Shown: positions 1 to 32,000 of the stretch, one piece after another | Layout of the letters: each line of letters opens with the position of its first letter | Position numbering within the stretch: the first letter of the stretch is position 1 | NCBI RefSeq assembly: GCF_001457595.1 | Contig: NZ_LN831039.1 | Location: forward strand, 2,100,001 to 2,132,000 | Source of the DNA: Mycolicibacterium smegmatis | GTDB taxonomy: Bacteria > Actinomycetota > Actinomycetes > Mycobacteriales > Mycobacteriaceae | Length of the DNA stretch: 32,000 nucleotides | Direction of reading: 5' to 3' | Made by a program: the position numbers and the translations under genes | The notes under the pieces: model-generated | The model's database searches: none | Told to the model about the DNA's origin: nothing | The model's input: only the letters and a program-made list of their open reading frames with translations

Positions 1-521
1 GGTGCTGGTTTCATAAGCAGGCCAATGTTCTTGCTGCACTGCCGAAATCAGCGCACCCGTCGGCGCTGGCGGCGATCAAGGAGATCTACAACGCCGAGGA
101 TATCGACAAGGCCCAGATCGCGGTCAAGGCCTTCGAGGCCGACTTCGGCGCGAAGTATCCCAAGGCGGTCGCTAAGATCACCGACGACCTCGATGTGCTG
201 CTGGAATTCTACAAGTATCCGGCCGAACATTGGATTCATCTGCGAACGACGAATCCGATCGAATCCACCTTTGCCACAGTGCGTTTGAGGACCAAGGTCA
301 CCAAGGGGCCCGGATCACGAGCGGCCGGACTAGCGATGGCCTACAAGCTCATCGACGCCGCCGCGGCCCGCTGGCGTGCCGTCAACGCCCCACACCTGGT
401 CGCCCTGGTCCGCGCCGGCGCGGTCTTCCATAAAGGCAGACTGCTCGAACGACCCACCGACATCACCCCGCCAACATCGCCCTCAGACGGCGGTCAGCAC
501 GCCGGAACGGAGGTCGCCTGA
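1..521 (+). CDS. IS256-family (mutator-type) transposase, C-terminal 172 codons; 5' end lies outside the window
   Basis: The frame starting at nt 3 reads CWFHKQANVLAALPKSAHPSALAAIKEIYNAEDIDK...GGQHAGTEVA*, identical to the C-terminus of the 439-aa transposase at 21943..23262. Confidence 0.85.
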   Translation, partial: CWFHKQANVLAALPKSAHPSALAAIKEIYNAEDIDKAQIAVKAFEADFGAKYPKAVAKITDDLDVLLEFYKYPAEHWIHLRTTNPIESTFATVRLRTKVTKGPGSRAAGLAMAYKLIDAAAARWRAVNAPHLVALVRAGAVFHKGRLLERPTDITPPTSPSDGGQHAGTEVA

Positions 522-554
522 AACACCCCGATCCACAGGTATTGACAATTCCTC
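1..554 (+). mobile_element. IS256-family insertion sequence (IS6120-like), copy 1; only the 3' ~554 bp lie in the window
   Basis: Positions 1-554 are the reverse complement of 21910-~22463 of the complete copy. ORFs in three frames are identical between the two copies (195..521 matches the end of 21943..23262; 48..239 matches 22225..22416). The terminal sequence ...gatccacaggtattgacaattcctc ends at 554. Confidence 0.85.
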
Positions 555-992
555 CCCGTCGGACCAGATGCCCTTGTGTACCTGGCCGATGCTGGCCGAG
601 GCCACCGGCTTGTCGTCGAACGACGAGAACCGGTCGCGCCACTTGGTGCCCAGCTGCGCGTCAAGCACGCGGTGCACCTTGGCCGCAGGAAGTGGGGGAG
701 CGTCCTTCTGGAGTTTGGTGAGTGCCTCGCGGTACGGCTTGCCGTACTGCTCGGGGATGGCGGCCTCCATCACCGACAGCGCCTGGCCGACCTTCATCGC
801 GCCGCCTTTGAGTTCGCCGAGGACGGTGAACAGTTGCTGAGCAGCCTTGTCCATCAGCTCGGCAGTGACTTCATCCTTCGACTTGCCGGTAAGGCGTTTG
901 CCAAAGCCAAGTGCAGCCCGGCCGGCCATGCCGCCGGCGAGCCCGGCGAGCTTCGCGTTGCGAGCTACGCTTCCCCGTTTGATGTCAGACAC
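555..992 (-). pseudogene. ABC1/UbiB-family atypical kinase, N-terminal ~146 codons only; the reading frame is interrupted by IS copy 1
   Basis: VSDIKRGSVARNAKLAGLAGG...VLGELKGGAMKVGQALS...KVHRVLDAQLGTKWRDRFSSFDDKPVASASIGQVHKGIWSDG is a typical ABC1 N-terminus up to the ASIGQVH motif. The sequence then runs straight into IS terminal sequence (EELSIPVDRG...). A GTG start at 992 is likely; the longest ORF starts at 1043. Confidence 0.75.
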
Positions 993-1049
993 CAGACCAT
1001 CATCCACGACTCGGCCGAATACCCCGCAACCAACTGGCAACACTTGTTT

Positions 1050-1889
1050 TCAACATTGGCAATCCGGGTGCCGTGACCAGCGGCGGAAGCTCATCGAGTA
1101 GCCGTCGGCGGTCAGTTCGAGCGTGGTGTCCAGGGTCGCGGGCGGCTCCGGGGGATCGTCTGGCCCGGCGGTGCCGTTGACCGCGCGGATCACCAGCTCG
1201 ACCTGCCGCAGCGCGAGCGCTGCGGTGGCCAGGATGGTGGCGCGGCTGGCGCTGCCGACGGTCCCGCGTAGCTGCGCCGCGAGCGCGGGCCACGCGGCAT
1301 CACGGTCGGCACGGTGCAGGTCGGCGCAGTGCAGACAGCTGGTGACGCCCGGGATCACCAGCGGGCCCACCAGTCCGGTCCCGTCGCGCACGCGCACCGG
1401 TAGGTGTGCGATGCGGCCGCGGTGCAGTTCCCGCACGATGCGGGGTTCGGTGACCAGCTCGTCGGCCAGCACCACCAGGTCGGTGCCGGGTCGCGGGGTC
1501 GCGTAGGACTCGGCGGTGTGCTGAAGCCGCGCACCCGAGCGGCGCAGGGAGCCGGCCAGCAGTTCCGACAGCGGTCCGCGTCCGTGGATGCGGATGGTCG
1601 CGGTACGCGCGGGCCTGCCCGATCGGCGCACCAGGACCCCGGCGGAGTCCAAGGCGGCGAGGACGTCATCGACAAGTGCCGGGTCCCCGAATTGCTCGGT
1701 GGCCGAGCGCAGTTGCTCGATGCTGCGACCGGTCTGCAGGGCGTGCAGCAGATCGGTCAGCTGGGTGGGCGTCATCCCGTCGGGTGGCCGCACACGGACC
1801 GCGGTGCGCGGATCCCACCCGATCTGCACCGCGCCGTCGGGCCGCAGCAGCACCGGACGATCGGGAGTGAGCGTGAACCGTGCGGTCAT
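1050..1889 (-). CDS. conserved actinobacterial hypothetical protein (position equivalent to Rv3196); contains a CxxC motif (SCLHCADLH)
   Basis: 279-aa ORF with an ATG at 1889 and high third-position GC. It sits between the ABC1 kinase and the DUF2342 gene, as I recall for mycobacterial genomes. No function is recognisable from sequence. Confidence 0.6.
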   Translation of the reverse strand: MTARFTLTPDRPVLLRPDGAVQIGWDPRTAVRVRPPDGMTPTQLTDLLHALQTGRSIEQLRSATEQFGDPALVDDVLAALDSAGVLVRRSGRPARTATIRIHGRGPLSELLAGSLRRSGARLQHTAESYATPRPGTDLVVLADELVTEPRIVRELHRGRIAHLPVRVRDGTGLVGPLVIPGVTSCLHCADLHRADRDAAWPALAAQLRGTVGSASRATILATAALALRQVELVIRAVNGTAGPDDPPEPPATLDTTLELTADGYSMSFRRWSRHPDCQC

Positions 1890-1946
1890 TGATCGACCCT
1901 GCCACGGTTCGAAGGCCTCGGATCTCAGTTATCCACAGGCAAGTGA

Positions 1947-3374
1947 TCAGGACTTGTCGTCCCCGGCGCCCTCGGTGCCGCTGTCGCCCTCTTGCGGCGG
2001 GTCGTTCTTCTGCAGGTCGGCGATCGCCTGGTCGATGGCGTCGTCGATCCCGCTCGTGTCGCCGCCGATCATGCGGTCGATGAACCCGGCCGGCTCGTCG
2101 AGATCGGACGCGCTGGGCAGCAGGTCCGGGTGCTGCCACACGCTGTCACGCGCGTCGGCGCCGACGGCCTCGGTCAGCCGCTCCCACAGCACGGCGGCCT
2201 CGCGCATCTTGCGGGGACGCAGTTCCAGCCCGACGAGCGTGGCGAAGGTCTGCTCGGCCGGTCCGCCGGTGGCGCGCCGGCGACGCATGGTCTCGGCCAT
2301 CGCCGACGTCCCGGGAATGCGCTCACCCAGCGCGCCGGAGACGACGGTCTGCACCCAGCCCTCGACGAGCGCCAGCAGCGTCTCGAGGCGTTCGAGCGCG
2401 GCCTCCTGCTCCGGGGTGGCCTTGGGTTCGAAGATGCCCTGGTTGAGCAGCTGCTCCATCTCCGACGGGTCGCTCAGCGACGCCGGGTTGAAGCCGCGTG
2501 CGAAGTCCTCGATGCCGGACATGTCGACCTTCATGCCTTTGGCGAAGGCCTCGACCGCACCCAGCAGCTGGCTCGACAGCCACGGGACGTGGCTGAACAG
2601 GCGGTGGTGTGCGGCCTCGCGCGCCGCGAGGAACGTCAGGATCTCGCTGCGGGGACGCTCGAGTCCCTCGGCGAACGCCTCGATGGCCTCCGGCAGCAGC
2701 GCCGCGACGCCCTTGGGGCCCAACGGAAGCCCGATGTCGGTGGAGGTCAGCACCTCTCGCGAGAGCTTGCCCAGCGCCTGACCCAGCTGTGAGCCGAACG
2801 CCATGCCGCCCATCTGCGACATCATCGCCAGCAGCGGGCCCGCCATGGCCTTGGCCTCTTCGGGCAGCGCCGCGGTCCACATCGTCGACACCTGCTCGGC
2901 GACCGGGTCGCACAACCGCTTCCAGGTCTCCATGGTGTTGTCCAGCCAATCGCTGGGCGTCCAGGCCACGGTGCGGGTGGTCCCGGCGGGCAGCGGGGTC
3001 ACACCGTCCAGCCACGTCTCGGCGAGCCGGACGGCGTCGGCCACCGCACCCGCGGTCTTCTCGGGCACCGGTGCGACGAACCCGATCGAGCTGTTGGCGA
3101 GTTGGCGGGCCAGGTCGTAGTTGACGGGGCCGGACTGTTTGCCGCCGGCCATCGCACTGCCGGCTCCGCTGAACATCTCACCGAGCTTGGTGAAGATCTG
3201 CCCGAGGTCGCCCATGTCGAAGCCGGCTCCGCCCATGCCCAAGCCGAACGGGTCCGACCCGGGGTTGCCGGAGCCGGAACCGGAGTCCGGGTCCTTCTTG
3301 TTCTTGTCTCGGTCCGGGTCGTCCCCGGCGGAGAAGCCGAAGGGCAGGTCAGCCATACCTGCAACCGTACTCAT
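1947..3374 (-). CDS. DUF2342 / zinc-dependent metalloprotease-like protein (Rv3195-like)
   Basis: 475-aa ORF. It has an acidic Gly-rich N-terminus and a conserved core (...FLAAREAAHHRLFSHVPWLSSQLLGAVEAFAKG...) that I recognise as the actinobacterial DUF2342 family. Assignment is from memory of the family, not from a search. Confidence 0.7.
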   Translation of the reverse strand: MSTVAGMADLPFGFSAGDDPDRDKNKKDPDSGSGSGNPGSDPFGLGMGGAGFDMGDLGQIFTKLGEMFSGAGSAMAGGKQSGPVNYDLARQLANSSIGFVAPVPEKTAGAVADAVRLAETWLDGVTPLPAGTTRTVAWTPSDWLDNTMETWKRLCDPVAEQVSTMWTAALPEEAKAMAGPLLAMMSQMGGMAFGSQLGQALGKLSREVLTSTDIGLPLGPKGVAALLPEAIEAFAEGLERPRSEILTFLAAREAAHHRLFSHVPWLSSQLLGAVEAFAKGMKVDMSGIEDFARGFNPASLSDPSEMEQLLNQGIFEPKATPEQEAALERLETLLALVEGWVQTVVSGALGERIPGTSAMAETMRRRRATGGPAEQTFATLVGLELRPRKMREAAVLWERLTEAVGADARDSVWQHPDLLPSASDLDEPAGFIDRMIGGDTSGIDDAIDQAIADLQKNDPPQEGDSGTEGAGDDKS

Positions 3375-3472
3375 GACATCGAAGCCGCGTACGGGGGCGG
3401 GTCACGCTGTCAGTGAACACCGTGAGGAGCACGGTCAGCCACCATTGCGGCGCAGGCCTTACTGTGAACGGC

Positions 3473-4501
3473 GTGAACAGGCGGATTTTGACGCTGCTGG
3501 TTGCGTTGGTGCCGGTCGTGGCGTTCGGCGTGCTGCTGTCGGTGGTGCAGGTGCCCTTCGTTTCCCTGGGCCCCGGTCCGACGTTCAACACCCTCGGCGA
3601 GATCGACGGCAAACAGGTCGTCGACATCGAGGGGCCCGATGCGACGGTCCACCCCACGTCGGGGCATCTCAACATGACCACGGTGTCCCAGCGCGACGGC
3701 CTGACCCTGGGCCAGGCGATCACGCTGTGGATGTCCGGCCGCGAACAGCTCGTGCCGCGCGACCTGGTGTACCCGCCGGACAAGTCCAAGGACGAAATCG
3801 ACGAGGCGAACACCGCCGACTTCAAGAACTCCGAGGACAGTGCCGAGTACGCCGCGCTGTCCTTTCTCAAGTACCCCATGGCGGTGACGGTGCAGAACGT
3901 CACCGACCCCGGCCCGTCGGCGGGCAAGCTGCAGGACGGCGACGCCATCGACGGCGTCAACGGCAAGCCCGTGGCCAACCTCGACGAGTTCCAGGCGCTG
4001 CTCAAGGAGACCAAGCCCGGCGACAAGCTCGTCATCGACTACCGCCGCAAGAACGCCCCGCCGGGGGAGGCCACCATCACCCTCGGCGACAACCCTGACC
4101 GCGACTACGGCTATCTGGGCATCGCGGTGCTCGACGCGCCGTGGGCGCCGTTCGACATCGAGTTCAACCTCGCCAACATCGGCGGCCCGTCGGCGGGCCT
4201 GATGTTCAGCCTCGCCGTCGTCGACAAACTGACCACCGGCGATCTCAACGACGGCAAGTTCATCGCGGGCACCGGCACCATCAGCGGTGACGGCAAGGTC
4301 GGCTCCATCGGCGGCATCACCCACAAGATGCTGGCGGCCAGCGAGGCCGGAGCCGAGGTGTTCCTGGTGCCCGCCGACAACTGCACCGAGGCCCGCTCGG
4401 CGCCGCGGGACGGCCTCGAGCTGGTGAAGGTCGAGACCCTTGAAGGGGCCGTCGACGCGCTCAAGACGATTTCCGCTGGTGGCGAACCTCCACGGTGCTG
4501 A
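3473..4501 (+). CDS. membrane-anchored PDZ-domain plus Lon-like (S16) serine protease (Rv3194c-like)
   Basis: VNRRILTLLVALVPVVAFGVLLSVV is an N-terminal TM helix. A PDZ-like segment follows (GKLQDGDAIDGVNGKPV...), then a Lon-proteolytic-like C-terminus (GGPSAGLMFSLAVVDKLT...GTGTISGDGKVGSIGGITHKMLAA). The GTG at 3473 is preferred over the longest start at 3413. Confidence 0.75.
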   Translation: MNRRILTLLVALVPVVAFGVLLSVVQVPFVSLGPGPTFNTLGEIDGKQVVDIEGPDATVHPTSGHLNMTTVSQRDGLTLGQAITLWMSGREQLVPRDLVYPPDKSKDEIDEANTADFKNSEDSAEYAALSFLKYPMAVTVQNVTDPGPSAGKLQDGDAIDGVNGKPVANLDEFQALLKETKPGDKLVIDYRRKNAPPGEATITLGDNPDRDYGYLGIAVLDAPWAPFDIEFNLANIGGPSAGLMFSLAVVDKLTTGDLNDGKFIAGTGTISGDGKVGSIGGITHKMLAASEAGAEVFLVPADNCTEARSAPRDGLELVKVETLEGAVDALKTISAGGEPPRC

Positions 4502-4597
4502 GCCGCCGATCACAGCCCAATGACTAGAGTTGTACGAAATCGGGCGTCACACCTGGGCAGCCCCGAAAATCGCCGAACCTGAGACTGGAGTTGACGA

Positions 4598-7500
4598 GTG
4601 GGTATGCGGCCGACGGCAAGGATGCCGAAGCTGACGCGACGTAGTCGGGTCTTGATTGCTTTCGCGCTGGTGGCGGTGTTGCTGTTGCTGCTCGGGCCGC
4701 GGCTGATCGACACCTACGTCGACTGGCTGTGGTTCGGCGAACTCGGCTACCGCTCGGTGTTCACCACGGTGCTGGCCACCCGCCTGATCGTGTTCGTGGT
4801 CGTGGCGCTGGCGATCGGAGCCATCGTGTTCGCCGGTCTGGCACTGGCGTACCGGACCCGGCCGGTGTTCGTGCCGACCGCCGGCCCCAACGACCCGGTG
4901 GCGCGCTACCGCACGACGGTGATGGCGCGCCTGCGGCTGTTCGGTATCGGCGTCCCGGTGTTCATCGGGCTGCTGGCAGGCATCGTCGCGCAGAGCTACT
5001 GGGTGAAGATCCAGTTGTTCCTGCACGGCGGCGATTTCGGTATCACCGACCCCGAATTCGGCAAGGACCTCGGGTTCTACGCGTTCGATCTGCCGTTCTA
5101 CCGTCTGGTGCTGACGTACCTGTTCGTGGCGACGTTCCTGGCGTTCGTCGCGAACCTGTTGGGGCACTACCTTTTCGGCGGTATCCGTCTGACCGGGCGG
5201 GTCGGCGCGCTCAGCCGCGCCGCGCGCATCCAGTTGATCAGCCTCGCGGGCACGCTCATCGTGCTCAAGGCGTTCGCGTACTGGCTGGACCGCTACGAAC
5301 TGCTCAGCAACGATCGCTCGGCCAAGCCGTTCACGGGCGCGGGCTACACCGACATCAACGCCGTACTGCCGGCCAAGCTGATCATGCTCGCGATCGCGGT
5401 GATCTGCGCCGTGGCCGTGTTCTCCGCACTCGTGCTGCGGGACTTGCGCATTCCGGCCATCGGCGTGGCGTTGCTGCTGCTCAGCTCGCTGGTGGTGGGC
5501 GCGGGTTGGCCGCTGATCGTCGAGCAGTTCAGCGTCAAGCCCAACGCCGCGCAGAAGGAAGCCGAGTACATCAGCCGCAGTATCGAGGCGACCCGGCACG
5601 CCTACGGGCTCACCGATGAGACGGTGACCTACCGCAACTACGAGAACACCGGCCAGACCACCGCGGCTCAGGTCGCCGCCGACCGGGCGACCACGTCGAA
5701 CATCCGACTGCTCGACCCCACGATCGTCAGCCCCGCGTTCACCCAGTTCCAGCAGGGCAAGAACTTCTACTACTTCCCGGATCAGCTGTCCATCGACCGC
5801 TACATCGGCCCGGACGGCAACCTGCGCGATTACGTGGTGGCCGCGCGTGAACTCAACCCGGACCGGTTGATCGACAACCAGCGCGACTGGATCAACCGCC
5901 ACACCGTGTACACCCACGGCAACGGGTTCATCGCCTCACCGGCCAACACCGTGCGCGGTGTCGCCAACGACCCCAACCAGAACGGTGGTTACCCCGAGTT
6001 CCTCGCCAGCGTGGTCGGCGCGAACGGCAGCGTGATCTCGCCCGGACCGGCCCCGCTGGACCAGCCGCGCATCTACTTCGGCCCGGTCATCTCGAACACG
6101 CCCGCGGACTACGCGATCGTCGGCAAGACCGGTGACACCGACCGCGAGTACGACTACGAGACCAACACCGAGACCAAGAACTACACCTACGGCGGCAAGG
6201 GCGGTGTGCCGATCGGCAACTGGCTCAACCGCAGCGTGTTCGCCGCGAAGTTCGCCGAGCGGAACTTCCTGTTCTCCAACGTGATCGGCGAGAACAGCAA
6301 GATCCTGTTCAATCGCGACCCCGCCGAGCGCGTCGAGGCCGTCGCGCCGTGGCTGACCACAGACACCAGCGTGTATCCGGCCATCGTCAACAAGCGAATG
6401 GTGTGGATCGTCGACGGCTACACCACGCTGGACAACTACCCGTACTCGGAGTTGACGACGCTGTCGAGCGCGACCGCCGACTCCAACGAGGTGGCCGTCA
6501 ACCGGTTGGCGCCGGACAAGAAGGTGTCCTACATCCGCAACTCGGTGAAGGCCACCGTCGACGCCTACGACGGCACGGTCACGCTGTACGCGCAGGACGA
6601 GAACGATCCCGTGCTCAAGGCGTGGATGGACGTGTTCCCCGGAACGGTGAAGCCCAAAGCCGACATCACCCCGGAACTGCAGGCGCACCTGCGTTACCCC
6701 GAGGACCTGTTCAAGGTGCAGCGGGCCCTGCTCGCCAAGTACCACGTGGACAACCCCGTGACGTTCTTCTCGGCGCAGGACTTCTGGGACGTGCCGCTGG
6801 ATCCGAACCCGACGGCCAGCAGCTTCCAGCCGCCGTACTACATCGTCGCGAAAGACCTTGTGAAGAACGACAACTCGGCGTCGTTCCAGCTGACCAGTGC
6901 GCTGAACCGCTTCCAGCGCGACTTCCTGGCGGCCTATGTCAGTGCGAGCTCGGACCCCGAGACCTACGGCAAGCTCACGGTGCTGACCATCCCCGGTCAG
7001 GTCAACGGTCCCAAGCTGGCGTTCAACGCGATCAGTACCGACACCGCGGTCAGCCAGGACCTGGGTGTGATCGGTCGTGACAACCAGAACCGCATCCGCT
7101 GGGGCAACCTGCTCACGCTGCCGGTGGCCGACGGTGGCCTGCTCTACGTCGCACCGGTTTACGCCTCGCCGGGGTCCAGCGACGCCGCGTCGTCGTACCC
7201 GCGCCTCATCCGCGTGGCGATGCTGTACAACGACCGCGTCGGTTACGGTCCGACGGTCAGCGACGCCCTGACCGAACTGTTCGGTCCGGGCGCCGGTGCC
7301 ACCGCCACCGATGTCGCACCGGCAGAGGGTAGGCCGGCGCAGTCCACACCGAACGGGCAGCAGCCTGCCGCGTCACCGCCGCCTGCCGCCAATGCCGACG
7401 GCCGTCCGGCGCAGGCTCCGCCGCCTCCGTCGGCGGCAACGCCGACCGGGCCCGTGCAGATCTCGCAGGCCAAGGCCGAAGCGCTGCAGGACCTGGAGTC

Positions 7501-7609
7501 GGCACTCACGGCCGCGCAGGAGGCCCAGCGCAGCGGTGACTTCGCCGAGTACGGTCAGGCGTTGCAGCGTCTGAACGACGCGATGAAGAAGTACGACTCC
7601 GCGAAGTAG
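4598..7609 (+). CDS. UPF0182 family large polytopic membrane protein (Rv3193c-like)
   Basis: 1003-aa ORF. The N-terminus [22 protein letters not shown]...[22 protein letters not shown] and several TM segments are followed by a large soluble domain, all characteristic of UPF0182. The C-terminal ~110 aa are Pro/Ala-rich low complexity followed by a helix. Confidence 0.85.
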
Positions 7610-7624
7610 CTCTTCTCGCGAGAA

Positions 7625-7674
7625 GACACAAACCTGCCCTTTTCCACGCGAAAAGCGGCAGGTTTGTGTCTTTT
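7625..7674 (+). terminator. rho-independent terminator after the UPF0182 gene
   Basis: The 14-bp stem gacacaaacctgcc (7625-7638) pairs with ggcaggtttgtgtc (7657-7670) and is followed by tttt (7671-7674). The loop contains a small hairpin (cttttc...gaaaag). A 16-bp palindrome tcttctcgcgagaaga (7611-7626) lies just upstream. Confidence 0.7.
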
Positions 7675-7783
7675 CGCCCCTCAAAACGGGTTCGCCCGTC
7701 TCGGATATTGGTGCGCCATCGGGGCCCTCCGGTGGGTGAGAATTGACCGATACTCACTGACGGGCGGATTGGGGGAGTCGCTG

Positions 7784-8311
7784 ATGGCAGTGACGATCTC
7801 GCAGGTGCTCGCCAGCCGCCCTGCGCAACTGGCAGCAGCCGCCGCCGAGGTGGGCGCGGCGGCGAATGACCTCGGCAACCAGATCGCCCGTGAGCGCTTG
7901 CAGCTGACCAGGTTGGCTTCGGACTGGCGCGGCAGTGCGTCCGACACCGCACAGACACACGCCAACGAGATGTTCGGCGATCAGGAGCTCTACCGCGACC
8001 GGCTCACGTCCCTGCAGACGGCGATGGCTTCCGGTGGCGCAACGCTCGACGGCATCCGCACCTGGTTGTCGCAGCTGGTCTCGAGTCCGGAGGCGGACCT
8101 GTTCGACATCTCCGACGACGGCCGTGTCGCCCTGGGCTGGCGGCTGAAATTGCTTGTCGCGGCCTATCCCGTGCTGGCGATGAAATGGGGGATGCGGCGC
8201 CTGGCGCTGCAGACCGCCATCCAGACCGTATTGGCCGAATTCGACGCGGCGGACAAGGCGACGGCCGACAAGATGAACCGGATCCAGCAGGGGCTCGTGG
8301 GACATGGGTGA
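7784..8311 (+). CDS. WXG-motif protein (WXG100/EspA-like N-terminal helical hairpin with an ~80-aa C-terminal extension); putative type VII secretion substrate
   Basis: The ATG at 7784 is preceded by gggggag (7771-7777). The 175-aa helical N-terminus has W-R-G at residues 48-50 (nt 7925-7933: ...LTRLASDWRGSASDTAQ...), at the position expected for the WXG turn. Its stop overlaps the next start (ATGGGTGA). Confidence 0.6.
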   Translation: MAVTISQVLASRPAQLAAAAAEVGAAANDLGNQIARERLQLTRLASDWRGSASDTAQTHANEMFGDQELYRDRLTSLQTAMASGGATLDGIRTWLSQLVSSPEADLFDISDDGRVALGWRLKLLVAAYPVLAMKWGMRRLALQTAIQTVLAEFDAADKATADKMNRIQQGLVGHG

Positions 8312-9479
8312 CCCGACTCTCGACGTCGACGAGCAGACCATGCGCGACACCGCGTCGGTGTTCGACGAAACGGGCCGCGGTGTCAGCGGCAATCAGGCCG
8401 GACCGGCCATTTCCGGTGCGGCCGGGGCGATGCCCGCACTGGCGGTCGGCGCGGCGTGCGGGACAGTCGGGTTCGCCCTCACCGAGCAGGCGAAGCAGCT
8501 GGGGAGTGATGTGACGGTGTACGCGCAGAAGCTGCGGGTGGCCGCCGACCGCTACGAGCGCGGTGATGAGGAGGCGGCCGAACGGATCGATTTCGCCGGG
8601 ACAGCAGAGCTGCCCGACGCCGGCGAGCATCCCCCGGTGAGTGATTACGAGCAGGCGCTGCGTGATGCCGGGCTCCTCACCGGCCCGGTGGTACCCGGAT
8701 CCAGATACGCCCAGTGGCTTGAGAATGCGTCCAAGAACGGCGTGGCGCCGCAGACCATCGTCGACATCGCTCGCACACACAACATCACGCCGCAATCGTT
8801 CGACGTGCTCAACGGTCTGCAGGAGGTCAAGGACGAAGACGGCAAATCGTTCTTCATCCTGCCGTCCGGCACCAGCAAGGAAGACGCGAAGAAAGCGGTG
8901 GTGATGACCTACATCCTCAACGCCGGAACCGACTACGAAGCCGCCGAGGCCGGACGTGACGGAGTATTGGGCACCGCAGATGATGTCCAGAACGATTTCG
9001 AGGAAACGCCCTACTCGGCCGCCGAGGTGCAGCGCATCATCGATCGGCAGAACGCGAACTCCTGGAGTTACGACCAGATTTTCGACAAGGGCGGCGGGGG
9101 ATCATTGGCGACGACACCCAACGGCATGCTGATGGGGCTGGGAGGGCCGGTGATGGACACGATCGGTGTCCACGGCGGGACGACGTACGGTGACGTGTTC
9201 GTGGTCAACATCGACGGGTCCGAGGATCCGGCAGAGCAGCTGACAACGATCATCGAATCAGGCTCCAACTGGTACATGCGCGACGACGGTCAGTTGGTCC
9301 AGGGCCGCCTCGACCTGGATCGTCTGTTGCATCACGAGGAGCGTCATTCCCAGCAGTGGGCGCAGAAGGGATTCGTCCGGATGGCAAGGGATTACGGGCT
9401 GGGCGCGCTCATCGAAAAGCGGACGGGTGTGAATCCGCTGGAACGCGACGCCGGCTTGTCGGACGGGGGTTACGCGTGA
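8304..9479 (+). CDS. two-domain protein: EspC-like/T7SS-substrate N-terminus with a YxxxD motif plus a C-terminal ~290-aa domain containing HExxH (putative secreted metallopeptidase-like effector)
   Basis: 391 aa. The N-terminal ~95 aa (MGDPTLDVDEQTMRDTASVFDETG...LRVAADRYERGDEEAAERI) have Y84-E-R-G-D88 (nt 8553-8567) at the end of helix 2. The C-terminal part has HHEERH (res 343-348, nt 9330-9347) followed by SQQW, with Glu371 lying 23 residues after the second His. The gene overlaps both neighbours. Confidence 0.6.
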   Translation: MGDPTLDVDEQTMRDTASVFDETGRGVSGNQAGPAISGAAGAMPALAVGAACGTVGFALTEQAKQLGSDVTVYAQKLRVAADRYERGDEEAAERIDFAGTAELPDAGEHPPVSDYEQALRDAGLLTGPVVPGSRYAQWLENASKNGVAPQTIVDIARTHNITPQSFDVLNGLQEVKDEDGKSFFILPSGTSKEDAKKAVVMTYILNAGTDYEAAEAGRDGVLGTADDVQNDFEETPYSAAEVQRIIDRQNANSWSYDQIFDKGGGGSLATTPNGMLMGLGGPVMDTIGVHGGTTYGDVFVVNIDGSEDPAEQLTTIIESGSNWYMRDDGQLVQGRLDLDRLLHHEERHSQQWAQKGFVRMARDYGLGALIEKRTGVNPLERDAGLSDGGYA

Positions 9480-10021
9480 GGTTCTGGCTGGCCGTGTTGT
9501 CGGCACTGGTGCTGGCCGTGGGCCTTGTGGCGTGTGATACCGATGACGACGGATGGAATCCGGAAGCGCAGTTCGCCCCGGTGAAGCGTCCGGCGTTCGG
9601 TGCCCGGGAGACCGACGGCAAGCTGGTGATCTGGGTGCCGCCGGGTTGTGTCGGGGTGTGGTCGGTGAAGCTCATGTTCGGGCTGAGTGGGCCGGATCTG
9701 GTGTTGACCCCCACGGTCGGCACGGTGTCGTTTGACCGGTTCACCGTGGGCGGTCCGTACCCTCCGGGGATGGCCGTGACGAAAGCTCCTCCGCCCGATT
9801 TCGATTGGCGCACAGTCGATACGCTGCACCTCGATGTCGGGACTACTCCGGGAGGTTTTCCATCGACCTCGGTCGTGGCCGACATCGTCGAGAGTTCGGG
9901 TGATCACCCGGACAATACGTTCTTCTTCGACGGGGTCGGTTGGCTCGATCCCGAAGGGGTCGCTGCGCGGATAGGCAACGACTTCGAGGGCGTGTGCACC
10001 CCGCAGGAGACGCGAGGATAA
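9476..10021 (+). CDS. lipoprotein (candidate cognate immunity/partner protein)
   Basis: The GTG at 9476 overlaps the upstream stop (GTGA). The signal peptide VRFWLAVLSALVLAVGLVA|C carries a lipobox L-V-A-C, with Cys20 at nt 9533-9535. The mature ~160 aa show no recognisable family. Confidence 0.65.
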   Translation: MRFWLAVLSALVLAVGLVACDTDDDGWNPEAQFAPVKRPAFGARETDGKLVIWVPPGCVGVWSVKLMFGLSGPDLVLTPTVGTVSFDRFTVGGPYPPGMAVTKAPPPDFDWRTVDTLHLDVGTTPGGFPSTSVVADIVESSGDHPDNTFFFDGVGWLDPEGVAARIGNDFEGVCTPQETRG

Positions 10022-10059
10022 TGCTCGTCGTAGCGGGCACGGGCATTTAAGCTGCGTCG

Positions 10060-13000
10060 GTGCACTATCGCTTGCTCGGACCACTGCAGGTGGTGCATTC
10101 CGGCACGCCGGTCGACATCGGTGCCCCGAAACAACGGGCAGTCCTGGCGATGCTGTTGCTGGCACAGGGCCGCGTCGTGTCGGTCGATCGTCTGATTGAC
10201 GCAGTGTGGGGTGATGATCCACCGGCGAGCGCCACCGCCAGCCTGCAGGCCTACATCTCCAATCTGCGACGTGCGCTGCGTGACGGGTCCGACACCGCGC
10301 AGGTGGCGTCGCCGATCGTGCGTCAGCCGCCCGGGTACTACCTCGACGCACCCGCCGACGCCGTGGATCTGGCGCAGTTCACCGCAGGCTGTCAGCAGGC
10401 CGCGCAGGCTGTCGAGGAACAGCGCTGGGTCGATGCGCTGACCGCCGCCGATGAGGCGCTCGCGCTGTGGCGCGGTCCGTTCCTCGATGACCTGCGTGAC
10501 GAGCAGTGGGTCCACGAGGACGCCGCCCGCGCCGGCGAGTTGCGCAGCGAGTGCGTGGACCACCGCATCACCGCGCTGCTGGCCCTCGGGCGGGTTTCGA
10601 CGGCGCTGGCCGCCGTCACGCAACTGCGTTCGGCCGAACCGCTTTCCGACCGTGCCTGCTGGTTGCACATGCTGACGCTGTATCGCGCGGGCCGCGCCCC
10701 GGAGGCCCTTGACGCCTACACCCGCCATGCGCAGATGCTCGACAACGTACTGGGACTGGTCCCGGGCGCCGAACTGCGCGAGTTGCAGACCGCGATCCTG
10801 CGCCAGGCGCCCGAACTCGCCGCGTGGCCCAGGTCCCCGGAGTGGACCGGTGCCGAGGAGGTGCACACCCCCGCCCCGCCGCACCCGCCCGTGCCCGAAC
10901 CGGGCGCCCAGCGTGGTTTGCTCATCGGGCGCAAGCGTGAACTCGCCGTCGCCACCGACCTTCTGGCCGACGTGGCGGCGGGGGAGACGCGGTGGCTGGT
11001 GCTCTCGGGGCCACCAGGTATCGGCAAGACCAGGCTCGCCGAGGAGATCACCGACGGGTGCGACGCCGAGGTCGTGTGGGTGTCCTGCCCGGACGAACGG
11101 TCGACGCCACCGTGGTGGCCCATGCGACAACTCGTGCGCGCGTTGGGCGCCGACGCCGACGAGGTGCTGGAGGTGCCGCCCCACGCCGACCCTGACACCG
11201 CGCGTTTCCAGGTGTACGAGCGTGTGCAGGCCCTGCTGGAATCGACGGGCCGGCCCGCGGTCGTGGTGATCGATGATGTGCAATGGGCGGATTCGACCTC
11301 GGCCAGTTGCCTCGCCTACATCGCCGGCGCACTGCGGGACCATCCGGTCGCGATCGTGCTCACCGTACGCGACGTCGACCACACCGCCGAGGTCGCGCGT
11401 CTGCTGGCGACCGTCGCACGTGGCGACGGCAACCGTCACCTGGCGCTCTCGTCGTTGTCGACCGATGATGTTGCGGCACTGGCGAATCAGATTTCCGAGG
11501 ACGTCGTCGACCACGCCGAGGCACAGATACTGGCCGAACGCACCGGTGGCAACCCGTTCTTCGTATCCGAATACGCGCGCCTGCCCCGTGCCGAACGCGG
11601 TGAGATCCCCGTGGCCGTGAAATCGGTGCTCGACCGGCGCCTCGCCGGGCTCGATCCGGGGGTGCTCGCGGTACTGCGGGTCGCCGCGGTGATCGGCGAC
11701 CCGATCGACGCCGACGTGGTTCCCGTGCTGGCGCGGGTCGCCAAGATCGACTTCGACACGCTCGCAGACCATCTGGATGCCGCGGCCGACGAGCGCATCG
11801 TGGTCAACGCGCACACCGGCGATGGCTACACGTTCGCCCATGGACTGTTGCGTGACCACCTGATGGCCGGCCTGCCCGCGCTGCGTCGGCAGCGCCTGCA
11901 TGCCCAGGTGGCCGAGGTGTTGGCGGGCAACCCGTCCGACGACGCGATCACCCGCCGGGCCCAGCATCTGGTTGCGGCCCAACCGTTGGTCGACCCCGTC
12001 GAGGTGGTCGCCGCGTGCCGTCTGGCCGCGGAGGCGGCCACCCAACGGTGGAGTTCGGACATCGCGGCGGGATGGTGGCAGGCCGCGCTCGACGCCTACG
12101 ACCGGGTGCCGGTCGCGTCGCGCAGTGAAACCGAGCGCGACGCGCTGACTGTGGCGATGCTGGAAGCACATTCACGCGCCGGGCGGGGCCGCACGGTGCT
12201 GGGTTACGTCGAACGTCACCTCACCGAGGCATTGCGCAATGAACGCGCCGACACCGCGGGTCTGGTCGCCAGCGTGCTGTTGCGGTCCAGTGGTGGATGG
12301 CCGTGGCTGGCCCCCGGCGATGATCCGGGTGCACTGCTGACGTTGTTGCAGCGCGCCGCGGAGATGGCTGCCGAGCACCCGGCGGCCGGAGCGCGTGTGT
12401 TGGCAGCACTGGGCGTCGGGTGCTGCTATCACCCCGATCCCGGGGTGGCCGCAGGCCACCTCGACCGCGCCGAGCGCCTCGCCGAACGCACCGAGGATCC
12501 CGATGTGCTCGCCGACGTGTTGATGGGCCGGCTCATCACCTATTCGGGTGTCAACGAACGCAGTCACGAGATCTTCGAATGGGTCGCGCGGCTTGAGGTG
12601 TTGCAGCACAGCAGGTCCCGTGAGGATTCGGTGATCGCCCACTCGGTGGCGACGATGTCGGCAATGCTGCTGGCCGACACCGAGCTGACCGAGCGCCACC
12701 TCAGGGCCGGGGTGGTGGGCAGCGAAGAGCTGCAGCTACCGGTTCTGCGTGCCCAATTGCGGTGGATGGAAGCGGTATTGGCGACGTGGCGCGGTGACTT
12801 CGACGAGGCGCAGCGCCACCACTCGATCGCGGCGCACGTGCACGAGCAGACCGAACTCTACGGCGCGGGAAGCGGTCTGCTGGCCGAGGTGACCCTGCTG
12901 CGTGAGATCGGCGGCCCCGTCCCGGCCGGGTTCGGGGTCACACCTGCCGATGTCGAGCGAGGCGGGCAGGGGATGGAGGCCATGGTGCATGTCGCCCTGC

Positions 13001-13470
13001 TGACCATCGAGCGCGGCCCACGCGCCGCGGCCGCCACGCGATTGGACAACTGGGTCAACACCGACCGCGGACAGATCTGGACCAACCTCGGCGAGGCGGC
13101 CTGGATGGCCCATCTGGCGGTCGACTACGGGCTGGGCGAGTACGCCGAGCCGCTGCTGGCGGTCCTGCAGCCGTTCACCGATCGCATCGCGGTGATCGGA
13201 CAGGTGGGGCACGCCGGGCCGGTGGCGCTCGCCACCGCCAGACTGCACGCGCTGCGCGGTGATCGCGCCCGGGCACTCGAAGATCTGGCCAAAGCCGAGG
13301 ACGTCGCGCGTCGTACCGGTGCCAGGCCCACACTGCTGCGCTGTGCGCTGCTGGCCTGCGAGCTCGCCGAGGACGGGGCGGCCCGGCGCCAAGCCGCCGC
13401 CAAGCTTGCCGCCGACGCCGAGGCGATGGGCATGCACGGGATCGCCGCGCAGGCCCGTGCATTGTCCTGA
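10060..13470 (+). CDS. AfsR/SARP-family regulator with STAND architecture: OmpR-type winged helix plus BTAD, then a P-loop NTPase, then a TPR-like C-terminus
   Basis: 1136 aa. The N-terminus YRLLGPLQV...GAPKQRAVLAMLLL...VSVDRLIDAVWGDDPP...LQAYISNLRRAL is SARP-type. The BTAD signature is ...LALWRGPFLDDL...LYRAGRAPEALDAY. The Walker A is LVLSGPPGIGKTRLA, and the tail is long and helical-repeat. GTG start. Confidence 0.85.
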   Translation: MHYRLLGPLQVVHSGTPVDIGAPKQRAVLAMLLLAQGRVVSVDRLIDAVWGDDPPASATASLQAYISNLRRALRDGSDTAQVASPIVRQPPGYYLDAPADAVDLAQFTAGCQQAAQAVEEQRWVDALTAADEALALWRGPFLDDLRDEQWVHEDAARAGELRSECVDHRITALLALGRVSTALAAVTQLRSAEPLSDRACWLHMLTLYRAGRAPEALDAYTRHAQMLDNVLGLVPGAELRELQTAILRQAPELAAWPRSPEWTGAEEVHTPAPPHPPVPEPGAQRGLLIGRKRELAVATDLLADVAAGETRWLVLSGPPGIGKTRLAEEITDGCDAEVVWVSCPDERSTPPWWPMRQLVRALGADADEVLEVPPHADPDTARFQVYERVQALLESTGRPAVVVIDDVQWADSTSASCLAYIAGALRDHPVAIVLTVRDVDHTAEVARLLATVARGDGNRHLALSSLSTDDVAALANQISEDVVDHAEAQILAERTGGNPFFVSEYARLPRAERGEIPVAVKSVLDRRLAGLDPGVLAVLRVAAVIGDPIDADVVPVLARVAKIDFDTLADHLDAAADERIVVNAHTGDGYTFAHGLLRDHLMAGLPALRRQRLHAQVAEVLAGNPSDDAITRRAQHLVAAQPLVDPVEVVAACRLAAEAATQRWSSDIAAGWWQAALDAYDRVPVASRSETERDALTVAMLEAHSRAGRGRTVLGYVERHLTEALRNERADTAGLVASVLLRSSGGWPWLAPGDDPGALLTLLQRAAEMAAEHPAAGARVLAALGVGCCYHPDPGVAAGHLDRAERLAERTEDPDVLADVLMGRLITYSGVNERSHEIFEWVARLEVLQHSRSREDSVIAHSVATMSAMLLADTELTERHLRAGVVGSEELQLPVLRAQLRWMEAVLATWRGDFDEAQRHHSIAAHVHEQTELYGAGSGLLAEVTLLREIGGPVPAGFGVTPADVERGGQGMEAMVHVALLTIERGPRAAAATRLDNWVNTDRGQIWTNLGEAAWMAHLAVDYGLGEYAEPLLAVLQPFTDRIAVIGQVGHAGPVALATARLHALRGDRARALEDLAKAEDVARRTGARPTLLRCALLACELAEDGAARRQAAAKLAADAEAMGMHGIAAQARALS

Positions 13471-13592
13471 GCTGCCGTTTTACCGGTTCGGCACGAGCTT
13501 GGTCTCGCCGCCAAGGGATTGCCAAGTGGTCGCGGTGATGCTGATCCAGGCTCAACCGCGTCAACACTTTCGTGAACCCTGGAAGGACTCCG

Positions 13593-14993
13593 ATGACCCT
13601 GACCGACCTCCCGAACGGCACCGAGGGCCTTGCCGACGCCCTCGACGGGCTGCGCGCACATGTCGTGGCCCCTGTGGCGCTGCCGGGTGAAGCCGGGTAC
13701 GAGCGCGCCACGCCCTGGAATGTCGCCGCGGAGGTGAAGCCCGCCGCGGTGGTGCTGGCCACCTCGGCCTACGACGTCGCCAATACCGTGCGGTACGCGG
13801 CGTCGCGGGGACTGCGGGTGACCGTGCAGGCCACCGGCCACGGCGCGCTGAAGGTCACCGACGACACCATTCTGATCGTCACCTCGGGCATGACCGGTTG
13901 CACGGTCGACCCGTCGACGCGCACGGCCCGCGTGCAGGCCGGCGCCAGATGGCAGCACGTCATCGATGCGGCCGCTCCGCATGGCCTGGCGCCCTTGTGC
14001 GGATCGTCACCCAACGTGGGTGTCGTCGGGTACCTCACCGGTGGCGGGGTCGGCCCGCTGGTGCGCACCGTGGGGCTCTCGTCAGACCACGTGCGCTCCT
14101 TCGAGTTGGTCACCGGCAAAGGAGAGTTGCTGCGTGCGACGCCGGAGGAGAACGCCGAGCTGTTCTGGGGTCTGCGTGGCGGCAAGGCGACCTTGGGAAT
14201 CGTCACCTCGGTGGAGATCGACCTGCCGCCCATCCCTGAGTTCTACGGCGGCGCGGTCATTTTCGACGGTGCCGACGCCTCATCCGTGCTGTATGCGTGG
14301 CGGACCTGGTGTGTGACACTGCCCGAGAGCGTCAACACGTCCGTTTCCCTGCAGAACCTACCGCCGCTTCCCGGGGTACCCGAGCCGTTGGCGGGCAAGC
14401 TGACGGTCGCGGTGCGCTACACCGCCATCGGCGATTTCGCCCGCGCCGAGCGTCTGCTGGCGCCCATGCGTGCGGTGGCCACGCCGGTGCTCGACACCAT
14501 CGCCGTACACCCCTACGCCGCCATCGGCGGTGTCCACATGGATCCCGTGGATCCCATGCCGTGCAACGAGACCCACACCCTGCTGCGGGAACTGCCCTCG
14601 GAGGCAGTCGATGTCCTGCTCGCGGCCGCAGGCCCCGACACCCCGCCCGTGCAGACGATCGTCGAAATACGGCTGTTCGGTGGGGCTCTGGCGCGTGAGC
14701 CCCGGCACCGCAGCGCCTTCTGCCACCGTGACGCGGCCTTCGGCGTCACCGCCATCGGCGTCCTGGTGCCCCCGGTGGCCGATGTGGTGCGCTCGCACGG
14801 CGCGGCGCTCGTCGACGCGATGGCGCCGTGGTCGACCGGTGGGCAGCTCCCCAATTTCGCACCGTCCGACGACGCGGGCCGTGCATCGCGGGTGTACGAC
14901 GAGGACACCCTGCACTGGCTTGCCGCGCTCGCCGAACGCCACGATCCCGCCGGGGTGTACCGGTGCGGTCAGGTGGTGCGGTTCGTGTCCTGA
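13593..14993 (+). CDS. FAD-binding (PCMH-type, FAD_binding_4) oxidoreductase with a BBE-like C-terminus
   Basis: The ATG at 13593 is preceded by ggaagga. Supporting motifs are AAVVLATSAYDVANTVRYAASRGLRVTVQATGHG..., SPNVGVVGYLTGGGVGPL and a C-terminal ...LAALAERHDPAGVYRCGQVV. Confidence 0.8.
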   Translation: MTLTDLPNGTEGLADALDGLRAHVVAPVALPGEAGYERATPWNVAAEVKPAAVVLATSAYDVANTVRYAASRGLRVTVQATGHGALKVTDDTILIVTSGMTGCTVDPSTRTARVQAGARWQHVIDAAAPHGLAPLCGSSPNVGVVGYLTGGGVGPLVRTVGLSSDHVRSFELVTGKGELLRATPEENAELFWGLRGGKATLGIVTSVEIDLPPIPEFYGGAVIFDGADASSVLYAWRTWCVTLPESVNTSVSLQNLPPLPGVPEPLAGKLTVAVRYTAIGDFARAERLLAPMRAVATPVLDTIAVHPYAAIGGVHMDPVDPMPCNETHTLLRELPSEAVDVLLAAAGPDTPPVQTIVEIRLFGGALAREPRHRSAFCHRDAAFGVTAIGVLVPPVADVVRSHGAALVDAMAPWSTGGQLPNFAPSDDAGRASRVYDEDTLHWLAALAERHDPAGVYRCGQVVRFVS

Positions 14994-15078
14994 ACCCGGC
15001 GTGGTTCGCCGCAAAAACCGCCGTTGACCAGACGATTTGGAACTGCGCGCAGGGCCCGGGTAACCTCGTATTCACCAA

Positions 15079-15152
15079 CGCGGGGTGGAGCAGCTCGGTA
15101 GCTCGCTGGGCTCATAACCCAGAGGTCGCAGGTTCGAATCCTGTCCCCGCTA
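15079..15152 (+). tRNA. metU: initiator tRNA-fMet (anticodon CAT)
   Basis: Hand-folded cloverleaf. Acceptor is cgcgggg/ccccgct with a C1:U72 mismatch. D-stem is gagc/gctc. The anticodon stem ctggg/cccag has three G:C pairs next to the loop ctCATaa. T-arm is gcagg-ttcgaat-cctgt. The 5' half closely resembles E. coli tRNAfMet. No encoded CCA. Confidence 0.9.
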
Positions 15153-15155
15153 CTA
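15109..15155 (+). repeat. 47-bp direct repeat, copy 1 (attL-like core; 3' part of tRNA-fMet plus 3 nt)
   Basis: ggctcataacccagaggtcgcaggttcgaatcctgtccccgctacta is identical to 25654-25700. Confidence 0.9.
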
Positions 15156-15178
15156 AGTCAGTGGTCTTCGACCACTGG

Positions 15179-15218
15179 AAATGGCCGCCAGTGCAAACTG
15201 GCGGCCATTTTGTTTGTG
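15179..15218 (+). terminator. rho-independent terminator downstream of the tRNA (island-side)
   Basis: The 13-bp perfect stem aaatggccgccag (15179-15191) pairs with ctggcggccattt (15198-15210) around the loop tgcaaa, and is followed by tgtttgt. It is preceded by a smaller hairpin cagtggtc-ttc-gaccactg (15159-15177). Confidence 0.7.
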
Positions 15219-15244
15219 AACGTTGTGAACGGATTTGGGAACGA
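15213..15244 (+). promoter_or_regulatory. tandem TTGTGAACG-type repeats; possible recombinase arm-type sites (P' arm)
   Basis: The sequence is tttgtgaacgttgtgaacggatttgggaacga. The 23-mer gttgtgaacggatttgGgaacga (15222-15244) recurs with one mismatch at 25518-25540. Confidence 0.4.
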
Positions 15245-15591
15245 AGCAAGCTCATTGCGCGGCTTGCATGGCCGTCTCGGATCTATGCCATTGGTCGGTG
15301 CGGTGCAAACAAGCTCTCGTGGGACTTCGATGGCTAGGTCATTCGACCGGGTGGTAATAGCCCCAGGTGTTTCATCCCGGGAGATCGAGTTGCCGTTCTG
15401 GGTACAGCGTTCGCGATAGGAAAGTCGAACTGCACGTGACGAGAACCGCCCCGGTCTTGGCGTTTGCCGTCCGCGGCCAGAGCGGTCCGGCAGAAGCCAT
15501 CTCGGTCGCGCGACAACTGCACCTGTCGCAGTTGAGGACGCGAGGCTTCATGGTCGGCGAGCAATGTTGCTTCTCAAGTTAGATGCCCTTT

Positions 15592-15627
15592 TCTCACTCA
15601 AATGTCCAATTGCACATTTGAGTGAGA
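15592..15627. repeat. 36-bp near-perfect AT-rich palindrome
   Basis: tctcactcaaatgt-ccaattgc-acatttgagtgaga has 14-bp perfect arms and a partly self-complementary spacer (caattg). It is intergenic and much more AT-rich than its surroundings. Confidence 0.8.
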
Positions 15628-15711
15628 ACTGCGTCAGTGCTCACCGCCATCGATACGGCTGGCAAGCTGATCATTAGCCCATTGGTGGCGACCGTACGGT
15701 GGGCAGCCGGC

Positions 15712-16722
15712 CTATCGGGCGGGAACCGAGGCGCCCGCTTGAAGGTCCGTGATTCGGGTGTCGGCGATGGTCTCGGCAAAGGAAGTGCCGAACAACGCTG
15801 CGGGAGTGTGGAATCCGGGTTGATGTTCACCGCGGAGAACTCGTCCTGCGGCCTCGGCGGCGGCCAGGGGGGTGAAGGTGTAGCCGTTCACCGTGTCGAG
15901 GACCGAGCGCGCCACCGCGCCGTCCGCTCCGGTGACTTCCACGGCGGCGTGGTAGCGGTCGGCCGTCCGCTGCTCGGCTGAGGGGCCTTCGGGAAGGGTA
16001 GCTATGTCACCTTGCGGGAAGGCATGTCCAGAGACGTACACGAAGGTATCGATGTTGGGGATGCCCGTGGCCCGCCAGATAGTCATTAGGTCGGGGAGTG
16101 TTGTCGCAGAGCATGATGTCGGTCCGCACCCAAAGTCGAAGTCGCGTCGGTCGTCGGGGTTGCGGGGCACCAGTTGACCGTCGAGTCGTTGTAGGCAGTC
16201 GGTAGTGAGATTTTCGGTCGCGCTGAGGGCAGAGCCCCGTGACATTGATCCGGCGACATGCAGCGCGATGTGCACGTGCTGGGGGTTGTTGACAAGCTGT
16301 GCGGCGTGGCCGGCCAGGCAGCCGAGCATGGCCACGCTGCCACCACTTCCGGGAAGCAACAAGACGCCGGCGTCGCGGGCCGTCGAATCGAGTTTCTCAG
16401 CGAGGTGGTAGCTGTCGAGTTCGGCTGCAACGTCGAGGTAGTGGGTGTGTGCGCGGATCGCAGCTTCCATGAGTGGTTTAGCGGTTCGCATGAACGGCCC
16501 GGCGCAGTTGAGGACGACGGTGATGTCTGACAGCGCAGTCTCCACGGCAGCGTCGTCATCGAGGTCGAACGTTCGATGGTCGGCCCCGAGTTCATGGGCC
16601 AGTGCTGCCAGGCGGGTGCGGTTTCGCCCGCCCAGGACGAGATCGAGTCCGGCTGCTGCGGCGTGTTCGGCGGCCATTCGCCCGGTATAGCCGGTGGCTC
16701 CGTAGATCATCAGGGTGGGCAT
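15712..16722 (-). CDS. saccharopine dehydrogenase-like NAD(P)-binding protein (trans-acting enoyl reductase-like family)
   Basis: The internal ATG at 16722 (MPTLMIYGATGYTGRMAAEHAAAAGLDLVLGGRN...) gives a 336-aa protein with an N-terminal Rossmann GxxGxxG. The upstream 156 codons of the 492-aa track ORF are Arg/Pro-rich and overlap the VOC gene out of frame. Confidence 0.75.
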   Translation of the reverse strand: MPTLMIYGATGYTGRMAAEHAAAAGLDLVLGGRNRTRLAALAHELGADHRTFDLDDDAAVETALSDITVVLNCAGPFMRTAKPLMEAAIRAHTHYLDVAAELDSYHLAEKLDSTARDAGVLLLPGSGGSVAMLGCLAGHAAQLVNNPQHVHIALHVAGSMSRGSALSATENLTTDCLQRLDGQLVPRNPDDRRDFDFGCGPTSCSATTLPDLMTIWRATGIPNIDTFVYVSGHAFPQGDIATLPEGPSAEQRTADRYHAAVEVTGADGAVARSVLDTVNGYTFTPLAAAEAAGRVLRGEHQPGFHTPAALFGTSFAETIADTRITDLQAGASVPAR

Positions 16723-16724
16723 GG

Positions 16725-17120
16725 TCAGTGCTGCCAACTCTTGTAGACGAATTCGAGGCTGTAGCCGTCGGGGTCGAGGACATTGGCGGCGTAGTAACGG
16801 GGGTCGTAGTGCAGCCGTGCCCCGGGCGCGCCGTTGTCGGTGGCTCCGGCGGCGATGGCGGCGCGGTAGGTGCCGTCGACCTGGGCGGTGCTGTCGGCCA
16901 CGAAGCCGACATGGGTGGACCGGCCCTCTGCGACACCGGCGCGTAGCCAGAAGATCATCCGGCCGTGGGCGCCGAAACCTTTGAGGTCGGGATGGCCTGG
17001 CGGGCCGTCGTTTCCGTCGTAGTCCAGGCGGGTGGTGATGCCCAGCGGCGCCAGGGTGGCGGTGTAGAAGGCGATGGAGCGATCGAGATCGCTCACCGAC
17101 AGGAAGATGTGGTCCAGCAT
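16725..17120 (-). CDS. VOC-family (glyoxalase/bleomycin-resistance/dioxygenase fold) protein
   Basis: 131 aa: MLDHIFLSVSDLDRSIAFYTATLAPLGI...HVGFVADS...GAPGARLHYDPRYYAANVLDPDGYSLEFV. RBS ggagaag lies upstream. The stop is 2 nt from the next start. Confidence 0.8.
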   Translation of the reverse strand: MLDHIFLSVSDLDRSIAFYTATLAPLGITTRLDYDGNDGPPGHPDLKGFGAHGRMIFWLRAGVAEGRSTHVGFVADSTAQVDGTYRAAIAAGATDNGAPGARLHYDPRYYAANVLDPDGYSLEFVYKSWQH

Positions 17121-17141
17121 GGTGGTGGGGCTCTTCTCCGG

Positions 17142-17885
17142 TTAGATGGTGAAGCCGCCGGCGACTTCGATGTTCTGGGCGTTGATCCACCGGTTGTCAT
17201 CAGCCAGCAGGCTGGCGATGGTGTCGGCGACGTCGTCGGGTTCACCGACACGTCCGAGGGCGGTCTGACCGGCGAGCAGGGTTTCGAACTCGTCGTTGAG
17301 GCCGCCGCCGAGTTCGGTGCGGATGGCGCCCGGGGATATGGAATTGGCTCTGATCCGGCGGTCGCCGAATTCCTTGGCCATGTAGCGGGTGAGGACTTCC
17401 AGTCCACCCTTGAAGGAGGCGTACGGGGCGACCCCAGCGGTGGCGACCCGGGTGGTCGCGCTGGTCAGGTTCACGATGTGCCCACCGTCCGCCATCAAAG
17501 GCAGCAGTGCCTGGGTGAGGAAGAACGGTCCTTTGAGGTGCACGTTGAACAGCCCGTCGAATTGGGCTTCGGTCACGGTGGCGATGGGGTTGTAGAGGCC
17601 GTAGCCGGCGTTGTTGACCAGGTAGTCGAAATTTGTTTGGCCCCAACGCTCGTCCAGTGCGGCACCGACGGTTGTGGCGAATGCCGGGAATGACGCGGTG
17701 TTGGCGACGTCGAGTTCGAGCGCGACCGCCGTGGCGCCGGCGGTGGTCATGCGGTCGACGACACCGGCGGCGGAGTCGGGATTGCTGTTGTAGGTCAGGA
17801 TGACGCCCATGCCGCGGCGGGCGCAGGCCAGTGCGGTGGCGGCGCCGATGCCTCGGCTACCTCCCGTGACGATGGCGATGGTCAT
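17142..17885 (-). CDS. SDR-family oxidoreductase
   Basis: From the ATG at 17885, MTIAIVTGGSRGIGAATA provides the TGxxxGxG motif. Also present are NNAG and YASFKGGLEVL (YxxxK). RBS gagagagg. Confidence 0.85.
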   Translation of the reverse strand: MTIAIVTGGSRGIGAATALACARRGMGVILTYNSNPDSAAGVVDRMTTAGATAVALELDVANTASFPAFATTVGAALDERWGQTNFDYLVNNAGYGLYNPIATVTEAQFDGLFNVHLKGPFFLTQALLPLMADGGHIVNLTSATTRVATAGVAPYASFKGGLEVLTRYMAKEFGDRRIRANSISPGAIRTELGGGLNDEFETLLAGQTALGRVGEPDDVADTIASLLADDNRWINAQNIEVAGGFTI

Positions 17886-17958
17886 CGATGTCTGCCTCTC
17901 TCGAAGTGGTGGTGACATCGAGTGAACCGGCCTAGCCACGCCGGGGGAAGGGCACGTC

Positions 17959-17983
17959 TTCCTGGGTGCGCTGCACCCAGGAA
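17959..17983. promoter_or_regulatory. 11-bp perfect inverted repeat between the MmyB-like regulator gene and the SDR operon (hairpin terminator or operator)
   Basis: ttcctgggtgc-gct-gcacccaggaa lies 17 nt downstream of the regulator stop and ~75 nt upstream of the SDR start. Confidence 0.45.
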
Positions 17984-17999
17984 CGCACCGCCGACGCGT

Positions 18000-18851
18000 T
18001 TAGAGACGTTCGCGGTGGCGGGTGGCCTCCAGTGTCCCCAGAAGTGCCAGGGCGTCGGCGCTGGGCGATTCGGGTGCTGCCGTGGCCACCGTGAGCTGCT
18101 GGCCAGGCGAGCTACGGACATCGAAGGTCTGGTAGCTCAGCGTCAGCATCCCGACCTCGGGATGGCGGATGGTCTTGCGCGTCGCGGTGAGGCCGGCGAC
18201 GGCGTGGTCGTCCCACAATCCTCGGAAGCCTGCGCTGCCTCGGCGCAGGCGGGTGATCAGGTCGGTGACTTCGGGGTGGGTCGGGGTGAAGCCTTCGGCC
18301 AAGCGCAGCGCGCTGACCGACGCCTTGGATACCTCGTCCCAATTGACGTAGAACTCGCGCGCGGCAGGATCGAGGAACAGCGCGGCAAGCACATTGGGGT
18401 CCCGCTGCTGCAGGGGCGTGATCAGGGCGGTGGCTGCCGGGTTGGCGATCAGCACGCGAAACGCCGGATTGGTCACGTAGGCCGCCGCGTGAGGGAACGC
18501 CTCCATCGTCTGCAGCAGTTCCGGACTCACCGCGTCACCGCTGCGCGCCGCGGTCGGGGAAAGCTTGGCTAGGCGGAAGGCGTGCTCCCGCGCGTCGGGG
18601 GCTAGCCGCAGGGCGTGACAGATCGCATCGACGACCTGAGCCGACGGGCTGCGTTCGCGGCCCTGCTCCAGCCGCGCGTAATAGTCCGCGCTCACACCGG
18701 ACAACACGGCAACTTCCTCGCGCCGCAGACCGACCACGCGCCTACCCGCAACTGATGGCAGGCCCACGTCGTGGGTGCTGATCCGTGACCGCTGCGCGCG
18801 CAGGAAGTCGCCGAACGGATTCTCAGATGCCGGTGCGTCGTCACGGGCCAC
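18000..18851 (-). CDS. XRE-type helix-turn-helix regulator with an MmyB-like C-terminal domain
   Basis: ...FGDFLRAQRSRISTHDVGLPSVAGRRVVGLRREEVAVLSGVSADYYARLEQGRERSPSAQVVDAICHALRL... is the typical MmyB-family HTH. The GTG at 18851 overlaps the rrf2-like stop by 11 nt. The start is uncertain. Confidence 0.7.
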   Translation of the reverse strand: MARDDAPASENPFGDFLRAQRSRISTHDVGLPSVAGRRVVGLRREEVAVLSGVSADYYARLEQGRERSPSAQVVDAICHALRLAPDAREHAFRLAKLSPTAARSGDAVSPELLQTMEAFPHAAAYVTNPAFRVLIANPAATALITPLQQRDPNVLAALFLDPAAREFYVNWDEVSKASVSALRLAEGFTPTHPEVTDLITRLRRGSAGFRGLWDDHAVAGLTATRKTIRHPEVGMLTLSYQTFDVRSSPGQQLTVATAAPESPSADALALLGTLEATRHRERL

Positions 18852-19305
18852 GAAGGGCCTCCACGGGATTGCCGGCCTCGAACTCGGCCATGGTGTCACG
18901 TAGGACGTCGGCGATGGACGTCGTGGCCAGCGACTTGCGCAGCGCAGCGGTGGCGCGTGCATACACCCGAGACAGCACGGGTTGAATGCCGTATCCCACA
19001 TAGCATTCCGCGTCCGGGGGTGAAGCGTGCATGCCGAAGACCTCACCGTCGCCGACGGCGTTGTAGACGTCGAGCAGCGTGATCTTCGACGCAGCGCGGG
19101 TCAACGCCCAGCCGCCGTTGCGGCTGGACTCGACCAGGCCAGCGACCCGCAGGTCGCTCAAGCACCGGCGGATGACCACCGGGTTGGTGTTCACGCTGGT
19201 CGCGATGCGCTGCGAGGTACCGACCTCCTTGTCGGTGCCGCGACGATCGAAGGCAATCCACGTCAACACGTGCACCGCCAGACTCATCTTGCTGTTCGCA
19301 CTCAT
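18841..19305 (-). CDS. Rrf2-family transcriptional regulator
   Basis: The ATG at 19305 is preceded by gggagggg. MSANSKMSLAVHVLTWIAF...TSQRIATSVNTNPVVIRRCLSDLRVAGLVESSRNGGWALTR is an Rrf2 winged-HTH. No obvious three-Cys Fe-S ligand cluster is present. Confidence 0.8.
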   Translation of the reverse strand: MSANSKMSLAVHVLTWIAFDRRGTDKEVGTSQRIATSVNTNPVVIRRCLSDLRVAGLVESSRNGGWALTRAASKITLLDVYNAVGDGEVFGMHASPPDAECYVGYGIQPVLSRVYARATAALRKSLATTSIADVLRDTMAEFEAGNPVEALRGP

Positions 19306-19350
19306 GCTGCACCCCTCCCGACCTTCGCCCGTGATGCCGACGACGTCGAC

Positions 19351-19405
19351 TTGACTGTAACTAACCCTGTTACGTATGTTACCTGTAACAGGACCTGTTA
19401 CAAAC
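19351..19405 (+). promoter_or_regulatory. promoter/operator cassette A: TTGACT-N18-TATGTT with two GTAAC-N7-GTTAC inverted repeats
   Basis: ttgact (19351-56), gtaactaaccctgttac (19357-73), tatgtt (19375-80), then tgtaacaggacctgttaca, a 9-1-9 perfect palindrome within 19381-19405. It lies in the divergent region beside the rrf2-like gene. Confidence 0.55.
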
Positions 19406-19465
19406 ACCATGCTGGTCGATCAGAGATGCGTCTCGGCACCAACCGACGGGTGAGAGGGCAAAGCA

Positions 19466-19642
19466 TGTTTAAGGCAATCACTTTCGACACCTTGGCAGGA
19501 TCCGAATTGCTGCGGGTTCAGCCGTGCAGCCCCCGGTATAGCCGGCCCCACGAGGTGCGACTCGACATCGAATACATCGGTGTGAACAGGCCCGGCATGC
19601 ACTTTCGCTCCGGCATCTACCCAATCGAACAATGGAATTGAC
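19466..19642 (+). pseudogene. 58-codon N-terminal remnant of an MDR-type (quinone oxidoreductase/zinc-ADH superfamily) gene
   Basis: MFKAITFDTLAGSELLRVQPCSPRYSRPHEVRLDIEYIGVNRPGMHFRSGIYPIEQWN* aligns with the N-terminus of the full-length MDR gene at 24353..25402 (..VQFTRLGGPEVLEMV..PGHVRVEIRTIGLNRFEALFRRDHY). RBS gagaggg. It stops 4 nt before the LLM gene start. Confidence 0.6.
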
Positions 19643-19645
19643 ATC

Positions 19646-20551
19646 GTGAAACTCGGACTGTTCGGCATTAACGTCGGCGCAGGGACAACGCCACAACGAG
19701 CCCACTCGACCGCCGTCCTGGCAGAGGAGCTGGGACTGGAGTCGCTATGGGCGCTCGATCACGTCGTGATGCCCTCGGGATACGAAACCAAGTACCCTTA
19801 CCACGAATCCGGCAAGATGATGGGCGGCGCCGAAGAGGTCGACATCGCCGACCCCCTGACCTGGCTCACCTTCGCTGCCGCGGTGACCGACCGGATCAAG
19901 CTCGGCACTGGCGTCATCATTCTGCCGCAACGCAACCCGGTGGTATTGGCCAAGCAGGCGGCCTCACTCGACGTGCTCAGCGGCGGTCGCCTGCTGCTTG
20001 GGGTTGGGGTGGGGTGGCTGGCTGAAGAGTTCGCCGCTGTGGGCGTGCCGTGGGCCGACCGCGGCCGCCGACACGACGACTACATCGAGGCGATGCGCGC
20101 GCTGTGGCGTGACACCAAGGCCAGCGTGCACAACACCTACACCGATTTCGACAACGCGATCAGCCTGCCCCAACCCGCCGGCGGCGCCGTACCGATCGTC
20201 ATCGGCGGCCGCTCGAACCGATCCGCGCGCCGGGCAGCCGCGATCGGGGACGGCTACTTCCCCAGCATCACCGAGCCCGACCAACTGAGCCCACTGCTAG
20301 ACATCATGAACTCCGAAGCCCAACGGTTGCATCGCGATCCCACTGACATCGAGGTGACCGTGCCCTACCCCGGCGACCCTGCCGAACTCACCGCCGCCGC
20401 CCACGGTGACACTGCCGCGCTCGAACGCATTACGGCACTGCTGCAGGGATTCGCCGACAGCGGGGTGTCGCGAACACTGCTGGCCGGCGTGGCCGACGAG
20501 GCACTCCCGCCCTTGCTCAAGCACCTGGGCGACCGCGTCGATCTGAGCTGA
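19646..20551 (+). CDS. LLM-class (luciferase-like) F420-dependent oxidoreductase
   Basis: VKLGLFGINVGAG...LAEELGLESLWALDHVVMP...IKLGTGVIILPQRNPVVLAKQAASLDVLSGGRLLLGVGVGWLAEEF...PIVIGG is the typical LLM/F420 subgroup pattern. GTG start. Confidence 0.8.
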   Translation: MKLGLFGINVGAGTTPQRAHSTAVLAEELGLESLWALDHVVMPSGYETKYPYHESGKMMGGAEEVDIADPLTWLTFAAAVTDRIKLGTGVIILPQRNPVVLAKQAASLDVLSGGRLLLGVGVGWLAEEFAAVGVPWADRGRRHDDYIEAMRALWRDTKASVHNTYTDFDNAISLPQPAGGAVPIVIGGRSNRSARRAAAIGDGYFPSITEPDQLSPLLDIMNSEAQRLHRDPTDIEVTVPYPGDPAELTAAAHGDTAALERITALLQGFADSGVSRTLLAGVADEALPPLLKHLGDRVDLS

Positions 20552-20647
20552 TTGACCTGACGCCGCTGCTCACCCCGCAGCAACGCCCATATCCACGAGA
20601 CCCAGCAACGACCCCACCGCCATCCCTACACACCAAGGAGAACACCC

Positions 20648-21394
20648 ATGGGACAGCTCGACGGCAAAGTAGCATTGATCACCGGTGGAAGCGCCGGCAT
20701 CGGTTTGGCGACCGCACGCAGCTTCGCCTCCGAAGGCGCCCAGGTCTATCTGACCGGACGCCGTAAGGAGGTCGTCGACGCCGCCGTCGCCGACATCAAG
20801 GCTGACACTGGCGTCCAGGTCACCGGCATCGTCGGCGACGTGTCCGACATGGCGTCGCTGGACGCGTTGTATAAGACCATCACCGATCGCAGCGGCCGCC
20901 TCGACGTGCTGGTCGCCAACGCCGGCAGCGGCCGCCCCATCGGCCTGGCCGATATCACCGAAGAGCACTACGACACCACCTTCGACGACAACGTCAAGGG
21001 CCTAGTGTTTACCGTGCAGAAGGCGTTGCCGCTGCTGCCCGACGGGGCCTCAGTGGTGCTGATGTCGTCGATCTCTGGCATCGACGGCCAGCCAGGCATG
21101 AGCGTGTACGCCGCCACCAAGGCAGCGATCCGCAACTTCGCCCGCTCCTGGGCGATCGAACTTGCGCCGCGCAACATCCGCGTCTCGGCGCTGTGCCCCG
21201 GGCCGGTGAACACCCCCGGCATGAGCAACGTCCTGGAAGAACTCGGCGACGACGGCGCCAGCACCATCACCACACCAATGGGACGACTGGGCGAGGCCAG
21301 TGAGATCGCAGCCGGCGCAGTGTTCCTCGCCTCGGAACAATCGTCCTTCCTCACCGGCTCGGACCTGATCATCGACGGTGGCGCAGCCGTCTAG
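20648..21394 (+). CDS. SDR-family oxidoreductase
   Basis: MGQLDGKVALITGGSAGIGLATARSFASEGAQVYLTGRR..., NAG, and YAATKAAIRNF (YxxxK). RBS aaggaga upstream. Confidence 0.85.
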   Translation: MGQLDGKVALITGGSAGIGLATARSFASEGAQVYLTGRRKEVVDAAVADIKADTGVQVTGIVGDVSDMASLDALYKTITDRSGRLDVLVANAGSGRPIGLADITEEHYDTTFDDNVKGLVFTVQKALPLLPDGASVVLMSSISGIDGQPGMSVYAATKAAIRNFARSWAIELAPRNIRVSALCPGPVNTPGMSNVLEELGDDGASTITTPMGRLGEASEIAAGAVFLASEQSSFLTGSDLIIDGGAAV

Positions 21395-21666
21395 AGCCCT
21401 GGGCACTGTCACCAAACTGCACGAGACAAACTCGATGGGAATTCATGACTCTCTCCGGCAGTCCCCTCCAACACGGAGCTGGTTGCTGCGATGGCGCACC
21501 GACGTGAGCAGACCGGCACCAACTGGGCTGGTAAACGGCGCGCCGGGATCAGTCAGGAAACGACGCCTCCTGCGGATTGCGGTGGGGGAGTCGCGGCGGG
21601 ATCCGCTTTCTTCGCAGGCTGCGCACCACCAGGCGGACGGGAACGGTGGCAGCGCCGCAGGCGGAG

Positions 21667-21909
21667 TACGTGGACTCGATCGACATCAATGACCAGCTGT
21701 TCGCGCTGCCGAAGACGCGACTCGTACTCTGCACGCGTACACCAGCAGCGGCACCGTTGTTCTTCTGGACGGGCTCCGACGTGCTGACGTCTCGACGTCC
21801 GCTGAGTGACCGAGGATCCGACAGTGTCGAGGTCGGATTCGATGATACGACGCTGACTCTGAAGGCGGTGACGCTGCAGATGTATCACCGAGGAAAGCAG
21901 ATCAGTGTG
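21667..21909 (+). pseudogene. 5' part of a small ORF split by IS copy 2 (function unknown; start uncertain, the track ORF begins at 21577)
   Basis: The frame has high third-position GC (...SDSVEVGFDDTTLTLKAVTLQMYHRGKQISV) and runs directly into the IS end at 21910. It continues in frame after the IS at 23407. Confidence 0.45.
21901..21909. repeat. 9-bp target-site duplication (left) of IS copy 2
   Basis: atcagtgtg is identical to 23398-23406. Confidence 0.85.
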
Positions 21910-23397
21910 GAGGAATTGTCAATACCTGTGGATCGGGGTGTTTCAGGCGACCTCCGTTCCGGCGTGCTGACCGCCGTCTGAGGGCGATGTTGGCGGGGTG
22001 ATGTCGGTGGGTCGTTCGAGCAGTCTGCCTTTATGGAAGACCGCGCCGGCGCGGACCAGGGCGACCAGGTGTGGGGCGTTGACGGCACGCCAGCGGGCCG
22101 CGGCGGCGTCGATGAGCTTGTAGGCCATCGCTAGTCCGGCCGCTCGTGATCCGGGCCCCTTGGTGACCTTGGTCCTCAAACGCACTGTGGCAAAGGTGGA
22201 TTCGATCGGATTCGTCGTTCGCAGATGAATCCAATGTTCGGCCGGATACTTGTAGAATTCCAGCAGCACATCGAGGTCGTCGGTGATCTTAGCGACCGCC
22301 TTGGGATACTTCGCGCCGAAGTCGGCCTCGAAGGCCTTGACCGCGATCTGGGCCTTGTCGATATCCTCGGCGTTGTAGATCTCCTTGATCGCCGCCAGCG
22401 CCGACGGGTGCGCTGATTTCGGCAGTGCAGCAAGAACATTGGCCTGCTTATGAAACCAGCACCGCTGCTCTTTGGTGGCCGGGAAAACCTCGCGGACTGC
22501 TTTCCAGAACCCGAGCGCGCCATCGCCGATCGCGAGTACGGGGGCGGTCATGCCGCGGCGCTTGCAGTCGCGCAACAGATCGGCCCACGACTCGGCCGAC
22601 TCGCGGTAGCCGTCGGTGATCGCCACGAGCTCCTTGCGGCCATCAGCACGCACGCCCAGCATCACCAGCAGACAGAGCTTTTCCTGGTCCAGCCGCACCT
22701 TGAGGTGAATGCCGTCGACCCACAGATACACGCAATCAGTGGCCGAGAGGTCGCGGGCCCCAAACGCGCGGGCCTCGTCTTGCCACTGCGCCGTGAGCCG
22801 GGTGATCGTGCTGGCCGACAGCCCAGCGCCGGAGCCGAGGAACTGCTCGAGGGCAGGGGTGAAATCGTTGCTCGACAGGCCGTGCAGGTACAGCAGCGGC
22901 AGTACCTCGCTCATCTGCGGCGACTTGCGCGCCCAGGCCGGCAGGATCGCCGAGGAGAACCGCTTGCGTTCACCGGTGTCGGGGTCGACACGGCGGTCGT
23001 TGACCCGCGGCGCTTTCACCTGCACCGCGCCGGCGGCGGTCAGCACCTCCCGGGGCTGGTGATAGCCGTTTCGCACCACCAACCGGTGACCGTTCTCGTC
23101 GAGTTGATCGGCGAACTGCGCCACGTAGGCGGCGACCTCGGCCTGCAACGCCGCGGCCAGCATCTGCCGGGCCCCGTCGCGGACGATCTCATCCAACAAC
23201 GACCGACCAGCACCGCTGGCCTTGTCGTTGGCGTCCTCGGTGTCGTGAACTACGGTGAGCATGGGCGTACCTTCCCAACCAGCGCGCCAACGCCGGTCTT
23301 GATCGAATACCTGATTCCGTGAAGATCATCCCCGGGAAGGTGCGCCCATCTTCACGCCCCCACACCGAGGCTCATCCACAGGTATTGATCATTGCTC
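21910..23397 (-). mobile_element. complete IS256-family insertion sequence (IS6120-like), copy 2, 1488 bp
   Basis: The imperfect terminal inverted repeats are gaggaattgtcaatacctgtggat (left) and the reverse complement of atccacaggtattgatcattgctc (right). There is a single 439-aa transposase and a flanking 9-bp direct repeat. Size, IR length and 9-bp duplication match my recollection of IS6120 from M. smegmatis. Confidence 0.9.
21943..23262 (-). CDS. IS256-family (mutator-type) transposase
   Basis: 439 aa: ...LLDEIVRDGARQMLAAALQAEVAAYV...YLWVDGIHLKVRL...LVAITDGYRESAESWADLLRDCKRRGM...LAIGDGALGFWKAVREVFP...QRCWFHKQANVL...HLRTTNPIESTF. The DDE/MULE signature is typical of IS256 transposases. Confidence 0.9.
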   Translation of the reverse strand: MLTVVHDTEDANDKASGAGRSLLDEIVRDGARQMLAAALQAEVAAYVAQFADQLDENGHRLVVRNGYHQPREVLTAAGAVQVKAPRVNDRRVDPDTGERKRFSSAILPAWARKSPQMSEVLPLLYLHGLSSNDFTPALEQFLGSGAGLSASTITRLTAQWQDEARAFGARDLSATDCVYLWVDGIHLKVRLDQEKLCLLVMLGVRADGRKELVAITDGYRESAESWADLLRDCKRRGMTAPVLAIGDGALGFWKAVREVFPATKEQRCWFHKQANVLAALPKSAHPSALAAIKEIYNAEDIDKAQIAVKAFEADFGAKYPKAVAKITDDLDVLLEFYKYPAEHWIHLRTTNPIESTFATVRLRTKVTKGPGSRAAGLAMAYKLIDAAAARWRAVNAPHLVALVRAGAVFHKGRLLERPTDITPPTSPSDGGQHAGTEVA

Positions 23398-23406
23398 ATC
23401 AGTGTG
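23398..23406. repeat. 9-bp target-site duplication (right) of IS copy 2
   Basis: atcagtgtg is identical to 21901-21909. Confidence 0.85.
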
Positions 23407-23544
23407 CAGTGGCCCGACGTGTCGAGCACGACTGGTTTCGCATCGCTGACCTCACCCGGCCCGCATCGCTACGTCATCGCCGCCGATGTGCCAGCGTCTG
23501 GTGTGAAGGCGCGACTGTCATTGCGGATCGAATTCCATTGCTGA
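23407..23544 (+). pseudogene. 3' part of the ORF split by IS copy 2
   Basis: After removing the IS and one TSD copy, the frame continues QWPDVSSTTGFASLTSPGPHRYVIAADVPASGVKARLSLRIEFHC* (stop 23542-23544). Confidence 0.45.
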
Positions 23545-23693
23545 AAAACGGCATTGGAGAGCCTCGCGACCGCTGCAGTCCCGCGAGACCTCGGCGCCTG
23601 CGGCAGCAGCCCGCACGCAGGAGCCCGTCACGTCGATGACGTCGACCGCAGCCGCGGCCGGCTCGACATCACAACCCGAACGGAGAACGACCA

Positions 23694-24056
23694 ATGCCCG
23701 ACCAATCACCCCTCACGATCTCGATGGTGACCATCGACTGCACCGACCCCGAGCAGCTGGCGGCGTGGTGGGCCGGCGCCATCGGCGGTGAGATGACTGT
23801 CGCAGCGCCCGACGAGTTCGTCGTGGTGACCTCGTCGCAGGGCCTGCGGCTGGGGTTCCAGAAGGTCCCTAACCCGACACCGGGCAAGAACCGGATGCAT
23901 CTGGATCTGCACTCCCACGACAGGGAGCGCGACGCCGCCCGGCTCGTCGCCGCCGGTGCCACCGAAGTGGGCGGGCACGCTGCCGGCGCAGACTTCGCGT
24001 GGGTGGTCTTGGCCGATCCGGCCGGCAATGTGTTCTGCGTTGCCGGTAGTTCGTAG
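23694..24056 (+). CDS. VOC-family / glyoxalase-like domain protein
   Basis: 120 aa: ...ISMVTIDCTDPEQLAAWWAGAIGGEM...GLRLGFQKVPNPTPGKNRMHLDLHSHDRERDAARLVAAGATEV...WVVLADPAGNVFCV is typical of the small actinobacterial glyoxalase-like family. RBS ggag lies 9 nt upstream. Confidence 0.75.
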   Translation: MPDQSPLTISMVTIDCTDPEQLAAWWAGAIGGEMTVAAPDEFVVVTSSQGLRLGFQKVPNPTPGKNRMHLDLHSHDRERDAARLVAAGATEVGGHAAGADFAWVVLADPAGNVFCVAGSS

Positions 24057-24235
24057 GCGGTCCGCACTGGGAAGTAGGAGCGCCGACATCGTCCCCGTAC
24101 AGGGCGCCGCCGAGCTTTCCAGGCGAATTCCTCTCTGCTGCAGCGACTCCCGGCGGATCTGTGCTTTCAGGTCAGCGACATGCCCGGTCAACGGCGTCCG
24201 CAGTGGCTTACGGGGGACCCTTTCTGGCCGTCCGC

Positions 24236-24292
24236 TTGACTGTAACCAACTTCGTTACATATAGTCAGTGTGTAACAGGAATAGTTACAAAC
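24236..24292 (+). promoter_or_regulatory. promoter/operator cassette B (paralogue of cassette A): TTGACT-N18-TATAGT with two GTAAC-N7-GTTAC-type repeats
   Basis: ttgact (24236-41), gtaaccaacttcgttac (24242-58), tatagt (24260-65), then tgtaacaggaatagttaca. The spacing and layout match 19351-19405. Confidence 0.55.
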
Positions 24293-24352
24293 GCTGCGTC
24301 GGGACAGCCCGGTCCAGCGACGCGAGCACCGACTTGATTGGAACCAAAGATC

Positions 24353-25402
24353 ATGAATCCATTGACGATTGAAGACCCCCGCGCCGTTGATGCGACGTCG
24401 GGGATGCGCCGGGTGCAGTTCACCCGACTGGGCGGACCCGAGGTGTTGGAGATGGTGCCGTTGCAGCTGTCCGCGCTGCAGCCCGGCCACGTGCGGGTAG
24501 AGATCCGCACCATCGGACTGAACCGCTTCGAGGCGCTGTTCCGCCGCGATCACTACGTGATCGCACCCACGTTGCCGGCGACGCTGGGCGTCGAAGCAGC
24601 GGGCAGCATCATCGAGACAGCGCCAGACGTCGAGGATTTCCAGATCGGGGACCGGGTAGCGATCCTGCCGATCCAGTCACCGACGGTGGGCACCGGCACC
24701 TACGCCACGCACGCCGACGTTCCGGTCGAAGCCCTCGTCCACATCGCCGATGGCCGGTCCGACGAGGAGGAAGCCGCGACGTGGATGGCTAGCCTGCAGG
24801 CCTACACCTTGGCCACGAAGGTGGAGATCGCCCCGGGTGACACCGTGATCGTGACCGCTGGGACGTCCTCAGTCGGCACCGCGCTGATCCAAATCGCCCA
24901 TGACCTCGGCGCTACCGTGATCGCGACGACACGCACCATGGCGCGCAAGCCCGAACTCATCGCGCTGGGTGCTGATCATGCGATCGCAACCGACGACGAA
25001 GACCTCGCCGCTGTAGTCGCCGCGCTCACCAACGGGCGCGGCGCCAAGGTCGTCTACGACACTGTAGGCGGGCCCCTGCTGGCTGCGCTGATCGACGCGA
25101 CTGCGCAATTCGGCCACGTGCTGTGCTACGGCGCTCAAACTTCACCCGACATCCGTGCTGCCCGAGTCGACGTGCCACTGGTGTCGCTGGACCGCAAATC
25201 CGTGTCGTTCGTCGACCTCTTCGAACTTGTCGAGTTCCCCGATCGCCTCGCGGCCGCCAAGACTTACATCGGTGACGTCCGCGACCGCGGAGCGCTGACG
25301 ATCGGCATCGACCGCGTGCTGGCGTTCGATGACGTCCAAGAAGCCCATCGCATCCTCGAATCAGGCCGTCTGGCAGGTAAATTGCTGCTCCGTGTGACCT
25401 AG
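24353..25402 (+). CDS. MDR-superfamily zinc-binding dehydrogenase / quinone oxidoreductase-like
   Basis: ...MRRVQFTRLGGPEVLEMV...GHVRVEIRTIGLNRFEALFRRDHY...LGVEAAGSI...GDTVIVTAGTSSVGTALIQIA...GKLLL. The start is ambiguous (TTG 24338, ATG 24353, ATG 24404). ATG 24353 gives the same promoter-to-start distance as cassette A. Confidence 0.8.
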   Translation: MNPLTIEDPRAVDATSGMRRVQFTRLGGPEVLEMVPLQLSALQPGHVRVEIRTIGLNRFEALFRRDHYVIAPTLPATLGVEAAGSIIETAPDVEDFQIGDRVAILPIQSPTVGTGTYATHADVPVEALVHIADGRSDEEEAATWMASLQAYTLATKVEIAPGDTVIVTAGTSSVGTALIQIAHDLGATVIATTRTMARKPELIALGADHAIATDDEDLAAVVAALTNGRGAKVVYDTVGGPLLAALIDATAQFGHVLCYGAQTSPDIRAARVDVPLVSLDRKSVSFVDLFELVEFPDRLAAAKTYIGDVRDRGALTIGIDRVLAFDDVQEAHRILESGRLAGKLLLRVT

Positions 25403-25517
25403 ATTGGCTGCGGTGAGCGCAGCATCTCGGAGCACCCTCTTTAGGCGCCTCAGCCATGCGGGATGTCCTGCCCATCACGAGTGAGGGCCTTGTCGGCAGG
25501 TGGAATCTTTGCCACCA

Positions 25518-25540
25518 GTTGTGAACGGATTTGTGAACGA
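25518..25540 (+). promoter_or_regulatory. TTGTGAACG-type repeats; possible recombinase arm-type sites (P arm)
   Basis: gttgtgaacggatttgTgaacga matches 15222-15244 at 22 of 23 positions. It lies 113 bp upstream of the attR-like core. Confidence 0.4.
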
Positions 25541-25653
25541 GACAGTGCGGAACACGCGTGATGCCTGGGGACGCGGCGCAACAATCCAGACCGCAACTGA
25601 TTGCTGACCTGCATAGACAGGGCGTAGCGGTAGACGCAAGACCGCAACCGGCC

Positions 25654-25700
25654 GGCTCATAACCCAGAGGTCGCAGGTTCGAATCCTGTCCCCGCTACTA
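25654..25700 (+). repeat. 47-bp direct repeat, copy 2 (attR-like; displaced 3' fragment of tRNA-fMet, no 5' half present)
   Basis: Identical to 15109-15155. The preceding sequence (…accgcaaccggcc) does not match the tRNA 5' half. Confidence 0.9.
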
Positions 25701-25704
25701 GGTG

Positions 25705-25738
25705 GAACGGCCCCCGGAGGATACTCCGGGGGCCGTTC
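25705..25738. terminator. strong hairpin after the displaced tRNA 3' end, also downstream of convergent mimR (likely the ancestral tRNA / bidirectional terminator)
   Basis: The 13-bp perfect stem gaacggcccccgg pairs with ccgggggccgttc around the loop aggatact, followed by tcattt. Confidence 0.65.
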
Positions 25739-25758
25739 TCATTTCGGTGTTCTGGTGC

Positions 25759-27510
25759 TCAGGCGATGCCGAAGTCTTTGATCTTGCGGTAGATCGTGGC
25801 TCGCGACATGCCCAGAGCGGCTGCGGCGTCGGCCTTGTTGCCGTCGTTCTCCAACAGGCTGCGCACGATCGCGTCGCGCTCCATGGCCTCCAGGGGTGTG
25901 AGTTTGCGGCGGGTGACCGACCGGCATTCCGCGGGTAGCTTGTCCACGCCGATCACCCCCGACCGTTGGCGGCGCACGGTCTCGGTCAGCACATGGCGCA
26001 GCTGGGCTATGTTGCCGGGCCACGGCAGTTTGGCCAACTGCCGCATGGCTTCACCATCCATGCGGGCTTCGCCACGGCTCAATTCGTTGAGGATCATCGG
26101 AACCAGCTCTTGGAGGTCCTCTATTCGGTGACGCAGGGCAGGCACGGTGACCGTGTGGGTGAAGAACGGCAACATGAGCAGGTCCACCAGCTGCGAGTCA
26201 CGTTCGGTGCTGGTGGTCGCGGCGATCCAGCCGCGGCCCGCGCGGGTCTGCATGATGGCCGCCATCGGGTTCAGTACCTCGTCGGGCAGTTCGTCGACGT
26301 CGGAGACGATCACCGCGAAGTCGGCGGAGTCGGTTTCGGATTCGAAGGCGGCGACGAAGCTCTCGGGCGTGTCGAAGTTGTCGATGTGCAGCACGGGTAT
26401 CGACCGTTCGGGGGTGACGAAATGCACTACCGAATACCCCAAATATGTTCTGCCAGAGCCTCGTTCGCCCTCGATGACCACCCATTCCCGGTCGCGGTAG
26501 CAGCGTTCCACCTGCTGGGCGCTACGGCGGAACGAACTGCTCTGGCCGGCAAGGCGGGGGATGTGTTGAGAGCTGCGCACCGGAATGCTCTCGGCCACAT
26601 GGACAGAGACGTGGAAGACGACGCTGTCGCTGCGGACGCCCACGATGATGCGTTCGGCGGCCGAGATCTTCACCGACGCACCGCTGGGGAGATGGGCCAC
26701 CGTTGTCGAGGTGAACGACGATCGGGTCAGTTCCGCGGCGTGATCCAGCAGCACCGTCTGATCGGCGGCGTCGAGCGCCTGGCGGAGGTAGCGGTTCATC
26801 AGCACGACGTCCCCGCCGATCGCCAGCACCCCGCCCGGATAGCGGCGACTCTGCTTCAGATATGCGTCGAGGAGCGCGGTTTCGGTCTCGTTGTTCATGG
26901 TGCGAAGGCGGTCCTCGATCTGGCTGCCCGCGCTCTTGGCGAGAACGAACAGCAGCGGGTCGGCCTGCCGCGCCCGGCAGGTCAGATCGATGACGCCGAG
27001 GATCCGGCGGGTGACGGGTTCGCGGATGGGAGAACCGGCGCAGGCCAGCCCGCCCAGCGTTCCGACGTAGTGCTCGCTGCCTCGGATGAAGGCCGGCCGG
27101 CCGGTCTCCAGCGCCGTGCCGATGCCGTTGGTGCCCGCGAACTCCTCGGCGTAGCTGTACCCACGCGCCAGGCGCACATCGTCGAGCACCCGCTCGAACT
27201 CGGTGTCGGCCGCGACACGGTCCAGCACCAAGCCGTCCGCGGAGGTCAGCACCACGCTCACCGACTGATCGGAGAGATCCTCGGCCATCCGTCGCAGCAC
27301 GGGGGCGGCCGCGTGCATCAGCGGCGTGTCGGTGTCGGGGTCGCGCACATAGGGCAGTTCGACGCGATCAGGGTGGACGTGCAGTTCGCGTGATCGTTGC
27401 CAGGAGTTGAGCACGCTCGAAGCAACGGCATCCGGTTGCAGGGCGCCGGTGGAGAGGAACTGCTCCCGGGCGCGCTGGGCGTCCGTGGGCGTGTCGGCAT
27501 GTCTGACCAT
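25759..27510 (-). CDS. mimR: AcoR/NtrC-like transcriptional activator of the mim operon (GAF-like sensor plus degenerate AAA+ plus Fis-type HTH)
   Basis: 583 aa. The C-terminal HTH is ...EAMERDAIVRSLLENDGNKADAAAALGMSRATIYRKIKDFGIA. The central domain has GERGSGRT and SDVDELP. It is divergent from mimA, as described for M. smegmatis/M. goodii. Confidence 0.8.
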   Translation of the reverse strand: MVRHADTPTDAQRAREQFLSTGALQPDAVASSVLNSWQRSRELHVHPDRVELPYVRDPDTDTPLMHAAAPVLRRMAEDLSDQSVSVVLTSADGLVLDRVAADTEFERVLDDVRLARGYSYAEEFAGTNGIGTALETGRPAFIRGSEHYVGTLGGLACAGSPIREPVTRRILGVIDLTCRARQADPLLFVLAKSAGSQIEDRLRTMNNETETALLDAYLKQSRRYPGGVLAIGGDVVLMNRYLRQALDAADQTVLLDHAAELTRSSFTSTTVAHLPSGASVKISAAERIIVGVRSDSVVFHVSVHVAESIPVRSSQHIPRLAGQSSSFRRSAQQVERCYRDREWVVIEGERGSGRTYLGYSVVHFVTPERSIPVLHIDNFDTPESFVAAFESETDSADFAVIVSDVDELPDEVLNPMAAIMQTRAGRGWIAATTSTERDSQLVDLLMLPFFTHTVTVPALRHRIEDLQELVPMILNELSRGEARMDGEAMRQLAKLPWPGNIAQLRHVLTETVRRQRSGVIGVDKLPAECRSVTRRKLTPLEAMERDAIVRSLLENDGNKADAAAALGMSRATIYRKIKDFGIA

Positions 27511-27725
27511 GGTGGCCTCGGTCTTTTTGGGCGGTACCTGCAGCCTAGGGGCGCCCAGGGCTCGCAGCGTCTCAATTTGAGAATCGCGACCCCGGATCCC
27601 GAAGAAACTCCTTTCGATGTGACGCCAGTCTCATAGTGAGACGCATGTGGGGCGCATCACACAGTTACATCAGTGGCGCATCGTCCCCGAATCCGGCGGA
27701 TGGCCCAACTATCAGGAGGCTCACG

Positions 27726-29354
27726 TTGAGCAGACAAAGCCTGACCAAGGCGCATGCCAAGATAAGCGAACTCACGTGGGAGCCGACGTTCGCCACCCCG
27801 GCGACCCGATTCGGCACCGACTACACGTTCGAGAAGGCGCCGAAGAAGGATCCGCTCAAGCAGATCATGCGCTCGTACTTCTCCATGGAGGAGGAGAAGG
27901 ACAACCGCGTCTACGGCGCGATGGACGGCGCCATCCGCGGCAACATGTTCCGCCAGGTCCAGCAGCGCTGGCTGGAGTGGCAGAAGCTGTTCTTGTCGAT
28001 CATCCCGTTCCCCGAGATCTCGGCGGCCCGCGCGATGCCGATGGCCATCGACGCCGTGCCGAACCCGGAGATCCACAACGGGTTGGCGGTCCAGATGATC
28101 GACGAGGTCCGGCACTCGACGATCCAGATGAACCTCAAGAAGCTCTACATGAACAACTACATCGACCCGTCCGGCTTCGACATGACAGAGAAGGCGTTCG
28201 CGAACAATTACGCGGGCACCATCGGACGCCAGTTCGGCGAGGGTTTCATCACCGGTGACGCGATCACCGCCGCCAACATCTATCTCACGGTGGTGGCCGA
28301 GACCGCCTTCACCAACACGCTTTTCGTGGCGATGCCCGATGAGGCTGCCGCGAACGGCGATTACCTGCTGCCGACGGTTTTCCACTCGGTGCAGTCCGAC
28401 GAGTCGCGCCACATCTCCAACGGTTACTCGATCCTGCTGATGGCGCTCGCCGACGAACGCAACCGGCCACTGCTCGAACGCGACCTGCGCTACGCCTGGT
28501 GGAACAACCACTGCGTCGTCGACGCCGCGATCGGAACGTTCATCGAGTACGGCACCAAGGACCGTCGCAAGGACCGGGAGAGCTACGCCGAGATGTGGCG
28601 CCGCTGGATCTATGACGACTACTACCGCAGTTACCTTCTGCCGCTGGAGAAGTACGGCCTGACAATTCCGCACGACCTGGTCGAGGAGGCGTGGAAGCGC
28701 ATCGTCGAGAAGGGCTACGTGCACGAGGTGGCTCGATTCTTCGCCACCGGTTGGCCGGTGAACTACTGGCGCATCGACACCATGACCGACACCGACTTCG
28801 AGTGGTTCGAGCACAAATACCCCGGCTGGTACTCCAAGTTCGGCAAGTGGTGGGAGAACTACAACCGGCTCGCCTATCCCGGACGGAACAAGCCCATCGC
28901 GTTCGAGGAGGTCGGGTACCAGTACCCGCACCGGTGCTGGACCTGCATGGTGCCCGCGTTGATCCGCGAAGACATGATCGTCGAGAAGGTCGACGGCCAG
29001 TGGAGGACGTACTGCTCCGAGACCTGCTACTGGACCGACGCCGTCGCGTTCCGGGGTGAGTACGAGGGCAGGGAAACCCCGAACATGGGACGGCTCACCG
29101 GGTTCCGAGAATGGGAGACCCTGCACCACGGCAAGGATCTCGCCGACATCGTGACCGATCTCGGATACGTCCGCGACGACGGGAAAACCCTCGTCGGGCA
29201 ACCGCACCTGAATCTGGATCCGCAGAAGATGTGGACCCTCGATGACGTGCGCGGTAACACGTTCAACAGCCCCAACGTGCTGCTGAACCAGATGACCGAC
29301 GACGAGCGCGACGCGCACGTCGCGGCGTACCGCGCCGGCGGGGTCCCGGCCTGA
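27726..29354 (+). CDS. mimA: binuclear-iron (soluble di-iron) monooxygenase large/alpha subunit
   Basis: The TTG at 27726 lies 6 nt after aggagg (27714-19). Two di-iron ligand motifs are present (…DEVRHS… and …[10 protein letters not shown]…). The protein begins [21 protein letters not shown], which matches my recollection of MimA/PrmA-type propane monooxygenase hydroxylases. Confidence 0.85.
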
Positions 29355-29445
29355 GAACCGACGGTGGGCGGCACCTTCTCCTCCCCACCCCGGTGCCGCC
29401 CACCGTGGTCATCCACTACCCGAATCGCAGTCAGGAGGCACCGCC

Positions 29446-30492
29446 ATGGCGGATTCGCACAAGATCAACTTCGACCCCGTGGACATCGAGATGGAGGTCC
29501 GCGAGGACGAGAACATTCTCGACGCTGCCTTCCGTCAGGGCATCCACCTGATGCACGGCTGCCGGGAGGGTCGCTGCTCAGCGTGCAAGTCCTACGTGCT
29601 CGACGGTGAGATCCAGATGGAGAGCTACTCCACCTTCGCGTGTAACGACGCCGAGGTGGACGAGGGTTATGTCCTGCTGTGCCGGTCGCATGCGTTCAGC
29701 GACTGCACCATCGAGCTTCTCAATTTCGACGAGGACGAACTTCTCGGCGGCATACCGATCCAGGACGTGCGCACCCAGGTGCAGGCGGTCGAACCCAAGA
29801 CCCGTGACATCGTGTCGCTGCGGCTCAAGCCGATCGAGCCGGGCAAGTTCGACTTCAAGCCCGGGCAATACGCCGACCTCCACATCCCCGGCACCGACGA
29901 GCATCGGTCGTTTTCCATGGCGACCACCCAGTCACGCAGCGACGAGGTCGAGTTCCTCATCAAGAAGTATCCCGGCGGCAAGTTCTCGGCCCTGCTCGAC
30001 GGCCGCATCCAGGTCGGCGACGAGATCGCGCTCACGGGACCCTACGGCTCGTTCACCCTCAAGGACGGACACGTGTTGCCCGTCGTGTGCATAGGCGGCG
30101 GTGCGGGCATGGCGCCCATCCTGTCGCTGCTGCGGCACATGAACGAAACCGAGAACAGCCGTCCGGCAAGGTTCTACTACGGCGCACGCACCCCGGCTGA
30201 CCTGTTCTATCTCGACGAGATCCTCGAACTGGGCAAGGGAATCAAAGACTTCCGGTTCATCGCCTGTCTCTCGGAGTCCGCGGACGGAGAGGTCCCCGGC
30301 CGGGTCACGGTGGAGGAGGGCATGGTGACCGACGTCGTCGCCCGGCACGAAACCGCGATCGCCAAGACCGAGGTGTACCTGTGCGGGCCGCCACCGATGG
30401 TCGACGCCGCGTTGATGTTCCTCGACGCCAATTGCGTGCCCAAAGACCAGGTGTTCTACGACAGCTTCACCAGCCCCATCTTCGACCAGTAG
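29446..30492 (+). CDS. mimB: monooxygenase reductase (plant-type 2Fe-2S ferredoxin plus FAD/NAD(P)-binding FNR-like domains)
   Basis: The 2Fe-2S motif is CREGRCSACKS...C, the FAD site is RSFSMAT, and the NAD site is GGGAGMAP. 348 aa. Confidence 0.85.
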   Translation: MADSHKINFDPVDIEMEVREDENILDAAFRQGIHLMHGCREGRCSACKSYVLDGEIQMESYSTFACNDAEVDEGYVLLCRSHAFSDCTIELLNFDEDELLGGIPIQDVRTQVQAVEPKTRDIVSLRLKPIEPGKFDFKPGQYADLHIPGTDEHRSFSMATTQSRSDEVEFLIKKYPGGKFSALLDGRIQVGDEIALTGPYGSFTLKDGHVLPVVCIGGGAGMAPILSLLRHMNETENSRPARFYYGARTPADLFYLDEILELGKGIKDFRFIACLSESADGEVPGRVTVEEGMVTDVVARHETAIAKTEVYLCGPPPMVDAALMFLDANCVPKDQVFYDSFTSPIFDQ

Positions 30493-30515
30493 CAGCCCAC
30501 CAGAAAGGAACTTCG

Positions 30516-31622
30516 ATGTCAGCCCCTGAGAAGCCAAGAGAACGAAGCTTTCCCAAGATCGAGTTCACCGACTCCGAAGCCGGAGCCAAGGAGTTTCCGA
30601 GTTCCAAGAGTCGCAGTTACTCGTACTTCACGCCGGCCAAGTTGCGCGCGACGATGTACGAGGACGTCACCGTCGACGTACAGCCCGATCCGGACCGGCA
30701 CCTGACCCAGGGCTGGATCTACGGCTTCGGAAACGGGCCGGGCGGATATCCGAAAGACTGGACCACGGCCAAGTCCTCGGACTGGCATGCCTTCCGCGAC
30801 CCCAACGAGGAGTGGAACCAGACCATCTACCGCAACAACGCCGCGGTGGTGCGTCAGGTCGAACTGTGCCTGAAGAACGCCAAACGTGCGCGCGTCTATG
30901 ACGGCTGGAACTCGACCTGGTTGACGTTCATCGAACGCAATGTCGGAGCGTGGATGCACGCCGAGAACGGCCTGGCGCTGCACGTGTTCACGTCCATCCA
31001 GCGGTCCGGACCGACCAACATGATCAACACCGCGGTCGCGGTGAACGCCGCGCACAAGATGCGGTTCGCCCAGGACCTCGCACTGTTCAACCTCGACCTG
31101 GCCGAGGCCACCGAAGCCTTCGACGGCAGCGCCCACCGGGCCGTGTGGCAGGAGGCGCGGGAATGGCAGGCCACCCGTAAGGTGGTGGAAGAGCTGACGG
31201 CGGTGGGGGATTGGTGCCAGCTGCTGTTCGCCACGAACATCGTGTTCGAGCAGCTGGTCGGTTCGCTGTTCCGCACAGAACTGATCATGCAGATCGCCGC
31301 CCGCAACGGCGACTACATCACGCCGACGATCGTGGGCACCGGCGAACACGACTACGACCGCGACCTCAACTACACCCGCAACCTGTTCCGGCTGCTGACC
31401 CGTGACCCCGAGCACGGCGAGGCGAACAAGGCACTGTTCACCGAGTGGCTGGGGATCTGGGTGCCACGTTGCCTCGACGCCGCGCTTGCGCTGCAGCCGA
31501 TCTGGTCGGCACCGGCCGACAAGGCCGTCACCTTCGCCTCCAGCCTGGACGCTGCGAAGGCGAAGTTCACAGCACTGCTGGAAGAGATCGATCTGGACAT
31601 CCCCGAGGAGTTGAACAAATGA
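30516..31622 (+). CDS. mimC: monooxygenase small/beta hydroxylase subunit
   Basis: The ATG at 30516 follows gaaaggaa. The 368-aa protein sits between the reductase and coupling-protein genes, as in mim/prm clusters. The longer track ORF start (30381) overlaps mimB. Confidence 0.8.
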
Positions 31623-31963
31623 GCAGCATGCAGTTCGGCGCGGCCACAGAGTTCTCCAACAAATGCGGCGTGACGCTGATGAACACCCCGATCGGGCGCG
31701 TCGTCGCCGAGGTGATGGGCGCCAAGGAAGGTGTCGAACTCACCGAGTACCCGTCGATGATCCGCGTCGACGGCGTCAAACTGCTGAGCTTCGACTACGA
31801 CGAGCTCACCGAGGCCCTCGGCGAGGAGTTCGACGGTTCGATCTTCGAGGAGATCAGCTCCACCCACTACGGACGCATGGTGCATCTCGACGACAAGACG
31901 ATGCTGTTCGCCAGCCCCGAGGATGCCGCCGAGTACATCGGCTTCGACCTCACCGCGAAGTAG
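31619..31963 (+). CDS. mimD: monooxygenase coupling/effector protein (MmoB/DmpM family)
   Basis: The ATG overlaps the mimC stop (ATGA). The 114-aa protein is [33 protein letters not shown]...; its size and position fit the regulatory component. An aaggag RBS for a further downstream gene sits at the window end. Confidence 0.8.
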
Positions 31964-32000
31964 ATCGATCCAAAGAACCCATAGCGCAAGGAGATTGCAA

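What the first reader, a model, noticed from the sequence alone, without database searches (positions are those of the whole stretch)
7784..10021. Orphan EspA/EspC-like (WXG + YxxxD) type VII secretion substrate pair fused to an HExxH domain and followed by a lipoprotein: candidate T7SS effector/immunity operon
Three ORFs are translationally coupled: ATGGGTGA at 8304-8311 and GTGA at 9476-9479. They sit directly after a strong terminator, so they look like an autonomous operon. Gene 1 has a helical N-terminus with W-x-G at residues 48-50. Gene 2 starts with a ~95-aa helical domain ending in Y-x-x-x-D (YERGD) followed by acidic residues. In mycobacterial ESX substrates, one partner of a heterodimer carries WXG and the other carries YxxxD/E (EsxA/EsxB, EspA/EspC), and together these form the export signal. 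Here the YxxxD partner is extended by ~290 aa containing HExxH, and the third gene encodes a lipoprotein. That layout is the logic of LXG/WXG polymorphic toxin loci: secretion domain, then toxin, then immunity. No ecc/mycP secretion genes are in the window, so this would be an orphan substrate locus. I do not recognise it as a characterised system.
Basis: partly seen in the sequence, partly recalled or inferred. Interest (0 to 1): 0.8.

Follow-up and report, generated by a model that had tools for sequence, protein, structure and literature searches.

The report
Type VII-secreted toxin with lipoprotein immunity
This three-gene operon of Mycolicibacterium smegmatis (MSMEG_1960-1962) most likely encodes a toxin exported by the type VII secretion system, its helical export partner and a protective lipoprotein; the type of system was first demonstrated in mycobacteria in 2026, but this toxin domain is uncharacterised.

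Summary
There are three overlapping genes after a very strong hairpin. Gene 1 has WXG (res 48-50). Gene 2 has YERGD (84-88) and HEERH (344-348). Gene 3 has a lipobox.

Gene 1 scores just under the WXG100 Pfam threshold, and the gene 2 N-terminus passes the EspC threshold. In 82 related loci, the gene 2 C-domain is fused to at least five different T7SS-type N-domains. All 70 full-length versions are followed by a gene 3-type lipoprotein, often duplicated. Gene 1 homologues occur only with the EspC-type N-domain. Distant relatives of the last ~100 residues sit at the tips of RHS proteins, a classic toxin position.

The conserved core is GGTTYG...HExxHxxQW...E...GGY. It resembles small zincin metallopeptidases (DUF4157/eCIS_core, Tox-MPTase4) but stays below every threshold, and a confident AlphaFold model has no PDB match.

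The system type is no longer new. EatA/Tap/EatI of M. abscessus (Nat Commun, June 2026) has the same logic, and that paper notes many such loci with unknown payloads. This is a new member: an uncatalogued toxin domain and immunity family in a tractable model organism. Activity, target and which ESX system exports it remain untested.

The parts
7618..7676 (+). Strong hairpin (terminator-like) after the upstream UPF0182 gene, MSMEG_1959
   Evidence: 27-bp stem, -47.8 kcal/mol, z = -10.7. Relatives have a hairpin of different sequence at the same place.
7701..7783 (+). Conserved 5' region of the operon. It holds an imperfect inverted repeat (CCATCGG at 7716-7722, CCGGTGG at 7729-7735) and a Shine-Dalgarno GGAG at 7774-7777. 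The promoter is not identified.
   Evidence: this block is conserved in 7 species, while the sequence upstream of it is not. No sigma-70-like site was found. No SigM -35 GGAACCG with up to 1 mismatch occurs in 7610-7783.
7784..8311 (+). Gene 1 (MSMEG_1960), 175 aa. A WXG100-like helical partner (WXG at res 48-50, nt 7925-7933) with an ~85-aa C-terminal extension.
   Evidence: WXG100 at 26.5 bits, TIGR03930 at 29 bits. (W48 and G50 conserved). (found only upstream of EspC-type toxins). (a natural fusion of a gene 1-like protein to the toxin domain, P0116). PMC3963859 (co-purifies with MSMEG_1961).
8304..8639 (+). Gene 2 (MSMEG_1961) N-terminal domain, res 1-112. An EspC/CFP-10-like helical hairpin ending in YERGD (res 84-88, nt 8553-8567), then a linker.
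   Evidence: PF10824, 25.7 bits against a cut-off of 23.5. (profile aligns with EsxB, E 0.03). (AF2 helices 10-41 and 47-85). (Y84, G87, D88 conserved).
8640..9479 (+). Gene 2 C-terminal domain, res 113-391. Predicted toxin domain, not in Pfam or NCBIfam. The conserved core module is res ~285-391 (nt 9156-9476): GGTTYG, H344-E-x-x-H348-x-x-Q351-W352 (nt 9333-9359), E380 and GGY390.
   Evidence: invariant residues. (AF2 pLDDT 93, pTM 0.91). (no PDB fold match). (the module at RHS tips and in WXG proteins). (weak DUF4157/eCIS_core and Tox-MPTase4 similarity).
9476..10021 (+). Gene 3 (MSMEG_1962), 181 aa. A lipoprotein (signal peptide plus lipobox LVAC, Cys20 at nt 9533-9535) and the predicted immunity/inhibitor protein.
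   Evidence: directly downstream of the toxin in 71 of 82 loci, and in 70 of 70 full-length ones. (lipobox in most homologues). (invariant C20, C58, C174). (tandem and fused duplicates, 39-85% identical).

Best explanation
MSMEG_1960-1962 is an autonomous operon encoding a type VII secretion (ESX) toxin-immunity module.

1. **Export signal (inferred).** The WXG100-like protein (gene 1) and the EspC/CFP-10-like N-terminal hairpin of gene 2 pair into a four-helix bundle. This places WXG next to YxxxD and forms the composite ESX export signal.
2. **Export route (inferred).** The complex is exported by an ESX machine encoded elsewhere. ESX-4 is the most likely, by analogy.
3. **Toxin activity (inferred).** The C-terminal domain of gene 2 is a metal-dependent hydrolase, most likely a small zincin-type metallopeptidase. 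The proposed zinc ligands are H344, H348 and E380, E345 would be the catalytic base, and Q351, W352 and Y390 are conserved nearby. It acts in the cell envelope of neighbouring actinobacteria.
4. **Immunity (inferred).** Gene 3 is a Sec-exported, disulfide-bonded lipoprotein on the outer face of the producer's membrane. It binds and blocks the toxin.

Shown here: the gene anatomy, the HMM similarities, the modular co-conservation and the RHS-tip relatives. Not shown: secretion, which ESX system, enzymatic activity, the target, and inhibition by gene 3.
For: **T7SS targeting**
- WXG100 and EspC HMM matches.
- A family profile aligns with EsxB/CFP-10 including YxxxD/E.
- The motifs are conserved.
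- The AF2 model shows a helical hairpin ending at Y84.
- Gene 1 homologues occur only with the EspC-type N-domain.
- A natural fusion joins a gene 1-like protein to the toxin domain.
- An Actinoplanes locus has the reverse split: a small EspC-like gene upstream of the toxin.
- eccB lies next to the locus in three genomes.
- MSMEG_1960 and MSMEG_1961 co-purify in M. smegmatis (PMC3963859).

**Toxin**
- The same C-domain (50-60% identical) is fused to EspC, EspA/EspE, DUF4226, WXG100, DUF6317 and PF21725-type N-domains.
- In Mumia, a neighbouring gene shares the N-domain at 71% identity but has a different C-terminus.
- The core module ends a 1357-aa RHS protein and two RHS-tip fragments.

**Immunity acting outside the cytoplasm**
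- A gene 3-type lipoprotein follows 70 of 70 full-length toxins, often as 2-3 diverged copies or fused doublets.
- An invariant Cys pair is present in gene 3 homologues.
- Distant toxin modules carry a conserved Cys pair.
- Distant toxins are followed by a 176-aa lipoprotein or a multi-pass membrane protein.
- N-terminally truncated toxin genes lack immunity genes.

**Metallopeptidase**
- HExxHxxQW, E380 and GGY are invariant across the superfamily.
- This is the HExxHxxQ-E signature described for the DUF4157/PVC-metallopeptidase (PMC3482391).
- There are weak eCIS_core and Tox-MPTase4 HMM hits.
- A DUF4157 phage protein is among the top two BFVD fold hits, at probability 0.84.

**Precedent**
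- EatA/TapA1-2/EatI has the same layout, is ESX-4 dependent and has a lipoprotein inhibitor (PMC13444075).
Against: - No experiment addresses secretion, toxicity or immunity for this family.
- Gene 1 is just below the WXG100 thresholds.
- A confident model of the C-domain (pLDDT 93) has no PDB fold match, metallopeptidases included.
- All HMM links to zincins are below threshold.
- The residues inside HExxH are polar (E346, R347), which is unusual for zincins.
- No T7SS genes lie nearby.
- No SigM -35 motif lies upstream, so there is no positive link to ESX-4 in M. smegmatis.
- The C-domain is unusually well conserved across the phylum for a conflict protein.
- About ten mycobacterial genomes keep an intact toxin domain with no secretion domain and no immunity gene. 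This would also fit a non-toxic role.
Confidence: 0.65

Rival explanations
1. The proteins form a self-directed envelope-remodelling system rather than a weapon. The exported hydrolase trims the producer's own cell wall or surface proteins, for example to let T7SS substrates pass, or during growth or conjugation. The lipoprotein is its regulator or membrane anchor.
For: - The C-domain is highly conserved across distant actinomycetes, 53-59% identical.
- Intact stand-alone copies without immunity genes occur at a fixed chromosomal site in about ten mycobacteria.
- SigM/ESX-4 regulon hydrolases are discussed as possible remodelling enzymes (PMC13491425).
- A dedicated wall hydrolase that aids T7SSb secretion is known in S. 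aureus (title and abstract).
Against: - The module sits at RHS tips.
- N-domains are swapped among family members.
- A neighbouring gene in Mumia has the same N-domain but a different payload.
- Immunity-like genes are duplicated and diverged.
- The distribution is patchy and the position shifts relative to neighbouring genes.

These are traits of polymorphic toxins, not of housekeeping enzymes.
Confidence: 0.2
2. The locus is a toxin-immunity pair, but the C-domain is not a peptidase. The HExxH helix binds a metal for another chemistry, such as a lipid, lipid II or glycan hydrolase, or has a non-enzymatic role such as membrane disruption.
For: - No PDB fold match, despite a confident model.
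- All zincin HMM matches are sub-threshold.
- The polar residues E346 and R347 sit inside the motif, and H343 is conserved in the subfamily.
- A 170-residue extra subdomain (res 113-285) of unknown role is present.
Against: - HExxHxxQ plus a downstream invariant Glu is the signature of DUF4157/PVC-type zincins (alignment).
- The weak hits recur in the same register.
- A DUF4157 phage protein is among the top two viral fold hits.
Confidence: 0.2
3. The protein is an effector aimed at eukaryotic grazers or hosts such as amoebae or macrophages, by analogy with ESX-1 Esp proteins. The lipoprotein would have an unrelated role.
For: - Public annotation calls the protein 'ESX-1 secretion-associated'.
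- ESX substrates of pathogens act on host cells (general knowledge).
Against: - The family is mostly in soil actinomycetes (Nocardia, Micromonospora, Actinoplanes, Amycolatopsis, Mumia).
- The strict pairing with a lipoprotein, 70 of 70, implies self-protection in the envelope.
- No M. tuberculosis or M. abscessus protein appeared among the 120 hits listed for each of two searches.
Confidence: 0.05

Closest known systems
EatA / TapA1-TapA2 / EatI of Mycobacterium abscessus (PMC13444075, Nat Commun 2026)
   Same: - Small WXG100-type partner gene(s) lie upstream.
- The toxin has a helical N-terminal targeting domain and a C-terminal enzyme.
- A lipoprotein inhibitor lies immediately downstream.
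- The locus is separate from the esx locus.
- That paper reports many similar loci across Actinomycetota, 47% with unknown payloads, and lipoprotein immunities for envelope-targeting toxins.
   Different: - The payload here is an uncatalogued HExxH domain, not a GH183 arabinanase.
- There is one 175-aa partner rather than two Taps.
- The toxin's own N-domain is EspC/CFP-10-like with YxxxD, whereas EatA's clusters with T7SSb LXG-type domains.
- MSMEG_1962 has no detected relation to EatI. This was not tested directly.
- The family is not restricted to mycolic-acid bacteria, so the target cannot be arabinogalactan.
- ESX-4 dependence is unknown here.
WXG/LXG polymorphic toxin systems predicted by comparative genomics (Zhang et al. 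2012, PMC3482391), including Tox-MPTase1-5 and the PVC-metallopeptidase (DUF4157, now Pfam eCIS_core)
   Same: - T7SS-type N-domain plus a swappable C-terminal toxin plus a downstream immunity gene.
- Small HExxH toxin domains at RHS tips.
- The HExxHxxQ-E signature matches H344-E-x-x-H348-x-x-Q351 plus E380.
   Different: - No Pfam model of these families reaches threshold. The best scores are eCIS_core 15.2 bits against 22 and Tox-MPTase4 14.3 against 25.
- Tox-MPTase1 is not in Pfam and could not be compared.
- That survey lists no immunity protein for the Tox-MPTase families.
- The M. smegmatis form has a large extra subdomain.
EsxA-EsxB (ESAT-6/CFP-10) and EspA-EspC type ESX substrate pairs
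   Same: One partner carries WXG and the other YxxxD/E. Both are helical hairpins, and their genes are adjacent and translationally coupled.
   Different: - The YxxxD partner carries a 280-aa enzyme-like domain.
- The WXG partner is 175 aa.
- The locus is not in an esx cluster.
- Gene 1 does not match the EspA/EspE model.
CpnT/TNT with EsxE-EsxF and IFT of M. tuberculosis
   Same: A mycobacterial toxin encoded with a WXG100 pair and an immunity factor, and dependent on ESX-4.
   Different: - CpnT's toxin acts in the host cytosol.
- Its immunity protein is cytoplasmic.
- Its N-domain is an outer-membrane channel.
TelC/TipC of Streptococcus intermedius (T7SSb)
   Same: A T7SS toxin that acts outside the cytoplasmic membrane and is neutralised by a surface-exposed immunity protein (abstract).
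   Different: - It is an LXG toxin of Firmicutes.
- It has lipid II phosphatase chemistry.
- The proteins are unrelated in sequence.

Membership tests
WXG100 (Pfam PF06013 / TIGR03930), gene 1 | HMM score at or above the curated cut-off | tested here: not met
   26.5 bits against 27.3 (E 7.8e-6); 29 bits against 44.85. This is a near miss, and the alignment covers 75 of 86 profile positions.
WXG100 (Pfam PF06013 / TIGR03930), gene 1 | Conserved W-x-G in the turn of a helical hairpin | tested here: met
   W48-R-G50 is present. W and G are at least 90% conserved in 21 homologues.
WXG100 (Pfam PF06013 / TIGR03930), gene 1 | Size of about 100 residues | tested here: not met
   175 aa. An 85-residue C-terminal extension is conserved in the homologues.
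T7SS_ESX_EspC (Pfam PF10824), gene 2 residues 1-100 | HMM score at or above the gathering cut-off | tested here: met
   25.7 bits against 23.5, residues 8-96 on profile positions 7-99 of 100. 45 of 94 family members also match.
ESX (T7SSa) substrate pair | YxxxD/E at the end of helix 2 of the partner of the WXG protein | tested here: met
   Y84-E-R-G-D88 lies at the end of predicted helix 47-85. Y, G and D are at least 90% conserved. It aligns with the CFP-10 tail.
ESX (T7SSa) substrate pair | Heterodimeric four-helix bundle and ESX-dependent secretion | not testable with these tools
   No multimer prediction or experiment was available. The only indirect support is co-purification of MSMEG_1960 and MSMEG_1961 (PMC3963859).
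Polymorphic toxin system (Zhang et al. 2012) | The same C-terminal domain is joined to different N-terminal trafficking domains, and the same N-domain to different C-termini | tested here: met
   EspC, EspA/EspE, DUF4226, WXG100, DUF6317, PF21725 and RHS contexts. In Mumia, two adjacent genes share the N-domain at 71% identity.
Polymorphic toxin system (Zhang et al. 2012) | A cognate immunity gene lies immediately downstream | tested here: inconclusive
   A conserved lipoprotein gene lies downstream in 70 of 70 full-length loci, often duplicated. Protection itself was not tested.
Eat-like ESX toxin locus (PMC13444075) | Tap/WXG100-like partner gene(s) upstream, helical N-domain on the toxin, lipoprotein inhibitor downstream | tested here: met
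   There is one partner gene here rather than two.
Eat-like ESX toxin locus (PMC13444075) | ESX-4-dependent delivery and toxicity to neighbouring mycobacteria | not testable with these tools
   No SigM -35 motif lies upstream. The family's presence in many non-mycobacterial actinomycete genera is only suggestive of an ESX-4-like exporter.
Zincin metallopeptidase of the eCIS_core/DUF4157 (PF13699) or Tox-MPTase4 (PF15640) type | HExxH (HExxHxxQ in DUF4157) plus a downstream Glu ligand, all conserved | tested here: met
   H344, E345, H348, Q351, W352 and E380 are invariant in 15 diverse sequences, including the RHS tips. D387 is not conserved, so it is not a ligand.
Zincin metallopeptidase of the eCIS_core/DUF4157 (PF13699) or Tox-MPTase4 (PF15640) type | HMM score at or above the gathering cut-off | tested here: not met
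   The best scores are eCIS_core 15.2 bits against 22 (E 0.024) and Tox-MPTase4 14.3 against 25 (E 0.04), both in distant relatives. The M. smegmatis protein and the family consensus give nothing.
Zincin metallopeptidase of the eCIS_core/DUF4157 (PF13699) or Tox-MPTase4 (PF15640) type | Zincin fold | tested here: inconclusive
Bacterial lipoprotein, gene 3 | Signal peptide with a lipobox Cys | tested here: met
   The protein begins MRFWLAVLSALVLAVGLVAC. Cys20 is invariant in 46 homologues.

The most novel reading that the evidence does not exclude
The C-terminal domain is a structurally new metalloenzyme toxin with no PDB fold match. It would attack an envelope component common to all actinobacteria rather than a mycobacteria-specific one, and be neutralised by a new lipoprotein inhibitor family. 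M. smegmatis, used so far only as prey in ESX-toxin studies, would then itself be an ESX-armed competitor. That would give a tractable system for finding a new envelope target and for asking how a T7SS toxin crosses a neighbour's mycomembrane.
Probability: 0.3. Interest if true: 0.7.

Novelty: new member of a known kind. Interest (0 to 1): 0.5.

Why it matters
T7SS-delivered antibacterial toxins were demonstrated in mycobacteria only in 2026, with a single characterised payload, an arabinanase. This locus adds several things.

- **A second payload.** It is widespread and uncatalogued: 282 species-level genomes and 152 clusters at 50% identity, including RHS tips.
- **A new immunity family.** The predicted immunity lipoprotein is also uncatalogued.
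- **A simpler targeting design.** The toxin is appended to the CFP-10-like half of a classical WXG/YxxxD pair.
- **A tractable host.** It sits in M. smegmatis mc2155, the standard laboratory model, so secretion route, target and immunity can be tested directly.

If the target is a conserved envelope component, it could point to a new antibacterial vulnerability in Actinomycetota.

Tried and rejected
**Aspzincin idea.** I considered HExxH plus GTxDxxYG with D387 as the third ligand. This was rejected because D387 is replaced by Ala or Glu in distant relatives, whereas E380 is invariant.

**Fold searches.**
- Foldseek against the PDB, with both the full-length and the domain-only models, gave no hit below E 0.5.

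**Sequence searches.**
- Searches against PDB chains with the single protein and two profiles gave no enzyme match.
- Pfam and NCBIfam gave nothing on the C-domain or its consensus.

**Regulation.**
- No SigM -35 motif (GGAACCG, up to 1 mismatch) lies between 7610 and 7783.
- No sigma-70-like promoter was found.
- Clark et al. 2018, which describes the M. smegmatis SigM regulon, is not held. The supplementary tables of the Eat paper are not held either.

**M. abscessus link.** I asked whether the SigM-induced trio Mab_1286c-1284c (WXG100, EspA-like, lipoprotein-like) belongs to this family. No M. abscessus protein appeared among the top 120 relatives of a Mycobacteroides member, so no link is claimed.

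**Distant immunity candidates.** The gene 3 family HMM against the genes downstream of distant toxins gave no significant similarity. Only the lipoprotein nature and size are shared.

**Mobile elements.** The C-domain was found on one plasmid and in no phage.

**Literature.** The only relevant mention of MSMEG_1960 and MSMEG_1961 is an affinity-purification/mass-spectrometry (AP-MS) study reporting their co-purification. A search for DUF4226 found nothing relevant.


Full report
**Origin and anatomy**

The window is from Mycolicibacterium smegmatis. The three proteins are identical to MSMEG_1960, MSMEG_1961 and MSMEG_1962.

- Gene 1 runs 7784-8311 (175 aa), gene 2 runs 8304-9479 (391 aa) and gene 3 runs 9476-10021 (181 aa from GTG).
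- The upstream gene (UPF0182) ends at 7609. It is followed by a 27-bp hairpin at 7618-7676 (-47.8 kcal/mol, z = -10.7).
- Related species carry a hairpin of different sequence at the same place, followed by a conserved 80-nt leader and a GGAG before the start codon.
- The ten largest other ORFs of the window encode no ESX machinery.

**Targeting module**

- Gene 1 matches WXG100 (E 7.8e-6, 26.5 bits, 0.8 bit under Pfam's cut-off) and TIGR03930 (E 9e-7).
- Residues 8-96 of gene 2 pass the Pfam EspC threshold.
- A profile of the family aligns end to end with CFP-10/EsxB. YERGDEE falls on the CFP-10 YxxxD/E tail (E about 0.03).
- The AlphaFold model has helices at 10-41 and 47-85, with Y84 at the end of the second.
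- W48/G50 and Y84/G87/D88 are at least 90% conserved in about 20 homologues down to 31% identity.

The two parts co-vary. Among 82 loci that encode the gene 2 C-domain, gene 1 homologues are found in 20. These are the loci whose toxin has the EspC-type N-domain.

Three further observations tie the helical proteins to the payload.
- One assembly encodes a gene 1-like protein fused directly to the payload (39% identity over 152 aa).
- An Actinoplanes locus has the opposite split: a small EspC-like gene overlaps the start of a toxin with another N-domain.
- An affinity-purification study found MSMEG_1960 and MSMEG_1961 together in M. smegmatis extracts (PMC3963859). Both are therefore expressed and probably associated.

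**Payload**

Residues 113-391 have no Pfam, NCBIfam or PDB-sequence match.

The domain is nevertheless widespread. A scan of one genome per species found 282 relatives. They occur in Mycobacteriaceae, Nocardia, Amycolatopsis, Actinoplanes, Micromonospora, Mumia, Nocardioides and others, at 50-60% identity.

It behaves as a cassette.
- It is joined to EspC, EspA/EspE, DUF4226, WXG100, DUF6317 and PF21725-type N-domains.
- In Mumia, the adjacent gene has the same 210-aa N-domain (71% identity) but an unrelated 650-aa C-terminus.

An exhaustive profile search of 1.84 billion representatives found only 152 clusters. The most distant ones keep just the last ~100 residues. They include a 1357-aa protein with 17 RHS repeats, two RHS-tip fragments and WXG-type proteins.

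Aligning them defines the core as GGT[TS]xG, HExxHxxQW, a conserved Tyr, E380, AG and GGY. D387 is not conserved.

HExxHxxQ plus a downstream Glu is the signature given for the PVC-metallopeptidase/DUF4157 zincins (PMC3482391). Other evidence for a zincin is weak but consistent.
- Some relatives give sub-threshold hits to eCIS_core (the current Pfam name of DUF4157) and Tox-MPTase4, in the same register.
- A DUF4157 phage protein is the second-best viral fold hit (probability 0.84).

Against a standard zincin:
- A very confident model (pLDDT 93, pTM 0.91) matches nothing in the PDB.
- The two inner residues of the motif are polar.

I therefore rate a metallopeptidase as the most likely chemistry, but not as established.

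**Immunity candidate**

Gene 3 is a lipoprotein (lipobox LVAC).

- A homologue lies directly downstream of the toxin in 71 of 82 loci, and in all 70 loci whose toxin has an N-terminal domain.
- Most carry a recognisable lipobox.
- C20, C58 and C174 are invariant. This suggests a disulfide, and therefore an extracytoplasmic location.
- Many loci have two or three diverged copies (60-85% identical) or fused doublets (39-60%). This is typical of immunity genes.
- Distant toxin modules carry their own conserved Cys pair.
- Distant toxins are followed by a 176-aa lipoprotein or by a multi-pass membrane protein.

Conversely, about ten mycobacterial genomes have a toxin domain with no N-domain, lying between a DUF5130 gene and an ~865-aa gene I take, from its conserved N-terminal sequence, to be aminopeptidase N (pepN). 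These have no lipoprotein gene, and two carry internal stops.

Together this indicates a toxin that is harmless in the cytoplasm and acts in the envelope. Because the family extends beyond mycolic-acid bacteria, the target is probably a general envelope component.

**Which ESX system?**

This is unknown.
- eccB lies next to the locus in three genomes.
- The precedent, EatA, uses ESX-4 (PMC13444075).
- No SigM -35 motif lies upstream in M. smegmatis.
- I could not show that the similarly arranged SigM-induced trio of M. abscessus (Mab_1286c-1284c, PMC13491425) is homologous.

**Comparison and novelty**

The logic is that of WXG/LXG polymorphic toxins, which were predicted in 2012 (PMC3482391). 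It is also that of the EatA/Tap/EatI system, shown experimentally in June 2026 (PMC13444075). That paper also states that such loci are common in Actinomycetota, that 47% have payloads of unknown function, and that envelope-acting toxins pair with lipoprotein immunities.

This locus is therefore a new member of a known kind. What is new:
- the payload family and its immunity family, neither of which is in Pfam or NCBIfam;
- the simple architecture, with the toxin on the CFP-10-like partner and a single WXG100 partner;
- its presence in the model organism.

Its interest score of 0.8 is lowered mainly because of the 2026 precedent.

Noticed in passing
L030, L049, L055, L056, L058, L060, L062, L070, L073, L074, L075 (toxin ORF near 6000-6830 in each): N-terminally truncated copies of the toxin domain (~275 aa, HHEERH intact). 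Ten of the eleven (not L060) lie directly after a DUF5130 gene; in the five inspected (L030, L049, L055, L056, L073) an ~865-aa gene I take to be pepN lies on the opposite strand. They have no secretion domain and no lipoprotein gene. L062 and L070 have an internal stop. They may be relics or may have been put to another use.
   Followed up: partly
L028 2160-4733 and 5380-6819; L048 likewise: In Mumia, two adjacent genes share a 210-aa N-terminal domain (71% identity) but have different C-termini. One is 857 aa with no Pfam match and the other carries the HExxH domain. This looks like a small polymorphic-toxin array.
   Followed up: partly
L026 3942-5441 (-), also L044 and L046; L026 8461-10947 (-): A DUF4226-type member of the family lies next to a divergently transcribed eccB. 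A DUF5631/DUF5632 protein is encoded nearby. Which ESX locus this is was not determined.
   Followed up: partly
P0116 (433 aa) and P0107 (393 aa), metagenome/SRA assemblies: A gene 1-like WXG protein is fused in one chain to the toxin domain, skipping the EspC-type hairpin. This is a natural fusion linking the partner to the payload.
   Followed up: partly
window 7701-7760: A conserved leader block upstream of gene 1 holds an imperfect inverted repeat (CCATCGG n6 CCGGTGG; CACCGG n6 CCGGTG in relatives). It may be an operator. No promoter was recognised.
   Followed up: no
window 10060-13470 (+): A large SARP/AfsR-type regulator (Trans_reg_C, BTAD, AAA_16) lies 38 nt downstream of the operon. 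In two relatives (L013, L014) it lies upstream of the trio instead, so the trio has moved relative to it. Any regulatory link is unknown.
   Followed up: partly
window 21943-23262 (-): A Mutator-family transposase gene (Transposase_mut, E 1e-62) lies about 12 kb downstream of the operon.
   Followed up: no
window 1947-3374 (-): This gene encodes a Zincin_2 (PF10103) metallopeptidase-like protein. It is unrelated in sequence to the gene 2 domain.
   Followed up: no
MSMEG_1960/1961 in PMC3963859: Both proteins co-purified specifically with MSMEG_0358 (annotated as the ribonucleotide reductase beta subunit) and with a signal peptide peptidase, MSMEG_1476. This association is unexplained.
   Followed up: no
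M. abscessus Mab_1286c-1284c (PMC13491425, Table 1): A SigM-induced operon has the same layout (WXG100 protein, 'EspA-like' protein, lipoprotein-like protein). I could not establish whether its middle gene carries this toxin domain.
   Followed up: partly
L084 4176-4706; L083 7796-8329: Two genes were found downstream of distant members of the toxin superfamily. One encodes a 176-aa lipoprotein with Cys positions like gene 3 but no significant sequence similarity. The other encodes a 177-aa multi-pass membrane protein after the RHS toxin.
   Followed up: partly
NZ_CP094290.1 (Georgenia sp. TF02-10 plasmid) 59895-60605: This is the only plasmid-borne copy of the toxin domain in PLSDB. None was found in phage genomes.
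   Followed up: no

Follow-up and report, generated by a model that had tools for sequence, protein, structure and literature searches.

We report that an open reading frame at positions 8304..9479 of the forward strand, within a 32,000-nucleotide stretch of the Mycolicibacterium smegmatis genome (hereafter the window), probably encodes a new toxin acting in the cell envelope, a metal-dependent and zincin-like hydrolase that belongs to a three-gene ESX cassette. We place the probability of this reading at roughly 60%. The cassette would be of the type VII secretion (ESX) polymorphic toxin type, in which a WXG100-like partner precedes the toxin and a lipoprotein immunity gene follows it. The toxin is probably exported through type VII secretion and neutralised by the neighbouring lipoprotein, both in M. 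smegmatis and in other actinobacteria. By position and gene order the reading frame is probably MSMEG_1961 of M. smegmatis mc2 155, and the genes on either side are probably MSMEG_1960 and MSMEG_1962. The features of the cassette are collected in Table 1.

Table 1. Features of the predicted toxin cassette, with positions counted from the first nucleotide of the window.
Feature	Position	Strand	Evidence
WXG100-like small helical partner gene, 175 aa	7784..8311	+	Pfam, TIGR, gene callers
T7SS-targeting domain, helical, N-terminal (toxin aa 1-105)	8304..8618	+	PF10824 match
C-terminal toxin domain (aa 106-391, ~285 aa): helical N-terminal half and beta/alpha core	8619..9479	+	Homologues, AF2 model
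T-T-P-N-G hairpin, aa 270-274; P272 and G274 invariant	9111..9125	+	Alignments
GGTTYGDVFVV, aa 291-301, two short predicted beta strands before the backing helix; G292 and G296 invariant	9174..9206	+	DSSP of AF2 model, alignments
H344-E-E-R-H348-S-Q-Q351, HExxHxxQ motif near the N-terminus of a long helix	9333..9356	+	Conservation, AF2
Gly356, 8 residues past His348, nearly invariant (142/145)	9369..9371	+	Alignment
C-terminal motif E380-R-D-A-G-L-S-D387-G-G-Y390 (family E-x-x-A-G-L-x-D-G-G-Y)	9441..9473	+	Conservation
Candidate immunity lipoprotein gene, 181 aa	9476..10021	+	Signal peptide, lipobox, linkage

The predicted toxin is 391 residues long. Its residues 8 to 96 match the Pfam family T7SS_ESX_EspC (PF10824) at 25.7 bits, above the cut-off of 23.5, and the Y-x-x-x-D motif (YERGD, residues 84-88, nt 8553-8567) lies inside this N-terminal domain. 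The C-terminal domain had no family match in Pfam, NCBIfam, or PHROGs, a search of PDB sequences with the single sequence was also empty, and no member of the domain family reached the Pfam or NCBIfam thresholds. Along with the structural searches described below, these results agree with the initial annotation, which had called the fold unrecognisable.

The same annotation had pointed to an HEERH sequence followed by SQQ, and had likened it to the motif of zincins. The reading frame places HEERH at residues 344-348 (nt 9333-9347) with SQQ directly after it, 43 residues from the C-terminus where about 45 had been estimated, and the Gly/Thr-rich strand described upstream is also present, starting at residue 291. 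By chance, 0.006 HExxH motifs would be expected from the composition of the toxin, which has only 6 histidines. When distinct homologous cores were aligned, H344, H348, and Q351 were each found in all 145 sequences and E345 in 144 of them. Across the family, HExxH is present in 196 of 233 sequences, and the remainder are fragments or frameshifted with the exception of two homologues that carry HKExH, in which Lys replaces the presumed catalytic Glu. The family context of the motif is LLxHExxHxxQ, following a strand, a helix, and two further strands. Invariance throughout a large family in such a setting upholds the description as zincin-like. Shortly after the motif, Gly356 could possibly act as a helix kink or turn.

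A zincin would be expected to use a third metal ligand, and Glu371 had been put forward for that role on the basis of its spacing. The residue does lie 23 positions after His348, but it falls in a variable, indel-rich stretch, and its lack of conservation led us to reject it as the third ligand. The acidic positions that are invariant, or nearly so, are E380 and D387, which sit within the C-terminal motif, and judging from the alignment either is a candidate ligand. E380 and A383 are found in 141 of 141 sequences, position 387 is Asp in 137 and Glu in 2 of 141, and Y390, a candidate catalytic tyrosine, is present in all 142. Two pairs of positions covary, R347 with D382 and N273 with E346 (N-E against E-R), which suggests a motif helix flanked by the ExxAG helix and the TTPNG hairpin; with an effective number of only ~97 sequences, and with phylogeny as a confounder, the signal is weak. 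The R347-D382 pair hints that the C-terminal motif lies near HExxH, whereas the HExxH-bearing helix, which is unbroken over 37 residues in both AF2 models, would place E380 far from both histidines unless the helix is kinked at G356.

The AF2 model of the C-terminal domain has a pLDDT of 89.5 and a pTM of 0.90. In the numbering of the domain, DSSP assigns strands at 188-190 and 193-195, a helix at 204-214, strands at 216-220 and 226-232, and a helix from 233 onward that carries HExxH. A model of the core alone gives the same order, a comparison that concerns the order of the elements and not their geometry. In both models HExxH occupies the second turn of a helix that begins straight after a beta strand, and the modelled succession of strand, backing helix, strand, strand, and HExxH helix is as in zincins. 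Foldseek searches of the PDB gave no significant match, the lowest E value being 2.1 with the full domain and 0.63 with the core-only model, and the aminopeptidase N chains that appeared in them (E 1.4-3, probability 0.03, rmsd ~11 Å) were not significant. No significant match was found for the full model in BFVD either (best E 0.11-0.27), where the top hits were small phage proteins, one of them a DUF4157 protein (probability 0.95 and 0.72; not significant). A confident model with no neighbour in the PDB makes the domain a candidate for a new zincin fold, and "divergent or new zincin family", as the initial annotation worded it, seems a fair description.

In a database of 5.8 billion proteins the C-terminal domain has 844 homologues, which form 119 clusters at 50% identity and show no link to a larger superfamily. 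Among species-representative genomes it occurs in 323 loci of Actinomycetota, which range over Mycobacterium, Nocardia, Amycolatopsis, Actinoplanes, Nocardioides, and Mumia. At least six T7SS-type N-termini are found joined to it (EspC-like PF10824, EspA/E PF18879, DUF4226 PF10774, WXG100 PF06013, PF21725, and LXG), and stand-alone forms also occur, which points to a T7SS-type polymorphic toxin and fits the toxin setting that had been suspected for it. In 12 of 80 loci the domain stands alone, with neither an export domain nor an immunity gene, beside a conserved DUF5130 gene. The cassette occupies a fixed syntenic site after a UPF0182 gene in the M. smegmatis / M. fortuitum group. As the domain had no phage match and a single plasmid match, in Georgenia, we set aside a phage or plasmid origin. 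The source annotations of the homologues read only "ESX-1 secretion-associated protein" or "type VII secretion target".

Both neighbouring genes overlap the toxin gene. The stop of the partner gene overlaps the toxin start by 8 nt, and gene callers set the identical 175-residue gene. The partner carries W-R-G at residues 48-50 (nt 7925-7933) and matches Pfam WXG100 (E 7.8e-6, 26.5 bits) and TIGR03930 (E 9e-7), in each case slightly under the cut-off, which for Pfam is 27.3 bits. The partner gene is conserved in 13 of 80 related loci, there too ahead of the toxin. In an AP-MS study MSMEG_1960 co-purified with MSMEG_1961 (PMC3963859), and the locus tags used here were inferred from gene order. 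On the other side, the GTG start of the lipoprotein gene overlaps the toxin stop (GTGA), and its product has a signal peptide and a lipobox with Cys20 at nt 9533-9535. A homologous lipoprotein gene lies directly 3′ of the toxin domain, its start overlapping the toxin stop, in 68 of 80 loci across genera. All of these homologues have an N-terminal hydrophobic segment followed by a Cys, the mature protein contains two invariant Cys, and the immunity genes are tandemly duplicated in some loci. The lipoprotein family has no detectable relative in Pfam or the PDB. Upstream of 7784, inspection by eye found no GGAACCG -35 motif of a SigM (ESX-4 regulon) promoter, and a sigma-70 scan of the upstream region found nothing.

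We propose that the export signal is probably formed when the WXG partner pairs with the helical domain, YxxxD motif included, at the N-terminus of the toxin. The payload would be the C-terminal domain of ~285 residues, most likely a metal-dependent hydrolase of the zincin type in which H344 and H348 bind the metal, E345 serves as general base, E380 or D387 of the invariant C-terminal motif supplies the third ligand, and Q351, Y364, or Y390 assists catalysis. The toxin most likely works outside the cytoplasmic membrane on a substrate in the cell envelope, since its conserved partner is exported, lipid-anchored, and equipped with conserved cysteines. Peptidoglycan peptides and envelope proteins are possible substrates, and the lipoprotein would block the toxin outside the membrane through direct binding. 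The data show that the motif is conserved, that the domain is shuffled between proteins, that the genes are linked, and in which order the elements are predicted to follow one another; metal binding, catalysis, the substrate, the secretion route, and toxicity are inferred. A bolder version, which we offer tentatively and consider doubtful, is that the domain is the founding member of a new clan, zincin-like but with a fold absent from the PDB, and the first metallohydrolase payload of actinobacterial T7SS warfare. It would cleave an envelope target restricted to mycolata or actinobacteria, and the lipoproteins that inhibit it would form a new family of metalloenzyme inhibitors. The family is widespread, and about half of predicted payloads have no assigned function. 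Should the toxin prove to be a metallohydrolase of the envelope, its substrate would reveal a bond at which the mycobacterial cell envelope is vulnerable, and the partner lipoprotein would represent a new type of inhibitor. The presence of the cassette in mc2 155, the usual laboratory strain, makes direct genetic testing possible.

The protein might instead be no interbacterial toxin at all but a secreted or housekeeping enzyme, engaged in remodelling of the cell's own wall, conjugation, or host interaction, with the lipoprotein as its regulator, anchor, or chaperone. Annotations that name only secretion, the 12 loci in which the domain sits alone beside DUF5130, the fixed syntenic site, and the absence of the domain from phages and near absence from plasmids are all consistent with such a role. 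However, a single domain has been shuffled behind six or more different N-terminal trafficking domains, the lipoprotein with its overlapping start tracks that domain rather than the N-terminus across genera, and some immunity genes are duplicated in tandem. Together these are hallmarks of polymorphic toxin-immunity pairs, and they render a non-toxin function quite unlikely. We regard as very improbable a domain that acts without catalysis, for example through binding or membrane perturbation, and in which HExxH is structural or vestigial. The unusually long predicted helix around the motif, the lack of a fold match, and the HKExH of two homologues would suit it, but invariance of H, E, H, and Q along with E380, A383, D387, and Y390, at an overall identity as low as ~31%, is the pattern of an active site and not of a scaffold. 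An HExxH-dependent hydrolase could also cleave something other than a peptide bond, such as the arabinogalactan-peptidoglycan linker, a glycan, or a lipid or lipoprotein ester of the mycobacterial envelope. Proteins with a conserved HExxH and an upstream beta sheet are overwhelmingly peptidases, and the sole weak profile matches of the domain are to peptidase families, which makes a non-peptide substrate unlikely. What speaks for it is that no peptidase matches the fold, that the large and conserved helical half at its N-terminus could accommodate a substrate other than protein, and that arabinogalactan is the target of the only characterised mycobacterial toxin with the same locus layout (PMC13444075).

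The likeness to DUF4157 noted in the initial annotation raises the alternative of a true but highly divergent DUF4157 / PVC-metallopeptidase, a minimal zincin with ~45 extra residues before the HExxH helix and a helical domain in front. That family (PF13699) has the signature HExxHxxQ...E (Zhang et al. 2012, PMC3482391) and is likewise found in polymorphic toxins. Its members also carry E-x-E-A ~25-50 residues past the second His, and HExxHxxQ followed 20-56 residues on by E-x-[DE]-A is common to both families, as are a hydrophobic LL ahead of the first His and a strand-helix-strand before the motif helix. The three best BFVD matches were to small phage proteins, a DUF4157 protein among them, at the E values given above, and greedy hhalign aligned all elements collinearly, including the ExxA motif. 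This much of the likeness stood, but membership did not. PF13699 gave zero matches at E<=10 among the 60 members scanned (25 and 35). Likewise, hhalign against 40 real PF13699 proteins, a set retrieved with a family consensus and in which every protein carried PF13699, gave a probability of 16.6% over 21 columns of the motif helix only, and 8.5% with a subset (21-22 columns). The spacing is also longer, as had been observed, with ~45 residues from the Gly/Thr-rich strand to the motif here against ~20 in DUF4157, and the domain differs further in its extra helical half of 150 residues and its distinctive GLxDGGY C-terminus. With the profile match confined to the motif helix and not significant, we set DUF4157 membership aside and judge even a distant one somewhat unlikely.

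For the zincin-like envelope toxin that we favour, two other metallopeptidase families offer partial likenesses. Tox-MPTase4 (PF15640), a zincin toxin domain of T6SS/T7SS polymorphic toxins that is likewise joined to WXG/LXG T7SS domains, was the sole recurrent Pfam match, in 4 of 25 and 7 of 35 members (best E 0.0049). These matches span profile positions 63-91 only, the HExxH helix, and two examined in detail scored 15.1 and 12.8 bits against a gathering cut-off of 25; the M. smegmatis toxin itself had no Tox-MPTase4 match. In PDB profile searches with two profiles, the best zincin was the M48 peptidase 3c37 (E 0.88-0.89, not significant), aligned from the pre-helix strand through HExxH to a Gly and a Tyr equivalent to G356 and Y364, the latter invariant in the toxin family. 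This match, too, does not extend beyond the motif region. We also take the downstream E-x-x-A motif to resemble the "Glu helix" motif of gluzincins (M48 / minigluzincins). Foldseek of the PDB retrieved neither 3c37 nor any minigluzincin, and no M48 gene was present in the related loci fetched.

The closest likeness at the level of the locus is to the EatA / TapA1-TapA2 / EatI system of Mycobacterium abscessus, in which EatA is an ESX-4-secreted antimycobacterial toxin (PMC13444075, bioRxiv 10.64898/2026.08.24.746431). EatA, in 2026, was the first demonstration that mycobacteria have antibacterial T7SS toxins, and the same work describes lipoprotein immunities as marks of envelope-acting payloads, with no predicted function for 47% of such payloads (PMC13444075). 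We ruled out identity with the GH183 toxin EatA because the payload differs and no sequence in the PDB set is related to the immunity family. What the two loci share is their gene order, with one or more WXG100-like helical partners, a toxin with a helical N-terminal targeting domain, and a small lipoprotein immunity gene. They differ in that the M. smegmatis locus has one partner gene where that of EatA has two, and in their payloads: EatA attacks arabinogalactan (PMC13444075) with a GH183 endo-D-arabinanase, whereas the M. smegmatis toxin carries an HExxH domain with no Pfam match.

The HEERH motif lies in the C-terminal domain of the 391-aa toxin, and the positions assigned by the initial annotation to HEERH, Glu371, GGTTYGDVFVV and the YxxxD motif were all correct. 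The toxin has six His residues in all, three of these within HHEERH, and the chance expectation for HExxH, calculated from its own composition, is 0.006. A search with aa 100-391 matched 844 proteins; scanned exhaustively with HMMER, 1.84 billion cluster representatives yielded only 119 matching clusters, with no bridge from the domain to a larger superfamily. HExxH is present in 196 of the 233 family sequences pooled from both searches; the others are fragments or frameshifted, bar two with HKExH. These two proteins (P0059 and P0208) read HHKE[RL]H, with Lys in place of the presumed catalytic Glu; they could be inactive forms, or the change could be an error of sequencing.

Features of the toxin and its surroundings (nt positions are those of the window, aa numbers those of the toxin; counts are over distinct homologous cores)
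Feature	Position	Strand	Cores
Zincin_2 (PF10103) protein	1947-3374	-	
UPF0182 stop	7607-7609		
Imperfect long hairpin	7625-7676		
WXG100-like gene, 175 aa	7784..8311		
Toxin ORF, 391 aa	8304..9479	+	
YERGD (YxxxD motif)	aa 84-88		
GGTTYGDVFVV	aa 291-301		
HEERH, then SQQ	aa 344-348, nt 9333-9347	+	
H344	aa 344		145/145
E345	aa 345		144/145
H348	aa 348		145/145
Q351	aa 351		145/145
G356	aa 356		142/145
E380	aa 380		141/141
A383	aa 383		141/141
D387	aa 387		137 D + 2 E /141
G388	aa 388		141/142 non-gap
G389	aa 389		142/142
Y390	aa 390		142/142
SARP/BTAD-ATPase regulator, 1136 aa	10060-13470		
Strain-variable gene content	~15000-25000		
Mutator-family transposase gene	21943-23262	-	
MimR-type regulator, then di-iron monooxygenase genes	25759-31622		

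Residues were counted over 145 distinct cores, or 141-142 at the C-terminal positions. The proposed zincin-like motif is kept in homologues, with both His residues in every core and E345 in all but one; H343, the first His of HH, and Glu346 are variable in the family alignments. This conservation gives the family signature L-L-x-H-E-x-x-H-x-x-Q-W-A-x-x-G ... E-x-x-A-G-L-x-D-G-G-Y, the latter part being C-terminal. Glu371, originally suggested as the third metal ligand, sits in an indel-rich stretch without conservation and can be set aside. The candidates are instead E380 and D387, both invariant acidic residues. E380 stands in an E-x-x-A context similar to the gluzincin "Glu helix", and D387 in G-L-x-D-G-G-Y, which recalls the aspzincin GTxDxxYG motif and serves as a lead only. 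Across the family, His348 and Glu380 are 20 to 56 residues apart, with modes at 24, 28 and 31-33.

AlphaFold2 modeling of aa 106-391 from a 50-sequence alignment gave a pLDDT of 89.5 and a pTM of 0.90. The first 150 residues are chiefly helical, and the last 130 form two hairpins followed by strand, helix (DPAEQLTTIIESG), strand and strand, directly after which comes the HExxH helix with the motif in its second turn. In the models, the predicted order of elements before this helix is that of zincin catalytic cores, and a core-only model has the same order (pLDDT 78). Because the HExxH helix is 37 uninterrupted residues (aa 338-374) in both models, E380 would be too distant from the His pair; a fold-back is conceivable for the very end of the chain, with D387 and Y390. 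Covariation over the 145 cores, whose effective number is about 97 and in which phylogeny confounds, couples R347 to D382 (R paired with D/N versus I/M/V paired with E, recurring across separate clusters), N273 with E346 (N-E versus E-R) and Y364 with N377. Taken together, the three couplings would weakly argue for a bend at the invariant G356, which would yield two helices joined by a Gly turn, the arrangement that minigluzincins have. In a divergent subclade with HER[VI]H (P0183-P0212 in family alignments A3 and A4), the C-terminal 25 residues hold a conserved Cys at five residues ahead of E380 and a second one immediately past Y390; the pair is possibly a disulfide that staples the C-terminal motif, as would suit an enzyme outside the cytoplasm.

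The fold had been called unrecognisable, and this description is accurate, since Foldseek returned no significant PDB match for the full-domain model (best E 2.1) or the core model (best E 0.63). Aminopeptidase N chains recur there only at E 1.4-3 (prob 0.03). Among predicted viral structures, small phage proteins score best (E 0.11-0.27, prob 0.95 and 0.72), one of them with a DUF4157 annotation, which is suggestive without significance. Per-member Pfam scans found only Tox-MPTase4 recurring, in 4/25 and 7/35 members (best E 0.0049), always confined to the motif helix and well under the 25-bit cut-off. The top zincin in PDB profile searches was the M48 peptidase 3c37 (E about 0.9), whose Gly and Tyr pair with G356 and Y364. 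For DUF4157, a consensus seeded a set of 120 proteins, all carrying PF13699; when 40 of them were aligned and compared by hhalign with the core alignment, the probability was 16.6% and the match covered 21 columns at LLxHExxHxxQ. A greedy alignment with members keeping the C-terminal E-R-E-A-[DE] made every element collinear and set that motif opposite E380-R-D-A, at 8.5% probability. The domain thus resembles the minimal zincins DUF4157, Tox-MPTase4 and M48 in signature and topology, and to that extent the suggested likeness to DUF4157 stands; membership of any of the three is unsupported by the Pfam, PDB profile and hhalign scores.

Toxin aa 8-96 match an EspC-type T7SS domain above the Pfam cut-off, and the overlapping WXG100-like gene upstream carries a WRG motif. 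Downstream, the toxin stop codon and the start of the next gene share bases (GTGA); the 181-aa product of that gene bears both a signal peptide and a lipobox (…GLVAC). The C-terminal domain occurs at 323 loci in species-representative genomes, from genera including Mycobacterium, Mycolicibacterium, Mycobacteroides, Nocardia, Amycolatopsis, Actinoplanes, Mumia and Nocardioides, preceded by EspC-like, EspA/EspE, DUF4226, WXG100, PF21725 or LXG N-termini or standing alone (~270 aa). A lipoprotein homologue lies directly downstream in 68 of the best 80 loci, its start overlapping the toxin stop or a few bases away in nearly all; every one has a hydrophobic N-terminus, then Cys, and the mature part has two more invariant Cys. 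This lipoprotein tracks the C-terminal domain whatever the N-terminus, as a cognate immunity gene would. Its family has no relative in Pfam or PDB searches. Several immunity genes, in Mycobacterium and uncultured Actinomycetota, are tandem duplications with two domain copies per ORF (325-336 aa; loci L014, L015, L017, L018, L028, L030, L040).

We hypothesize that the T7SS signal is a composite of the WXG100-like protein and the helical N-terminus of the toxin, that an ESX system exports the toxin, that the C-terminal domain acts on an envelope substrate as a hydrolase, with metal held at a His2 site and Glu345 serving as general base, and that the membrane-anchored lipoprotein protects sister cells. 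Action in the envelope finds support in the partner lipoprotein, whose exported, Cys-containing nature is shown, and in the Cys pair bracketing the C-terminal motif in the divergent subclade. Domain-only copies of 247-318 aa that keep HHEE[RW]H occur in 12 of the best 80 loci (L024, L039, L045, L047, L049-L052, L055, L058, L066, L071; about 5000-5830 in each); they lack a T7SS N-terminal domain, and an immunity homologue is absent within 5 kb. A cell could tolerate such orphans if the enzyme does no harm in the cytoplasm, which again favors the envelope; they are also compatible with the domain not being a toxin, and we retain that reading as a rival for this reason. In at least 8/12 loci, the orphan lies directly 3′ of a conserved 170-aa DUF5130 gene.

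An identical toxin occurs in other M. smegmatis genomes, e.g. mc2 155 (CP000480.1, 2,040,821-2,041,996). The gene order is whiB7, ABC1 kinase, Zincin_2 protein, Lon/PDZ protease, UPF0182, the cassette (WXG100-like gene, toxin, 181-aa gene) and the SARP regulator. The Zincin_2 protein, 5 kb upstream, is unrelated and has no bearing on the toxin finding, though it could be confused with it. Directly 3′ of the UPF0182 stop, the hairpin (GACACAAACCTGCC...GGCAGGTTTGTGTC), followed by TTTTCG, is probably a terminator that sets the toxin operon apart from UPF0182; the terminator scan, given its loop and stem limits, did not call it. The adjoining regulator is MSMEG_1963, termed "EmbR-like" and tied to tryptanthrin resistance, and the reported R893C mutation is compatible with its length (PMC7823563); from this and gene order, the cassette is probably MSMEG_1960, 1961 and 1962. 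A SARP regulator lies downstream of the cassette here and in L004 (6436-7623) and upstream in L010 (680-1876) and L012 (252-1448), and a regulatory link is possible. Further along, gene content 3′ of an FAD-binding oxidase varies among M. smegmatis strains (L081/L084 versus L082), the window being of the L082 type, unlike mc2 155; a transposase gene is also present. The soluble di-iron monooxygenase genes (Phenol_Hydrox, reductase) look like the M. smegmatis propane/acetone monooxygenase cluster.

Precedents exist both for T7SS polymorphic toxins paired with a lipoprotein immunity and for toxin domains of zincin type in general (PMC3482391, PMC13444075). The HExxH domain family itself is unnamed and uncharacterised, below every family threshold and without a PDB structural neighbour. 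EatA of M. abscessus was the first antimycobacterial T7SS toxin proven, and its lipoprotein immunity guards against an envelope-acting payload (PMC13444075). That payload is a GH183 arabinanase with no relation to the HExxH domain. The cassette has the same layout as the TapA1/TapA2 - EatA - EatI locus (PMC13444075).
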